A DNA stretch of 64,000 bases from Acidobacteriota bacterium. Its GTDB lineage: Bacteria > Acidobacteriota > UBA6911 > RPQK01 > G965218465. Numbering within the stretch: the stretch's first letter is position 1; each line of letters begins with the position of its first letter. Shown here piece by piece: positions 1 through 64,000 of this stretch. The translations under genes were made by a program, and so were the position numbers. Under the pieces are notes generated by a model that had not been told where the DNA came from, did no database searches, and worked only from the letters and a program-made list of their open reading frames with translations. The stretch is from assembly GCA_965218465.1 (NCBI GenBank), contig OZ244623.1, forward strand, positions 2,801,358 to 2,865,357. Direction: 5' to 3'.

Positions 1-2151
1 GCCTTCCCAGATGCCCCAGCGTTCGCCCTCGAGAAAGATCGCGCCGCTGGTCGCGATCGTCGGATAACCAGACGACCACCTTGCCTCGACCGCGCTGGGG
101 AACTTCAACAGGTCCGTCATGGGGCGGGTGTCGTCGTAGCCGGCCTGCGGTTCGCCCATCTCGTTAGTCGGTACCGGCTCCCAACCGTAGTTGGCACCGG
201 ATGCGAGCAAATTGATCTCGTCATCCCAGTCGGGGCCATGCTCGACCACCCACATCTGGCGGGTGCCGGGTCGAAGCGCGAGTCCCTGCGGGTTGCGATG
301 GCCATACGAGTAGACCGGCGAGTCTGAGAACGGGTTGTCCGCCGGCGGCACGCCCGCGGCATTGACGCGCAGCACCTTGCCGCCGAGGGAGTCCAGATCC
401 TGTGGTGTCGTCCCGATCACTTCGGTGTCGCCCGTACTGATCCAGAGGTAACCGTCGGGGCCGAACCGGAGCCGGCAGCCGTTGTGATTGCGGCCGGACG
501 GAATGCCATCCACGAGGGGGTCGACCACCCGCGTGGCCGTGGTGTAGGTCGCGTCCAACTCCCACACAATGACCTGCACCACTGAACCGGTATGGCTCAT
601 GCAGGTGTAGAACCGCCGGTTGGTGGTGAAGTCGGGGTCGACGACGATCCCCATCAAGCCGTTGTTGTGATCGAGATTGCGGTCGCTCAAATCTGCCGTC
701 AGGTCCCTGACCGTGCCATCAGTGAGCCGAACCATCAGCTTTTCGTCTCGCTCGCCAAACAGCATCGTCTCGTCCGGTAGAAATGCGATCCCCCAGGGAT
801 GTTTCAAGCCGGACACCAGCGTCTTGACCGACAGCTCGGGGCCGGGCTCCCGCTTGCCGACCATGGCTTCGGACGCCGCCACTGCCGTCTTGTCGGCGCC
901 CTCGCCGTCGGTGTAGCTCGCCGTTGCCCGCAGGTACTGGCCCTGGTCGCTGTCCGTCGGCAAGTAGTCGGCCCGGACTGCTCTGTCGATGTCCGCCCAG
1001 GTCATCTTGTCCGAAGACCTGGCCCACTGCCAGGCCACGGCGCTGATGCCGCCGTCCGGGTCGCTCAGCGTCGGCCGGACCACCGTTCGGACCTGGAGCA
1101 GCGCCGGGAACAGCGACACGGACCCGGCCTCATCGACGTTGACCACCGTCACCTCGATGTCCGCCGTGGCGGTGTTCGTGCCTTCGCGGACCTGCACCGT
1201 CACCTCGTAGACATTGTCCCCGTCGGCGTCGTCCGGGTTCTCGTAGTCGGGGGCCGCCGCGAAGGCCAAGTCGCCAGCGGTGCTCAGCATGAACTGGCCC
1301 GCGTCCGCGCCGCCCGCCGTCGGTATGGACCACGTCAGGTCAGTCTCGGCCGTATCTTGGTCCTTCGCGGTCAAGGTCTCCACCGCTGTCGTCCCTTCAT
1401 CGACAGTGAAGGTCGTCGCACTGGTGATCTCCGGCGTTACCGCCTGGAGCGTGAAGGTCAGGTTTGCGATCGGCTCGTCCGAGAACTTGCCCGTCCCCTT
1501 GATGCTGGTGATGGTGCCCTGGGGCGAGGTGGCGGCGTTCGACAATGAGAACTCCGTGCCCTCCTCGGTGCCGGCGTCGTAGGGAAACAGGTCTACCATG
1601 TGCGCCGCCAGCCAGTCTCCCTGCGCATCGAGCAATGACAGCCCGGAGACGCCCACGAACCAGTCCGGGCTGGGAGCGACCATCGAGGTCAGGGTGACCA
1701 GAGGGTGGTCGGTGGTAAGGGTGATGTCGACCGTAGCTGTGGCTGTCCCGCCGGACGCAATGGATTGCTCAATGACGGCGAGAGCATTCGGCATGGCGGC
1801 GTTGATCTCGGACTTGAGGGTGCTCGTTCCACCAATTTCCGCCATACTCTCGATCCCCGCGCTGGCCATGCCGCCCTCTCTCAGGAAGGTCACGTCGGCG
1901 TTGTGAACAGCGCCGATCAGGGTCGTGAAATGCTCACCGGATGGGACGGATACCCCGCTGGCCAGGGCACTGGCGGTGAATTTGCCTTCAAATGTCACCC
2001 GGTAGGTGGCCGATTGCGCGTGCGCGAAGCCGTTGAAGCCCGGCACGGAGAGAAGGGCGAGAAATGTCCAGACGAGGGTGAAGAGCGATCTGTACCGGCT
2101 TGCAAGACGGGTGAAGCACCCCTGGTAGCCCCGGTGATGCTTGCGGCGCAT
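1..2151 (-). CDS. Secreted multidomain protein: Spondin_N domain + cadherin-like domain + PQQ-dependent sugar (glucose/sorbosone) dehydrogenase beta-propeller. The C-terminus lies beyond the window start.
   Basis: Absent from the ORF track because no stop codon lies inside the window. I hand-translated the minus strand from the ATG at 2151. It opens MRRKHHRGYQGCFTRLASRYRSLFTLVWTFLALLSVPGFNGFAHAQSATYRVTFEGKF, a signal peptide followed by a spondin-like domain (..PDWFVGVSGLSLLDAQGDWL..LFPYDAGTEEG). Next comes a cadherin-like unit (TFTVDEGTTAVETLTAKDQD..YENPDDADGDNVYEVTVQV..VVNVDE). The GSDH-type motifs follow (LKHPWGIAFLPDETMLFGER; GHRNPQGLALRPGTRQMWVVEHGPDWDDEINL..GANYGWEP). The frame runs open to position 1. 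Confidence 0.8.
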   Translation of the reverse strand, partial: MRRKHHRGYQGCFTRLASRYRSLFTLVWTFLALLSVPGFNGFAHAQSATYRVTFEGKFTASALASGVSVPSGEHFTTLIGAVHNADVTFLREGGMASAGIESMAEIGGTSTLKSEINAAMPNALAVIEQSIASGGTATATVDITLTTDHPLVTLTSMVAPSPDWFVGVSGLSLLDAQGDWLAAHMVDLFPYDAGTEEGTEFSLSNAATSPQGTITSIKGTGKFSDEPIANLTFTLQAVTPEITSATTFTVDEGTTAVETLTAKDQDTAETDLTWSIPTAGGADAGQFMLSTAGDLAFAAAPDYENPDDADGDNVYEVTVQVREGTNTATADIEVTVVNVDEAGSVSLFPALLQVRTVVRPTLSDPDGGISAVAWQWARSSDKMTWADIDRAVRADYLPTDSDQGQYLRATASYTDGEGADKTAVAASEAMVGKREPGPELSVKTLVSGLKHPWGIAFLPDETMLFGERDEKLMVRLTDGTVRDLTADLSDRNLDHNNGLMGIVVDPDFTTNRRFYTCMSHTGSVVQVIVWELDATYTTATRVVDPLVDGIPSGRNHNGCRLRFGPDGYLWISTGDTEVIGTTPQDLDSLGGKVLRVNAAGVPPADNPFSDSPVYSYGHRNPQGLALRPGTRQMWVVEHGPDWDDEINLLASGANYGWEPVPTNEMGEPQAGYDDTRPMTDLLKFPSAVEARWSSGYPTIATSGAIFLEGERWGIWEG

Positions 2152-2810
2152 GGCGTCACACCACCCAGTCCGACGGGCGGGGCCATTCGGAAGGTCTGAC
2201 GGATAGAGTGCGGGGCGGGCTGAAGATTCAGGCCCATAGTGCTCGGCTCTCATTATGAGAGCCACCGGACCAGGCCGCTTTTGTCAAGCCTTCTTTTCGA
2301 GCCATCCATGACTTTTTCGAAACCCCGCGCCGTTCCGACCGGGATACCGCGCCCGCCAGACGGCCGGTCCGATCGTTCTCAACGTCGTCCCCCCGCCCAT
2401 TTCAGAAGCGCCCCCTGAAACCGGCCTATCGGGCTTCGCCGAGGTGTCGAAAGGACAGTGACCGCCGAGATTCAGTCCGGAACTTCGAACGTGTCCAACG
2501 TCCGAGTTGGATCATCTGCCAGCTTAAGCGAACCTCACACGAGCTGTGAAATGGAAAGATTTTGGGCTCTGGGACACTTTAATTTGGGCAAATGCACGGC
2601 CCTTGTCTCAGTCGTTGCGGGGTCTCGACGGCAATGCGAGATGGAACGCGCGGGGCGCACGGGCATCGACTGGAAGATGCCGCCGGTGTCAGGCGCTGCA
2701 CCGCGACATGGAGTTGAAGGTGCCGGCGAAGCCGGAGCGGCGCGGAATGGTGCTTCACAACCCCGTCAAGCCTGAAAAGAAGCCCGTCGTCCTGTTCCCC
2801 AGCGACCGGT

Positions 2811-3005
2811 TCAAGCCTCTTTCAGTATCCATTCCCGGAATGCCCGGACTCCTGGATTGCGCCTGGAGTCGGCTGTCGTGATGAGGCAGCACCGCGCGGG
2901 CGCCGCGACCTGCCGGTCGAAGAGAGGGACCAGATCGGCCCGTTCCATCTCCCGCGCGATCACCCTCGAGTGTCCGATAGCCGTCGTCGTCGAGCCTGTG
3001 GGAAA
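2811..3005 (-). pseudogene. C-terminal remnant of a LysR-family regulator (about 65 aa, with no N-terminal HTH and no start codon)
   Basis: The minus-strand frame reads ..TAIGHSRVIAREMERADLVPLFDRQVAAPARCCLITTADSRRNPGVRAFREWILKEA*. This has the typical LysR substrate-domain C-terminus (..vraFrdWl..). An in-frame stop lies just upstream. Confidence 0.45.
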
Positions 3006-3065
3006 GGGGGTCTGACTGTTTGTGACTGTTTACGGATATCATAAGAGAGGTTATCCTAGTGGCTC

Positions 3066-3344
3066 ATGATCCGGAGCTTCAGCGACCGAAACACTCGGCG
3101 CTTCTTCGAGGGCCATAGGGTGCCAACGTTCCAGGGATTCGCGGATCAGGCAGTACGCCGTCTCACCATGTTGGATAACGCGGAGTCCCTAAGGGACTTG
3201 GCCGGGTTGCCCAGCAACCGTCTGGAGGCACTACAGGGACGCCGGACCGGTCAGTACAGCATCCGCATCAATGCGAAGTGGCGAATCTATTTTCGTTGGA
3301 GAGGCGACGGACCCTACGAAGTAGAAATTGTGGACTATCACTGA
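3066..3344 (+). CDS. higB: HigB-type toxin (RelE/ParE superfamily, plasmid maintenance system killer)
   Basis: 92 aa: MIRSFSDRNTRRFFEGHRVP..LPSNRLEALQGRRTGQYSIRINAKWRIYFRWRGDGPYEVEIVDYH. This is the characteristic HigB signature. It is followed 13 nt later by an XRE antitoxin gene. Confidence 0.85.
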   Translation: MIRSFSDRNTRRFFEGHRVPTFQGFADQAVRRLTMLDNAESLRDLAGLPSNRLEALQGRRTGQYSIRINAKWRIYFRWRGDGPYEVEIVDYH

Positions 3345-3357
3345 GGAGGTTGAGTCG

Positions 3358-3696
3358 ATGAGCACCAAGAACGGTATGAGACCGGTGCATCCGGGAGAGA
3401 TCTTGCGGGACGAACTGGATGCACTTGGCCTATCGGCCAATGCTCTGTCGAAGGCATTGGATGTGCCCGTGAATCGAATCACGGCGATCCTGAATGGCCA
3501 GCGGGGCGTGACCGCCAACACGGCATTGCGCCTGGCGCGCTACTTTGGGACGACCCCTCAGGTCTGGCTGAACCTGCAGAAGACCTGGGAGCTGAGACGT
3601 GAAGAGATCGAGTCTGGCCGCCGGATTGCCGAGCGTGTCCAGCCCCGGCAAACGATGGCGCCGATGGCAGGGAGCAGGATCGATGCCAGTTCCTGA
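3358..3696 (+). CDS. higA: HigA antitoxin (XRE-family HTH)
   Basis: ATG at 3358, preceded by the RBS GAGGAGG. The sequence MRPVHPGEILRDELDALGLSANALSKALDVPVNRITAILNGQRGVTANTALRLARYFGTTPQVWLNLQ is the classic HigA HTH. Confidence 0.85.
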   Translation: MSTKNGMRPVHPGEILRDELDALGLSANALSKALDVPVNRITAILNGQRGVTANTALRLARYFGTTPQVWLNLQKTWELRREEIESGRRIAERVQPRQTMAPMAGSRIDASS

Positions 3697-3811
3697 CTTT
3701 CAAACCCTGATGTTGCCGGTCCTCAAAGCACTATCCGCCCGTGAAGAAACACGGCTCTCCGAGGTGCGCATCAGAGCATTCTGGCCCGCCGACGTTCAGA
3801 TCTGTGTTTAA
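3683..3811 (+). pseudogene. N-terminal fragment of an Mrr-type restriction endonuclease (Mrr_N winged helix only)
   Basis: MPVPDFQTLMLPVLKALSAREETRLSEVR matches the start of Mrr_N domains. Similarity is lost after about 30 aa and the ORF stops at 42 aa. Confidence 0.5.
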
Positions 3812-3817
3812 GCAAGT

Positions 3818-3910
3818 TTCTTTGGCCTCTCGAAGGGGTATTGGCTGCGAGCGCAGGCTGCTTACGAAACGAAACTAGCGAAGGATGTCCTCTCCGACAC
3901 AATGGAGTAG
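3818..3910 (+). pseudogene. C-terminal remnant of a second XRE/HigA-like antitoxin
   Basis: FFGLSKGYWLRAQAAYETKLAKDVLSDTME* begins right after a stop codon and has no start codon. It resembles the ..LG.s..yWl.lQ..Y.l.. tail of HTH antitoxins. Confidence 0.3.
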
Positions 3911-3956
3911 ATTCGGACATGGCTGGGCTTGAAGAGATCCCGCTTGAGGGGGACCC

Positions 3957-4319
3957 TTAGTGACACTGCTGGGGCACGCGACTCGCCGGAGGAAGTATCT
4001 GAAAAATATAATCAGCCATGATAATCATGTTCACGCTATGTTTATGCGTTGAATAGGGAACCAAACCGTGCATGACAGCATGCCGGCTCGGAACGGAATC
4101 CTGCTCAAATTTTCCCCGTTCCTTGTCCTCTACATTCTCATACAGATGCCCCACCAGCCGACCGAACAGGACAAAACCAAATGCCTCTCTCGGCGAAAAA
4201 TCTTCTAACGGTATTTCATTTGTTAATTTATAAATCATTTTTTTGGATCCAATACGTCCTGAATCATCGAAGAGATTGAAGCGAATAATTCTTTCGATCT
4301 CCGGAACCCAGGAAGTCAT
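3957..4319 (-). CDS. Hypothetical 120-aa protein with a HEPN-like Rx4H motif, in a sharply AT-rich segment
   Basis: MTSWVPEIERIIRFNLFDD..FEQDSVPSRHAVMHGLVPYSTHKH.. carries an R-x4-H motif (RHAVMH). Its ATG overlaps the stop of the upstream giant gene (ATGA). Spot GC counts on lines 4021 and 4201 give about 42% and 27%. The longer 195-aa track ORF is a read-through into the neighbouring gene. Confidence 0.5.
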   Translation of the reverse strand: MTSWVPEIERIIRFNLFDDSGRIGSKKMIYKLTNEIPLEDFSPREAFGFVLFGRLVGHLYENVEDKERGKFEQDSVPSRHAVMHGLVPYSTHKHSVNMIIMADYIFQILPPASRVPQQCH

Positions 4320-7300
4320 CTCTGGACAGGCACCACCGGCAGCGTGGTGAAGATGCCGTTGGCGGCATCCAGCTCTACCGCCACTCCGGCAAACTCTCCC
4401 TCGGCCGTGCAACGCACCAACCCCACGAAGTCGGAAGTGTCGGTACGGGTGAACACCTCTTCGATAAAGCGGCCATCCTGCCCGTTGACCTGCAGCTCGA
4501 TGTCCACCTCTTCCAGCACTTCGCCCTCTTGCATCAGTCGACAACTGACCACCAGCTCTTCGGCTTCCAGGTTGCGGATGGCTGCCGCCGTGCTGATTCC
4601 TCCCTCCTGTCGCCGGGCCGGAAAGAGGGCATCCCTGACCGCTTGACCGGCTCCCACTCCGGCCACTCCAACCCCCGGCAGGTCGAAGCGCAGCACCCCT
4701 CCGATGGGACCTTCGGCAACCACCCTCACCGATCCCGCCACCACCTCTCCTCGACCATGGGTGGAAATCGTCACTGCCTCCAGCGGTTCCAGCTCGTTCT
4801 GAATGGTTAAGCCTCCGTCCTCTGCCACTTCCAGATTTCCTGTCACCTCCAGCACCGATTGGGCTGCAAGCCTTTCGCCTTCCCGATCGTAGAAGTAAAA
4901 GCTGGGACGGGTGGGAGGAATGGGCGTCGGAAAGGGACCGGCGGGACGACTCGGCCGGATGGACACATTCACCAACACCAGATCGGAGGTGATGGAAGCA
5001 CCATTGGCGAAGTGGGCAAAATCAAGGGCATACTCCCCGCCTCTGAAGACCGTCCGGTCCACCGGCAGCACCGGCAAGGTGGTAAAGATCCCATTGCCGG
5101 CATCCAGCTCCACCGCCACTCCGACGAACAGTTTGCCCGCGGGTGCGGTGCAGCGCACCAATCCCACGAAGTCGGTCGTATCGGTAGCAGTGAACACCTC
5201 TTCAATGAAGCGGCCGTCCTGTCCGTTGACCTTCAGCTCAATGTCCACCTCTTGCAGCACCGCCCCCTCTTGCATCAGTTGGCAACTCACCACCAGTTCT
5301 TCTGCTTCCAGGTTGCGAATGGCTACTGCTGTGCTGATGCCTCCCGCCTGTCGCCGGGCCGGAAAGAGGGCATCCCTGACCGCTTGACCGGTTCCCACTC
5401 CGGCCACTCCAACCCCAGGAAGGTCGAAACGCAGCACCCCGCCAAGGGGACCGTTGGAGAGGACCGTCACCGATCCCGCCACCACCACCCCTTGACCATG
5501 GGTGGAAATCGTCAGTGCCTCGAGCGGTTGCATTTCACTTTGAACAGTCAAGCTTCCGTCCTCGGCCACCTCCAGCTCTTCGGTGACCTCCACCACCGAT
5601 TCGACTGCAATCCTTTCGCCTTCCCGGTTGTAGAAGTAAAGCCAGGGACGGATGGGACGAGCGAACACGTTCACCAACACCAGATCGGAGGTGATGGACG
5701 AACCGTTGGCGAAATGGGCAAACTCCAATCTTCCCACTCCCGGAGTGACCTCGACCTGGTTGGAAGAGCTGCCGGCGCCGGCCGCGCTGACCGCACGCAC
5801 CTGGAAAAGGTAGACCCGGCCGTTGACCAGCTCGGTGACCGTATGAGTGGTCTCGGTCGACCCGGTGGATATCCAGCCCCCGCCCGTCCCGCTGATCAGA
5901 TACTCGTAATCGGTGATGGGAAAGCCGCCGTCGTCTTCCGGCGCCTCCCAGGAGAGTGTCACCTGCTCGTCTCCCCCCACCGCCTCCAGATTCCTGGGCG
6001 CCGACGGCACCGGGTTGGGAACGGGAGGGAGACCGCCACCGCCCCCGGGTCCCGGCGGCTTGGCTGGATACTCGGCCAGATCCTCAGCCGAGTTGCCGAC
6101 CGCATCCCGGATCGGGTTCGTCCCCGCCCTATAGCTCACGGTTACCGTCTGGCCCGCCGCTGCCGGCGAGTCGAGGGTCAGCGTGACCGCGCTTTCGCTC
6201 ACCAGAATCTGGGTGAGCGGCCGCTCGGCTCCCTCCACATTCACTGTGAAGTCGCTCGTCGCCGGTATCGAATCCTCGTCGAGCACCTCATTGTAGGTCA
6301 GCACCAGCATGGCGCCGTCCACGGTCGCGCTCCGGAGTTCCGGCTTGACCCCATCCACCTTGTGGCCGGCCTGTGGCGGTACCTCCTCATAGGCCACCAC
6401 CGCCGGATTGTCCGCCAGATCCTGGATTGCCCCGTCGTTGAGGACGATGCGGCCGGCGGCAATACTCACCCCATCAGTATCGATATCGTTGTCCTCCACC
6501 GTGTAGAGGAACACTACGTCCGCACTCACCGGCGTGGGGCTGTATCGGGCCGGCTTGCTCTGATTCCCTACCGTCAGGTCCAGAGTCGGCGTCCCGTGGG
6601 TCGTGTCCACCGTCACCGTCTCGCTGAATCTGACCGTTACTGCGATCATGTCCCCGATGGCATAGGTCTCGTCCATCCCTGGGTCCGAACTGAGCTCGAT
6701 CCCTTCGATCGTTGGCGCCGTCGTGTCCGGTGTTTGGTTGTCCACCTCTTGGTCCGTCAGCGCTCCGGCCTCATTGCCCACCGGGTCCCGGATCGGATTC
6801 GTCCCCGGACTGTAGCTCACCCGAATCCCCGTGTCCCCGTGCTCCACCGCCGGATTCAGCGTCAGGGTCACTACTCTCCCGCTCACCGAAACGTGGGTGA
6901 CCATACGCTCGCTCCCCGCGACCGTGATCGTGAAGTCCCCGGTCGCCGGTATCGAACTCCCGTCCAGCGCCTCTCCATAGGTCAGCGTCAGCACCGGCCC
7001 GTTCACCGCCGCTGAGGAAAGTGCCGGATCGACGCCGTCCACAAGGTTCGGCCTGAGGATGAACAGGCCCTGTTCAATCACGCTGACAATCACGACTCCA
7101 CTGTCAAAGAACGGATAGTTGCTCCACGTTCCGGTGTCGGTGTTCGTCGGGTCGCTGCCGGGGTAGACGTCAAAGAAAGCTACTTCAGTTAGATTGCCGT
7201 TGGCGATGTCGGTAATGTCCAGGATGCGCAAACCCGCCTGGTAGTTCGACTGGTAGGTGTAGCTGCCCTTGACGTACAGGTTGTGGTCGATCACGGTTGT

Positions 7301-8491
7301 CGTGGAGTCGTGAAAACCGATGAGCGCCGGGGCGTCGAGATTGCTCACGTCCCACAGGTAAGTACGGGTATTCGTGACATCGGGGTCGTTCGCTTCATCC
7401 AACTCGTCGCCCAGCAAGAAGTAGGCATGATCTTCCGTCAGCCAGCCTTGGTGGGTGTACCTGGAGCCGCTGTAGCCCGTGCGGGAGAGCATCACCGGGT
7501 CTGCCTTGTTCGTCACGTCGACGATCGTCAGCGTACCCTCGTTGGAGTTGAAGCAGATCTCTTTTGCCTGGTGATCGAGGTCCGGGCCATCGTAGTTCAC
7601 ACACTGTGCATCGTGGGTGTAGCCGTCGCCGCTGAAACAACCGGCTGAGGTCGGGCTCGTCGGAGTTTGAATGTTGATCATGTGCAGCCCGCCCCTGCAA
7701 GTGTTCGTACCTACTGCGTAAGCAAAGCCGCTGTCTTCGTTAATCGCGAGATTGTGAGCGTGCGAGAAACCGGGGTAGTGGGCGGTTTCGGAAAACGTGG
7801 CAGGCGGTGAGGCCACCGCTCTCAACTGAGTCAGGTCAAATACCTGCATCCCGCTGTTCTTTGCCTCCGTCACTATGAAGGCATGGTCCGCGTATACCTT
7901 GATGTCCCGCCATTTCGAGTCGGCGGCGGGTGGCGGAAGGTTGCCAAGATAGATCGGGTTGACCGGGTCGCTGATGTCCACGAACGAGGTGCCGTTGGTC
8001 CGGCCCATAATCGCGTACTCCTTGCCGGTCGAGGAATCCGTCCAGCCCCAGATGTCGTTAGCCTCGCCGCCGCCAATGTCGGCTAAAGCCAGAAACGACA
8101 TCAGATCGACGTTACTGCAGGGGTAGGTTCCAGCCATCCCTCCGGAGCAGGGTGTCACCGCTGCCGCCGTCGCCGACACCATCAGCGTCTCGTCCTCTAC
8201 GACCTCGCTCTTCGCCTGCCGGTGCTCGACGCCGTACGCCTCTGGCTGCCGCGCGGGCAGGAGCTGCGAACTCCCCTTCCTCCGGGCGGGCGTCCGCTGC
8301 TCTTTCGCGGCCAGCAGCGTCTCGATCTGCCGCACGGTCTTCACCGCCAACTCGCCGCCGGCCTGGGCCGAGGTTTGCTGCGCCCCGACGGGCCCGACCA
8401 GCAGCGGGATCGACACCACCGCCCCCAGCAGCCCCCAGCACCGACGGGCACCGGCCTGTGCCATGATTCCTGTCGTGCGTGGCAGCTTCAT
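4316..8491 (-). CDS. 1391-aa secreted surface protein: choice-of-anchor B / LVIVD beta-propeller + bacterial Ig-like (SwmB-like) domains + FN3 + 2 copies of an unknown C-terminal domain
   Basis: Complete ORF with a signal peptide. Choice-of-anchor B signature: GTYPCSNVDLMSFLAL..NDIWGWTDSSTGKEYAIMG..SFVDISDPVNPIYLG..WRDIKVYADHAFIV..GMQVFDL. Two SwmB-like units: LTLTYGEALDGSSIPATGDFTITV.. and LVLTYNEVLDEDSIPATSDFTVNV... FN3: PSAPRNLEAVGGDEQVTLSWEAPEDDGGFPITDYEY... The protein ends in two units of about 225-240 aa that each start FAHFANG. Confidence 0.9.
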   Translation of the reverse strand: MKLPRTTGIMAQAGARRCWGLLGAVVSIPLLVGPVGAQQTSAQAGGELAVKTVRQIETLLAAKEQRTPARRKGSSQLLPARQPEAYGVEHRQAKSEVVEDETLMVSATAAAVTPCSGGMAGTYPCSNVDLMSFLALADIGGGEANDIWGWTDSSTGKEYAIMGRTNGTSFVDISDPVNPIYLGNLPPPAADSKWRDIKVYADHAFIVTEAKNSGMQVFDLTQLRAVASPPATFSETAHYPGFSHAHNLAINEDSGFAYAVGTNTCRGGLHMINIQTPTSPTSAGCFSGDGYTHDAQCVNYDGPDLDHQAKEICFNSNEGTLTIVDVTNKADPVMLSRTGYSGSRYTHQGWLTEDHAYFLLGDELDEANDPDVTNTRTYLWDVSNLDAPALIGFHDSTTTVIDHNLYVKGSYTYQSNYQAGLRILDITDIANGNLTEVAFFDVYPGSDPTNTDTGTWSNYPFFDSGVVIVSVIEQGLFILRPNLVDGVDPALSSAAVNGPVLTLTYGEALDGSSIPATGDFTITVAGSERMVTHVSVSGRVVTLTLNPAVEHGDTGIRVSYSPGTNPIRDPVGNEAGALTDQEVDNQTPDTTAPTIEGIELSSDPGMDETYAIGDMIAVTVRFSETVTVDTTHGTPTLDLTVGNQSKPARYSPTPVSADVVFLYTVEDNDIDTDGVSIAAGRIVLNDGAIQDLADNPAVVAYEEVPPQAGHKVDGVKPELRSATVDGAMLVLTYNEVLDEDSIPATSDFTVNVEGAERPLTQILVSESAVTLTLDSPAAAGQTVTVSYRAGTNPIRDAVGNSAEDLAEYPAKPPGPGGGGGLPPVPNPVPSAPRNLEAVGGDEQVTLSWEAPEDDGGFPITDYEYLISGTGGGWISTGSTETTHTVTELVNGRVYLFQVRAVSAAGAGSSSNQVEVTPGVGRLEFAHFANGSSITSDLVLVNVFARPIRPWLYFYNREGERIAVESVVEVTEELEVAEDGSLTVQSEMQPLEALTISTHGQGVVVAGSVTVLSNGPLGGVLRFDLPGVGVAGVGTGQAVRDALFPARRQAGGISTAVAIRNLEAEELVVSCQLMQEGAVLQEVDIELKVNGQDGRFIEEVFTATDTTDFVGLVRCTAPAGKLFVGVAVELDAGNGIFTTLPVLPVDRTVFRGGEYALDFAHFANGASITSDLVLVNVSIRPSRPAGPFPTPIPPTRPSFYFYDREGERLAAQSVLEVTGNLEVAEDGGLTIQNELEPLEAVTISTHGRGEVVAGSVRVVAEGPIGGVLRFDLPGVGVAGVGAGQAVRDALFPARRQEGGISTAAAIRNLEAEELVVSCRLMQEGEVLEEVDIELQVNGQDGRFIEEVFTRTDTSDFVGLVRCTAEGEFAGVAVELDAANGIFTTLPVVPVQR
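4319..5735. repeat. Tandem in-frame duplication (two units of about 670 and 710 nt) that encodes the duplicated C-terminal domain of the giant protein
   Basis: Long near-identical DNA stretches sit 741 nt apart. For example, 4611-4690 (cgccgggccggaaagagggcatccctgaccgcttgaccggctcccactccggccactccaac..) recurs at 5352-5430. The protein units align end to end (..GVLRFDLPGVGVAGVG.GQAVRDALFPARRQ.GGISTA.AIRNLEAEELVVSC.LMQEG..). The promoter-distal unit has one insertion of about 13 aa. Confidence 0.85.
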
Positions 8492-8569
8492 AATCTCCCG
8501 GCGAGTCGGAACATCTCTCTGACTCTTCCAGAGTTTTCCAAGCTTCCGGAGCGGCTGTCTTTTTCACAA

Positions 8570-8800
8570 CCTTTCGCGCCCGCCAAACCGAACCGCCCCG
8601 GAGAGAGAAAGCCGGGCGGACTGTATCGACGAACGGTATTGTAGTGGATTTTCCAGGCCTCGATACTGTGCCGGGCAGCGGCGAGATCGCTGAACGAGTA
8701 CTGTTTCGAACCCGCATTGTGGAACTTGCCGTTGCAGCTCGCACGGCGCAGCCGACCGCCAGGATCCTTCAGCCACTCGAGGAGCTCGGCCTGCACGAGC
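8570..8800 (-). mobile_element. Degenerate C-terminal remnant of an IS3-family transposase (rve integrase-core tail)
   Basis: ..LLEWLKDPGGRLRRASCNGKFHNAGSKQYSFSDLAAARHSIEAWKIHYNTVRRYSPPGFLSPGRF.. parallels the IS3 OrfB tail (..NGk.Es/rFN..lr.E.l....F.sl.eAr..ie.W...YN..RpHssLgy.tP.eF). No catalytic core and no inverted repeats are visible. Confidence 0.5.
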
Positions 8801-9416
8801 GAAACGACCGCCCACCGATCTCCTCTCTTCCTGCCATCATCGTTTTCCACCTCCGCTCCTGACTGTGCCGGTATGGAGGTCTTGGCGGCCCAGGTTTCCG
8901 ACCGTCGGTGGACGGGTTTGTTTAGCGCACGGGAGCCAGCTTACCCAATGTGTGACATTGGAGCCTGGCGAGGGGTGGCTCCGCCCCCTTCGATCCCCTG
9001 GAGGTCCGCGCTCCGGCGGAGTTGCCGGGCGGGGGGCTCGCCCCCCGTCCCTCGTGCCGGCGCGTCCTGATGGCTGATCGCCGGACCGTCACCGCCTCCG
9101 CCCGCGTATCGCCGGCCGAGCTCGCCGACTGGCGACGACGACTGCCTGGAGATCGGCCTTGGAGGGTCTTGGCAGTGGAACCCGCTCGACGATCCCGTCC
9201 TCGACACCTGCCGGAATCGGACGAGTCCATACAACCTGCCCCTGGGCCGCGGCGCTGGAGGATGGCCTGTGGACGATGCTGTTGTGACCGAGCGAATGGA
9301 CCTACTAGCCTATCAGATCACGGCATGAGCGTATGCTGTCTGAAGTGTAGCGAGAGCGAGCCGGTGCGGCCTGGTCAGATCGTTCTCCGCTCCGGGCAGA
9401 TCACTGGAGGCTTATC

Positions 9417-9998
9417 GTGCCAAACTTCACCTACACCCTCTTTGCCACCGACGTCGCGATTCTAATTGTCCTACTGGTGGGCGTGCTCTGGTCCATCTGG
9501 GTCCCCGACAAACGGATCTGGCCGCCGCGGCGGCTGCGTTCCTGGCAGTGGGTTCTGACGTGGACCTGTTTCTTGGCCGTCTGCGGGCTCAACGTGGCCC
9601 TCCTCTTCCTGGACTGGAATGCATGGCGGTTCCCGGGCGCTCTCCGGTTCGTCGCGGGCATACCTCTGGCACTGCTCGGAGGACTCGTGGGCGTCTGGGG
9701 CGTCGTCACGCTTGGCGGGAAAAACAGCGCCGGGCTCAAGGACGGCTTCGTGTTGGCTGGTCCCTACCGGTTCATACGGAACCCGCAGTACCTGGGCGAC
9801 ATCATGATCTTCGTCGGTGTGAGCCTGATCGCGAACTCTTTGTTGCTATGGGTCGCTCACGCGCTGCTCAGCTTCGTATTCGTCCTGGCACCGATCGCCG
9901 AGGAACGCTGGCTGGAGCAACAGTACGGACCGGCGTACCGCGAGTATCGACGAGCCACGCTGCGATTCTGGCCTCGGTCGCCCAGAGGGCAGACATGA
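9417..9998 (+). CDS. Isoprenylcysteine carboxyl methyltransferase (ICMT/Ste14-like) family membrane methyltransferase
   Basis: 193 aa, several TM helices, GTG start. Family motif: LAGPYRFIRNPQYLGDIMIFVG...ERWLEQQYGPAYREYRRAT. Confidence 0.8.
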   Translation: MPNFTYTLFATDVAILIVLLVGVLWSIWVPDKRIWPPRRLRSWQWVLTWTCFLAVCGLNVALLFLDWNAWRFPGALRFVAGIPLALLGGLVGVWGVVTLGGKNSAGLKDGFVLAGPYRFIRNPQYLGDIMIFVGVSLIANSLLLWVAHALLSFVFVLAPIAEERWLEQQYGPAYREYRRATLRFWPRSPRGQT

Positions 9999-10272
9999 TC
10001 GCTGGGTTCCTGGCTGAGACGTGGATCTAGCGGGAGCAGCGGCTGAAGCCTTCGTCCGCCCGACTTCAGGGGTCGATCGTCTTCCCCCAGCCCCATGGCG
10101 ACCGAACAGCTCGGTGTGTACCGTGTCAAAGCCCGCTGACTCTGATCCTCGCTCACCCAGCAAGACTTCGCCCGGCCGTGCGCCAGCGTGCCGATCCAGC
10201 GCACGCACGCGCTTCTCTTGAGCGCCGAGGGACACCGGCACCTCGAACCAGTCATGCTGCACCTGCCTCTGA

Positions 10273-10906
10273 TCACACGCATCCGTCCGGTAACTGCCCG
10301 ACCTCTGTAATGACGCGGTAGCCGGCTTGGGCCAGATAGATGGCCCAGTCGTCCATCAGCAGGCCCCGGCGCTCGAACAGATCCGTGCGCCGGTAAGCTG
10401 CCGCGATCTGGTTGCGGACCTTGTGTGCCAGCGCGGCCTCCACCACCTCGCGGGGATGATCCGTCTCTTGGGCCGCCCAGTCCCGGAAACTCGACCGGAA
10501 GCCGTGCGGCACAGCCGCGATCTCGAGCTCCCTGAGTAGTTCCGGACAGCGCCGTGCTCGCCATTGGCTTTCCGCGCACGCTCGGAAACACGAGCGGGCT
10601 GCCGCGACCGAGCGCCCGCGCCTGCTCGAGGATCTCCAGAGCACGCCGACACAGCGGGACCCGGTGCTCGCGCGCCGCCTTCGTGCGTGGGGCCGGGATG
10701 GTCCACGCACCCTCGGCCTGATCGATCTCCGTCCAGAGCGCCCCGCGGACCTCGCCGGAGCGTGTCGCCGTCAGCACCAGGAACTCGAACGCCAGCTTCA
10801 CGACCGGCCGCGCCCTCGACGCCCGCACCGTCTCGATTGCGGACGCCACTTCGCCGTGCGGCAACGCCCGCATGTGCCGCACGACATCCCCCTGCGAACC
10901 GAGCAC
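10273..10906 (-). pseudogene. int: P4-type tyrosine integrase, N-terminally truncated and frameshifted
   Basis: Frame A (10906 down to about 10545): HMRALPHGEVASAIETVRAS..LAFEFLVLTATRSGEVRGALWTEID..WTIPAPRTKAAREHRVPL..LVFPSVRGKPMAS. Frame B (about 10543 down to 10273): ELLRELEIAAVPHGFRSSFRDWAAQETDHPREVVEAALAHKV.NQIAAAYRRTDLFERR. Removing one G in TCCGGAAC (plus-strand tccgga, 10541-10546) restores ..ALSELLRELEI... An in-frame stop 8 codons upstream of 10906 removes the arm-binding/SAM-like half. Confidence 0.8.
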
Positions 10907-11147
10907 CGGACCGATCCGGTCGTACTGTCACGCACGATACGCCAACCTAGCCGGCCGTTTCGATTGGCTCCAGATCCAGCTCTCATCTTGTTGCACTGTC
11001 AATCATGCCCTTCTTGTCAGCCTGATGGCGGGGCGCGCCTTTGTCCCCAACTCTGGAGCTTGGTATCTTGCAGCCGGAGGGGAGGGGTGCTACTGCTCTT
11101 GGTCAGGACGCTCTTCAAGGGTTGGAAACTCTTCCGTCATTCCCACT

Positions 11148-11176
11148 TTGACACTCTTGGACTCAGATCTTATGTA
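11148..11176 (+). promoter_or_regulatory. Candidate sigma70-type promoter for dnaK
   Basis: TTGACA (11148-11153), a 17-nt spacer, then TATGTA (11171-11176), about 100 nt upstream of the dnaK ATG. Pattern match only. Confidence 0.3.
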
Positions 11177-11276
11177 TCCGTTGGACTAAAGAGAGTGCTT
11201 GCACTGATTCGGTTGGGCTGGGTTCTTGATCCAGCAAGCCGGTCTTTTTTTTGTTGTACAGGAGGTCGTTCAAACC

Positions 11277-13184
11277 ATGAGTAAGATTATTGGAATTGAC
11301 TTGGGGACCACCAACTCGGTTGTGGCCGTAATGGAAGGTAACGAGCCGTCGGTGATAACCAACCCGGAAGGATCGCGCATCACGCCTTCGGTGGTGGCCG
11401 TAACCAAGAGTGGCGAACGACTGGTGGGTCAAGTGGCCAAACGCCAAGCAGTCACCAACCCCGACAACACAGTCTATTCGATCAAGCGCTTCATGGGGCG
11501 TAAGCATGCGGAAGTGTCCGAGGAGATCGGCATGGTCCCTTACAAGGTATCCAGGGCATCCAATGGAGATGCTGTTGTTGACCTGGGGGGCAAGGCCACG
11601 GCGCCACCCGAGATTGCAGCCACGATCTTGCAAAAACTCAGGTCGGCTGCTGAAGATTACCTGGGGCAGCCGATCAAGCAGGCAGTCATCACGGTCCCGG
11701 CTTATTTCAACGACTCCCAGCGCCAAGCCACCAAAGACGCCGGTAAGATCGCCGGTTTAGAGGTGCTTCGTCTGGTCAACGAACCCACTGCAGCAGCGTT
11801 GGCTTATGGCTTGGACAAGAAGAAAGACGAAACCATCGCGGTCTTTGATTTCGGTGGCGGCACTTTCGACATCTCGATTCTTGAAGTTGGCGAGGGGGTG
11901 GTGGAGGTCAAGTCTACCAATGGAGACACTCACCTGGGTGGAGACAATATCGACCAAGCCTTGATCAACTGGATCATCGAGGAATTCAAGAAGGACCAGG
12001 GGATCGACCTCTCACAGGACAAGATGGCGCTGCAGCGGCTTAAGGAAGCTGCTGAGAAAGCCAAGATGGAGTTGTCAACCACTCAGGAAGCGGATATCAA
12101 CCTACCTTTTATCACCGCCGACAACAGCGGCCCCAAGCATCTCAATCTCGATCTCAACCGAGCCAAATTTGAACAGTTGGTGGAAAAGTTGGCTCGCCGA
12201 ACGCTGGAGCCTTGCCGCAAGGCGCTGGAAGATGCCGGTCTCCAACCCAAAGACATCGATGAAGTGGTCATGGTGGGCGGATCGACTCGGATACCCCTGG
12301 TGCAGAAACTTGTCAAGGAGTTCTTCGGCAAAGATATCCACCGGGGCGTGAACCCTGACGAGGTTGTCGCTGTGGGCGCTGCCGTCCAGGCCGGTGTCTT
12401 GGGCGGCGACGTCAAGGATGTCCTTTTGCTGGATGTCACTCCCTTGTCGTTGGGTATCGAAACCTTGGGCGGGGTCAATACGGTCTTGATTCCCCGCAAT
12501 ACGACCATTCCGACTCGGAAAAGCGAATCTTTCTCGACGGCGGCCGATAACCAGACTTCGGTAGAGATCCATGTTTGTCAGGGGGAGCGCCCAATGGCAG
12601 CCCACAACAAATCGCTGGGGAAATTTCAGTTGATGGGTATTCCGTCGGCACCTCGTGGCATGCCCCAAATCGAGGTCACTTTTGATATTGACGCCAACGG
12701 CATTCTCAACGTTAGCGCCAAGGATCAGGGGACAGGTAAGGAGCAGAAGATCACGATTACCGGCTCAAGCGGCCTGAGCGATAGTGACATTGGACAAATG
12801 GTCAAGGAAGCCGAGTCTCACGCTGATGAGGATCAGCTTAAGAAGGAAACGATCGAGGCTCGCAATCGCGCCGATAACCTGGTGTACAGCACTGAGAAGT
12901 TGTTAAACGAGAACAGTGACAAGATCGGGGCTGACGATCGCAAGGGTATTGAGGACGCCTTGGCCGATACCAAAAAAGCCATTGAAAGTGGGGAAGTTGA
13001 GCAGATCAGTTCTGCCATCGAACGATTGACCCAAGCCTCCCACAAGCTGGCGGAAGTGATGTATCAATCGGCTGCTTCGCAACAGCCACCTCCGCCGGGA
13101 CAGGAGCCGCCTCAAGCCGGCGCCGACAAGGACAAGGAAGATGTCATCGACGCCGAGTACGTTGATGTCGAGGAGGGCAAGTAA
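11277..13184 (+). CDS. dnaK: Molecular chaperone DnaK (Hsp70)
   Basis: [18 protein letters not shown].., DLGGGTFD, and a C-terminal EEGK-type tail. The RBS AGGAGG lies 11 nt upstream of the ATG at 11277. The track ORF begins earlier, at 11226. Confidence 0.97.
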
Positions 13185-13209
13185 AAATCGAGGTGGCCTG
13201 AGGGGGGCC

Positions 13210-13482
13210 TTGCCTGCACTGCTGCTGTCATCGATCGATCTGTATCAAGTGCTGGGGCTCGACAAGAACGCCTCAGCCGATGACATCAAGAAATCTTACC
13301 GCCGTCTGGCACGTCGCTTTCATCCCGACATATCTGGCCGGTGTCGAAGTGGTTCTCAACATGAGAAAAAATGGAGCGGATGCAGACGGAAGTTCAAGAA
13401 ATGGTGCATTACCTTTGTAACCGCTTCGATATCGATCCCGGTTTGTCGGAATCGAGCCTCCAGCACCGCGTGGTTGGGGTGA
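13210..13482 (+). pseudogene. dnaJ: Truncated dnaJ: J-domain helices I-II and the HPD motif only, then unrelated sequence
   Basis: In the position where dnaJ normally follows dnaK, the frame reads ..[32 protein letters not shown] (13234-13329). All three forward frames then lose J-domain similarity. There is no helix III/IV, no G/F region and no CxxCxGxG zinc finger. The possible TTG start is at 13210. Confidence 0.6.
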
Positions 13483-13536
13483 CACCATCGCCTCCGCTCG
13501 TCGTCACTAGGCGAAATCCTCCCCAATGAGCAGTAA

Positions 13537-13950
13537 CTACACTGGTGCGCAAGCACAGCTTCTCCTGATCTGTGTGTAGATCCGACGCAAGCTCCGTTGA
13601 TGCTGCTTCCGGGGCAATTTCTTGGCCAGCAGTAGTTCCTGAATGCGACCCAGAGCATGTTCCAGTCCCGTAACCAGGATGGCGGTCCGGCTGGGATCGT
13701 AGGGAAGATGGATTCCCCCAAAACCTAATTCGGCGAAGACCTTCAGGTAGCGGGCCGTTACCTTGTCGGGGCAATCGATTCGCTTGCGGCCGGCTTTGAG
13801 CTCAAAGCCCAGGAAGGTGTAGAGGATCCGGGGGGAACATTTCCGCCCCAGAAGCTCGACCGGGCGAGTGGAGTGCTGCAGTACATCCAGGCAATAGATT
13901 TGCCGGATTCGTTCAATCTCATCGCTGATGCCAATGTCGATGTCTGCCAT
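13537..13950 (-). CDS. Hypothetical 137-aa protein transcribed divergently from the BMC-H gene. I could not assign a family.
   Basis: ATG at 13950 with the RBS GGAGGAGA 4 nt upstream. Sequence: MADIDIGISDEIERIRQIYCLDVLQHSTRPVELLGRKCSPRILYTFLGFELKAGRKRIDCPDKVTARYLKVFAELGFGGIHLPYDPSRTAILVTGLEHALGRIQELLLAKKLPRKQ... The composition is non-repetitive and looks like a globular protein. Confidence 0.55.
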   Translation of the reverse strand: MADIDIGISDEIERIRQIYCLDVLQHSTRPVELLGRKCSPRILYTFLGFELKAGRKRIDCPDKVTARYLKVFAELGFGGIHLPYDPSRTAILVTGLEHALGRIQELLLAKKLPRKQHQRSLRRIYTQIRRSCACAPV

Positions 13951-14110
13951 CGATTCTCCTCCGGATTCCAACATTAGATCACCAAAGGCTGCCCCCAAAG
14001 CAAGTGCGAGTGTAGAAAGGTTCTGTCTGGTAGAGGCCAGCGGCGATTGGGTTGACCCTTATTCGGACAACGTGTTAGCTTAGCCTTCTTCATTGCTGGA
14101 GGATCAATCG

Positions 14111-14410
14111 ATGTCGATGGAAGCGCTGGGCATGGTCGAAACCAGGGGTTTGGTGGGTGCCATTGAGGCGGCTGATGCGATGGTGAAGGCGGCCAATGTT
14201 TTGCTGATGGGCAAGGAGTATATTGGAGCCGGGTATGTGACTGTGATGGTTAGAGGTGATGTCGGCGCTGTCAAGGCGGCCACCGATTCCGGAGCTGCCG
14301 CAGCTCGCCGGGTGGGTGAATTGGTGAGCGTACATGTGATCCCGCGTCCTCATTCAGAGGTCGAAAAGATTCTTCCTTCAGTCCCTAAGTCCAAGTCACC
14401 CCGATCGTAG
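14111..14410 (+). CDS. Bacterial microcompartment hexameric shell protein (BMC-H; PduA/EutM/CcmK fold)
   Basis: [81 protein letters not shown] is a canonical PF00936-type sequence. RBS GGAGGA lies 8 nt before the ATG at 14111. Confidence 0.9.
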
Positions 14411-14440
14411 TCGACCTCCAGCGGGCCTCCCAGGAGGGAG

Positions 14441-16159
14441 TTGTTGTCAGACTCGGCCAGCGGTTTGCACGATCAGGATCTTGTTTCCGTCCAGCAGGCC
14501 CGTGATTTTGTCGAACGGGCCGACGCGGCTGCATCCCGCTTCAAGGAATTCAACCAGCAACAGGTGGACAAGATCGTAGCGGCCATGGCCGCGGCGGCCC
14601 GTCAAGCGTCACGCCGCTTGGCTGAACTGGCGGTTGAGGAAACCGGACGCGGAAAGGTGGCCGACAAGGTTACCAAAAACCTCTTCTCCGCGGTAGACGT
14701 CTACAATTACGTCAAGGACCTCAAGACCTGCGACGTGCTTTCTGAGGACACGGAAAAGCAGATTATCGAGATCGGTGTGCCCTTCGGTGTGATCGCGGTC
14801 GTGGTCCCGACCACCAATCCCACTTCCACTGCCATTTTCAAGCTTCTTTCAGCTCTCAAGGGTCGCAACACGGTGGTCGTGGCGCCGCACCCTCAGGCAG
14901 TGCGTTGCACGATCGAGACTTGCAGTGCGATGGCTAAGGCGGCCATTCGGGCCGGTGCTCCCCAAGATAGTATTCTCTGCATGGATCAGGTGACCTTGGA
15001 AGGCACTACTGAATTGATGCGCCATCGGAAAACTCGTCTGATTCTGGCCACCGGAGGTAGCGCCATGGTGCGGGCGGCTTACTCTTCGGGCAAGCCGGCC
15101 TATGGCGTGGGACCAGGAAACGTCCCGGCTTTTGTGGAAAGAACGGCCGACGTACCCAAAGCCGTCCGGGACATCCTGGCCGGCAAGACTTTTGACTATG
15201 GACTTCTCTGCTCATCGGAACAGGCTTTGATTTGCGACCTTCCGGTGAAGGAGCAAGTCTTGGACGAACTGCGTAAGCGCAAAGCATATCTGTTATCGGA
15301 GTCAGAGCAACAGCAGTTAGAGGGCTTGGTGCAGACAGCAGCCGGCAGGCTCAATCCGGAGATCGCCGGGAAAAGTTCCCAGACGATCGCTGAAATGGCT
15401 GGTTTCTCGGTGCCCGATGACACAGTTTGCCTGGTCGGTTTTCCCAAAGGCGTGGGCAAATCCCACCCCCTTTCCATGGAAAAGCTCTCTCCCATTTTGG
15501 CTTTTTACTCGGCTGACGGATGGGAAGACGCCTGCCGGCGCTGTATCGAGATCCTCAGTTTTGGTGGATTGGGTCACACCATGTCGATCCACTCCACCGA
15601 CCGTGGCATCATTATGGAGTTCGGACTCAAAAAGCCCGCCTACCGGATTTGCGTCAACACCCCTTCCACTCATGGCTCGGTGGGTTTGACGACCGGAGTT
15701 CCACCCTCAATGACCCTGGGGTGCGGAAGCCCCGGGGGCAACATCACATCGGACAACATTACTCCGCTGCACCTGATCAACATTCGCCGTTTGGCCTTTG
15801 AGACTCGCTCGGTGGACCAGATCGACTTTGCCCCTTCCGACCAAGTTGCCTCAAGTGCTCGGGCCGGTGATCTGCCTCTCCGGAAACTGGTCTCTAATGT
15901 AGTCGAGGATTATCTGGCTCAAAAAAAAAAGGGGGCCTTGGGTAAAGGGTTGGATCAGCCCTCAGCCACAGTTCTTCCGCTCCCCTCTCCCAGGGCCGTC
16001 GCTCCCGTTCCGGCCGGCCCCGCGGTCGATTTTGTCTGTGAAGAAGACGTTCGGCAAGCCCTCGACTCCAGTCAGAAAATCCCGGTAAACGCACGAACCA
16101 TCATCACCCCTTCGGCGCGCGATCTAGCCCAGGATAAGAATCTTTTTATCTGGCGCTGA
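14441..16159 (+). CDS. CoA-acylating aldehyde dehydrogenase (AdhE-N-terminal-like) with a C-terminal extension of about 110 aa
   Basis: 572 aa. ALDH motifs: [38 protein letters not shown], and the catalytic region [12 protein letters not shown]. The tail contains an amphipathic helix ([17 protein letters not shown]) between Pro/Ser/Gly-rich linkers, then [44 protein letters not shown]. It starts 30 nt after the BMC-H gene, with the RBS AGGAGG and a TTG start. Confidence 0.9.
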
Positions 16160-16357
16160 AAGGCGTCAACTACAGAGTCACTGCAAGAAATGGTTGCAGT
16201 ACTCGACAGAGAAACACTGCGCTACAGTAAACCGTTTGGGCACCTCTAGCCATCTAAGCCTAAGAACGCTCCCAAAGCGGGGTTTTTTGGGCGCCATCAG
16301 GGTGGCTGGCATGATTCTTGCTTAGTTGCTGGTGTGTTATGATGACTCGGTTGGCCA

Positions 16358-17008
16358 ATGACAACCATCTTGGCGTCTTCAGGACCCGCCTTCTGGCTCC
16401 ATGTGAAGAGTTTATTGGCCGTCATTTATCAATTTATTTTGAGCTGGGGTGGTCCAGGATTATTTCTGCTGGCCTTTGCAGACTCGTCTTTCTTGTCGAT
16501 TCCGGAAGGCAACGATGTCTTGATGGTGGTACTTTCCACAGGGGCAAGTTGGACCACCATGGCCTATTACGGGACCATGACCACGCTGGGTTCGGTACTA
16601 GGCTGCTCGTTGCTCTTTTCCGTTGGGCGCCATGGAGGGGCCTATGTTCAGCGACGCGTCGGTCAGCACAAACTGGCGAAGTTGAAAGTTCGCTATCAAA
16701 AATGGGGAAGCTTGTCGGTTCTCATACCATCAATCCTGCCTCCCCCTACGCCGTTCAAGATTTTTGTACTTTCAGCCGGAATGTTTGGGGTCTCCTTCCC
16801 CAAGTTTTTAGCCGCAGTTCTGATCGGGCGAAGCTTTCGCTATTTCAGTTGGGGCGCGCTGGCGGTGCTCTATGGAGAGTCGGGGCGGCAAGTCTTGGAA
16901 GAGTATTGGAAATTAGCAGGAGCGTTTGTCAGCATTGCGATTGTAAGCATTCTGGCCGCTTGGCTGTTACGCCGGCGACTGGCCGCCAAACGGGTGGGTG
17001 CGGTTTGA
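16358..17008 (+). CDS. DedA/SNARE-associated (YqaA-like) membrane protein
   Basis: 216 aa, multi-TM. ..GGPGLFLLAFADSSFLSIPEGNDVLMVVL.. and ..LPPPTPFKIFVLSAGMFGVSFPKFL.. are typical of the DedA/VTT domain. Confidence 0.85.
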   Translation: MTTILASSGPAFWLHVKSLLAVIYQFILSWGGPGLFLLAFADSSFLSIPEGNDVLMVVLSTGASWTTMAYYGTMTTLGSVLGCSLLFSVGRHGGAYVQRRVGQHKLAKLKVRYQKWGSLSVLIPSILPPPTPFKIFVLSAGMFGVSFPKFLAAVLIGRSFRYFSWGALAVLYGESGRQVLEEYWKLAGAFVSIAIVSILAAWLLRRRLAAKRVGAV

Positions 17009-17916
17009 AGAACGGTGTGGGGCTGATCTTGTTGTGCGCGTTGGTGGCCTGCGGGCCGCGTGTCAGCCGAGTCACGCCACCCACCAGTTACCAACAGGCT
17101 CAAACGGCGACTGCAGGCGAGTTGGTTGAACTGATCAACCAACGCTACGCTGCAATAGACTCCCTGAAAGCCGCCCGACTCAAGATCGAGTTCACCGGCG
17201 GTTCGATTGAAAAGGGATATCTCAAGCAATACCCCACAGCGAAAGGGCACCTCATCGCCCAGTCTCCCGATGCCATCTACATGAATATTCTCAATCCGGT
17301 GACCAGTTCGACGGTAGTGACAATGGCCTCGGCCCAAGGACGTTTTCAGATCTGGGTTCCCCGGGAAAACAAGTATCTGACAGGAAGCACTCATCTGCAG
17401 GCTCAAACTGACAATCCTCTTTACAGTGTTCGGCCCGATCATTTGTTAGAGGCCATTCTGATCGAACCGATTCCGCTGAACGCCCCCGACAGCGTGCGCT
17501 TCATCCAAGAAGCACAAGACGCCGCTCGTAAGTATTATGTCATCCACCTGGTGCGAGTAGGCACGATGTCCAGCAGTTGCCTGGAACGGCAACTTTGGAT
17601 TGATCGAGCCGATCTCAGGCTGATCCGTCAAAATCGCTATGATTGCGGAAAGCTGCTAAGTACGGTTCAATATGGGGACACGATCGAAGTGGGCGATTGG
17701 TTGCTTAGTCAACGTATCACCTTGAGGAGATTGCAAGAACACTACCAGTTGAGGTTGCAACTGGGTGAGGGGGTCGGCATCAACCAAGTTCTGAAAGCCG
17801 GAGTGTTCGAAGTCCCGCGCCCACGGGGAGCCGAATGGGTCGAAATCACGGACATCAAACAACAGTCAACTGACGAAAAAAATGGTGACGGGATGTCACC
17901 GCCTCAGCTTCAATAA
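17005..17916 (+). CDS. LolB-like / DUF4292-type lipoprotein (outer-membrane lipoprotein-sorting fold)
   Basis: The lipobox signal (L/M)KNGVGLILLCALVAC|G begins at a TTG that overlaps the dedA stop codon. A GTG at 17017 is an alternative start. The track shows a 532-aa ORF from 16318, but its first 229 codons overlap dedA in another frame. Confidence 0.7.
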   Translation: MKNGVGLILLCALVACGPRVSRVTPPTSYQQAQTATAGELVELINQRYAAIDSLKAARLKIEFTGGSIEKGYLKQYPTAKGHLIAQSPDAIYMNILNPVTSSTVVTMASAQGRFQIWVPRENKYLTGSTHLQAQTDNPLYSVRPDHLLEAILIEPIPLNAPDSVRFIQEAQDAARKYYVIHLVRVGTMSSSCLERQLWIDRADLRLIRQNRYDCGKLLSTVQYGDTIEVGDWLLSQRITLRRLQEHYQLRLQLGEGVGINQVLKAGVFEVPRPRGAEWVEITDIKQQSTDEKNGDGMSPPQLQ

Positions 17917-19004
17917 TGTTCAAGCTAATCTATTCCAACATGAGGCAACGATTCACCCGGACCTGTGTCTGTGTTCTGGCGGTTGCTTTGGGAGTGGCGC
18001 TGATCCTGGTGAGCGTGGGCTTGTCCCTCGGTCAGATCACCCACCAAGCTGCCCGAACCCGCAGGGTGGGAGAGATCATGGTGCAGCCTACCGGAGCCTC
18101 GCACTTCTTTGCTCTCAACAGTGGGACCTTTGATATTCGGATCGCCAACGTCATCGAGAAGGTGGAGGGTGTCGAAGGGGTGACACCTATCCTGGCCAAG
18201 TTCCTAGGCGACGAGTTCCATCTGCTTTACGGGGTGGACCGCCATAGCTTTCAGCAAGTCAGTGGGATGCTGACCTTTCTGCGGGGACGCTGGTTCGAGC
18301 AGCCCGACGAAATCATCGTTGACACCAATTATGTGCGCAAGCGCTCGCGTGACTTGGGCGACTCCGTCCTCTTGTTAGGCAAAAATTTCACTATCACAGG
18401 TGTCTACCGAGAGGGGACGGCGGCTAGTGTGCTGCTCCCGTTGACCACCTTGCAGGAGATGAACGGAACTCCCCGCAAGGCCACCATGTTCTTTATTCGA
18501 CCTGACGAGGATACTGGTGTCGAGGAGGTCTACCAGCGGTTGAAGGCCCGCATGCCCAATTATAAGATCACGAAAACGGCTGATCTGCAAGACCTATTGA
18601 CTTCCGAGACACCTGTTTTCAGACAGTTTATTTCCTCGGTTGTGGGGCTATCGGCCTTGATCAGTTTTTTGATGATATTGCTGGCTATGTACAGTACAAT
18701 CACCGAGAGAACACGGGAAATTGGAATCCTGAAATCTTTGGGGGCGTCAAAGTCCTACGTCATACAGCTGATTTTGCGGGAATCATTGTTGCTTTGCGTG
18801 GCCGGCGTCGTGTTGGGGTTTGTCCTGACCTCGATTGCCATTCATTTTATTCTCCGTGCTTTTCCGGGTATGCCGGTCACTATCCCAACAGGTTGGCGCG
18901 TGGGGGCTGCGGCCATGGCGATCGCCGGCGGTGGATTGGGAGCGCTTTACCCGGCGGTGAAGGCTGCCCGATTCGACCCCATCAAGGCTTTGGGCTATGA
19001 GTAA
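17916..19004 (+). CDS. ABC transporter permease, FtsX/MacB/LolE family
   Basis: 362 aa with an N-terminal TM helix, a large periplasmic domain and a C-terminal FtsX domain (..[27 protein letters not shown]..). Its start overlaps the upstream stop (TAATG). Confidence 0.9.
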
Positions 19005-19734
19005 GACGGTAGATATCCGGCAAAACAGCCCGTTGCTTGTGGCCGAAAACCTGCGTATGACCTACCGGGTCGGCAAGGTCGACGTACCGGCGCTGCGCGG
19101 AGTCAGTCTAGGGGTTCGCGAGGGCGAGTTGGTTGCCATTATGGGCCCCAGCGGTTGTGGCAAATCGACTCTGTTGCATTTGCTGGGGGGGCTATTGCAA
19201 CCCACGTCAGGCAGAATTATCATCGACGGCTTCGATCTCAGCGTTGCCAGTGATGCTGCTCGAACCGACTTCCGCCGCCGCATGGTTGGGTTCGTTTTTC
19301 AGCGCTTCAATCTTCTCCCCACACTGACGGCTCGAGATAACATCGTGCTGGCTAAACAGATTCGGGGCAACGGTAACACCGGCTACGATCCGACCCGGAT
19401 ATTGGAGCTTTTGGGACTGGCAAACAGACTGCATCAAAGGCCCTCCGAGTTGTCCGGGGGCGAGCAACAGCGTGTTGCCATCGCTCGGGCCATCATTGAC
19501 AGCCCCAAGATTCTGTTGGCAGACGAGCCTACCGGTAACCTCGACTCGGTTAACTCGCAAATGGTGCTCGGGATGCTAAAGGAGCTGAATCTTCGCTATA
19601 AACAAACCATCATGCTGATCACTCACGATTCGGAGGTTGCCTCTAATGCCAACCGAATCATTGAGATGCGTGATGGCAAGATTCTCAACCGGGTCGAGAA
19701 TCTCTATGCGGTGGAGCAGACCCGTCTCAGCTGA
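18997..19734 (+). CDS. ABC transporter ATP-binding protein (LolD/MacB-type)
   Basis: Walker [10 protein letters not shown], signature [14 protein letters not shown], Walker [13 protein letters not shown]. Confidence 0.93.
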
Positions 19735-20063
19735 TGATATTGAGCGCGATCCGGAGGGTTCTTTTCTGGACCTACTCCCGAGGTTCCTGGCAATACGACA
19801 TCATATGTTTGGTCATCCTGGCCTTTATTTTCTTCACTCCTCGTAACGTTTTCGACAGATCCGCCCCCAGGGATCCGAAGTCAGGCGAGAGCACCCTTTC
19901 CAGGAAGCCGGATCCGTCGGCCGGACATCGACAGGGGGGCCTCCTTACCCAGTCGGACCGGGCCGACGCCGGAGAGCAAGCCCAGCCCTTACCGGAATCC
20001 ACATCCAACTCCGATGCCCGATCGAATTCCAAGAACGACGAAAATCAAGAGCAACAACCGTGA
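19734..20063 (+). CDS. Small membrane-anchored protein with a disordered polar tail (hypothetical)
   Basis: 109 aa, one TM helix (YDIICLVILAFIFFTP), then a low-complexity S/D/E/Q-rich tail. Start and stop overlap the neighbouring genes on both sides, which suggests translational coupling. Confidence 0.5.
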   Translation: MILSAIRRVLFWTYSRGSWQYDIICLVILAFIFFTPRNVFDRSAPRDPKSGESTLSRKPDPSAGHRQGGLLTQSDRADAGEQAQPLPESTSNSDARSNSKNDENQEQQP

Positions 20064-20761
20064 CTGGACAAGCCTTGCGAAAATTCCTTTTCCTGACCGG
20101 GTGTTGGTTGTGCCTGATGGGAACTCTTTCGGGTGGTCCCCAGCTGACGCTGCGGCAGATTCTGGATCAGGTGGAATTGAGAGGTCAAAACCTGGAGTCG
20201 ATGACGGCCGAAATACGACAGCGGAAGTGGACGGATATTCTGGGGGAGTTCGACGAGGGGGAAAGGGGTCGCTTCCTGTTTCTGCGTGCTAGCCAGAGCG
20301 TCTATCTGCGAAAAGATATCCTCAAGCCGCAACCCAACCACTTGGTGATTGCAGACGGCAAATTACTGCTCTACCAGCCGGTTATCAGACAAGCTCAGAG
20401 ACATCATTTGGGTGAGAACAAAAATCGAGCCGAGTTTCTTCTGTTGGGTTTTGGCTCCAGCCGGGAGTCTCTGGAGAACGCTTACGTGATCGAACTCCTG
20501 GGCCAGGAGTCGGTCGAAAGTCAGATCACGTACGTCTTGAAACTGGTTCCAAAGTCGCACCGGGTTTCGGCCTATTTTTCAGAGATCATCCTCTGGTTCG
20601 ACCCCGAGCTCTGGGTGCCGATTCAGCAAAAGCTGATCGAGCCGACGCATGACTATTTGTTGGTCAATTTTGAGGAGGTCAAACTCAATCCCAAGTTGAG
20701 CAAGGCCGACTTTGCGATCGATCTACCCAAGAACGTCCAAATTGTGGGGGGCAACCGCTAG
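20060..20761 (+). CDS. LolA-like outer-membrane lipoprotein carrier / sorting protein
   Basis: 233 aa with a signal peptide. The length and pattern are LolA-family-like (..LTLRQILDQVELRGQNLESMTAEIRQ..VLKLVPKS..ILWFDPELWVPIQQKLIEPTHDYLLVNFEEVKLNPKL). Confidence 0.75.
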   Translation: MTGQALRKFLFLTGCWLCLMGTLSGGPQLTLRQILDQVELRGQNLESMTAEIRQRKWTDILGEFDEGERGRFLFLRASQSVYLRKDILKPQPNHLVIADGKLLLYQPVIRQAQRHHLGENKNRAEFLLLGFGSSRESLENAYVIELLGQESVESQITYVLKLVPKSHRVSAYFSEIILWFDPELWVPIQQKLIEPTHDYLLVNFEEVKLNPKLSKADFAIDLPKNVQIVGGNR

Positions 20762-20885
20762 TCTCACCCCCTGCAGTAGCACTTGCCGCAGCGCTCACCT
20801 GCTCAAAGTTGGCCAGTGATTTCCAAGGCGAAGCCACGCGCCTCACTCTTCCCGAATCTAGATTTCTTCAGGCGTGCGCCTCAAT

Positions 20886-21485
20886 TCAACCCACGGTAGA
20901 GACATCTGACTTGGCTCTAATCTGGGTGCGGGTATGGAGGATGCGGTGGACGACAGTCCAATTGGCCAGCACGGCAATGACCCACAAGACCGGGTCCATA
21001 TAGTAAAAGGAGCCGATGATCAGCAACACAATCCGTTCGGGTCGCTCTAGGAACCCTACTTTGCAACTCTCGATCAAGCTCTCGGCACGGGCTCGCGTAT
21101 AGCTGATCAACACCGAACCGATCATGGCAACGCCCACCAGAACGACATAGTTCAGTCGGCCTTGGTTGCCATAGTGGATCATCAACCCCAAGTACATGAT
21201 CAAGTCCGAGTAGCGGTCCATCACCGAATCAAAGAAGGCGCCAAATGGTGTTTCAGCCTTGGCCGTCCGCGCCACCATTCCATCGACCATGTCAAACAGG
21301 CCGGCAATAATGAGAATGCCTCCGGCCAATATAAAGCGCCCGCGGGCGTAGGCGATCGCCGTCAATATGCTGGCCACGAACCCCAGAAAAGTGAGGTGAT
21401 TAGGGCGAATGTGGAGCATGGTCAGGAGGGCGACAATGCCTTTTAGAATAGCCTGGCCACCGATACCGATTGCCCTCGAAATCAT
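20886..21485 (-). CDS. CDP-alcohol phosphatidyltransferase family protein
   Basis: The motif D(x)2DG(x)2AR..G(x)3D(x)3D is present as DMVDGMVARTAKAETPFGAFFDSVMDRYSD. Multi-TM. Confidence 0.85.
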   Translation of the reverse strand: MISRAIGIGGQAILKGIVALLTMLHIRPNHLTFLGFVASILTAIAYARGRFILAGGILIIAGLFDMVDGMVARTAKAETPFGAFFDSVMDRYSDLIMYLGLMIHYGNQGRLNYVVLVGVAMIGSVLISYTRARAESLIESCKVGFLERPERIVLLIIGSFYYMDPVLWVIAVLANWTVVHRILHTRTQIRAKSDVSTVG

Positions 21486-21546
21486 GGTCTATTCTCGCCC
21501 TTTTCCAGTCATGTCGTTGTGAAGCGGAAAGTATCGAGACTGGTTA

Positions 21547-22950
21547 TTAAAACAGCCTGAAATTGATCGTCAAGAATTTCTTCGGATTCTGGCGAAAATC
21601 GTAAATCAGTTTGACCAATTCCGAGGAAGCTTGATTGAGGTTTCGATAAAGTTGTTCGTCTTTTGCCAAGCGGCCGAGCGTGCCTTTTCCTTGCTCAATA
21701 TCATCTACGACGCGATTGACCAGATCGAAGGTCTGATCGAGTTTCTGGTGGAGGGCGTCGTCGGTGGATAGCTTACCAAGTGTTCCTTGCCCGGTTTCGA
21801 TGCGCTGGGCAAATTCGTTCACGCTCGCCATGACCTGTCTGGTTTCGTCATAAAGACCTGAATCCTTAATGAATTTTCCTATTCCACCTCGGCCTTCTTC
21901 GATTTCTCTAAGGATCCTTTGCAGGCGTATGATGGAATCCGAGATTTTGTCGTGAATCCCCGGGTCTTGAATCAGCTTGGAGAAGGTACCGTCGCCTTCT
22001 CTGATTTCGTTCAGGAGATCAGTGGCCTTGCCGACTGCGCCGTGCGCCCCTTGCACGGCGGCGTTAAGATTGCGATAGAAATCATCTTCGACAAAAAAAC
22101 GGCCCACTGTCCCCTCACCTCTGGAAAATCTGGCCAGTAGATCCTCCAGTTCCTCCTCAATAGTTCCGAAATTGCTCACAATGTCGTTGACGCCCGTGAT
22201 CAACTCGGCAAAACCGGCCTGGGGGCGCCCTGTAATCAGCACCACTGGCTGCTCTTCATCCCACAAAAAACCTTCAACCAGTTCGGTTTCGACAGCCGGC
22301 TCCTGAGCGGAGCGACCCAAGGAGATCTCGATGTATTTGTCGCCTAACAGGCCAACCGACCCTAGGGATATGTGACTGTCGCGGCGAATCCAGTCGCGAT
22401 ATTCCGATCGAATTTGCAGCTTCACGGCGATGTTTTGTAGTTGTGCCCAGGCACGGTCGAGGCGTTCTCTCAGCCGTCTCAAGTCAACCGATTCAGACTC
22501 CAATTGTTTCTCGAGTTGGGCAACGGTTTGGCGAAGATCGGAAATGGCACGGGCCGGCTGGGGCCCTTCCGAAGCCGAGCGCAAACCGGAGCGGGCTTGA
22601 TCGAGTCCTTGCTGCAGTCGGGCCACGACTTGCTCTTGATCAGCTACCTGAGTGGCTAGTCTATCGATAGTGGTCAATTGGGTCTTGTTTTCCTCTGTCT
22701 GGGGCATCTCATCCGTTTCCGAGATGTAGACATCGACCACATTGCCCACCTCAACGCCGCCCAGCAACACGATGTCTCCAGGCTTGAGTCCCGAAACATT
22801 ATTGAGAAAGGTCTTGGCAAAGAAGGTGGACTCCAGCAACCCCACCTGCGACCCAATGGTGGAGATGGCAACCACCAGTAGGCTGGCGCCGATGATGACA
22901 AAGATGCCCACTTTGAGTTCTGAAAATGAAAGGCGTTTCGTTTCTTCCAT
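21547..22950 (-). CDS. mlaD: MlaD/MCE-domain protein with a long C-terminal helical repeat region
   Basis: N-terminal TM helix plus MCE domain (..LKPGDIVLLGGVEVGNVVDV..), a coiled-coil stretch, then five units of about 40 aa each centred on G.GT.GK/R (GEGTVGRFF, GDGTFSKLI, GRGGIGKFI, GQGTLGKLS, GKGTLGRLA). Lies downstream of mlaE and mlaF. Confidence 0.85.
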   Translation of the reverse strand: MEETKRLSFSELKVGIFVIIGASLLVVAISTIGSQVGLLESTFFAKTFLNNVSGLKPGDIVLLGGVEVGNVVDVYISETDEMPQTEENKTQLTTIDRLATQVADQEQVVARLQQGLDQARSGLRSASEGPQPARAISDLRQTVAQLEKQLESESVDLRRLRERLDRAWAQLQNIAVKLQIRSEYRDWIRRDSHISLGSVGLLGDKYIEISLGRSAQEPAVETELVEGFLWDEEQPVVLITGRPQAGFAELITGVNDIVSNFGTIEEELEDLLARFSRGEGTVGRFFVEDDFYRNLNAAVQGAHGAVGKATDLLNEIREGDGTFSKLIQDPGIHDKISDSIIRLQRILREIEEGRGGIGKFIKDSGLYDETRQVMASVNEFAQRIETGQGTLGKLSTDDALHQKLDQTFDLVNRVVDDIEQGKGTLGRLAKDEQLYRNLNQASSELVKLIYDFRQNPKKFLTINFRLF

Positions 22951-22992
22951 AGTTTTTCTCCGGATGCCGCTTCGCAGGCTGGGAGGAAACGT

Positions 22993-23787
22993 TCAGGTTA
23001 GAAACTCCCGGATGTATTGATCATCGGAAGCAAGGAGCTCTTCGTCACGTCCCTCAAACAGTATTCGACCATCCTTCAGTATAACGAAACGCAAATTGGT
23101 CAAGCACAAGCGTTCTCCCAGCGGTTGAAAGACGACCTGCTGATTTCGATCGTAGGTGGCAAACTCGCTAGCCAGATTACGAGCCGAGTTGAGATCGTGG
23201 GTAACAAAAACCGAAGAGATTCCTTCCAGATCGCGCAGCTTGATGACCAGATCACAGATGGTCCGGCTGGTAATTGGGTCCAATCCTGCCGTAGGTTCGT
23301 CGTAAAGCAGGATTCGGGGATGATCAACCAGGGCCCGGGCGATTGCCACCCGTCGGCGCATCCCTCCCGAGAGCTCTGACGGCATTTTGTCCAGAGTGTG
23401 TTTCAGCCCTACGAATCCGAGAACCTGACGAACTGTTTGCTCCATATCCGCGGCCGAGAGATCTTTATCTTCTTTGAGCCGATAGGCCACGTTGTCTCTA
23501 ACGGTCAGGGAATCGAAAAGGGCCCCCTCCTGAAAAACCATGCCGATGTGTTTGCGGATTGGCAAGAGAGCCTCTTCTTTCAAGTTGGCGATCTCGTGCC
23601 CCTCTACCCAAACACGACCACTGTCCGGCTTGACCAACCCCAGTATTATTTTCAGGATGGTAGTCTTGCCGGAGCCGCTGCCTCCCAAGATGACCTTGGT
23701 TTCGGCTTCGCGCACCGCAAGATCGAGATTCGTTAGAACGGGCTTGTCAAAGGCCTTGGAAACCCGCTCGAATCGGATAGCGATCAA
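22993..23787 (-). CDS. mlaF: Phospholipid ABC transporter ATP-binding protein MlaF
   Basis: Walker A GGSGSGKTT, signature LSGGMRRRVAIARA, Walker B ILLYDEPTAGLD. Overlaps mlaE by 4 nt. Confidence 0.9.
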   Translation of the reverse strand: MIAIRFERVSKAFDKPVLTNLDLAVREAETKVILGGSGSGKTTILKIILGLVKPDSGRVWVEGHEIANLKEEALLPIRKHIGMVFQEGALFDSLTVRDNVAYRLKEDKDLSAADMEQTVRQVLGFVGLKHTLDKMPSELSGGMRRRVAIARALVDHPRILLYDEPTAGLDPITSRTICDLVIKLRDLEGISSVFVTHDLNSARNLASEFATYDRNQQVVFQPLGERLCLTNLRFVILKDGRILFEGRDEELLASDDQYIREFLT

Positions 23788-24545
23788 TTGACCAACTCCA
23801 GGATGATCTTGCTGATAAAGAAATCGGCCACGATCACCATGATGGAAGCCGTCACCACGGCCCGCGTGGTGGCCAAACCCACTCCTCGGGTTCCGCCGCG
23901 CGTGTTCAGCCCGAAGAAGCAGCCCACCATTCCCACAATAAATCCGAAAACAACCGGTTTGACCAAGCCCTCCAGGGCATGGCTGTATTCAAGCGCCAGA
24001 ATCGCTTCGCTCCAATAGAGAGAAGTGTTCAGTCGCAAGGTGTAGAGAGAGACGAGCCAACCTCCGACAAGGCCGAATACATCGGCCACAATCGTCAAGA
24101 GCGGAACCATAGTGGTGCAAGCCACCATCCGCGGGGTCACCAGTTTTCTGATGGGATCTGTGCCCAAGGCTCGCATGGCGTCGATTTGTTCAGTGACCAG
24201 CATTGAACCCAATTGTGAGGCAATGCCTGAGCCCACTCTGCCGGCAACCATTAGCGCTGTTATTGTTGGGCCCAGTTCTTTGATCAGCGAGAGCGAAACC
24301 AACTGGCCGGTCATATTTACGGCCCCAAAGGCCTTGAGGGAGCTGGATGATTGAAGGGCCAACACTCCACCGGTGAAGAAGCCGGTTAGCATCACGATGG
24401 TCAGTGATCCCACCCCGATGAGATCCATTTGAACAAAGGTGTCCCTCACGTAACGGGGTGGACTGAAGAGGTTGGCGATGGCCTGTATACACAAGAGCGT
24501 GAAGTTCTGAACATTCCAGATCAACCACAGTATTAAAGCCATCAT
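23784..24545 (-). CDS. mlaE: Phospholipid ABC transporter permease MlaE
   Basis: 253 aa. MlaE-type motifs: ..LIKELGPTITALMVAGRVGSGIASQLGSMLVTEQIDAMRALG.DPI.. Confidence 0.9.
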   Translation of the reverse strand: MMALILWLIWNVQNFTLLCIQAIANLFSPPRYVRDTFVQMDLIGVGSLTIVMLTGFFTGGVLALQSSSSLKAFGAVNMTGQLVSLSLIKELGPTITALMVAGRVGSGIASQLGSMLVTEQIDAMRALGTDPIRKLVTPRMVACTTMVPLLTIVADVFGLVGGWLVSLYTLRLNTSLYWSEAILALEYSHALEGLVKPVVFGFIVGMVGCFFGLNTRGGTRGVGLATTRAVVTASIMVIVADFFISKIILELVN

Positions 24546-24751
24546 CTTGGGAGGGTTTGCCTTGCCCCTCCAGCGGGGGCTCGGTGGCTATAAGTGTTAC
24601 ACTAATGCCTTGAGCTTTGGCAACTGATGAGGTAGCACTGGAACCGGCGCCTGCAAGGTTGGACCCCAGAAACATCCCTCGAAGGGAACCCGCCCGTGGC
24701 CCTTCAATTTCACTGGCCCACTGACCTGAATAGCAGCAAGGATACTGGTTG

Positions 24752-25258
24752 ATGATTCGACCAATTCTCAAATACGGCGCTCCCCAGTTGATCCAACCCA
24801 GCCACCCGGTCGAGCACTTCGATGGTAATTTGGCGAGCCTGGCCGGGGACATGCTTGAAACGATGTATGATGCTCCCGGCATTGGTCTGGCAGCACCTCA
24901 GCTTGGTGTCAACAAGCGGCTCATTGTGGTCGATATTTTGGGTGGCTTGACAAATCAGCAGTTGGTTCTGGTCAATCCGCAGATCTTGTCAAGTTCAGGT
25001 TGGCAAGAAAGCGAGGAAGGATGCCTCAGCATCCCGGGCTTCACCACCATGGTGCGGCGACCTCATACCATAAAGGTGCAGGCCCAGGACTTGACGGGCA
25101 AGAGCCTCGAGTTCGAGTCGGAAGAGTTGCTGGCAGTAGCGCTTTGCCACGAGATCGATCATCTGGACGGGATTCTTTATCTTGACCGAATCTCACGGCT
25201 GCGACGAGATCTGATCAAGCGGAAAATTCGCAAGTTGGTTAAAGCTGGGGAGTGGTAA
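24752..25258 (+). CDS. def: Peptide deformylase
   Basis: GIGLAAPQ, EGCLSIPG and HEIDHLDG motifs. ATG at 24752; the track starts at a TTG one codon earlier. Confidence 0.93.
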   Translation: MIRPILKYGAPQLIQPSHPVEHFDGNLASLAGDMLETMYDAPGIGLAAPQLGVNKRLIVVDILGGLTNQQLVLVNPQILSSSGWQESEEGCLSIPGFTTMVRRPHTIKVQAQDLTGKSLEFESEELLAVALCHEIDHLDGILYLDRISRLRRDLIKRKIRKLVKAGEW

Positions 25259-26196
25259 TCGTCGACAAGGTTCTTTTTCTGGGAACGCCGGAGTTTGCCG
25301 TTACCAGCTTACAGTGTCTGATTGACGATCCCGGCCTTGAAGTGGCGGGAGTCATCACCCAACCCGATCGCCCGGCCGGCCGAGGGCAGCGTCTTTGCCC
25401 ACCGCCGGTCAAGCGTTTGAGCCAGCGCCACGACATCCCTTTCTTGCAGCCCACCAGCCTGCGCCGTAGTCGCCAAGCCAGGGCCTTCTTGGAAGCTGTC
25501 GAGCCCAAGCTGTTGGCAGTAGTCGCTTTCGGGCAGCTTCTCCCGCGCGTTTTTTTTGCGCACAACGAGCTGGGAGCGCTCAATGTCCACGCCTCGCTGT
25601 TGCCCGCTTATCGCGGAGCTGCTCCCATTCAGGCCGCGCTGCTGAACGGCGATTTGGAAACGGGAATCAGTATCATGAAAATCAACGCCGGGCTGGATGC
25701 AGGAGATGTGTTGGCCCAGCGGGCCATCTCCATCGGTTCTGATGAGACCTTCGGTCAGCTGGAAGCCCGGCTGGCTCATCTGGGAGCGAAGTTGCTGGTC
25801 GAGACGATTTACGGCTGCCTACGAGGAGACGTCAAGCCGGTCCCACAGGGAGATGAAGGGGTATCGTTGGCTCCTTGCATCCAAAAGTCGCAGACCCGTA
25901 TCGACTGGCGTCGTCCCGCCGTGTCCATCCACAATCAGATCAGGGCTTTTAACCCCAGACCGGGCGCGATAACGAGTTTTCGAGGCGAGCGACTAAAGAT
26001 CTGGGCGACCCGCCTAACCGGCGGTCCTAGTTCAGCTCTTCCCGGCCAAGTGGTGGAAGTCGGCTCCACGATTCGTGTGTCATCGGGACAGGGGGATCTG
26101 GCGGTTCTGGAACTTCAATTGCCGGGCCGACCCCGTTGCCGTGCTCTCGATTTTAGCAACGGGCGGCAGTTGCAACCGAGAGAGATCTTTGAGTGA
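25252..26196 (+). CDS. fmt: Methionyl-tRNA formyltransferase
   Basis: ..FLGTPEFAV..VITQPDRPAGRG..LNVHASLLPAYRGAAPIQ... Overlaps the def stop codon. Confidence 0.93.
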   Translation: MVIVDKVLFLGTPEFAVTSLQCLIDDPGLEVAGVITQPDRPAGRGQRLCPPPVKRLSQRHDIPFLQPTSLRRSRQARAFLEAVEPKLLAVVAFGQLLPRVFFAHNELGALNVHASLLPAYRGAAPIQAALLNGDLETGISIMKINAGLDAGDVLAQRAISIGSDETFGQLEARLAHLGAKLLVETIYGCLRGDVKPVPQGDEGVSLAPCIQKSQTRIDWRRPAVSIHNQIRAFNPRPGAITSFRGERLKIWATRLTGGPSSALPGQVVEVGSTIRVSSGQGDLAVLELQLPGRPRCRALDFSNGRQLQPREIFE

Positions 26197-27467
26197 GAGA
26201 ATCGGCGCGAACGGTAGCTGTCCGTATTCTCCAGCGCCAGTTTTCTGCAACTGGGACGCCTGTTGTCCCGAGCCGTTTCACTCCCTTCTGCAAGCTGAGC
26301 CGGCGAGACCGCAGTTTGACCCTGGAACTGGTTCAGGGAGTTGCCCGACAGCTGGGATTGCTTGACTATTACCTTGGTTGTCTCTCACGACGCCCCCTTG
26401 TCAGAATCGATCCGGTGGTGCGGTGGATTCTCAGATTGGGGCTCTACCAATTGGAGTTTCTCCAGATTCCCGCACGGGCCGCGGTCCACCAATCGGTCGA
26501 GCTTTGCCGGTTTTTTCGACACTCCTCGGCTGGAGCCTTCACCAATGGTTTGCTGCGCTCATTCCAGAAGGCTAGACCGAAACTACCCTGCGGCGACAGC
26601 CTTGAGGCGCTTTCGGTCCGCTGGAGCCACCCCCAATGGTTGGTTCGCCGTTATTTGCAGCGCTTTGGCCTTTCGGCTACGCGTGATTGGCTTGAGCGCA
26701 ACAACCAGCTTCCGCAACCGATACTCTGGATCAACCAGCGGCGAATCGATCTAAAGGTCTTTTTGGGTTTGTTGGAGAGCGAGGGAATCGACTACGAATT
26801 AGACCCTCGCAGCCCAAGTTGTGTCCGCGTTGCCACCAGCTTTGCCGTGCACGAACTCTACCGATCGGGATATTGTTTTTTTCTCGATCCCTCCAGTCTG
26901 GAAGTGGCGTTTCAAGCGGCCCAATATTCTCGAGGCAGGGCCGCCGAGCTCTGCGCGGCACCCGGCAACAAGAGCTTCGTGTGGGCCAACCTAACCGACC
27001 CGGCCGTGACTCTCGTCTGTGCCGACATCAGCTACCGCAGGCTGAGAGAGATGCAGGGGCGGGCTCAGTTGTTCCAACTCTCTGAGTTGGCCCTGGTGGG
27101 AGCCGATCTCACCCAACGCGCTCCTTTTTCCGGGCCGGTTTTTGATTTTGTCTTGTTGGATGTGCCTTGCAGCGGTTTGGGCACCTTGCGATCTCATCCG
27201 GAAATTCGCTGGCTGAGAACTGAAGAGGATCTGGCCCGTTACAGTCGACGCCAGGAAACTATGTTGAGCCGAGCCTTCGAAACGCTGCGTCCTGGAGGGG
27301 AGATCCTTTATGCAACCTGTTCGACTGAACCAGAGGAGAATGAACAGGTGATTGAAGGCTTTCTCGCCGAGAATAGTGCTGCCATCCCGGCAGGCGAATA
27401 TTGGCGAAGTTTTCCCGCCAACTCGGTCGGACAAGGATTCTTTACCGCCCGGATTCGACGCCGCTGA
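26193..27467 (+). CDS. rsmB: 16S rRNA (cytosine967-C5)-methyltransferase RsmB/Sun
   Basis: NusB-like N-terminal domain plus methyltransferase motifs (CAAPGNKS, DVPCSGLGTLRSHPE, YATCS). Confidence 0.9.
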   Translation: MRESARTVAVRILQRQFSATGTPVVPSRFTPFCKLSRRDRSLTLELVQGVARQLGLLDYYLGCLSRRPLVRIDPVVRWILRLGLYQLEFLQIPARAAVHQSVELCRFFRHSSAGAFTNGLLRSFQKARPKLPCGDSLEALSVRWSHPQWLVRRYLQRFGLSATRDWLERNNQLPQPILWINQRRIDLKVFLGLLESEGIDYELDPRSPSCVRVATSFAVHELYRSGYCFFLDPSSLEVAFQAAQYSRGRAAELCAAPGNKSFVWANLTDPAVTLVCADISYRRLREMQGRAQLFQLSELALVGADLTQRAPFSGPVFDFVLLDVPCSGLGTLRSHPEIRWLRTEEDLARYSRRQETMLSRAFETLRPGGEILYATCSTEPEENEQVIEGFLAENSAAIPAGEYWRSFPANSVGQGFFTARIRRR

Positions 27468-27532
27468 TACGGTATTATAATGGTCTGCCGGGCAAAGCGG
27501 TGCAACGATGTGCCGCCCGGAGCACGAAACCG

Positions 27533-28285
27533 ATGAGAGAGAAACTTCTATTCAACCAACGAGAACTGTACCGTTATCTGGTGGATTGGGGATTGCTGAT
27601 TTTGCTGGCTGGAATCCTGGTGACGGTAGGCTTGATGGGCGCCATGGTTGGGATGCGTTTTGCAGTGCGTAGTGCGGAGGTGGTGGTTCCGCTGGTGACG
27701 GGCAAGGATCGCGAAAGTGCCGAAGCTGTTCTGGACGGCCGTGACTTGGGGCTTGAAGTGATTGGTGACCGTTATGATGACGACGTTGCCAAGGGGACGA
27801 TCATTTCTCAAAATCCGAGGGCCGGTCGGCGAATCAAGGCGAAGCGGGCTGTCCAGGTGATGATGAGTCTGGGTAAGAGATCCCATCCGGTGCCGGACCT
27901 GATTGGATCGACTCTGCGAGTCGCTCAGTTGGCCTCGGCGCAAGACAACTATGAAATCGGACGGGTGAGCGAGATCAATTGGCTTGGTGTTGAAGAGGGT
28001 ATTGTTATTCAACAATATCCTGCGCCCGGCTCAATCACTGTGGCCAGTCCCCAGATCAATCTGCTGATCAGCCGGGGAAAGGGACAGCGACACATCATGC
28101 CCGACTTCATGGGAAAGAATCTCAACGAAGTCCAGCCGTTCCTGCAAAGCCAAGGCTTTGAGCTTGCCAACATTGAATATCGGTTCTATCGCAACGCGAT
28201 CAAGGGCTCGGTGGTTAAACAGTTTCCCGGCGCCGGTTATCTGCTGACTGACGGAGACACCATTAACCTAGGGGTGGCCCGCTGA
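27533..28285 (+). CDS. Stand-alone PASTA-domain membrane protein (TM helix + 3 PASTA repeats, with no kinase or PBP domain)
   Basis: MREKLLFNQRELYRYLVDWGLLILLAGILVTVGLMGAMVG, then three units of about 65 aa (VVPLVTGKDRESAEAVL.., PVPDLIGSTLRVAQLA.., IMPDFMGKNLNEVQPFL..). The part of the track ORF from 27401 overlaps the rsmB 3' end. Confidence 0.8.
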   Translation: MREKLLFNQRELYRYLVDWGLLILLAGILVTVGLMGAMVGMRFAVRSAEVVVPLVTGKDRESAEAVLDGRDLGLEVIGDRYDDDVAKGTIISQNPRAGRRIKAKRAVQVMMSLGKRSHPVPDLIGSTLRVAQLASAQDNYEIGRVSEINWLGVEEGIVIQQYPAPGSITVASPQINLLISRGKGQRHIMPDFMGKNLNEVQPFLQSQGFELANIEYRFYRNAIKGSVVKQFPGAGYLLTDGDTINLGVAR

Positions 28286-28968
28286 TGGCATCCGTCCTGC
28301 CTTCTCTCTTGGCTGCCGATTTCGTGAACTTGGAGCGGGAGATCCGCCTGGTCGAGGCGGCGGGGGCGCAAGTGCTTCATTTGGATGTAATGGACGGGCA
28401 TTTTGTTCCCAACCTCACCTTTGGCCAACCGGTGATTCGGTCCATCCGGGGTTGTACCAAGTTGAAATTGGACGTGCACCTGATGATCTCCAATGCCGAT
28501 CAGACTTTCACTGATTACATCGAGGCCGGGGCCGACCTGCTCAGTATCCACTACGAAGCGGTCACTCACCTGGATCGTGTACTCTCGGGAATTGCGGAAG
28601 CAGGGGCGCTCCCGGGCGTGGTTCTCAACCCTCATACCCCGGTGGCTAGTCTGGATGAGATTCTGCACAAGTGCCACCACGTTTTGTTGATGTCGGTGAA
28701 TCCCGGTTTTGGTGGCCAACAATTCTTACCTGCCAGCCTCAAGAAAGCGGCGAAACTGAGGAGAATAGTTGAGCGCAGAAACCTCGCGACCAAAATTGAG
28801 CTCGATGGCGGAATCAGTCTAAATAACATTGCCCACGCCGTTGAGGCGGGTGTCGAACTCCTGGTGGCCGGCTCGGCGATATTCGGTTCCGAAGAGCCGG
28901 CTGCCACCTTTCGCAAAATGCAGGAAATCGCCGATTCAGTAGGAACAAATCAATTATGCGAGTCTTAA
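28285..28968 (+). CDS. rpe: Ribulose-phosphate 3-epimerase
   Basis: ..LHLDVMDGHFVPNLTFG..DVHLM..MSVNPGFGGQ.F....DGG.. motifs. Confidence 0.93.
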   Translation: MASVLPSLLAADFVNLEREIRLVEAAGAQVLHLDVMDGHFVPNLTFGQPVIRSIRGCTKLKLDVHLMISNADQTFTDYIEAGADLLSIHYEAVTHLDRVLSGIAEAGALPGVVLNPHTPVASLDEILHKCHHVLLMSVNPGFGGQQFLPASLKKAAKLRRIVERRNLATKIELDGGISLNNIAHAVEAGVELLVAGSAIFGSEEPAATFRKMQEIADSVGTNQLCES

Positions 28969-29927
28969 TACACGCCCTTCTCGTGAGTGTGGTCTGGTTG
29001 GTAGTCAGCTGCGGACAAAAGAGCGCAGACTTGCAAGAAGGAGCAGTTGCTCCCGACACGACGCTTTTTGAGAATGGGATGAAGTACTTGGGAAAGAGCC
29101 AGTTCATTAAAGCTCGGCTCGCTTTTCAAACCTTGATCAACACTTATCCTGACAGCGAGTTCACGCCCGTTGCCTTGCTTTCAATAGGGGACTCTTTCTA
29201 CGCCGAGGGCGGGACTGAGAATCTCCTTCAAGCCGAAGCTCAATATAGAGATTTCATCATCTTCTACCCTACCCACGAACGGGCTGACGATGCTCAAATG
29301 AAGATTGCCGCCGTCAGTATTCGACTGATGCGGGCACCGGACCGGGATCCTACCTTCGCCCGCAAAGCAGCCGCCGAGCTGGAAAAATTTCTCGATGAAT
29401 ATCCCGACAGCGAATTGGCGCCCACCGCACTTGAGTTTGTGGTTGAGGTGAGCGAGAACTTGGCGACCGGGGTCCACATGGTGGGGAACTTCTACTTTGA
29501 GAAGCGTGCTTTTCGGGCCTCAGAAAGCCGTTTCAAAGAAGTCGTTCAGAACTGGGACGACTTCAGTGGACTGGATGAGACGCTCTTTCTGCTGGGGCGT
29601 GCGCTGGAAGAAATGGGTCGGATTGAAGAAGCCTCCGCCTACTATGGACGTTTGGCATCCGAATACCCCTTTAGCGAGTATTTCGATCCGGCCAAGGGGA
29701 AATTGGTCCTGTTGGAGAAACAGGTGCCCCCGGTGGATGAGGCCAAGGCCGAGCGGAATTTAGCAAACCGGCGGGAAGAGAGTTTCTCATTTTGGGATCC
29801 GATTCGCAGCGTGTGGAGGACTTTTGCGGGCCGGGCGGACCCCTACGAAGTGGCTCGTCGAAGGGCCGAAGAGCGTCGCGTGCGGAGAATCACAGCAGGG
29901 CAAAACCAGGCCCGTCCCAATCAATAG
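28956..29927 (+). CDS. bamD: Outer membrane protein assembly factor BamD (TPR lipoprotein)
   Basis: Lipobox LVVSC|G. TPR-like BamD pattern: ..FQTLINTYPDSEFTPVALLSIGDSFY..YRDFIIFYPTHERADDAQ..FLDEYPDSELAPTA.. Confidence 0.8.
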   Translation: MRVLIHALLVSVVWLVVSCGQKSADLQEGAVAPDTTLFENGMKYLGKSQFIKARLAFQTLINTYPDSEFTPVALLSIGDSFYAEGGTENLLQAEAQYRDFIIFYPTHERADDAQMKIAAVSIRLMRAPDRDPTFARKAAAELEKFLDEYPDSELAPTALEFVVEVSENLATGVHMVGNFYFEKRAFRASESRFKEVVQNWDDFSGLDETLFLLGRALEEMGRIEEASAYYGRLASEYPFSEYFDPAKGKLVLLEKQVPPVDEAKAERNLANRREESFSFWDPIRSVWRTFAGRADPYEVARRRAEERRVRRITAGQNQARPNQ

Positions 29928-29939
29928 TCGAGCAGCGGT

Positions 29940-30521
29940 ATGCCTCTGCTAGTGTTGGTTGACCAGAACTACGCCACCTGGCGGGTGGTAGAACTTTCCT
30001 TCGAAAACGCGGATTTCGAGGTGGTTTGTTTCGATACTGCTGCGCCGGCTCTCGAGTATCTCAAACAACATAAGCCCGACATCTTGTTGGCCAATGTTGT
30101 GCTCGCAGATTTGGACGGTTATGAATTCTGTCGCCGGGTGAAGGTAGACCCTGGGACCGCCCATATCCCGGTCGTTCTGTTAGTTGGTGCTCTGCAGGTT
30201 TTTCATGAGGGAAGAGCACGGGAGGTGGGAAGTCATGCTCACCTGGAAAAACCTTTTGAAACCAGCCTGCTGATTCGTCTTGTGACGGAAGCCCTAGAAC
30301 GGTCGCAGCCGCCTGCCAGGCAAACGGCCCCCGCAGATCCCTTGCTCAGCTTTCCCTTGAGTTTAGGGGCGGGGCAGTCGTTTTTTTCTCTGGACCGTGA
30401 AGCTCGACAGCCCGCACCGGTTTGGTTGGAGACGGAGGTCATTGTGCCCGATTTGGCTGCTCTGCTAATGGAGGCCGTAGACCGGACCACTGGCGAAGTC
30501 GAAACAGCCCCGACAAATTAG
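29940..30521 (+). CDS. Receiver-domain protein with a non-canonical phospho-acceptor site (pseudo-receiver) and a short unique tail
   Basis: CheY-like fold: LLVLVDQN.., PDILLANVVLADLDGYEF, IPVVLLVG, LEKPF. Aligning on the DG of the beta3-alpha3 loop puts Asn where Asp57 should be. DD becomes DQ and Thr87 becomes Val. No output domain. Confidence 0.75.
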   Translation: MPLLVLVDQNYATWRVVELSFENADFEVVCFDTAAPALEYLKQHKPDILLANVVLADLDGYEFCRRVKVDPGTAHIPVVLLVGALQVFHEGRAREVGSHAHLEKPFETSLLIRLVTEALERSQPPARQTAPADPLLSFPLSLGAGQSFFSLDREARQPAPVWLETEVIVPDLAALLMEAVDRTTGEVETAPTN

Positions 30522-30780
30522 GGACTCCTATCGGCAGCTATGGCGCCGGTGATCCACTCGTCCAGTTGACGGCAGGCAAGGTCACCTGCATCGAGGTTAG
30601 CGCCACGGCGGAGGTTGAGCTACTGGACGCTTGTCCCTCTGACTGATTCTTGCCATTGCGAACCGCCCGGGAACAGCCAACCCAGCTTGTCGTTTTGGTA
30701 TACTCGCAATTCTTTCGCCGCCCGGGCGGACAGTCGATTCGGCAGTTTGCAAGCGCATTAGGAAGCAATCGGTAGAACCG

Positions 30781-33435
30781 GTGAGCATAGATATTCCCAA
30801 GACGTATGACCCTGCGCAGGTCGAATCGAAGTGGTACACCTACTGGCTTGACGAGGGTGCCTTCGAGGCCGCCCCGGATTCCTCAGCACCTGCCTTTTCC
30901 GTGGTGATGCCGCCTCCAAACATTACCGGCTCGTTGCATATGGGGCATGCGCTCAACATCACTCTGCAGGACATCCTGACCCGGTGGAAGCGGATGAAGG
31001 GGTTCAACGCGCTTTGGGTTCCGGGAACCGATCATGCGGGAATTGCCACCCAGAATGTGGTGGAGCGTCAGCTGGCAGAGCGGGGGTTGCACCGGAACGA
31101 TTTGGGCAGAAAGAAGTTTGAAGAAGAGGTCTGGGCCTGGAAGGCCACGGCCGAGAAGAACATCTTGACCCAGCTGCGCCGATTGGGTTGTTGCTGTGAC
31201 TGGAGCCGCACGCGGTTCACGATGGATGAGGGCCTTTCGCGAGCTGTCAGAGAAGTCTTTGTCAGGCTCTACCAAGATGGCCTGATCTATCGGGGCGAGT
31301 ATCTGGTCAATTGGTGTTTTCGCTGCTCCACCGCAATTTCTGATCTGGAGGTGGAATACTCCGCGGTTGAAGGTCATCTTTGGTACCTCAAATACCCGAT
31401 CACCGGAAGCGCAGACTTTGTTGTTGTGGCGACCAGTCGTCCCGAGACGATGCTGGGCGATACGGCGGTTGCTATCCATCCCGACGACCACCGCTGCTCG
31501 ACTCTCCAGGGGCGCACAGTGCGGCTGCCCCTGATAGGCCGGGAAATCCCGATAGTTGCCGACTCCTTCGTGGAGCGAGAGTTTGGCACCGGGATGGTCA
31601 AAGTCACCCCGGGACACGACCCCAATGATTTTGAGATCGGGCGCCGCCATGATTTGAAAACGGTTAAGGTGATTGGCGAAGACGGCAAAATGACCGCCGA
31701 AGCGGGAACATATGCCGGGTTGGATCATCTGGCAGCTCGACGGCAGGTGGTAGCAGATCTACAAGCCCGGGGATTGATCCAGAGAATTGATAAGTACCTC
31801 CACAACGTCGGCCGCTGCCAGCGTTGCCAAACCGTTGTCGAACCCCTTGTTTCAACGCAGTGGTTCGTGCGAGTGCAATCTCTGGCTCAGCCGGCGATTG
31901 AGGCGGTGGAGCAGGGCCGGACAGTCTTTGTACCGGCCAATTACGCTGGAATCTATTTTCAGTGGATGCGAAATATTCACGATTGGTGCATCAGCCGTCA
32001 GCTATGGTGGGGGCATCAAATCCCGGCTTGGCATTGTCGCCTCTGTGGTGAGATCACGGTGTCCCGCGAGACTCCTCAACGCTGCTCGCATTGTAAGAGC
32101 GATGAGATCACGCAGGAAACCGATGTTCTCGACACTTGGTTCAGCTCGGGGCTGTGGCCGTTCTCCACCCTGGGTTGGCCCGAAAAGACTCCGGAACTCG
32201 CACGCTATTACCCGACTTCAACTCTGGTAACGGGTTTCGACATTATCTTCTTCTGGGTGGCCCGCATGATGATGCTGGGTTTGCGTTTCATGAAGGATGT
32301 GCCTTTTCGTCAGGTCCATATCAACGGACTGGTTCGTGATGAGCAGGGCCAGAAAATGTCCAAGTCGCGCGGGAACGTCATCGATCCCCTCAAACTGATC
32401 GATCAATATGGTGCTGATCCCATTCGTTTCACTTTGAGTGTGATGGCAGTGCCTGGAACCGATATTCCTTTCTCAGTCAGCCGCATGGCGGGCTATCGCG
32501 CTTTTTGTACCAAGATCTGGAATGCAGGACGGTTTCTCTTGCTCAATTTAGATGGTGAGGAAGCGGTGGACGCCGAGCAGATCGATCTGATGCGGCGATC
32601 TGGAACGCTCAAGCTGGAAGATCGCTGGATCTTGAGTTGTCTTCAGGAGCTGATCCGAGATACCAACGAGAATCTCGATAAATTCCGCTTTCATGAAGCC
32701 AGCAACGAGCTTTACCATTTTTTCTGGAGTAAGTTCTGCTCCTGGTACATCGAACTGGTGAAGGCTCGCATCACTGGTCCCGATGGGCCTGAGCGAGATG
32801 AGGCGCGCCGGGTCGCCCTTTATTTGCTGGAAACATCTTTGCGTTTGCTGCACCCCTTTGTTCCCTTTGTCACCGAGGAATTGTGGCAACGGCTTCCCCA
32901 TCAGGGAGACTATCTGTTGCAAGCCAGTTTTCCGGAGCCCAGGCTCGACTGGTTGGACGCGGCCGGCGTCGAGGCCATGACTCACTTGCAGGAACTGATT
33001 TCGGCCATCCGGTCGGCTCGAACCGGAAATCAGGTCCAACCTCGTCAGCAGCTTCCTTGCCAGCTTGTGGCAGCGCCGGAGTATCGACAACTTCTCCAGG
33101 AACAGCAGGGTCAGCTGAAGGCTCTGGGGCAGCTTGAGCCGGTTCAATTCGTCGAACGTTTGCCCGAGTCGGGTCTTCAGGTCCGAGGCGCTTCTCGTCT
33201 GGCGGAGTTCAGCTTGCTGTTGGAAGGTTTCCTCGACAAGGGTGCCGAGCGGATTCGATTGGCCAAGAAAATCGATAGTTGTCAGCGGGATGTATACGGT
33301 CTGCAATCGCGACTGGACAACAAGTCTTTTGTGGAGCGGGCGCCCGCAGCAGTAGTGGAAAAAACGCGGCTGCGTTTGCAGGACTCAGCGGCTTTGCTGG
33401 AGAAACTGAAGAAACAGTTGGCCGGGCTGGGCTAG
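30781..33435 (+). CDS. valS: Valine--tRNA ligase
   Basis: 884 aa. HIGH motif ([14 protein letters not shown]), KMSKS, and a C-terminal coiled coil. GTG start. Confidence 0.97.
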
Positions 33436-33945
33436 AGCGTGAAGTGAACGCGATCTTCATCCGCGCTGAACGAATCGGTCCCTAATAGCGGCTCCCGCCC
33501 ATCCGCAGCTCAGCATTCAGTAGCCAACGTACACTGCACATTCCTGCCAAGTGACGATCCGGGTTGAAGCACGAATCCCCGGAACTCTTTGAAGAAGACA
33601 ACCCCGATCTTGGAGCGGCCGACGAAGCCCCACTCTAAAGAGTCGGCGGGGAAGGCAGCGGCCCAAGGCAGGTCGGCGCCGGATTGTTCGGCGAACGCAC
33701 ACGATTCATTGTTGGACGTCTATGCGATCCGCCCCAGCGGCTGACTCGGAAGGTTGGCGGTAAAGTACTTCAGTGTCAGATGTGTTTTAGTTTAATGAAG
33801 GCGGGTCTCCCCCGCACTCGATGAGTTTCCTGGAGTGAGGATGAGACCGGCGTGGACCTAGCACGTCGAGCACATGACCGCCATATGGCCGTTTCAGACC
33901 CGCGGTGCAGGCATCGAGCGGGCGCGGGGTTTACTGGAGAGCATT

Positions 33946-34746
33946 ATGCAGACTACTCGAAATCGGAGAAGCAGTATCGTGGGCTGTCTTGTGATCGGGG
34001 TGCTCTGGGGCGTCACGGGTACAGCTGAAGCGGGGAAGTTTTATATCGGTGTTACGGGAACGGGTGAACGTCTGGATGTCTTATACGAGAAAATCGTCGA
34101 CAACACTGACTCGCGCAACATTTCATCTAACCAAGGCAAGATTTATCAAGCAGACGATTCCGCTGCCAAGGCGGCATACGGCTTTGGTGTCCTGGCCGGC
34201 TACCACTTGCCTCTCGGTCCGAGCGGCGTTTATCTGAGCAGCGAGATCGACATGGATTATGACGGCAGCGTGGTGCGTGGGCATTTGCGAGGAGCAGGGA
34301 CCTCCGAGGGACGCAATCAACTGGGAGAGAACTGGCCCGAGGATTGGTCTTTTGAAAAAGCAAGAAGCTACGGATTGACGGTCCGATTGGGTGCCGGAAT
34401 CCCGATTCTGGGGTTTGGACCGAGTGTTTATGCACTCGCCGGTCTGCGCCGCCTCAAAGCGCGATTCAGGTCAGACTACACCGGGTGCTTGGATCCTACG
34501 CCGTGTACAGCGCCCAGCGAGTTTGTGTCCGGGATGGACAGCTTTAACGAGAATTTCACTGGATGGACCACCGGCGGCGGTCTGGAAAAGAAGCTGGGGA
34601 ATGCCGCGATTCGGGGCGAATTGCGCTATACCGGCTATGGGAGCGCAGGAAGGGTCATTCCATTCGACGACGTTGCGGTCAAGGTTCCGCTTGCGCTGGA
34701 AGCCGACAAGGTCAGCGTGCGAGTGGCCTTGGTGTGGTATTTCTGA
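33946..34746 (+). CDS. Outer-membrane beta-barrel protein (OMP_b-brl / OmpA-like porin family)
   Basis: Signal peptide MQTTRNRRSSIVGCLVIGVLWGVTGTAEA, alternating beta-strand pattern, and the C-terminal aromatic signature ..RVALVWYF. The track ORF starts earlier (33874). Confidence 0.65.
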   Translation: MQTTRNRRSSIVGCLVIGVLWGVTGTAEAGKFYIGVTGTGERLDVLYEKIVDNTDSRNISSNQGKIYQADDSAAKAAYGFGVLAGYHLPLGPSGVYLSSEIDMDYDGSVVRGHLRGAGTSEGRNQLGENWPEDWSFEKARSYGLTVRLGAGIPILGFGPSVYALAGLRRLKARFRSDYTGCLDPTPCTAPSEFVSGMDSFNENFTGWTTGGGLEKKLGNAAIRGELRYTGYGSAGRVIPFDDVAVKVPLALEADKVSVRVALVWYF

Positions 34747-35035
34747 ATTGTCGCCTGTCGTCAACCGCATTCCAGGTCCGTTGCCAGGAGTGATCGAAGA
34801 CCGCCAAATGCGTACACTAATCCAATGAACGCCGGCACAAATCGATCGCTACCGGCAATTCCAGTGCCCTGTCTCAACCTTTCTGAAGCTGTCGCCATAC
34901 AATCCGACCGATTTCATTCTCAAGTTCGCGCCGGCGGAAAGCGAGGGGCTCTGCACCCCCAGCCAGGATGGGCCGTGGTCTTGAATCCCAATCTGGCCAT
35001 TTCGGGGACCGACTTGGGCAAGCAAGGACACTAGC

Positions 35036-36565
35036 ATGCCAAGCAACAATCGATTACTCATCACCTGTATTGTCTCGTTGGTCGCTACGTCTTTCGGGTT
35101 TATTGTCCGGGCCTTTTTGATCAACGAATGGGGCGTGCTTTTCAATCTCACCGAGACACAGAAGGGTGCACTCCAGGGAGCCGGTCTTTTTCCATTCGCT
35201 CTCAGCATCATCTTCTTCAGCTTAATCCTCGACCGCGTTGGTTATGGCCGGGGGATGGCCGTGGCCTGGATACTGCACGTTGTCTCGGCCGTGATCACCG
35301 TTTCAGCCAATAGCTTCACATTCCTTTACCTGGGGACATTTCTGTTTTCTCTCGCCAATGGAGTGGTCGAGGCTGTCATCAACCCGGTGACCGCTACCTT
35401 ATATCCCACCCGCAAGACCCATTATCTGAACATTCTGCATGCCGGCTGGCCCGGCGGGTTGGTGCTGGGAGGGGTTCTGGCCATCGCCATGAGTGGGATG
35501 GGTGGTGAGGATTTGTGGCGTTACAAGATTGGGCTTTTTCTGATTCCAACCGTGATTTATGGATTCCTGATGCTAGGTCAGGCGTGGCCTGTTCAGGAAA
35601 GAGTGGCGGCCCGCGTTTCCTACCGCGAGATGTTGCAGGAGTTTGGTTGGGGCGGTTGCCTGGTGGTGTCCTTTTTCGCTGCCGGCGCTTTAAACGAGAT
35701 TTTGATCAACCTGTTTGCAACCGCACTTTCGGGCTGGTTGCTGGCGTTTCTGACAATCGTACCCACTGTCCTTTTTGCCTGGAAGATCGGCAGTTTCGGT
35801 CGACCCATCTTCTTCTTTCTGCTCTTGATTATGCTGCTACTGGCCACCACTGAGTTGGGTACCGACAGTTGGATCGCGGCCCTCTTGACCCCCATATTGC
35901 GCGGACTGGGCGAAAACGCCGGAAACTGGGTGTTGGTCTACACCTCGTTCATCATGTTAGTGTTGCGTTTCTTTGCGGGACCCATCGTGCATCGGATTAA
36001 TCCGCTGGGGCTGTTGGCGGCTGGCGCAGCCATCGCAGCTCTCGGACTGCTCTGGCTGTCCAGCGCCGGTACGGTCGCGGTCACGGTCTTTTTGGCCGCC
36101 ACGCTCTATGGAGTCGGAAAAAGTTATTTCTGGCCCACCACCCTGGGCGTGGTTTCCGAGCAATTCCCCAAAGGGGGCGCCTTGACGCTCAACGCGATCG
36201 CCGGAGTCGGTATGCTGGCGGTCGGTGTCTTGGGGAGTCCTTTCCTGGGAACCATGCAGGACGATGCTCTGGATAGCCGGCTGGCACAGCTGAACCCGTC
36301 CGTTCACGAACAGGTGGCCCTGCCCGAGCAGACCAAATATCTGATGCGATTCCGACCTCTGGACAAACAGAAAATTGAAGCTCTGTCGCCAGAGTCCAGG
36401 GCCAGTGTCGACCAGATCATGACCGAGACAAATCAGGGAACATTGGCGCGAGTGGCGGTGTTGCCAACCGTCATGCTGATTGGTTATCTGATTCTGATTT
36501 TCTACTTCAGGGCAAGGGGCGGATACAGACCGGTAGATCTTTCCGGCGGGTCCCAGTCTCACTAA
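35036..36565 (+). CDS. MFS-type transporter (substrate unknown)
   Basis: 509 aa with about 12-14 predicted TM helices and MFS-like loop motifs (..LDRVGYGRGM..). Confidence 0.75.
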   Translation: MPSNNRLLITCIVSLVATSFGFIVRAFLINEWGVLFNLTETQKGALQGAGLFPFALSIIFFSLILDRVGYGRGMAVAWILHVVSAVITVSANSFTFLYLGTFLFSLANGVVEAVINPVTATLYPTRKTHYLNILHAGWPGGLVLGGVLAIAMSGMGGEDLWRYKIGLFLIPTVIYGFLMLGQAWPVQERVAARVSYREMLQEFGWGGCLVVSFFAAGALNEILINLFATALSGWLLAFLTIVPTVLFAWKIGSFGRPIFFFLLLIMLLLATTELGTDSWIAALLTPILRGLGENAGNWVLVYTSFIMLVLRFFAGPIVHRINPLGLLAAGAAIAALGLLWLSSAGTVAVTVFLAATLYGVGKSYFWPTTLGVVSEQFPKGGALTLNAIAGVGMLAVGVLGSPFLGTMQDDALDSRLAQLNPSVHEQVALPEQTKYLMRFRPLDKQKIEALSPESRASVDQIMTETNQGTLARVAVLPTVMLIGYLILIFYFRARGGYRPVDLSGGSQSH

Positions 36566-36669
36566 TGCGGTCTTTGGCCGGGGCGACTGGTTGGAATAGG
36601 GCATTTTCCAGGGACAGTCTTTAGCAGCCCGGACTAGTCTTGCCATAGAGAAGGCCTACTCATTGCTGC

Positions 36670-36718
36670 TTGACAAGAGATGCCGCGGTTGGTGTAAATT
36701 TAGCCTTGTCTAAATTTA
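36670..36718 (+). promoter_or_regulatory. Candidate promoter plus a perfect 9-6-9 palindromic operator upstream of the dtxR-feoA-feoB operon
   Basis: TTGACA at 36670-36675. TAAATTTAG-ccttgt-CTAAATTTA at 36695-36718 forms perfect inverted repeats over the expected -10 region. The TTAG..CTAA half-sites recall DtxR/IdeR-type boxes. The first gene of the operon starts 85 nt downstream. Confidence 0.45.
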
Positions 36719-36803
36719 TCTTTTCTAGAGTGATAACTGGCTGTTAGCCAAAAGGTTCAAGTCGCGGACCGTCGGCTTTCAGCCACAGGATGGGTCAAAT
36801 CTG

Positions 36804-37832
36804 ATGTCGGAGCCCTTGACATTGATTTCACTGACTCTGGTGTCGTTGGGCGTTGCGGTCATTTTGTTCTGGCCCGAGAGCGGCTTTCTTGCTCGTTTGG
36901 GACGGGTCCGGCTGCGGAGCCAGCGCGTGCTCACTGAAGACATTCTGAAACATGCCTATAAGTGTGAGTTAGAGGGGCGTCAGGCCACCATCGAGAGCAT
37001 GGCGGGCGTGTTGCAGCAAGGCGACGCCAAAGTGGTCCAACTGTTGGAGGAGATGCGAAGTCATGAGCTGGTGCAAATCAAAGGGGAGGAATTTCACCTG
37101 ACCGGGAACGGTCGCCGCTATGCTCTCCACGTCATTCGTGCCCATCGTCTCTGGGAATCTTACTTGGCGGAACAAACCGGAGTTGGCGAAATCGAATGGC
37201 ACCGTCAGGCAGAGCGAGAAGAACATATGCTGACTCGGAGCGATTTGGATCAGATTTCCGCCCGCCTGCGGCATCCTGTTTATGATCCTCACGGTGACCC
37301 TATCCCGACCGACTCGGGCACGATGATCACGCCTCCTGGTATTCCTCTCACCGAGGCTCAGGTTGGCATACCGCTACGGATTGTCCACGTGGAAGACGAG
37401 CCCGAGGTGGTGTATTCGCAGTTGGTGGCTGAAGGACTCAAGTTGGGCATGACAGGCCGGGTCACTGAGAAGGGAAAGGACCGGTTATGTTTTGTGACGC
37501 CCGGTGAAGAGCACTTTCTGGCGCCGATCATCGCCCGCAATGTTTCGGTGGTAGCGGTTGAAGTGCGCTCGGGTCTGGGCGATCGGCTGCGACTGACCGA
37601 TCTGAAATTGGGTAAGAAGGCTACAATCCTGGGGATTTCTCAAGGCTGTCGTGGCGTTGAAAGACGTCGTTTTATGGATCTTGGGCTCCTGCCCGGGACA
37701 ACCATCGAGGCCGAACTTTCGTCTCCTGCCGGTAACCCCAGAGCCTATCGCGTCCGAGGGACTCTCCTGGCCCTGAGGGAGGCTCAAGCACAATCCATCC
37801 TGATCGAACCTTTGCAGGAGAACGGGAATTGA
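36804..37832 (+). CDS. DtxR/MntR-family metalloregulator with an N-terminal TM helix, fused to two FeoA (SH3-like) domains
   Basis: N-terminus MSEPLTLISLTLVSLGVAVILFW is hydrophobic. The DtxR core follows (..HLTGNGRRYALHVIRAHRLWESYLAEQTG....WHRQAEREEHMLT......HPVYDPHGDPIP). Two FeoA-like modules complete it (LTEAQVGIPLRIVHVED.. and LTDLKLGKKATILGISQGCRGVERRRFMDLGLLPGTTIE..). Confidence 0.85.
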   Translation: MSEPLTLISLTLVSLGVAVILFWPESGFLARLGRVRLRSQRVLTEDILKHAYKCELEGRQATIESMAGVLQQGDAKVVQLLEEMRSHELVQIKGEEFHLTGNGRRYALHVIRAHRLWESYLAEQTGVGEIEWHRQAEREEHMLTRSDLDQISARLRHPVYDPHGDPIPTDSGTMITPPGIPLTEAQVGIPLRIVHVEDEPEVVYSQLVAEGLKLGMTGRVTEKGKDRLCFVTPGEEHFLAPIIARNVSVVAVEVRSGLGDRLRLTDLKLGKKATILGISQGCRGVERRRFMDLGLLPGTTIEAELSSPAGNPRAYRVRGTLLALREAQAQSILIEPLQENGN

Positions 37833-37912
37833 ATTCCGGCAACCCCCCCGCTGCAGGCTGTGCTGTCTGTCCGGTTCACAATCTTGGGAACCTTTCCAAA
37901 CTGGGTGTTGAG

Positions 37913-38644
37913 ATGAAGGGCTGGGATTTTGTAGTGGCGCTGGCCGGTAATCCCAACACCGGCAAAAGCACCGTGTTCAACGCATTGACCGGGTTGCGTC
38001 AACACACCGGGAATTGGCCTGGAAAAACCGTTACTCGCGCCGAGGGGGGCTTTGACTACGGTGATCATCGTTTCAAGCTGGTTGACCTTCCGGGGACTTA
38101 CTCACTGCTGGCCACAAGTCTCGACGAAGAAATTGCCCGGGATTTCATTCTCTTTGGCGAGCCAGACGTTACGGTTGTTGTGCTGGACGCGACGCGTCTG
38201 GAGAGCAACCTGAACTTGGCACTTCAGATTTTGGAGATCACCGATCGAGTCGTCATCTGTGTCAACCTGATCGATCAAGCTCGGCGCCTTCGTCTCCGTA
38301 TTGATAAGAGGGCTCTGGCCCGGGATCTGGGGGTCCCCGTCGTGGCGACGGCGGCCCGCTACTCGCAAGGGTTGGACAAACTGTTGGACGCAATCAGCGC
38401 GGTCGCCACCAGCCGGTTCAGGTGCAAGCCCCACAAAATCAGAACGAGTTCCCCTTCGCTGCAAAAAGCCTTGGATGAGCTGGTGCCTCGAATTGAGGTT
38501 GCTTTTCCCGGGTTGCCCAACGCTAGATGGGTGGCCATTCAACTGTTGGATGGGGACCAGCGAATCGCCGAAGCCGTAGCCAGCGGTGAGTTGGGGGCCT
38601 TGGGCTCCCGTCGGCCGGTCGATCAGGTGGAAGTTGCCTCATGA
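37913..38644 (+). CDS. feoB: FeoB N-terminal GTPase (G-domain + helical domain) as a separate polypeptide
   Basis: [27 protein letters not shown] (G1), DLPGTYSL (G3), NLID (G4). A TTG at 37829 that overlaps the upstream stop is an alternative start. The gene ends in an ATGA overlap with the next gene. Confidence 0.85.
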
Positions 38645-40080
38645 AAGCAGAATCGAAGGCGGCCGCCCACGGTCGTGAAGTCTTGGACCTTGCAGGAGCC
38701 TTACGTTGGCAAGTGGGCGCCGATTTTCAGCAAGATTTGATGGAGAGCATCTACGGTGAGGCCGCCCGTATTGCCGGTAGGGCAGTGGAATCCGACACCA
38801 AGCCGAGCCCATTGGCATTGGATCAGAGGATCGATCGCCTGATGACCAGCAGGATTTGGGGATTCCCGCTGATGTTGCTGCTACTGACCATCGTTTTCTG
38901 GATTACCATTTCGGGCGCCAACTATCCCTCGGCGTTGCTGGCCCAGCTGCTACTGGAGGCAGGCCATCCTTTCCTCAAGAATCTGATGGCGGTTATTGCC
39001 GCGCCTTGGTGGCTCGATGGTCTGCTGATCGACGGGATGTATCTGGCGACAGCCTGGGTACTCAGCGTGATGCTTCCTCCCATGGCTATCTTCTTTCCAC
39101 TCTTCACCTTGCTCGAGGACTTTGGTTACCTGCCCCGGGTGGCCTTCAATCTCGACCGAATTTTCCGCAAGGTCGGAGGACATGGCAAACAAGCCCTGAG
39201 CATGACGATGGGCTTTGGCTGCAACGCCGCCGGGGTCATCGCCACCCGTATCATTGATAGTCCTCGGGAACGTTTGATCGCGATCATTACCAACAACTTT
39301 GCCCTCTGCAATGGCCGCTGGCCCACTCAGATTCTCATTGCCACTCTCTTTATTGGAACGCTGGTACCGGCTCATTTCGCCGGGTTGGTGTCAGCGATGA
39401 CTGTGGTCGGGGTCGCTGTCCTCGGCGTCGGACTCACCTTCGCCGTTTCCTGGTTTCTCTCACGGACCATGCTTCGAGGCGAGGTCTCCACCTTCAGTTT
39501 GGAACTGCCGGCTTATCGGCCCCCCCGTCTGCTGAGTACAATTTATACCTCTCTGATCGACAGGACGATTTACGTGCTCTGGCGCGCCATTGTGTTTGCG
39601 CTTCCCGCTGGAGCAGTGATTTGGTTGACCTCCAATATCGAGGTGTCCAACCAGAGCTTGGCCGCGCACCTGATCGATTTTCTCAATCCGCTGGGATTCT
39701 TGATTGGGCTCAACGGAGTTATCCTGCTGGCCTACATCGTGGCCATCCCGGCCAATGAGATCGTCATACCGACGATTTTGATGTTGACGGTTCTCAGCAC
39801 TGGCATGGACGTAGAGGGTTCGTCGTCGGGAGTTCTTTTTGAATTGGATTCGGATTCCGGCATCATGGGGATTTTTCGAGCGGGAGGCTGGAGCTTGCTA
39901 ACGGGGATCAATCTGATGTTGTTCAGCCTGATCCACAATCCTTGCAGCACCACTATTTATACGATTTACAAAGAGACCGGGAGTGCCAAGTGGACTGCCA
40001 TTGCCTCGCTGCTGCCCGTCGTAATGGGACTCCTGGTGGTGTTTCTGGTAGCCCAGTTCTGGGCCTTGTTGGCCTCTTGA
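38641..40080 (+). CDS. feoB: FeoB membrane (gate/permease) portion as a separate polypeptide
   Basis: 479 aa, polytopic. FeoB core motifs: ..[43 protein letters not shown].. Confidence 0.88.
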
Positions 40081-40171
40081 CGGGTGGCCATCCCGATTTC
40101 GACTTGGTCAAAGTTCCAGCAACTTTTTCTAGTCAAACTCATTTTAGGCAGCAGTAAAGGAACCAAGACCG

Positions 40172-41308
40172 GTGGCCTCTGGTTACGACGCAATCGTGGT
40201 GGGAGTGGGAGGCATGGGCAGTGCCACCGTTTACCAACTGGCCAAACGCGGGCTGCGGGTCTTGGGACTGGAGCGCTTCGACATTCCGCACCATTTCGGC
40301 TCTTCGCACGGCGTTAACCGAATCATTCGACTCGCCTATTCAGAGCATCCCTCCTATGTTCCGCTGCTGCGTCGGGCATTCGAACTGTGGTTGGAACTGG
40401 AACGGCAATCTGGAGAAAAGCTGCTCTACCAGATTGGCTCGATCGACGCCGACACCGAGCGGGGTCAGATTTTTGCAGGCTCGCTGGAGGCTTGTCGAAT
40501 ACATGGCATCCCTCACCAAGTGTTCACGGCGGCCGAAGTCAACAAACGATTTCCCGGCTATCGTTTGCCGGCTGGTCATGTAGCGCTTTTCCAACCCGAC
40601 GGAGGCTTTCTGCTTTCCGAACGGTGTATTGTCAGATCGGTCGAAGTCGCCTTGGGTCTGGGCGCAGAAGTGCACGCTCGTGAGGCAGTATTGGGATGGG
40701 AAGAGACTGCTTCGGGAGAGGTGAAAGTCACTACCGACCACGGGCATTACCAAGCGACCTCGCTAATTTTTACAGCCGGTGCCTGGACCGGACGGCTACT
40801 GTCAGGCTTGGTCGACTTGGCAGTCCCCGAAAGACAAGTATTGGGCTGGTTCCAGCCCCGGGACCCGGAACTCTTCTCTCCCCAAGAATTTCCGGTCTTT
40901 AGCGCCAATTTCGAAGAGGGCCACTATTATGGTCTCCCAATTTTCCAAATTCCGGGTTTTAAGATCGGTCGCGTCCATCACCTGGGCGAGCAGGTCGACC
41001 CCGACTATCCGGTAGGCCAGGTGACACGCCGTGACGAAGAGATTCTGCGCATGGCCGTGGCCCGCTATTTCCCAGAGGCCGACGGTCACTTGGCGAGTCT
41101 CAAGACCTGCCTGTTTACTAATTCTCCCGACGAGCACTTCATTCTGGACACCTTGCCTGATCATCCACAAGTTGTAGTCGCGGCAGGATTTTCAGGGCAC
41201 GGCTTCAAGTTTTGCAGCGTGGTGGGTGAGATTTTGGCGGATCTGGCCACTCGGCGAGTCAGTCGCCACGATATTTCTCTCTTCCGTCTGGATCGGTTTG
41301 AGCGTTGA
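40172..41308 (+). CDS. solA: Monomeric sarcosine oxidase / N-methyl-L-tryptophan oxidase family flavoprotein
   Basis: YDAIVVGVGGMGSATVYQLAKRG (FAD fold) ..HGVNRIIRLAY.. and ..AAGFSGHGFKFCSVVGEILADLA. GTG start. Confidence 0.85.
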   Translation: MASGYDAIVVGVGGMGSATVYQLAKRGLRVLGLERFDIPHHFGSSHGVNRIIRLAYSEHPSYVPLLRRAFELWLELERQSGEKLLYQIGSIDADTERGQIFAGSLEACRIHGIPHQVFTAAEVNKRFPGYRLPAGHVALFQPDGGFLLSERCIVRSVEVALGLGAEVHAREAVLGWEETASGEVKVTTDHGHYQATSLIFTAGAWTGRLLSGLVDLAVPERQVLGWFQPRDPELFSPQEFPVFSANFEEGHYYGLPIFQIPGFKIGRVHHLGEQVDPDYPVGQVTRRDEEILRMAVARYFPEADGHLASLKTCLFTNSPDEHFILDTLPDHPQVVVAAGFSGHGFKFCSVVGEILADLATRRVSRHDISLFRLDRFER

Positions 41309-41468
41309 TGGCGCGATTAGCTACTGCCTGCCGGGAACTGCGGCCCAATAGTGCCGGCCTCAATTAGAATTCGACACACCTTTAAGCAAGCCATCGGGGT
41401 AAGTCTGTCAGCTTTGCGAAGTCCTCGCTTAGCCCAGCCGTCAGGCCCCTTCAGGTGATCTCCCAAGC

Positions 41469-42620
41469 TTAGATCACTGTTCTCTCGGCCGCGGTTCTCA
41501 GGCCTTGGAAACGTTCATAGCGCAGGGAATCGATGTTGACGGTTGTTGCCTGGCCTTGCAAAATTTCTTCTGCCAACAACTGACCGGCGATGGGGCCATG
41601 CATGAACCCGTGGCCGCTAAATCCCGTACAAGCAAAGAGACCCTCGAAGTGAGACAACTTTCCCATGATTGGCTGGTGGTCGGGTGTGACTTCGTAGAGT
41701 CCGGCCCATTCGGCCATCAGTTGTGCGTTTTCTAACACGGGCAATCGCTCCATAGCTCGCGCCAGATGCACCAGCTTCCACTCTTCGTCGATTGAAATGT
41801 CGAATCCAGGGCTTTGATCGGGATTCGACATGCCGGTGAGGATCCCCCCGCCTTCATAATGGAAATAGAGCGCTTGGCTGAAATCGATCACAAAGGGAAA
41901 GCTCTTGTCGATCTCGGCGATTGGGGTCGTGACCGCCATCTGCCTCCGCACAGGTACCACCGGCAAGGTCAAACCGCAGCAGCGGGCCAGCTCACCCGAC
42001 CAGGGTCCGGCGGCCATGACGACACATTCGGTAGCAATCCTACCTTGAGAGGTCTGCAATGCGACGATTCGGGTTCCTTCAACTTGCAGCCCGGTAACAG
42101 TGGTGTCGGTTTCGATCCGGACTCCGAGATGCTGAGCTTGGCGCAAATAACCCTGTAGCACACTTGAAGGATCTACTAGTCCATCTTGGGCATTGAAGCT
42201 CCCTGCCAGAATGCCGTCGAGACGGACCTGTGGCGCTATCTCCGCAATTTCTGTCGGATCCAGGATCTGAGTGCTCAGACCGTAGGACTCGTGCAACGTC
42301 GCTGCCTTGGTGAAGGCTTCGAGGTCATCCGCGTTATCGATCAGGAACAGATAGCCGCAGCAGAGCAGGTCTATTTCCTGGCCCATTTCCTCAGGAAATC
42401 TCTTCAGCTTCTCGATGCTGTGACAAGAGAGTTCTATGTTGACGGGCGTCGAAAACTGGTGCCGGACTCCACCGGCATTCTGCCCGGTGGCGCCCATGCC
42501 GCAGAGTTCTTGCTTTTCCAGCACCTGGATGTTCCGGCAGCCGGCCCTGGCCAGGTGATAAGCCGTACTCGCCCCCATAATGCCCCCGCCTATGATGACC
42601 ACGTCGGCTGTTTTCTGCAT
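41469..42620 (-). CDS. FAD-dependent oxidoreductase (DAO family; sarcosine oxidase beta / glycine oxidase-like)
   Basis: ADVVIIGGGIMGASTAYHLARAG.. and ..CTGFSGHGFMHGPIAGQLLAEEI. Confidence 0.85.
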   Translation of the reverse strand: MQKTADVVIIGGGIMGASTAYHLARAGCRNIQVLEKQELCGMGATGQNAGGVRHQFSTPVNIELSCHSIEKLKRFPEEMGQEIDLLCCGYLFLIDNADDLEAFTKAATLHESYGLSTQILDPTEIAEIAPQVRLDGILAGSFNAQDGLVDPSSVLQGYLRQAQHLGVRIETDTTVTGLQVEGTRIVALQTSQGRIATECVVMAAGPWSGELARCCGLTLPVVPVRRQMAVTTPIAEIDKSFPFVIDFSQALYFHYEGGGILTGMSNPDQSPGFDISIDEEWKLVHLARAMERLPVLENAQLMAEWAGLYEVTPDHQPIMGKLSHFEGLFACTGFSGHGFMHGPIAGQLLAEEILQGQATTVNIDSLRYERFQGLRTAAERTVI

Positions 42621-42897
42621 AAGGACTACTCCAAATCAAGTGTTCGACTGGTGCCGCCTGCAAGCGATTCGATCCCAGTTGATGCCTTTCAGTTCTACAA
42701 AACGCGGTCGTTTGGATGTATCATGAGCCTGCTGCGTTCTCCAAGAATTATTATGGACAGCACTCGGTGTGACGGTCCACTAGCCACTCAGAACGGCACT
42801 TGTTCCTGCTGGTGTTCGCCCGATTCCGGGAGTGACGGCCGACTTAACTGTGAGTGGAAGCAGTAGATCGGGTTCTTGAAGGCGAGGAGGGAGTCTA

Positions 42898-45345
42898 ATG
42901 GGACTGACCTTCAGTTTGGTCGGAGCCCTATTGGTTTCGTCAGGTTTGTGGTCATCCAAAACAGCAAACTCGACGCCGATACCACTCGCCAACCCCGCAC
43001 CTTCCGTTTCCTGGACGGCCGAGTCACGTCGGGTGTTGCTGGAAGACTACTGCATGGTTTGCCATGACGATCTGATGAGATCGGGTGGCATGTCATTGGA
43101 GTCATTTGACACCGAGCACCCCGACCGAGATGCTCCCCTGACGGAGAAGATGATCCGCAAATTGCGGGCCGAACTGATGCCTCCCCCCGGGATGCCACGG
43201 CCGGAAGGTGATGCTCTGGAGCAGCTGGCAACGGTGCTTGAGCGCGGTATTGATACGGCGCCGGGGGCTGGGAATGATCCGGGAACGCGACCCTTCCAGC
43301 GCTTGAATCGAGCCGAGTACGCTCGCGTGATCCATGATTTGCTGGGGTTGGCAATCGACTCGTCAGAGTGGTTGCCACCCGATCAGATCAGCGCTGGTTT
43401 TGACAATATTGCCGACGTTCAGGCGGTCTCACCCACCTTGATGGAGGCCTATCTCAACGCCGCCGGCGAAATCGTCCGCCTCGCTGTTGGGCAAGGGAAC
43501 GCAGCCGTCTTGGCCCGGACCTACAGCAACCCACCATCGGTTTCTCAGCACGAGTGGGAAAGAGTCGAGGGCGCCCCTTACGGAACCCGCGGGGGGATCA
43601 GTGTGCTCCACACCTTTCCGGCGGATGGAGACTACACTTTTTCGATGGCTTTCATGGCGGGCTGGGGCGAGCGGTCCCACGACATCGACATCTCGATCAA
43701 CGGGCAGCGAGTTGCTTTGCTGCGCTATGGCGGCGATATCGATTTCCAGGGACGCAGGGACTTTCCGATTGAGACAGCCCCCCTTTTTGTCCGGGCCGGC
43801 CAGCATCGGGTGACGGCGGCCTTTGTTCGCAAGATGGATGGACCTTACGAAGATCTGATCCGGCCTCACGATTGGTCATTGACTGGGACCGAAACCAGCT
43901 ATGGTACCACCTCACCGCCTCATATCATGACTCTGGTCGTGAAGGGGCCCTACAATCCGGTTGGCGTATCGGAGAATGCCACTCGGCGACGGATTTTTTC
44001 TTGCCGACCGACTTCACCTGCAGAGGAAAAACCGTGCGCGAAGGCTATCTTGGCAAGGCTGGCCTCCCAAGCCTACGGAAGGAATCCGGATGCGGAGGAG
44101 CTTGAAGATCTGATCGTTTTCTATGACCAGGGCGTGGTCGACGGTGGCTTCGAAGTGGGAATCCGAACAGCTCTGGAAGCCATTTTGGCGAGCCCGCATT
44201 TTCTCTTTAGGATGGAAAGACAACCGCCTGGTGTGGAGCCGGGTCAGGTGTACCGGATCGCCGATTTGGATCTGGCCTCTCGCCTCTCATTTTTTCTCTG
44301 GGGCAGCAACCCCGACACCGAACTGCTGGAGGTGGCTCAGTTTGGAAGGCTAGGCGACCCGGTAGTGCTGGAAGCACAAGCACGGCGCTTATTGGCAGAT
44401 GCTCGGTCAAAGGCTTTAGCCACCCGTTTTGCCGCTCTCTGGCTGCGATTGCAGGATCTGCCGAAGGTACGTCCGGACTCCTTCTGGTTTCCCAACTATA
44501 GCCGGCAGCTGATGAATTCCATGCGGCGGGAAACGGAAATTTTCTTTGACCAGCTGGTTCGGCAGAACCGCAGTCTGTTGGAACTCTACAACGCTGATTA
44601 CAGTTATCTCAACGAGCGACTGGCCCGCCACTACGGAATCCCCGGTGTCGTGGGCGACGAGTTCCGGAAAGTGGGCTATCCCAACAATCATCGGCGCGGT
44701 ATTTTTGGACACGGCAGTGTGTTGGTTCAGACTTCCTTAGGGAACCGCACCTCGCCCGTGCTGCGCGGTAAATGGGTGATGGAAGTGTTGTTGGGAACCC
44801 CTCCACCGCCTCCACCACCCGGGATACCCGACCTCGAAGAGACCCAAGAAAGTCGTCAAGGCATAGCGCTGACCACACGTCAGCGCCTGGAGACGCATCG
44901 GGAAAACCCGGCCTGTGCATCCTGTCATAAACTGATCGACCCGATCGGGTTGGCTCTCGACAACTTTGGAGTGACTGGCAAGTGGAGAATTCGGGAGAAC
45001 GGGACGGCCTTGGATACGCGCAGCACTTTTTACGACGGCACCGAAATCGAGAATGCGGCTGATCTATCGCGCGTGTTGCTCCAACGCCCGATCCCTTTGG
45101 TACGGCACTTTACCCAGAACTTGATGGCTTATGCTCTAGGGAGACGTGTCGAGTATCATGACCAATCCCTGGTTAGGGCCATTTCGGCAGACGCTGCCAA
45201 GAACGAGTACCGTATGTCTTCTTTCATAATCGGAATTATCCTGAGTGATGCTTTCCGGATGAAGCGAGCCTCGTCGGTCCTTACGGCTGACCGGCTGGGA
45301 AAACAAGCTCGAGAACAACCAAGCCAGGTTGGTAGCGAGAGGTAG
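42898..45345 (+). CDS. DUF1592/DUF1588/DUF1585/DUF1587/DUF1595-type multidomain protein with an N-terminal CxxCH heme motif (planctomycete cytochrome-like)
   Basis: 815 aa with a signal peptide. LEDYCMVCHDD near the N-terminus and a second CxxCH (ACASCHKLIDPIG) near the C-terminus. The architecture is the one usually paired with DUF1552. Confidence 0.85.
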   Translation: MGLTFSLVGALLVSSGLWSSKTANSTPIPLANPAPSVSWTAESRRVLLEDYCMVCHDDLMRSGGMSLESFDTEHPDRDAPLTEKMIRKLRAELMPPPGMPRPEGDALEQLATVLERGIDTAPGAGNDPGTRPFQRLNRAEYARVIHDLLGLAIDSSEWLPPDQISAGFDNIADVQAVSPTLMEAYLNAAGEIVRLAVGQGNAAVLARTYSNPPSVSQHEWERVEGAPYGTRGGISVLHTFPADGDYTFSMAFMAGWGERSHDIDISINGQRVALLRYGGDIDFQGRRDFPIETAPLFVRAGQHRVTAAFVRKMDGPYEDLIRPHDWSLTGTETSYGTTSPPHIMTLVVKGPYNPVGVSENATRRRIFSCRPTSPAEEKPCAKAILARLASQAYGRNPDAEELEDLIVFYDQGVVDGGFEVGIRTALEAILASPHFLFRMERQPPGVEPGQVYRIADLDLASRLSFFLWGSNPDTELLEVAQFGRLGDPVVLEAQARRLLADARSKALATRFAALWLRLQDLPKVRPDSFWFPNYSRQLMNSMRRETEIFFDQLVRQNRSLLELYNADYSYLNERLARHYGIPGVVGDEFRKVGYPNNHRRGIFGHGSVLVQTSLGNRTSPVLRGKWVMEVLLGTPPPPPPPGIPDLEETQESRQGIALTTRQRLETHRENPACASCHKLIDPIGLALDNFGVTGKWRIRENGTALDTRSTFYDGTEIENAADLSRVLLQRPIPLVRHFTQNLMAYALGRRVEYHDQSLVRAISADAAKNEYRMSSFIIGIILSDAFRMKRASSVLTADRLGKQAREQPSQVGSER

Positions 45346-45352
45346 TAGCTTT

Positions 45353-46735
45353 ATGAACTTGATTATGGGTAAGAACCTGTCGCGTCGATCTTTCCTGCGA
45401 GGCTCGGGCATCACCGTGGCGCTGCCGTTGTTGGAGGCCATGATTCCGGCTCGCCAGTCGTTGGCGGCTGCGCAACAAAAAGTGCGGACGCGGCTGGTTT
45501 GTATTGAGGAAGTCCACGGAACTGCTGGTTGCAATGAGTGGGGCACTACCCAACACCTGTTTGCACCGGCAACGACGGGGCGGAAATTTGAGTTGGTTCC
45601 CGACAATGTGCTCAAGCCACTGGAACCATGGCGTGAGTATCTCACGATCATCAGCAATACCGATGTACGGATGGCCGAGGCTTTCGAGCCTGAGGAAATC
45701 GGCGGTGATCACTTCCGCTCCAGCGCAGTTTTTCTGACCCAGTCGCATCCCAAGCAAACCCAGGGCTCAGACATCCACTGTGGCATTTCGCTCGATCAAC
45801 TCCATGCCCAGCGTTTTGGTCACGACACGGCTATGCCTTCCTTGCAGCTTTGCATCGAAAGTACCGACACGGGGGGCGGCTGCGACTATAACTATTCCTG
45901 CTCCTATTCCGACTCCATAAGCTGGTCATCTCCGAACACTCCCTTGCCGATGATCCGTAATCCCCGGACCGCTTTCGACCTCCTCTTCGGGGCCGGTGGA
46001 ACCCACCAGGAACGGGCAGACCGGCGTCGAACTCGCCGCAGCATCCTGGACTGGGTGGCGACCGAAGTCACTGCGTTGAAGAGAGATCTGGGAGCGGTCG
46101 ATCGGCAGCGACTCGATCGCTATCTCGAAAATGTTCGTGAAATCGAACGCCGTATCCAAAGGGTCGAGGAGCGCAACGCCAGCGGAGCATCGCGCGAGTT
46201 GCCTGGAATGCCTCCCGGGGTTCCGGATTCCTTCTCAGAGCACATGAAACTGATGTTTGATCTCCAAGTGTTGGCCTTCCAAACCGACATGACACGAGTC
46301 ATCGCGTTCAAGACCGGACGTGACGCTTCTAACCGGACCTTCCCCGAAAGCGGGTCGAATCGAGCCTTCCATCCAGCGTCTCACCATGGAGCCAAAGAAG
46401 AAGGTATTTTGGAGTTCAACAAAATCTGCAGGTATCGGGCGAGCCAACTAGCTTACTTTCTCGAGCGATTGCAGCAGACCATTGACGGTGAATCGAGCTT
46501 GTTGGACCAGTCGCTGATTATTTGGGGTTCCCCGATGGGCGACGCCAACCTTCACAATCACCGGCGTTGCCCTCTGGTATTGCTGGGAGGGGCCAATGGT
46601 CAACTCACAGGTAACCGACACATCAAGGCACCTGATGGGACACCGATGGCCAACGTCTTCACCGCGCTGCTTCACAAGCTTGGTCACGACGAGCTGGCGA
46701 GTTTCGGGGATAGCAGCGGGGAATTGGCTGTCTAA
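45353..46735 (+). CDS. DUF1552 domain protein with a Tat-type signal
   Basis: MNLIMGKNLSRRSFLRGSGITVALPLLEAM.. has a twin-arginine motif. ATG at 45353 follows the RBS GAGAGG. The track start at 45329 overlaps the upstream gene. Confidence 0.85.
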   Translation: MNLIMGKNLSRRSFLRGSGITVALPLLEAMIPARQSLAAAQQKVRTRLVCIEEVHGTAGCNEWGTTQHLFAPATTGRKFELVPDNVLKPLEPWREYLTIISNTDVRMAEAFEPEEIGGDHFRSSAVFLTQSHPKQTQGSDIHCGISLDQLHAQRFGHDTAMPSLQLCIESTDTGGGCDYNYSCSYSDSISWSSPNTPLPMIRNPRTAFDLLFGAGGTHQERADRRRTRRSILDWVATEVTALKRDLGAVDRQRLDRYLENVREIERRIQRVEERNASGASRELPGMPPGVPDSFSEHMKLMFDLQVLAFQTDMTRVIAFKTGRDASNRTFPESGSNRAFHPASHHGAKEEGILEFNKICRYRASQLAYFLERLQQTIDGESSLLDQSLIIWGSPMGDANLHNHRRCPLVLLGGANGQLTGNRHIKAPDGTPMANVFTALLHKLGHDELASFGDSSGELAV

Positions 46736-46767
46736 GAAAGCCTCAACGTCTCTAAAGGTCTAGCAAG

Positions 46768-49119
46768 ATGGGAAAAGAGCGGTCGCGTTGCTGGCTAAGT
46801 GCTTTGTTGACGCCCTGGTTTCTGGTGTCGTTGGGTGCCGTCAATGCACCCGTGGCGGATGCTGCTGCCCGGGTCGACCTGGAAGAGGTGCGACAGCTTT
46901 TACGCCATGGCGCCGACGTCAATGCTGCTCAGGGCGATGGGATGACGGCCTTGCATTGGGCTGCCCAGCGAGGCCATCACAAACTGGGAGAAATTCTCAT
47001 TTACGCCGGTGCTAGTGTGGCTGCCAGGACCCGTATCGGCCACTACACCCCCTTGCATCTGGCTGCCCGCGGAGGCCGCGTTGGAATGGTCAAGCTGTTA
47101 CTGCGGGTCGGAAGTGACCCCAACGCAGCAACCACCAACTCGGGGGCCATGCCGATTCATCTGGCGGCAGCCTCGGGAAATCCCGAAATAGCAGCTCTCC
47201 TGGTTGAATCGGGCGCTGACGTAAACGCGTTGGAAGCATCTTGGGGTCAGACACCACTGATTTTTGCCGCTTCCCGCGGCCGGCCAGAGACGATCAAGGT
47301 GCTGCTGGCGGCAGGAGCTGACCCGGCTCTGACTTCCCGGCCGGTCAACGTCGTAGAACGTGAAGCGGCTGATCGCGCCGCCCAGAAGCGTTTGTCCGAG
47401 TTCTTGGCTGCATTTAAAGAGAAAGAGGGAGGGGGGCTCGATTGGCGACCCACTCCCAGCCAGGTCCAGGCTGCCATCGAGGCCGCTCGCGAGATTCAGC
47501 GAAAATGGCCCAATGTCCCGCGCCCCGGCGGTGACAAGAAGAAACCTGACCAGAGCACTAGTGGGAAAGAGCCCGGCGGCGAAGCCACGAAAGCGGAAGC
47601 CAAAATGGAAACCGCCGAACAAGCCCAAGATCCCGGAGCGCAAGCCGACTCGACGATGGTGGCCGAGACCACTCGTCAACCAGGGGAAGAAAAAGGAACA
47701 GCTCAAGTTGCCGGCCCCGATGAAAAACCGCCTGACAGCACTTCGGCCCCCGTTATATACAATGCCGAAGGCGAGCCCGTCGGCGCCGAGCCACCGGCAG
47801 CAACTTCCGCACCGTTGGAGCCGTCCCCTTCAACCACGGGGCCCGTCAAGTACAACGCTGAGGGTGAGCCGGTCGACGATCAGATTAGCGATGCGGCTGA
47901 TGACCAGCAGCCCCGACCGCTCTCTTATGGACAATTGGTAGAAAGTTGGGGGGGACTCACCCCACTACTGCACGCCGTTCGACAAGGCCATCTGAAGGCA
48001 ACACTGGCTTTGCTCGACGGTGGGGCCGACGTCAACCAACCGTCAGCCGGCGATCAGACCACACCGCTGCTGATGGCTGCCATCAACGGTCAGTTCGACT
48101 TGGCCCTGATCCTGCTCGAACGGGGGGCCGACCCCAATCTGGCCAGCACGGCCGGCACCACACCGCTTTTTGCGGTTCTGGAACGCCAATGGGCTCCCCG
48201 GGCATCTTATGCCCACCCCACCGAACATCATCATCAGCAGGCCACTCACCTGGAAGTTCTGGAAGCGCTGCTTGGGGCCGGCGCCGATCCCAATGTTCGA
48301 CTCAAGAGACATCTCTGGTACATGGAATATACATTTGCCGTCTTGCGTCGAGCGGGGATCAACCTCAAGGGTGCAACGCCTTTCTGGCGGGCTGCCCAGG
48401 CCTTGGACGTCGACGCCATGCGCCTGCTCAAGGCTCACGGTGCAGATCTCCACATTGCTACCGTCAAACCGCCGCAACGCCGTCGCCGGCGTCCGACGCC
48501 GACGGAAACCCAGCAGGCTCCGGCAAAAAAGAAGACGGTAGATAAGCAAGCAGCGACTTCCAAAGGCGAGGAAGCAACGGCGGCTCCAGACGACCAACCC
48601 CAGACCAGCACGCCGGAACGGGCCACTCCGGATGAGTCTCCCCCTCCAAGAGCCAAAGCTGAAAGTGAGGGTGAAACGGTTGGGCTGGAAAATAGAGAAG
48701 AAAAGGAAAAGGATCATTCAGGTCTTCCCCCCGTTCCGCTGGGGGGTCCGTTCATCTATCCGCTTCACGCTGCTGCCGGTGCCGGCTATGGCCAATATTT
48801 CGCTGCCAACGCCCACCGTTTCGTTCCCGGAAATTGGCTCAAGGCAGTGAAGTTTTTAGTTGAGGAGTGCGGGGCCGAAGTCGACCTGCGGGACGCCAAT
48901 GGCTACACTGCGCTTCACCATGCTGCCTCCCGTGGAGACAACGAAGTGGTCCTCTACCTGGTCGAGAAAGGCGCTGATGTGACGGTAGTCAGCCGCAAAG
49001 GACAAACGACCGCCGACATGGCTAACGGACCGATCGAGCGGGTGCCACCTTACCCCTCGACCATCGAGTTGCTTGTCAAGCTGGGCGCCAAGAACAACAA
49101 CAAATGCTTGTCGTGCTGA
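46768..49119 (+). CDS. Secreted ankyrin-repeat protein (783 aa) with two long disordered inserts
   Basis: Signal peptide, then several ANK units (GMTALHWAAQRGHHKLGEILIYAGASV; YTPLHLAARGGRVGMVKLLLRVGSDPN; MPIHLAAASGNPEIAALLVESGADVN; TPLLHAVRQGHLKATLALLDGGADVN; YTALHHAASRGDNEVVLYLVEKGADV). These are interrupted by P/E/K/T-rich low-complexity stretches. Confidence 0.9.
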   Translation: MGKERSRCWLSALLTPWFLVSLGAVNAPVADAAARVDLEEVRQLLRHGADVNAAQGDGMTALHWAAQRGHHKLGEILIYAGASVAARTRIGHYTPLHLAARGGRVGMVKLLLRVGSDPNAATTNSGAMPIHLAAASGNPEIAALLVESGADVNALEASWGQTPLIFAASRGRPETIKVLLAAGADPALTSRPVNVVEREAADRAAQKRLSEFLAAFKEKEGGGLDWRPTPSQVQAAIEAAREIQRKWPNVPRPGGDKKKPDQSTSGKEPGGEATKAEAKMETAEQAQDPGAQADSTMVAETTRQPGEEKGTAQVAGPDEKPPDSTSAPVIYNAEGEPVGAEPPAATSAPLEPSPSTTGPVKYNAEGEPVDDQISDAADDQQPRPLSYGQLVESWGGLTPLLHAVRQGHLKATLALLDGGADVNQPSAGDQTTPLLMAAINGQFDLALILLERGADPNLASTAGTTPLFAVLERQWAPRASYAHPTEHHHQQATHLEVLEALLGAGADPNVRLKRHLWYMEYTFAVLRRAGINLKGATPFWRAAQALDVDAMRLLKAHGADLHIATVKPPQRRRRRPTPTETQQAPAKKKTVDKQAATSKGEEATAAPDDQPQTSTPERATPDESPPPRAKAESEGETVGLENREEKEKDHSGLPPVPLGGPFIYPLHAAAGAGYGQYFAANAHRFVPGNWLKAVKFLVEECGAEVDLRDANGYTALHHAASRGDNEVVLYLVEKGADVTVVSRKGQTTADMANGPIERVPPYPSTIELLVKLGAKNNNKCLSC

Positions 49120-49184
49120 GCTGCGCCAGGGTCAGTGGCGGAATCGACCAGGATCCGAAGTGGCTGCGGAGAATTCGACTATCA

Positions 49185-50114
49185 CTAACGAGACACTTCT
49201 GAAATCGCTCGCCTGATTGCCTCGGCCGTAAGTTGGGCCCGGAACTTGAGCATTTTCCGTCCCAACTCCACTGTTTTCTCCAGCGGGGTAATGTCCACCC
49301 CGTTGATCGAAGCCAGCCCGGCCTCCACCCGTTGCGCATAACGGACCGCAGTGGGATCGGTCACCATCATCATCGCCGTGACCCAGATGTCATCGTGGTA
49401 GCCGTCGTCTCTCGATTCTGTCACGCCCAGCTCCTGTGCGGTAAAGTCCTCGGTCGCCTCCCAGCCTGGATCGTAGTAGTCGCGAATGAAGTGAGCCGCG
49501 GCCCCCGAGCCTTGCCAGCGTCGGTTCAACTCTTGGGCAACGATTCTCATTCCGGTCTGGTTGCCTCCACTGTCGCCGATGAGAATGATGTCTTTGAAGC
49601 CGTGCTGCTTGAGACTGTTGGCAATATCGTCCAGCAGCGCCCGATAGGTCTCCTCACGAAGGCTGATCGATCCCGGATAACGCATGGCCCCGGAAGGTGG
49701 GTCGATGTTGCCTTCGGGAACGAATTTCACCACAGGAGCACAGAGGGCGTTCCCCAATTCGCCGGCGATAGCCGGACAGGAGGCTCTGAGAATCACATTG
49801 TGTTTTCCGGTGGTGAGAAAAGGCCCGTTTTGCTCGATACCTCCGGTGGGAACGATGACGGTTGTGGTCCCTTCGGCAATCCGATCCCGCACTTCCATCC
49901 AGGTCAGCTCGTCGGTCCAGAGTGAGTCCCCGGCCTTGATCGGTCGGGGTTGTATCAGAGCTGCCTGCAATCGCCGCTCCCGATCAGCGTCAGGCTGAGC
50001 AGCGGGCGGTTGCTGGCCGGTGCAACCCAGCAGGATCACCAGCAAGCCCCAGGCACACCAATCGGTCAGAGTAGGTCTCCCCAACCTGGAGAGCATAAAC
50101 GTGGTAACCGGCAA
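49185..50114 (-). CDS. Creatininase (creatinine amidohydrolase) family protein with a signal peptide
   Basis: ..TTVIVPTGGIEQNGPFLTTGKHN.. and ..IILIGDSGGNQ.. resemble PF02633. The N-terminus is hydrophobic and carries a Cys (LLVILLGCTG). Confidence 0.8.
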   Translation of the reverse strand: MPVTTFMLSRLGRPTLTDWCAWGLLVILLGCTGQQPPAAQPDADRERRLQAALIQPRPIKAGDSLWTDELTWMEVRDRIAEGTTTVIVPTGGIEQNGPFLTTGKHNVILRASCPAIAGELGNALCAPVVKFVPEGNIDPPSGAMRYPGSISLREETYRALLDDIANSLKQHGFKDIILIGDSGGNQTGMRIVAQELNRRWQGSGAAAHFIRDYYDPGWEATEDFTAQELGVTESRDDGYHDDIWVTAMMMVTDPTAVRYAQRVEAGLASINGVDITPLEKTVELGRKMLKFRAQLTAEAIRRAISEVSR

Positions 50115-50174
50115 GATCTTACTCCCTTCTCAACTTAAAGTGAGGCGTCCCTTTCTTGGCGTTGTTGGAGTCTT

Positions 50175-50609
50175 TCAAGCGACATCTTTGGAAGTCTCCA
50201 TTGGTCTGGTGATTTGACGTGCCCAAGGTGTCTCGACGAAGCCCAATAGGCTACCCGCCGGAGAAAAGACGCGAAAAGTCCTCTGTCCCCAGGGCTCCTG
50301 CCGAGCAGGTTGGATCAGACGGTACCCCTCACGGCTGATCTTGGCGCCTGCCTGGTCAGCATTGTCGACCTCGAACTCCAACGTCAAACCGAGCGGGATT
50401 TTTTCCGCAAGATCGCGGCTGCCCAATGTGCTTTCGGCGGCGTGAGGACGATTCCAGATGCCGAAGTGCAAGACTCCGGAGACGGTCACCACTGCATACT
50501 CACCTGGGTACTGTTCTTTGACTTTGAAACCAAGTGTGTCGCGGTAGAACTTGAGTGCTCCCTCGAAGTCTTCAACGATTTCTGCCAAGCCGGCAATGTG
50601 TCTGACCAT
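50175..50609 (-). CDS. VOC (glyoxalase/bleomycin-resistance/dioxygenase) family protein
   Basis: 144 aa. HIAGLAEIVEDFEGALKFYRDTLGFKV.. has the beta-alpha-beta-beta-beta pattern. Confidence 0.8.
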   Translation of the reverse strand: MVRHIAGLAEIVEDFEGALKFYRDTLGFKVKEQYPGEYAVVTVSGVLHFGIWNRPHAAESTLGSRDLAEKIPLGLTLEFEVDNADQAGAKISREGYRLIQPARQEPWGQRTFRVFSPAGSLLGFVETPWARQITRPMETSKDVA

Positions 50610-50879
50610 AAGCTTTTCCGTCCAGATTCACCACTAAGAGGGGCCTAAACGGCGGCAAGTGGCGGTGCCCCCGCTTCAGCTTCCTGTTCGTTTTGTCTGC
50701 CGTAGAACAGTTTCCACCGCCAAACCCTAATCATAAAATCAGAATTCGGAACTCGGAAGAAGAATTGGCCGGACTTTCGCCAACAAAAGATAATGATATA
50801 TTGCCAGCGCTTAGAAAACGTTCCAAGGTTGAGTAAGGCTAGAGTTGGGAGACTAGCCCTTAGGGTGTAGGAGCTATTT

Positions 50880-51929
50880 ATGGAAAAGATACCGGTAGGC
50901 ATCTTGGGTGCTACGGGTCTGGTGGGACAGAAGTTCGTTCTGGCCCTGGCCGACCACCCTTGGTTTGAGATTCACGCGCTGGCTGCCTCGGAGCGCTCGG
51001 CCGGTCGACCCTACTCCGAGATTACTTCCTGGAAGCAAAGTGTCCCTATCCCCGAATCGATCGCTTTCCATGAGGTGAAACCTTGCCGACCCAACCTGGA
51101 TTGCCAAATTGTGTTCTCGGGCTTGGATTCCTCAGTCGCCGGAGAGATTGAAGCCGATTTTGCCAAGGGAGGCTGTTGGGTTTTTTCCAATGCCAAGAAC
51201 TATCGGATGGCAGCCGATGTTCCACTGGTCATTGCCGAGTTGAATCCGGGCCACCTGGAGCTTATTCCGGTTCAGCGAAAGAATCGCAACTGGCCTGGCG
51301 CCATCGTGACCAACGCTAACTGCTCGGCGATCGTGTTGACCCTGTCGCTGGGTCCTCTGCACGACGCTTTTGGGCTCGACAGCGTTCAGGTAGTGACCTT
51401 TCAGGCCATCTCCGGGGCTGGTTATCCCGGGGTGGCGTCGTTGGACATTTTGGGCAACGTGATTCCGTTCATTCCAGGTGAAGAGGACAAGATTGAAGAG
51501 GAGCCTCAAAAGATCTTGGGATCTTTCAACGGACAATCCATTCTGGCTGCTGATTTCACCGTCAGCGCCCAAGCCACTCGGGTGCCGGTAGAGGAGGGGC
51601 ACCTGGAGTGTGTATCGGTGACTTTAGAGGAAAAGCCGTCTTTGGATGAGCTACGCTCCTGTTGGGAGGAATTTCAGGGCCGGCCTCAGGAGATGAAACT
51701 GCCCTCCGCGCCCGCCAGGCCGGTGTTGGTTCTGGATGATCCAAGCCGACCACAGCCGCGTCTGGATGTCTGGAAATTCGGCGGGATGAGTTGCCTGGTG
51801 GGTCGGGTTCGTCCTTGTCCGCTGGGAGATTTCAAGTACGTGGTGCTGGGTCACAATACCATTCGAGGGGCTGCCGGTGCGTCGGTGTTGAATGCCGAGC
51901 TGGCCGTGCAGATGGGGATGCTGGACTAG
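50880..51929 (+). CDS. asd: Aspartate-semialdehyde dehydrogenase
   Basis: VGILGATGLVGQKF.., the active-site region TNANCSAIVLTLSLGPL, and ..FQAISGAGY.. Confidence 0.93.
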   Translation: MEKIPVGILGATGLVGQKFVLALADHPWFEIHALAASERSAGRPYSEITSWKQSVPIPESIAFHEVKPCRPNLDCQIVFSGLDSSVAGEIEADFAKGGCWVFSNAKNYRMAADVPLVIAELNPGHLELIPVQRKNRNWPGAIVTNANCSAIVLTLSLGPLHDAFGLDSVQVVTFQAISGAGYPGVASLDILGNVIPFIPGEEDKIEEEPQKILGSFNGQSILAADFTVSAQATRVPVEEGHLECVSVTLEEKPSLDELRSCWEEFQGRPQEMKLPSAPARPVLVLDDPSRPQPRLDVWKFGGMSCLVGRVRPCPLGDFKYVVLGHNTIRGAAGASVLNAELAVQMGMLD

Positions 51930-52143
51930 AGCCGCACCTGGCATTGCCGCTCGAGTCTTTCGGGCCGTTGCGCCCATTGACGTTTACATGATTTCCCAAG
52001 GGGCTTCCCGCATCAACGTGACTTTCCTGGTCAAAGAAGAGAAGATGAAAGAGGCGGTTCGGTCCCTTCACGACGAATTCTTCCAAGAAGTCGACGAGGA
52101 AACTTTCGAAGCGGTGCGTGCAGGAACCTGCTCAAGTTTGTAA
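51925..52143 (+). pseudogene. lysC: Aspartokinase C-terminal ACT-domain remnant (about 65 aa)
   Basis: Starting exactly at the asd stop codon, a different frame reads TRAAPGIAARVFRAVAPIDVYMISQGASRINVTFLVKEEKMKEAVRSLHDEFFQE... This matches the last ACT lobe of aspartate kinases (..pGvaarvF.al....in..misqGaSe.nis.vv.eed...avr.lH.eFf). No kinase domain is present. Confidence 0.6.
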
Positions 52144-52200
52144 GCTTTGAGTTGAAGCAACCTTTCTGAATCTCCTCTTGAAAATAACTCGGATCCTGTA

Positions 52201-52896
52201 ATGAACATTACCCTGATCGGCTATGGGAAAATGGGAAAAACGATTGAACGGCTGGCCCAGGAAAGGGGGGATTCGGTCGTTCACATCATGGACATCGATG
52301 AAAATCCCCTGCAGAGAGGTTTTTCCGGCGGCTGGGTGAAAGAGAGCGACGTGTGCATCGATTTTTCGGTGGCCGAGGCCGTACCGATAAACATCGCCAA
52401 CGCCATTCAAGCCGGATTGTCGATCGTGGTAGGTACTACAGGTTGGTTCTCACAGGTGGACCAGATAAGAAATCTGGTCGAAAGGCAAGGAGGGAGCTGT
52501 CTTTACGCCAGCAACTTTAGTGTCGGTGTCCAGGTCTTCTTTCATTTGGCGCGCCAGGCAGCCCGGCGCCTGCGGCGATTCCAGGATTATGATCCTTTTA
52601 TTCTGGAAACTCACCACGTTCAGAAAGCGGATGCCCCTTCGGGAACAGCACTGACCTTGCAGGAGATTCTGGAGGAGAGCTACCAGCGGGAGATCTCCAC
52701 GTCGAGCATGCGAGCCGGGTTCTTTCCAGGAATCCACACCGTCGGTTTCGATTCTCCAGTCGATACACTGGAGTTAACCCACACCGCTCGGAGTCGGGAG
52801 GGCTTTGCTCGAGGAGCACTTCTGGCAGCTCGCTGGCTGTGCGGCAGAAAAGGTTTCTACGAATTTGACCAAGTGATTTCGGGTGAGGAATCATGA
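52201..52896 (+). CDS. dapB: 4-hydroxy-tetrahydrodipicolinate reductase
   Basis: LIGYGKMGK.. NAD(P)-binding fold and ETHHVQKADAPSGTAL motif. Confidence 0.9.
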   Translation: MNITLIGYGKMGKTIERLAQERGDSVVHIMDIDENPLQRGFSGGWVKESDVCIDFSVAEAVPINIANAIQAGLSIVVGTTGWFSQVDQIRNLVERQGGSCLYASNFSVGVQVFFHLARQAARRLRRFQDYDPFILETHHVQKADAPSGTALTLQEILEESYQREISTSSMRAGFFPGIHTVGFDSPVDTLELTHTARSREGFARGALLAARWLCGRKGFYEFDQVISGEES

Positions 52897-53786
52897 CGAA
52901 GATTCGAGGTTGCGGAACGGCACTCGTCACCCCCTTTACACGCTCTAAAGGCGTGGATTTCGAAGCCTTTCAGGAGTTGGTTCGCTGGCAGGTGGATGCC
53001 GGCATTGATTTCCTGGTGCCCTGTGGAACCACCGGCGAGAGCGTCACCTTGACTGAGCAGGAATATCAAGGGGTCATTCGTAGCTGTGTCGAGAGTGCGG
53101 CAGGAGCGGTTCCGGTGGTGGCGGGAGCAGGCGCCAACGATACCGAGCAGGCCGTCCGTCTGGCGCGCCTTGCCGCCTCGGAAGGCGTTGATGCCATCCT
53201 CTCGGTGACGCCTTACTACAACAAACCTACCCCCCAAGGGCTTATTCTTCATTTCCGGGAGATTGCCAAGGCTGCTGGGCTTGCGGTGATCATCTACAAC
53301 GTTCCAAGCCGTACCGGAATCAACGTTGAGCCGGACACCCTGTTTCGGCTGGCCGAGATTGAACACCTGGCAGGTGTCAAGGAAGCCAGTGGGAATATTC
53401 CCCAGATCATGGATATCCTGGCTCGCCGACCAGCGGGTTTTCGGGTCCTTTCCGGTGACGACAGCGTCACCTTGCCTATTGTGGCTCTGGGAGGAGAAGG
53501 CGTGATCTCGGTGGTCAGCAACCTGATTCCCACCGAAATGACGAGGATGGTGGCCCTGGCTCGCGATGGCCGCCTCAACGAGGCCAGGGAGATCCACTAT
53601 CGCTATCTGAAATTGATGAACCTGAACTTTATTGAATCCAATCCAATCCCCGTCAAGTACGCTCTGCACCGCATGGGGCGGTTGAGAGAAATCTACCGAC
53701 TGCCGATGTGTCCCCTGACGAAAGCCAACAGGAGAACCATGGATCGGGAATTGGAATCACTCCATTTGGCGTCCGTCCGTGTTTGA
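52893..53786 (+). CDS. dapA: 4-hydroxy-tetrahydrodipicolinate synthase
   Basis: [10 protein letters not shown].., VPCGTTGES, ..[18 protein letters not shown]... Confidence 0.93.
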
Positions 53787-54597
53787 AATCATCGAGAGCC
53801 TCTTCGAACAGCCTCAGCTATCTCGCCGAGATCGAATCACGGTGGAGGAGTTCCTCGATCAGCTTGATGCCGGTCTGGTCCGAGCGGCTGAGAAGGTGAA
53901 TGGGAAATGGAGAGCCAACGCTTGGGTCAAGAAGGGAATCCTGTTGGGTTTTCGAATGGGAATGTTGGCCGATTTTTCCATCAACAGCCAATTTCGTTTC
54001 TTCGACAAAGACACTTACCCTCTAAAAAAACTCGATCCGGGGTCAGGCGTCCGGGTCGTTCCGGGCGGCTCTTCCATTCGAAGGGGAGCCTACGTGGCGC
54101 CGGGTGTCACCTGCATGCCTCCCATGTACATCAACGTAGGTGCTTACGTAGATCGAGAGACCATGGTGGACTCTCATGCCCTGGTCGGATCCTGTGCCCA
54201 GATCGGCAAACGGGTGCATCTGAGCGCCGCCGCCCAAATTGGCGGTGTGCTGGAGCCGGTGGGGGCCCTGCCCGTAATTATCGAGGACGAAGTCCTGGTG
54301 GGCGGCAATTGTGGAATCTATGAGGGAACGATAGTCGGCCGTGGGGCGGTACTGGCGTCCGGAGTTATCCTGACCCGCTCCATGCCCGTTTACGACTTGG
54401 TCCAATCCACGACCTATCGTGCCGGCTCCGAGGGTGTATTGGAGATTCCCCCAGGCGCTGTCGTGGTTGCGGGAAGCCGAGCCGTACGAGAAGGATTCGG
54501 GGAGCAGCAGGGCCTCAGCCTCTACACTCCCGTGATCGTGAAGTATAGAGACGACAAGACTGAAAGTTCGGTCCAGTTGGAGGACTGGCTGCGCTAG
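53779..54597 (+). CDS. dapD: 2,3,4,5-tetrahydropyridine-2,6-dicarboxylate N-succinyltransferase
   Basis: Hexapeptide-repeat LbH region (..[47 protein letters not shown]..) in the dapBAD context. Confidence 0.88.
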
Positions 54598-54699
54598 TAT
54601 CTGCCCACCCAAACCGATCGTAGTGGGTCAGAGCGCGAAGATCTGAAGAGCGACCCGCTCAACTCTTTTACCAAGCTCCGGGAGGGTCTGGTTCCACCG

Positions 54700-55740
54700 T
54701 CAGTCCGGTGATTGAAACACCGACTTGGGCAAGCGGGCGCTGACCAGATAGTGAGGCATGTCGACGGTCTCATTGATCTGGAGGTCGACGGCGACGCTGG
54801 AGAGGACATAGGCTTGGTGGCGGGTGAAGCCGCCACTGTCGACCAGATAATCAATCATGTAGCGAGTGGCCTTGCGGGCTGCCTCGTCAATGGTAGTCGC
54901 AAAGCCGGTGGTGGCGTAGAAGTCAGGACCCTCGTAATGGGGTTCCTGGATTCTCTTGTCCTTGCGGACTGTGACTCGCAATTGGACAGTCAAATCGACC
55001 TCGATTGCCGAGAGGCAAACTTCTCCATCTCCCTGGGCGGCGTGGCCATCACCCACTGAAAGCAGGGCCCCCGGTAGGGAAACTGGTAGATAGAGGGTCG
55101 TGCCCGCGTTCAGATGCTTGATGTCCATATTGCCACCGTGGGTGCGCGGTGGAATGGTTCTGAACTCCCCCTCTTCATCCCAGGCCACCCCGATCACTCC
55201 CAGAAAAGGTTTTTCAATCGACACCCGGACACCGGGCCTCATTTCGGCGTAACCGCCGGCCTTGTTGAATCGCCAGATCTGGAGAAAGGGCTCCTTGAAC
55301 TCGTCCCCCAGAAACCCCAGGGGAGGGTTGACCTGCGTCCAGCCCCAGTCGGAGAGTTGGTAGGACAGGATGTCGATTTGGAGTACATCGCCGGGCCGAG
55401 CTTCTTCGATGTAAATGGGGCCGGTGAGAGGGTGTACCTTGCCGCGGTCCAAAGTCAGGACATCTGCGGTTGTCGAATCAACGGTGTAGTGACCTTCAGA
55501 AGCATCTTTAGTTTCGACTGTGACGGTCTCACCGGATTTGATGACCAGGACAGGCTCCAGGTCTCGATTCCATCGGTTGTGAGTGCTCTCCCGGCTCAGG
55601 TAGTGGTCGCTCACAATGTCCATGGGAGGCTCCAAGTTTGGTGCAGCCTGCTCGGTTGGCTGGTGAGTGCAGGCGAATTGACAGAGGAAAGCGAGCAGCA
55701 GCCCATTTGTCAGCCGGCTAGCGGTCATTCGAGTGGACAT
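54700..55740 (-). CDS. Acetamidase/formamidase family protein with an N-terminal export signal
   Basis: ..HPLTGPIYIEEARPGDVLQIDIL.. and ..HGGNMDIKHL..GDGHAAQGDGEV.. are FmdA/AmdA motifs. The N-terminus is hydrophobic (LLLAFLCQFAC). Confidence 0.85.
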   Translation of the reverse strand: MSTRMTASRLTNGLLLAFLCQFACTHQPTEQAAPNLEPPMDIVSDHYLSRESTHNRWNRDLEPVLVIKSGETVTVETKDASEGHYTVDSTTADVLTLDRGKVHPLTGPIYIEEARPGDVLQIDILSYQLSDWGWTQVNPPLGFLGDEFKEPFLQIWRFNKAGGYAEMRPGVRVSIEKPFLGVIGVAWDEEGEFRTIPPRTHGGNMDIKHLNAGTTLYLPVSLPGALLSVGDGHAAQGDGEVCLSAIEVDLTVQLRVTVRKDKRIQEPHYEGPDFYATTGFATTIDEAARKATRYMIDYLVDSGGFTRHQAYVLSSVAVDLQINETVDMPHYLVSARLPKSVFQSPD

Positions 55741-55835
55741 TCGGTAATACCCCCCCCAGTTGTTTCCATCAGCTTGACCGAAAAGACTCGGATCGACACC
55801 TCCTATTCACTCAACAACCTGTTGTGAGTTCGCAG

Positions 55836-56046
55836 TTAACCCGCCCCTTTTGGTTCGGGTGGCGTTCCGTGTTCGGAAAGATACTGACGAAGCACCTTGT
55901 TGACCATCGCGGAGTCCAGGAATAATTTTGCTATATCAGGCTCGAGCAGCACTACGTTGGTCCCCTGCTTGTAGCGTTCGTAGTACTTGCCCCGGACGCC
56001 ACCTCGGAGATCGTATTCAGGCCTCATGTCTTCACCGGCGGGTTTC

Positions 56047-56072
<26 letters not shown>
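55836..56072 (-). CDS. Putative antitoxin paired with BrnT (small DNA-binding-type protein)
   Basis: 78 aa. ..MRPEYDLRGGVRGKYYERYKQGTNVVLLEPDIAKLF.DSAMVNKVLRQYL is a common small-antitoxin pattern. Its start overlaps the 3' end of the DUF497-type toxin reading frame. Confidence 0.6.
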
Positions 56073-56332
<260 letters not shown>

Positions 56333-56704
56333 TCAAGTAGACGTGCCACAAAGGCGAGGGGCCCACTCCCACACCATGTGGCAAAAATAGCGCAATCCCG
56401 GCCATGCCACAAAATCCCGGCGATCAAGTATAACTCTTAGAAAAACCAGGGTTTCATTATCAAAAGGGTCATAGGTCGAGCCATCTACGTCTAGCAGGGT
56501 TAGGCCTCGAAAAGCAAATGCATCGCCTGTGGCGCCGCGCTTTGAAGATGTTCACGACGTGAAGCCTCCTGTGGTTTTCATTGGCAAACTTGTCGGCTTT
56601 GAGGGATGAGGTGCCCAGCAAACGCAACACCAATCGCAAGATCCACTCTGCTTGCGCGTGGTGTTAAGACGCGGCGCCCGTCTCCCGAGACCTAAACCGA
56701 CCCG

Positions 56705-57226
56705 TTATCTCTTGACGGCAACACCCATCACCTCGAAATGGGCTCCTCGCAACAGCGGTCCGGAACCGATAAAGCCCCTGGCCGGGAAATTGTCCGTAAA
56801 GTAGGTTCGATAGACAGCATTAAACTCATCATAAAGCGAGAGGTCGGGACAGAAGATCTGAACCGAGACCAGGTCGTCCATGGTCATTCCGGCCATCTCC
56901 AGCCGCCGTTTCATGACGTCCATGATGTTCTTCACCTCTTGCGAGATCTCCTCCGGCGGAGCACCTGTGTCAGGGTCGAGTCCGAGACTCCCTGCCAGGT
57001 AAAGGGTGTCTCCTGCCAGCACCGCGTTGCTGTAGGGCAGGTCGTCGCTACGCTCGGGCAGGTTGATATGGACCAAATCTGAGGATTCATGATGATCAGC
57101 CCCCTCCGAGGATTCATGATGATCGGCCCCCTCCGAGGATTCTTGCGCCATCTCCGAGGATGCGGGCGAGCAACCCGAAGCAGCCATGACGACACCAAAT
57201 AAGACGACAAGTAACGCACGTTGCAT
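56705..57226 (-). CDS. RidA/YjgF/L-PSP family protein with a lipoprotein signal and a His/acidic tandem-repeat linker
   Basis: MQRALLVVLFGVVMAASGC (lipobox), then ESSEGADHH-ESSEGADHH-ESSD, then the RidA core (..YSNAVLAGDTLYLAGSLG....NIMDVMKRRLEMAGMTMDDLV..FPARGFIG...L.RGAHFEVMGVA). Confidence 0.85.
   Translation of the reverse strand: MQRALLVVLFGVVMAASGCSPASSEMAQESSEGADHHESSEGADHHESSDLVHINLPERSDDLPYSNAVLAGDTLYLAGSLGLDPDTGAPPEEISQEVKNIMDVMKRRLEMAGMTMDDLVSVQIFCPDLSLYDEFNAVYRTYFTDNFPARGFIGSGPLLRGAHFEVMGVAVKR
57081..57149. repeat. 27-bp tandem repeat (2 full units plus a partial third) inside the ridA-like gene
   Basis: gaggattcatgatgatcagccccctcc (57081-57107) and gaggattcatgatgatcggccccctcc (57108-57134), then gaggattcttgcgcc. 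These encode the ESSEGADHH repeats on the minus strand. Confidence 0.85.
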
Positions 57227-57445
57227 TGTTTTCTCCCTTCCTAATTTCTTGGATCGACAATCCTAATGTGAGGTTTGACTGACAATTTGTGAACGGTCAC
57301 CGAGGCGAGAAACACTTGCAGTACCGCCCGAGTTGGGCCGGAAAAGGTCCAGGGACGGAATCTTGGTCCCTTTTGCTCCGTGGAGTGCTTGCTCCTCACC
57401 GCCATAGCGAGACCTCGGAGAAATTGGCCATCCGGCGCTTTCCGT

Positions 57446-58291
57446 TCACTCAAGACTGTTGTAGATGAATTCGATCCAGCGATCTTGGGAAATGAAACCC
57501 GAGCCCCAGGACTCCCACTTGGGGTCCAGCCCAGCTTGCTGAATTGCGGCCAGATCCTTCCCCTCGGCTTTCATCTCGCGAACTGTGGCGATGGTTTCGG
57601 TCATCATCGACTGGTACGTTTTCAGGTCTTCCAAAGTCGACAATGCCCCATGTCCGGGAATGATCTTAACATCCGCCGGAACCAGCGCGATCACCTTGCC
57701 GATGTTGCGGTGAAGTCCCAGCGCGTTTCCGCCGCTGGGCATGTCCACATAGGGAAATCGATTTCGGAAAAAATGGTCTCCCATGTGCACGACATTGGAT
57801 CCTTTGAAAAACATCACACTGTCGCCGTCGGTATGTCCCGTGGGAAAGTGGACCACTTCGACCGGTTCTCCATTGAAATGAACCGTCACGCCTTCGTTGA
57901 AAGTGATCACGGGCCAAGCCCCGGGAGGTGATTCCGACAGCCGTTTGCGCACGTTGGCGTGGGCGATAATGGTCGCTTCCTTGCCGAAGATCTCGTTTCC
58001 GCCGGTGTGATCACCATGGTAGTGGGTGTTGAGAATGAATTTGAGATCGCCCGAACTCAGGTGGGCCAGGGCCGCCTGGATTTTTTTCGCCAGGGGTGCG
58101 AACTGGTCATCGACGATCAAAATCCCATCATCGCCAACGGAAACGCCGATATTTCCTCCCGCCCCTTGCAACATATGGATGTTGCCGGCGACGTGAGTAG
58201 CCTTGATTTGAACGTCCGAGAAATCACGTTGTGCCCAGGCTGTCGTCAACGCCAGCCCGACGATTGTCAGCATAGCCAACCACGATTTCAT
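57446..58291 (-). CDS. MBL-fold metallo-hydrolase with a signal peptide
   Basis: Signal MKSWLAMLTIVGLALTTAWA. The HxHxDH motif is present as HYHGDHTGGN, followed by later His/Asp ligands. Confidence 0.88.
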   Translation of the reverse strand: MKSWLAMLTIVGLALTTAWAQRDFSDVQIKATHVAGNIHMLQGAGGNIGVSVGDDGILIVDDQFAPLAKKIQAALAHLSSGDLKFILNTHYHGDHTGGNEIFGKEATIIAHANVRKRLSESPPGAWPVITFNEGVTVHFNGEPVEVVHFPTGHTDGDSVMFFKGSNVVHMGDHFFRNRFPYVDMPSGGNALGLHRNIGKVIALVPADVKIIPGHGALSTLEDLKTYQSMMTETIATVREMKAEGKDLAAIQQAGLDPKWESWGSGFISQDRWIEFIYNSLE

Positions 58292-58442
58292 AGTTCCTCC
58301 TCGCTCGAGTCATTTTGAGTATATTTCGATCTTTTTGTTGACCGGGATAAGATTCGGCCGGCGACGCCGGCGTCAAGCTCACCGAAACGGTACTCACAAG
58401 CCCGGCGCTTCAGGTCTCCGATCCAGCCGCACCTGGCCGTAT

Positions 58443-58934
58443 TTATTCTTCAGCCCTAAACTTGGCCTTAAGCGTCGTCGTGGCCCAGGACATCGTCAGT
58501 TTTCCCCCTTTCTCGTTTTGCGTCAACGCAATGGTGAAAGTCTCGACGGGCGAGTCAATTGAGCCAATGGTGAGCGGCACGACTGCGATATTGTTCGACT
58601 CATTGTAGCTTCCGGGACTGGAGTTGATCAGCAACTGCCAGTCATCGCTGGAATTCTTGCGCGCCCAGAGCCGGTAGCCGCCGGGCGCCAATGTGAGGTC
58701 ACCCCAGCGCAAACCGATCTCCGTTGTCAGCATCGTTCCGGCATCCATGCCCATTCTCCAGACACCGCCATCGGGCAGCTGGCCCAGCATGTCGCGGCCG
58801 GCCAATGACGGACGTCCGTATTCGATCGAAACTTTCTTGCCGTCCAACGTCGTTTCCACCATCCCTCGCTCGGCAAACGCAACCGCCACGCCGGCAAGGG
58901 CCACCAAGGTCACAATCGGCATTGTCTTTCTCAT
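58443..58934 (-). CDS. DUF2911-like secreted protein
   Basis: The ATG at 58934 follows the RBS AGGAGG. Signal: MRKTMPIVTLVALAGVAVAFA. ..VSIEYGRPSLAGRDMLGQLPDGGVWRMGMDAGTMLTT.. matches my recollection of DUF2911. The track ORF extends upstream to 59135 with no support. Confidence 0.65.
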   Translation of the reverse strand: MRKTMPIVTLVALAGVAVAFAERGMVETTLDGKKVSIEYGRPSLAGRDMLGQLPDGGVWRMGMDAGTMLTTEIGLRWGDLTLAPGGYRLWARKNSSDDWQLLINSSPGSYNESNNIAVVPLTIGSIDSPVETFTIALTQNEKGGKLTMSWATTTLKAKFRAEE

Positions 58935-59298
58935 TACGACCCGTCCTCCTGGAAATTGTGAGTTACCTTTCAAACCACGCTTGCTTTTCCAGCAGGTTAA
59001 CCGGAAGTTGGCTAAAGCTTCAAGAGAGAGGTCTTTGAACTCTTCGATCAGACCGGCACTGGATTCTTTGAATAAGACGGATCGAATACATGTCTGAAAC
59101 TGTGGAGTTGGGTCAATGCTGCAGCCCAATCTCATCTACTATGTTAGTAGTACTGAGAATCTGGACGGGATCTTCCTGGCGCCAAGCGAATCTTATGGAC
59201 CAGCCAGGCTGCCAATACCAGTCCGAAACAAGAAATGAGGGTGGTAACGCCAGTTGGGGTCCTGAGCCGGTGGCCGGAGGAGGCAGGGCATTCTCGCA

Positions 59299-60495
59299 TC
59301 AGGGCCGGGACGCGGGATATTCGTGGGTGATGGGTACGGCCCCGTATTTCTTGAGGAGTTCGAAAGTCCGTCTCAAAGGAAGCGCTTCAATCCGATGGCC
59401 CGCCCGACCTTCGACCGAAGTGGCCATCAACATCGAGTTGTAGATAGCTTCCTCGGTGCTTTCCTTGACTGCTTGAAAAAGGGGAGAAACATCTTGATTG
59501 CGGAGTACGCCGCCGGTCAAGAGTCGATCTCTGACCGACTGGCCCGGTGCTGCGTGGGGGATACGCAGTTCCGACGAGGTGGAAAAGGCGATCACGTAGT
59601 CGCCGCTGCCGTTGGTCGAAGTGCCACCGGTAGCTGCCAACCCCAGCATAGCTCGCTGCGCCAGCCGCTTCAGGTTGCGAGCCCGCAAGGGTGCGTCGGT
59701 GGCCACCACGATCATGCACGACCCATCTCCACTGGAATCCTCACGAAAGTCGCGCAAATAATATTGTCCCAGTTCTCGTCCCAAGGGGACTCCGTGCATC
59801 CGCAGTACGCCCCCAAAGTTGGTTTGTACCAGGACTCCCACCGTATATCCGCCCAGCGCCCGCGGGAGAACACGGGAGGCGGTGCCGATTCCCCCTTTGA
59901 AGCCGTAGCAGATCGTTCCGGTCCCAGCGCCGACACTGCCTTCTCGGACGGGGCCGTTTACAGCTTGCCGCAATGCCTGAAACACCTCAGGCCGTCCGAT
60001 CGGCCGTTGGCGAATTGCGCTCAGGTAACCGTCGTTGGTCTCACCCACCACTGGATTGATGGAACGAACCTGGGAAAGCCCGGGGAGCTCGAGCATGTAA
60101 TCGATCAACGCATCTGCCACTCGTGGCACGTTGAGCGTTCCCGTAAGCAGAATCGGGGTTTCCAGGTTTCCCAGTGTCTCGATCTGAGTGGATCCCATCA
60201 ACTTGCCAAAACCGTTGCCGACGTAGACTGCGGCCGGCACTTTTTCCAAGAACAGATTACCGCCATGGGGGACGATGGCGGTGACGCCGGTTCGGATGTC
60301 GGAGTCTTTTACCAAGGTCACTTGTCCGACCCGGACATCGCGGACGTCGGTAATGGCATTCCAGGACCCTGTTGGCAGAACGCCAACCTTCAAACCCAAC
60401 TCCCGGGCGCGAAACCGTTGTTCGGACGAGGCCGACGGCTGGCCAACGAGTCCGACAAGTAACAGCAATGACCACGCTTGCATGGAAAAACTCAC
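59299..60495 (-). CDS. P1/S58 family peptidase (DmpA/BapA-like aminopeptidase) with a signal peptide
   Basis: 398 aa. ..GVTAIVPHGGN.., ..VGETNDG.., ..GAGTGTICYGFKGGIGTASR.., ..GGTSTNGSGDYVIAFST.. are characteristic of DmpA-type Ntn hydrolases. Confidence 0.85.
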   Translation of the reverse strand: MSFSMQAWSLLLLVGLVGQPSASSEQRFRARELGLKVGVLPTGSWNAITDVRDVRVGQVTLVKDSDIRTGVTAIVPHGGNLFLEKVPAAVYVGNGFGKLMGSTQIETLGNLETPILLTGTLNVPRVADALIDYMLELPGLSQVRSINPVVGETNDGYLSAIRQRPIGRPEVFQALRQAVNGPVREGSVGAGTGTICYGFKGGIGTASRVLPRALGGYTVGVLVQTNFGGVLRMHGVPLGRELGQYYLRDFREDSSGDGSCMIVVATDAPLRARNLKRLAQRAMLGLAATGGTSTNGSGDYVIAFSTSSELRIPHAAPGQSVRDRLLTGGVLRNQDVSPLFQAVKESTEEAIYNSMLMATSVEGRAGHRIEALPLRRTFELLKKYGAVPITHEYPASRP

Positions 60496-61583
60496 TGCTG
60501 GGCCACGGCCGGCAGGGCAGCGGTCACAACGTTGCCCACAATCTCCAAGTTCTCAGGTGAGAGCTTGTCCAACGTATCGCTGGGTCGGTGCCAGTGGGCG
60601 TAGTTCAGGTCGATCAGATCCAGCACCGGGACGCCCTCCTTCTTAAAGGGAATGTGATCGTCAACTGCCGAGGTCCAGCCGTGTCGACTGAAGATGTCAT
60701 TGTGTCCCAGTTCCTCTGCAATTGCCCAAACCAGACGATTGAGCTGAGGGGTCGAATTCGTGTCTTGGAGTAGGCGCAGCTGTTTGCCTCCCACCAGATC
60801 GAGCAGAATCATCGCCTTGATCCGGTCGACTTGGCGGTTTTTTTTGAGCTCGGACACGAAATGTCGACTGCCGTAGAGACTGTCGCTGTCAGTCCACTCC
60901 CCAATCGCCTCTTCTCCATCAAAAAAAACAAACCAAAGGGTGTGGTCGACCGGATTGTCGCGCGCCAAGAGGCGGGCCAGTTCCAGCACCAGGCCACTAC
61001 TGGCAGCTCCATCGTTGGCGCCCACGAATCGAATCGCCGGAAAGTATTTGCTGTCGTAATGGCTGGCCAGAATGATGACTTCGTCAGTAGAGCCTTTGAG
61101 AATGCCCCAGATGTTGACCATTTCAACCGGACCCTTGGGCGTGGCGGTGGTGAAAGACTGAGTTCGAACCGGCAGCCCATAGGATTTGAGCTGTGTGATC
61201 AGATAGACACCGACACGTTTTTGGGCAGCGCTTCCTGGAGGATGTGGACCCTCGGCAACGATGTGCCGAGCGTGTTCCATCACGCGGGCTCCGTCGACGG
61301 TTTCGGAAATCGCTGAAATGTGGGAACAGGCTGCACTGGTTGCGCAAAGCAGCAGGGTCAACCATTTTCTTCCTGTCCAGTCCAATCGGCGGCCTGGGAG
61401 GTCAGATTCGGCAGCGTTGGTGAGCAGTCGTCCTTGGTCGATTTTCACGATCTCCTTTGGGGGTATCTCCTCAATTGACCTTGTCCGAGGCCTCGTTTCT
61501 CCGATCACCGCAACCCGCCGCCGGCGCACGCTTGCGCCTTCTGCCGGACGGGCCACCTCCTGGCCCTGACGAAGGCTTGGCAA
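60492..61583 (-). CDS. M28 family metallopeptidase (aminopeptidase / glutaminyl-cyclase-like). Start codon uncertain.
   Basis: ..IILASHYDSKYF....GANDGASSGLVLELARLL......LWFVFFDGEEA.. and ..DDHIPF...GVPVLDLID.....WH...D are the M28 metal-ligand blocks. The first 80 or so residues of the track ORF are basic and low-complexity, so the true start may lie near the hydrophobic LTLLLCATSAAC segment. Confidence 0.8.
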   Translation of the reverse strand: MPSLRQGQEVARPAEGASVRRRRVAVIGETRPRTRSIEEIPPKEIVKIDQGRLLTNAAESDLPGRRLDWTGRKWLTLLLCATSAACSHISAISETVDGARVMEHARHIVAEGPHPPGSAAQKRVGVYLITQLKSYGLPVRTQSFTTATPKGPVEMVNIWGILKGSTDEVIILASHYDSKYFPAIRFVGANDGAASSGLVLELARLLARDNPVDHTLWFVFFDGEEAIGEWTDSDSLYGSRHFVSELKKNRQVDRIKAMILLDLVGGKQLRLLQDTNSTPQLNRLVWAIAEELGHNDIFSRHGWTSAVDDHIPFKKEGVPVLDLIDLNYAHWHRPSDTLDKLSPENLEIVGNVVTAALPAVAQQ

Positions 61584-61961
61584 TGAGCTCCGAAAGACAA
61601 CTTATCACACCGGTCGAGCCATTTTCGAAAGTAGGAGAAATCCCTACCACCATTGACTCTCTGTCCGATCTCTTACCGGAATTCAGAACCATGTTGGTTC
61701 CACCTCTGTAATCTTTGGCATTGAGGCCGGAGGAAACCAGTCCGAGGCTTTGGACTCACTGCCCCCAACAGGCGGGTTCCTGATCTCTCACAATTACGAT
61801 TTGGCCTATCTCGACAGTGAATTTAATCTCTTTTTCTCAACGATTTAAGGTTCATCCAGCTCGGCCCGGCAGGGAAGGTGTGGTCTGGCGGCCAAATTGA
61901 AAACCTTCAATTTGCTGTGGTACAGTTTCGGCTTTCAAATGTACGTGCCAATGGAGCATCC

Positions 61962-64000
61962 ATGAAGTCTTACCAGAGCGAAAATATTCGCAATATCGGC
62001 ATAATCGGCCATGGTGACTCGGGAAAAACGTCGCTGGTGAGTGCCCTATTGTTTCTCTCGGGCGCAGTGAACCGTTTAGGCCGCGTCGAGGACGGTAACA
62101 CCGTCACGGACCATGGGGAAGATGAGATCGACCGAGGCATCACCATCTCTACCGGCCTGGCCCATTGCGAATGGCGGAACAACAAGCTCAATTTTCTCGA
62201 CACTCCGGGGTACAGCGCTTTTCTGCTGGATGCCAAGGCTGCCCTGCGAGCGGTTGAAACCGGACTCACGGTGATTGACGCCACCGCGGGCGTTGAAGTC
62301 CAAACGGAAAAGGTTTGGGAATTCTGTGAAGAACTCAACCTGCCGCGGATCCTGGTAATCAACAAACTGGACCGTGACCGGGCCAGCTACGAGCGGTCGT
62401 TTAAGAGTCTGCAGGAAAGGTTTGGCCGCCAGGTCGTCTCTCTGCAGTTGCCCATTGGCGAAGAAACGGGGTTTCGTGGGGTTGTCGATCTGATTTACAA
62501 CCGAGCCTTTGTCCACCCCGGCGATCGGAGCGGTCGTTCACAAGAGCAGGAGATCCCCGACGACCTCCGAGAAGCAGCGGCCACTGCCCGTGAACAGCTG
62601 ATCGAAATGGTTGCCGAGAGTGACGATGTCTTGCTCGACAAGTTTTTCGAGAAAGGAACTCTGGAGGGTGAAGATCTGATTTCCGGTCTTCGCAAGTCAA
62701 TCGTTTCAGGCGACCTTTTCCCTGTTTTTTGTGTATCGGCCACCGCCAACATTGGTGTATCCCAGCTACTGGACCACATGGTCAGCTTGTTGCCCAATCC
62801 GCTTGAAGGTCCCGAGTTGGTAGTCGTCGATCGCAAGACTGAAGAGCAGGTTGGCTATCGGCCCGACCATCAAGAGACCTCGGCCGCCTTCGTATTCAAG
62901 ACGATGGCCGACCCTTTTGCCGGCCGGATCACCTTGCTCAAGGTGCTCGGCGGTCAGCTGAAGTCCGACGGGAATCTTCGCAATCTGCAGCAACGGACCG
63001 GCGAGCGGCTGGGAACCCTGCAGATCTTCCAGGGCAAGGCTCATGAGCCGGTGGAGGTGGTGGACACTGGAGATGTTTGTGGTGTTCTCAAGCTCAAGGC
63101 GACTACCACTGGAGATACGCTGGCCGATCCTTCTTTTGGCTACCTGTTCCGCAAGACCGAGTTTCCCGAACCCGCCATCAGTTTTGCCGTCGAACCGAAG
63201 AGCCGGGGTGACGAGGAGAAGATCAGCTCGGCGATGGGACGGCTTACCGAAGAAGATCCGTCGATCACCTTCCGGCGGGACCCCGAAACCAATGAATTTC
63301 TACTCTCGGGCACCGGCCAAATCCACATTGAAGTGATGGTCGGGAAATTGAAGACGAAATATGGAGTGGAGGTCATTCTAAGACCGCCCAAAGTCCCCTA
63401 TCGCGAGACCATCACCGGGCGCGCCCAAGTTCATGCGCGTCATAAAAAGCAGACTGGTGGCCATGGCCAGTACGGTGATTGCCGCATAAGAATGGAGCCG
63501 ACGCCTCGAGACGCAGGTTTTGAGTTCGTGGACGAAATATTCGGCGGATCGATCCCGAGGCAATATATTCCCGCAGTTGAAAAGGGGATCGTGGAGGCCG
63601 CGAGTCGCGGATTCTTGGCGGGTTATCCGGTCGTGGACTTCAAGGTTATCCTTTACGATGGCAGTTACCACGACGTGGACTCTTCTGAGATGGCCTTCAA
63701 GATCGCCGGATCTCTCGCCTTTCGTCAAGCCATGGATCAGGCCAGGCCAGTGTTACTGGAACCGATCATGAACGTGGAGGTTGCTGCGCCCGAGGAAAAT
63801 GCGGGCGATGTGATGGGTGACCTCAGCAGCCGTCGCGGCCGGATCCAGGGGATGGACGTGCAAGGAAATTCGCAGTTGATTAAAGCCCAAGCGCCGCTGG
63901 CGGAGCTTCTCAACTATGCTCCTTCGTTGACCTCTATGACCGGGGGGCGAGGCAGCTATCACATGGAGCATTCTCACTACGACATCTTGCCTGCTCCATT
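61962..64000 (+). CDS. Elongation factor G paralog (EF-G2-like); the 3' end lies beyond the window
   Basis: Absent from the ORF track because there is no stop in the window. From the ATG at 61962: MKSYQSENIRNIGIIGHGDSGKTSLVSALLF..DTPGY..INKLDR..HKKQTGGHGQYGD..SSEMAFKIAG... The frame stays open to position 64000. The G1 motif is GHGDSGKT rather than the canonical AHIDAGKT. Confidence 0.9.
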   Translation, partial: MKSYQSENIRNIGIIGHGDSGKTSLVSALLFLSGAVNRLGRVEDGNTVTDHGEDEIDRGITISTGLAHCEWRNNKLNFLDTPGYSAFLLDAKAALRAVETGLTVIDATAGVEVQTEKVWEFCEELNLPRILVINKLDRDRASYERSFKSLQERFGRQVVSLQLPIGEETGFRGVVDLIYNRAFVHPGDRSGRSQEQEIPDDLREAAATAREQLIEMVAESDDVLLDKFFEKGTLEGEDLISGLRKSIVSGDLFPVFCVSATANIGVSQLLDHMVSLLPNPLEGPELVVVDRKTEEQVGYRPDHQETSAAFVFKTMADPFAGRITLLKVLGGQLKSDGNLRNLQQRTGERLGTLQIFQGKAHEPVEVVDTGDVCGVLKLKATTTGDTLADPSFGYLFRKTEFPEPAISFAVEPKSRGDEEKISSAMGRLTEEDPSITFRRDPETNEFLLSGTGQIHIEVMVGKLKTKYGVEVILRPPKVPYRETITGRAQVHARHKKQTGGHGQYGDCRIRMEPTPRDAGFEFVDEIFGGSIPRQYIPAVEKGIVEAASRGFLAGYPVVDFKVILYDGSYHDVDSSEMAFKIAGSLAFRQAMDQARPVLLEPIMNVEVAAPEENAGDVMGDLSSRRGRIQGMDVQGNSQLIKAQAPLAELLNYAPSLTSMTGGRGSYHMEHSHYDILPAP

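Follow-up and report, generated by a model that had tools for sequence, protein, structure and literature searches.

The window analysed here, a 64-kb stretch of acidobacterial DNA, holds a compact two-gene unit in which a gene for a bacterial microcompartment (BMC) shell protein of the BMC-H family (14111-14410) is followed by one for a CoA-acylating aldehyde dehydrogenase (AldDH; 14441/14444-16159); both genes, the segments of AldDH and the terminator-like hairpin described below lie on the forward strand. A gap of 30 nt separates the BMC-H stop codon from the opening of the AldDH open reading frame, and the two genes are probably co-transcribed. Between AldDH and the DedA gene, consensus scanning and reading of the sequence pick out a terminator-like hairpin with a T-run (16268-16290), which would terminate the two-gene transcript, although a pattern match of this kind is no proof of function. 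Around the pair, the housekeeping neighbourhood from dnaK to the DedA-Lol genes is very stable and peculiar to the window's clade. A conserved ORF running divergently (13537-13998) looked like a possible third component, but it co-occurs with the pair only in that clade and was dismissed as a general partner. Nearby, dnaJ-hspR has decayed in this species to a fused stub. Rfam returned no riboswitch and no other RNA in the window. Searches of the same 64 kb with HMMs built from 54 BMC-P and 227 BMC-H sequences, and with a PTAC probe, turned up neither a BMC-P nor a PTAC gene and no BMC-H beyond the one described, in keeping with a preliminary description of this DNA that had seen no other metabolosome gene.

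The shell gene runs from an ATG at 14111 to a stop codon at 14410, with a GGAGGA ribosome-binding site upstream, and encodes 99 aa. Residues 5-80 match PF00936 as a single BMC domain (E=2e-28), the NCBIfam EutM model scores 134.6 bits, and identity to E. coli EutM reaches 71%. Tiling motifs are legible in the sequence, namely the edge lysine in DAMVKAA and the motif IPRPH, and the protein is accordingly best read, as a sequence-level prediction, as a EutM/PduA-like hexamer tile; the initial characterisation as a textbook BMC-H gene holds. An exact-protein look-up recovered the identical protein on 19 public contigs, in the same context every time.

The AldDH reading frame (14441-16159) gives 572 aa from the first TTG, the length and spacing reported at the outset. 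Translation more likely begins at the second TTG (14444), however, since an AGGAGG sits at 14432-14437, upstream of the start codons, and since the resulting 571 aa is the length of called orthologs. The catalytic core (aa ~1-455; 14444-15805) matches PF00171. It scores 603 bits with TIGR02518 (603.1, narrowly under the NCBIfam curated equivalog cut-off of 620.1) and 537 bits with the N-terminal half of AdhE, as against 248 bits with PRK15398, an aldehyde dehydrogenase subfamily model that we take to cover EutE/PduP-type enzymes. The PDB tells the same story: 5J78 (503 bits) and 3K9D (482 bits) far outscore 4C3S (~190 bits), presumably a PduP-type structure. Because both comparisons favor the same side, the label AdhE-type is right, and the enzyme is predicted to be an AdhE-type, CoA-acylating AldDH. 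Its catalytic loop, Cys257-Ser-Ser-Glu-Gln, is invariant in 54 homologs, and the core is modeled by AlphaFold with pLDDT mostly above 90. The preliminary description was therefore correct as to type, but overstated how unusual such an enzyme is for a metabolosome: AldDHs 47-51% identical occur in EutQ- or BMC-P-containing loci of Clostridia and in one SPU-type locus, and the AdhE-type AldDH subfamily is common in BMC loci.

Beyond the core lies a tail that more than 100 full-length homologs retain at 98% coverage, and in an alignment of 120 homologs its order of linker, helix, linker and domain is kept. Linker 1 (aa 456-476; 15806-15868) shows low column conservation and is partly disordered, with pLDDT below 50 at residues 469-477. 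An amphipathic helix follows (aa 477-496; 15869-15928), in which, over the 120 homologs, the pairs 483/484, 487/488 and 491/492 are 68-100% hydrophobic and R481 hardly varies; the hydrophobic pattern is that of the encapsulation peptides (EPs) of E. coli EutC and EutE. Linker 2 (aa 497-527; 15929-16021) consists of Pro, Ala, Ser and Gly to 58%, varies in length and sequence, and has pLDDT values of 31-34. The tail ends in a folded domain of ~45 aa (aa 528-572, plus the stop codon; 16022-16159). AlphaFold places a helix at residues 480-496, disorder at 469-477 and 495-522, and folded structure at 530-572, while differences between strains fall mainly in the linkers. Conservation and model thus agree on an amphipathic helix set apart from the AldDH core by a disordered linker, the arrangement by which an EP is recognized. 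We regard the helix at aa 477-496 as a putative encapsulation peptide, through which the enzyme would be encapsulated, and the early suggestion of an encapsulation-peptide-type tail gains substance from these data.

The terminal domain is the more revealing part of the tail. Across 38 diverse copies there is no variation in its F, V, E, A, T and P residues, F531, E534, T556 and P557 of this AldDH among the invariant positions, and the AlphaFold model is confident (pLDDT 94.8), with a beta-alpha-beta-beta-alpha-beta fold. Direct comparison with known structures says little: the best Foldseek hit of the model in the PDB has E = 0.55 and hence is no meaningful fold match, and searching PDB sequences with a profile of the domain returned artefacts alone (designed repeat proteins, whose scores add up weak repeats). 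A profile search of a representative library was uninformative on domain architectures, because all matches among those listed (150 of 725) derive from the C-terminal end of AldDHs of this one family. Family models are more instructive. TIGR02536 is matched by 34 of the 38 members, PduM by 18, PF15953 by 16 and EutQ by 13, and the domain profile in turn matches E. coli EutQ at aa 8-39 and EutT at aa 3-41. Across 21,962 ORFs, the sequences scoring E<0.02 were solely AldDH copies or ORFs from BMC-H-containing loci, together with E. coli EutQ; five carriers from such loci could be identified as PTAC, EutQ or TIGR02536-like. Profile searching also finds the module on a PTAC, on EutQ cupins and on flavoprotein-like proteins in other BMC loci. 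It occupies the N-terminus in EutQ and EutT, and the C-terminus in PduM, in TIGR02536 proteins and in a PduL-type phosphotransacylase. Single-sequence similarity to EutQ, EutT and PduM is weak (11-27 bits), and the relationship rests on its recurrence. Taken at the level of sequence profiles, the domain appears to be a portable BMC-association module of the EutQ-N/EutT-N/PduM-C/TIGR02536-C type. The resemblance to the N-terminus of EutQ that the preliminary description had suggested for the final ~45 aa is thereby supported, and extended to EutT, PduM, TIGR02536 proteins and PTAC.

What might such a module do? In Salmonella EutQ, residues 9-41 (H1/H2) bind the shell, and their deletion separates shell from cargo (PMC12487888). 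Since it is these residues that the AldDH domain matches, AldDH probably tethers itself, and with it the enzyme core, to the shell through its terminal domain. PduM likewise mediates shell-cargo binding, although it reportedly associates more with cargo than with shell (PMC9132943). That last observation can be turned against an anchor, as can the low similarity scores of the domain, its want of a structural match in the PDB, and the fact that EutT and the TIGR02536 flavoprotein-like proteins handle cofactors: the domain might instead bind a cofactor or partner, or be regulatory, for example recruiting a partner that recycles NAD+ or CoA, with its likeness to EutQ H1/H2 reflecting a common small fold. 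We consider this unlikely. The catalytic domains of the carriers are unrelated (AldDH, PTAC, cupin acetate kinase, adenosyltransferase, flavoprotein-like and PduM), and what they share is annotation as, or occurrence among, proteins of microcompartment loci; moreover, the sole copy to have been dissected experimentally, EutQ 9-41, localizes with the shell (PMC12487888). The presence of the module on at least six unrelated microcompartment protein families suggests a second, folded targeting or tethering signal beside the helical EP, one that could serve as an engineering tag.

The locus belongs to a family of similar ones. Among the matches listed, every named relative of AldDH, and every one of the DnaK encoded in the window, comes from Acidobacteria/Acidobacteriota, and in the genome collection it is Acidobacteriota MAGs that supply the closest BMC-H loci. 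A genome scan located tailed-AldDH loci in Pyrinomonadaceae, Blastocatellia, Vicinamibacterales, Bryobacterales and Sulfopaludibacter; no non-acidobacterial locus of the BMC-H genome scan has the AldDH terminal domain. In all of the ~30 acidobacterial loci fetched, BMC-H is followed by the tailed AldDH, and within 10 kb none has a main locus, BMC-P apart in some Pyrinomonadaceae satellites. In relatives from the window's clade, the 10 kb around the pair are free of further BMC genes. AldDH of this clade is ~50-57% identical to those of the Pyrinomonadaceae and Vicinamibacterales loci fetched.

These features recall a microcompartment type already on record. In their 2021 catalog, Sutter, Melnicki, Schulz, Woyke and Kerfeld defined the ACI microcompartment, which is restricted to Acidobacteria (Nat Commun 12:3809; PMC8217296; Supplementary Data 2), a group reaching up to 60% of soil bacterial communities (PMC8217296). 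The ACI main locus encodes a PF00596 class II aldolase with a C-terminal EP, a PF00389/PF02826 hydroxyacid dehydrogenase, BMC-H and a BMC-P triplet; the ACI AldDh is always found on a satellite, sometimes with BMC-H, and some satellites carry an extra BMC-P (PMC8217296). Close to its C-terminus the ACI AldDh has an EP, then a domain of ~50 aa whose function was left unassigned (PMC8217296). The pair in the window is therefore most probably the satellite that supplies AldDH to a bacterial microcompartment of the ACI (Acidobacteria) type, whose main locus would lie elsewhere in the genome. The preliminary description had offered two readings, and of these the satellite of a BMC encoded elsewhere fits the published ACI account (PMC8217296) almost verbatim. 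The other, an undescribed minimal system of shell plus one enzyme, finds no support in that form, as both the pair and its tail of EP plus 50 aa have been described and are widespread in Acidobacteria. In our BMC-H scan of the genome collection, Acidobacteria gave satellites alone and no ACI main locus. Two candidates for a main locus were set aside: an extended Pyrinomonadaceae locus with BMC-P, ACT, Zn-ribbon, DUF711 and a second BMC-H, but without aldolase or BMC-P triplet, and a locus with three BMC-P genes, which is of the SPU type. The window's clade may be absent from the 2021 catalog, as it is distinct in AldDH identity and synteny from the well-sampled ACI clades.

It is conceivable that the pair nonetheless works by itself, with BMC-H and the tailed AldDH forming open sheets, tubes or an AldDH-concentrating scaffold without pentamers, aldolase or other core enzymes. 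The 64 kb contain no other BMC gene, nor do the 10 kb around the pair in same-clade relatives, and the housekeeping genes around the pair form a neighbourhood that is specific to the clade and very stable. Genomes with satellites only could also have escaped notice, because the catalog calls a main locus solely where BMC-H and BMC-P co-occur (PMC8217296). Against this, the catalog documents such a pair, tail included, as the satellite in genomes where a main locus is present (PMC8217296), and the simplest explanation for a strongly constrained EP together with a shell-anchor domain is a genuine organelle that holds other cargo too. This AldDH is, besides, regularly distant from the main locus; with distance the rule, the absence of a main locus near the pair is uninformative. 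We accordingly give the idea little credence. Were the clade, with its closed genomes of 3.2-3.4 Mb, to have no main locus at all, BMC-H and an AldDH bearing an EP and a EutQ-like anchor would amount to a self-sufficient, pentamer-free enzyme scaffold, an outcome that we think improbable.

Decay is a further prospect, and a more doubtful one. Here the clade would have lost its microcompartment, leaving AldDH as an ordinary cytosolic acetaldehyde dehydrogenase with a functionless tail. The decay of the nearby dnaJ-hspR to a fused stub in this species lends it some color, and AldDH cores of this type are also known as stand-alone cytosolic enzymes (5J78). Both ORFs are intact, however, and 19 contigs encode one and the same BMC-H protein; the terminal domain retains all family-invariant residues, strain differences being found mainly in the linkers, and the hydrophobic pattern of the EP is undamaged. 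Such constraint makes a remnant very improbable.

Under the satellite reading, BMC-H would contribute a hexameric tile to the shell, and AldDH would act as a core enzyme, converting an aldehyde formed inside the organelle, presumably its substrate, to acyl-CoA with reduction of NAD+. The tail would supply two distinct signals for assembly, each borne on a flexible linker: an amphipathic EP and a folded domain homologous to EutQ H1/H2. By these means AldDH most likely docks to the shell from the inside, while its EP would dock the enzyme core too. The tail could thus replace the shell-to-cargo tether that is a separate protein in other systems, EutQ in Eut and PduM in Pdu, and the module offers a testable idea of how the core of ACI organelles could be attached to the shell in the absence of either. 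The locus itself is ordinary; it can be annotated as an ACI AldDh satellite and should not be presented as a new minimal organelle. The new point is a probable link between the catalog's domain of unknown function and the shell-binding part of EutQ. ACI organelles are uncharacterized, and this species, with closed genomes of 3.2-3.4 Mb, provides a compact system in which to search for the main locus and the substrate.

Comparison with known systems places the pair among its relatives. With ACI satellites it shares an acidobacterial host, a PF00171 AldDh away from the shell/aldolase locus, an adjacent BMC-H, a C-terminal region made up of an EP and then an extra domain of ~50 aa (here aa 477-496 and 528-572), and an extra BMC-P in some members (here the Pyrinomonadaceae relatives); it stands apart in its own dnaK to DedA-Lol neighbourhood and in an AldDH identity of only ~50-57% to the Pyrinomonadaceae and Vicinamibacterales loci fetched. 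The cores of stand-alone acetylating acetaldehyde dehydrogenases and the N-terminal half of AdhE (5J78, 3K9D and 6AHC) are homologous over ~450 residues (503, 482 and ~375 bits, respectively, for the three structures) and keep the catalytic Cys loop, but the matches stop at query residue ~450-460 and none covers the tail of EP, linker and domain; AdhE carries its alcohol dehydrogenase half in that place. In PduM (PF15953, TIGR04493) and the TIGR02536 "eut hypothetical" proteins, the C-terminal ~40 residues match the AldDH terminal domain, whereas the N-terminal parts are unrelated to AldDH, being PduM-specific or flavoprotein-like, and none of these proteins is an aldehyde-step enzyme. EutQ of the Salmonella and E. 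coli Eut systems shares with the domain the signature (D/E)(D/N)(V/I)R.A ... IITP.AR(D/E), within EutQ residues 8-39, and in both proteins a flexible linker joins the module to the remainder. The module is N-terminal in EutQ and C-terminal in AldDH. In EutQ it precedes the H3/H4 region, which binds EPs, and a cupin acetate-kinase domain, and AldDH shows no counterpart of these two; AldDH, unlike EutQ, carries an EP of its own.

The pair formed by a BMC-H shell gene (14111-14410, +) and a tailed aldehyde dehydrogenase gene (AldDH; 14441-16159, +) is the catalogued AldDh satellite of the ACI microcompartment; the clade that carries it here has a gene neighbourhood of its own, and the genome presumably carries the main locus elsewhere. 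ACI comprises 125 loci, from Acidobacteria only; its main locus combines a BMC-P triplet and a BMC-H with genes for a hydroxyacid dehydrogenase, three unknown proteins and a class II aldolase bearing an encapsulation peptide (EP) at its C-terminus. The AldDh is encoded apart, on a satellite, and has an EP near its C-terminus and after it a ~50-aa domain to which the catalog gives no function; a BMC-H is sometimes encoded alongside, and occasionally a fourth BMC-P (Sutter et al. 2021, PMC8217296). This description fits the window pair feature for feature. Among the matches listed, all named relatives of AldDH and of the window's DnaK are Acidobacteria or Acidobacteriota. A search with the BMC-H through a collection holding a single genome for each species gave 80 loci: in all of the roughly 30 acidobacterial ones—Pyrinomonadaceae, Blastocatellia, Vicinamibacterales, Bryobacterales, Sulfopaludibacter and others—BMC-H precedes an AldDH bearing the same C-terminal end domain, which occurs in none of the non-acidobacterial loci.

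The preliminary description had left two readings, a satellite of a microcompartment encoded elsewhere or an undescribed minimal shell-plus-one-enzyme system. The former agrees with the catalog's account of ACI AldDh and with the architecture shared by those roughly 30 loci; the latter, as stated, is not supported, the pair being already in the catalog. In keeping with that description, which saw no further metabolosome genes in the 64 kb, HMMs built from 54 BMC-P and 227 BMC-H fetched sequences and a PTAC probe found nothing beyond the pair, and Rfam no RNA element. At the roughly 30 acidobacterial loci, the 10 kb around the pair never include a main-type locus. A clade possessing BMC-H and AldDH only, with no main locus anywhere, would accord with the genome-collection scan, which for Acidobacteria gave only satellites; set beside the catalog's description, we think this improbable, and retain the ACI satellite as our reading. 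In six Pyrinomonadaceae loci (L026, L044, L047, L048, L050, L051) a BMC-P lies directly 3' of the tailed AldDH, and this version is the catalog's occasional fourth BMC-P variant. In L050 (10001-16227) the genes after the BMC-P encode an ACT-domain protein, a zinc-ribbon protein, a DUF711 (PF05167) protein, a hypothetical protein and another BMC-H. Homologs of the ACT and DUF711 genes are present in all six loci, at 57-100% identity, and may encode additional cargo or accessory proteins of the ACI organelle.

Every sequence-level observation made previously was borne out in detail. The ORF list and the PF00936 and EutM scores confirm a 99-aa BMC-H, its ATG preceded by GGAGGA, and a 572-aa AldDH ORF beginning 30 nt downstream. 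Because AGGAGG lies at 14432-14437, the second TTG (14444) is the better AldDH start, giving 571 aa, equal to the called orthologs. BMC-H consists of a single PF00936 domain (E=2e-28). Its score against the NCBIfam EutM model is 134.6 bits, it shares 71% identity with E. coli EutM, and it carries both the DAMVKAA lysine and the IPRPH edge motif. A pattern match places a terminator-like hairpin and T-run at 16268-16290, between the pair and the DedA gene. Judged by its profile scores, AldDH is predicted to be a CoA-acylating enzyme of the stand-alone/AdhE-N type rather than the EutE/PduP type, as first proposed: its TIGR02518 score is 603 bits, a little under the cut-off of 620, and it reaches 537 on the AdhE N-half model, against 248 on the aldehyde dehydrogenase subfamily model PRK15398, which we take to cover EutE/PduP-type enzymes. 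PDB matches run from 5J78 (503 bits) and 3K9D (482) through AdhE (~375) to 4C3S (~190), presumably PduP-type, and none of 54 homologs departs from the catalytic loop around Cys257.

The flanks, given earlier as dnaK and DedA/Lol, form a fixed block in the window's clade: dnaK, (dnaJ, hspR), a ~135-aa hypothetical on the opposite strand, BMC-H, AldDH, DedA and LolCE-LolD-LolA. Other acidobacterial clades lack this block; within the clade it persists as far as a TARA marine scaffold whose AldDH is 58% identical, so the satellite is old and its position stable. The window itself sits on a 3,421,666-bp contig, and near-identical strains, with 98.5% DNA identity from window position 10331 on, include circular contigs of 3,171,991 and 3,193,430 bp. 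At 13141-13520 (+), what remains of dnaJ and hspR is a fused stub running from DnaJ residues 3-35 (13237-13335) straight into HspR residues 52-108 (13334-13511); same-species strains have only a 46-aa ORF there, and a relative at ~62% AldDH identity (L009) keeps both genes complete, between dnaK and BMC-H. The conserved hypothetical (13537-13998, -), divergent from BMC-H and without a Pfam match, is 51-61% identical in the same-clade relatives L006 and L009; since it is absent beside the pair in other Acidobacteria, it looks like a clade-specific neighbour, not a general partner. Upstream of dnaK, window 1-10330 has a G+C of 0.59-0.65 (~0.55 elsewhere), and is not shared with a 98.5%-identical relative (L095); an integrase-like ORF lies at 9857-10906 (-). 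Other strains carry a phage-type integrase at this spot with differing cargo—restriction-modification genes, a transposase, toxin-antitoxin genes—and the region looks like an integration hotspot whose content varies from strain to strain.

The tail was aligned across AldDH and 120 homologs among the matches listed (50-97% identity, 98% coverage). Alignment and AlphaFold model alike display the EP layout described initially, an amphipathic helix between linkers and then a ~45-aa module, in an order fixed after the catalytic domain. Both linkers are variable, the second Pro/Ala/Ser-rich. The helix (aa 477-496) is conserved, with consensus R-x-V-V-x-x-V-V-[DE]-x-[YWF]-L-x-x-K; its pairs 483/484, 487/488 and 491/492 are occupied by hydrophobic residues in 68-100% of family members, the pattern of the E. 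coli EutC and EutE EPs. The end domain (aa 528-572) is strongly conserved (VDFVCEDDVRxA....KIvV...[11 protein letters not shown]...VFvW). AlphaFold gives a confident core, a helix at residues 480-496, disorder at 469-477 and 495-522 (pLDDT down to 31) and a compact unit at 530-572 (pLDDT 82-87); a separate prediction for the end domain, made from 38 diverse copies, has a pLDDT of 94.8 and a beta-alpha-beta-beta-alpha-beta topology.

NCBIfam and Pfam scans were run on these 38 copies one by one. Matches fell to TIGR02536 ('eut hypothetical'; 34 copies, at the family's C-terminus), PduM TIGR04493 (18, C-terminal in other carriers), PduM-like PF15953 (16, family positions 117-152 of 153), EutQ NF012001 (13), PduM NF011957 (9, C-terminal in the Poribacteria locus L020) and EutT (2), the remainder being single or double matches at chance level. 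The suggested resemblance of the last ~45 aa to the EutQ N-terminus was supported: against 16 E. coli Eut proteins a profile of the domain found exactly two, EutQ (residues 8-39) and EutT (residues 3-41), N-terminally in both. A search of 21,962 ORFs of all fetched loci added further carriers. Two clostridial EutQ cupins (L076, L083) have the module N-terminally. Flavoprotein-like TIGR02536-type proteins of Clostridia, Propionibacteria and Poribacteria have it C-terminally, as does, over ~40 aa, a clostridial PduL-type phosphotransacylase (L070 5202-6224, +; E=6e-8 with the AldDH-derived profile), a copy that shows swapping among different BMC core enzymes. The domain is therefore a portable module, recurring on AldDH, PTAC, EutQ, EutT, PduM and TIGR02536-type proteins: linkers attach it to otherwise unrelated proteins, each of them assigned to microcompartment loci by annotation or by position. 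PDB searches by sequence profile and by fold matched no solved structure, and the literature searched contained no description of a shared EutQ/EutT/PduM/TIGR02536 module; Held et al. 2016 state that a EutQ homolog is lacking from the Pdu system. In four Poribacteria loci (L019, L020, L028, L056; about 11026-11845, +) a ~250-aa ORF ending in the module, TIGR02536/PduM-like in L020, lies ~800 nt downstream of a lone BMC-H 80-82% identical to the window's; AldDH and BMC-P are absent within 10 kb, and this is possibly another satellite-type arrangement.

In the mechanism we propose, BMC-H and AldDH would be co-transcribed and co-expressed, BMC-H supplying shell tiles and AldDH oxidising the organelle's aldehyde to acyl-CoA; the catalog suggests, by analogy with the ACI aldolase, a carbohydrate-derived aldehyde (PMC8217296). 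The EP would integrate the enzyme with the encapsulated core and the EutQ-like module would anchor it to the shell, making AldDH its own shell-to-core tether and perhaps that of the core too. Known systems offer close parallels. In Salmonella EutQ, the H1/H2 region (residues 9-41) attaches to the shell where EutM and EutL meet, cargo EPs bind to residues 62-99, and deleting either part separates shell and cargo (PMC12487888); PduM mediates shell-cargo binding (PMC9132943). The new element is modest: by homology, the ~50-aa domain listed as unknown in the catalog may be assigned to the module of EutQ, EutT, PduM and TIGR02536, with a tethering role implied.
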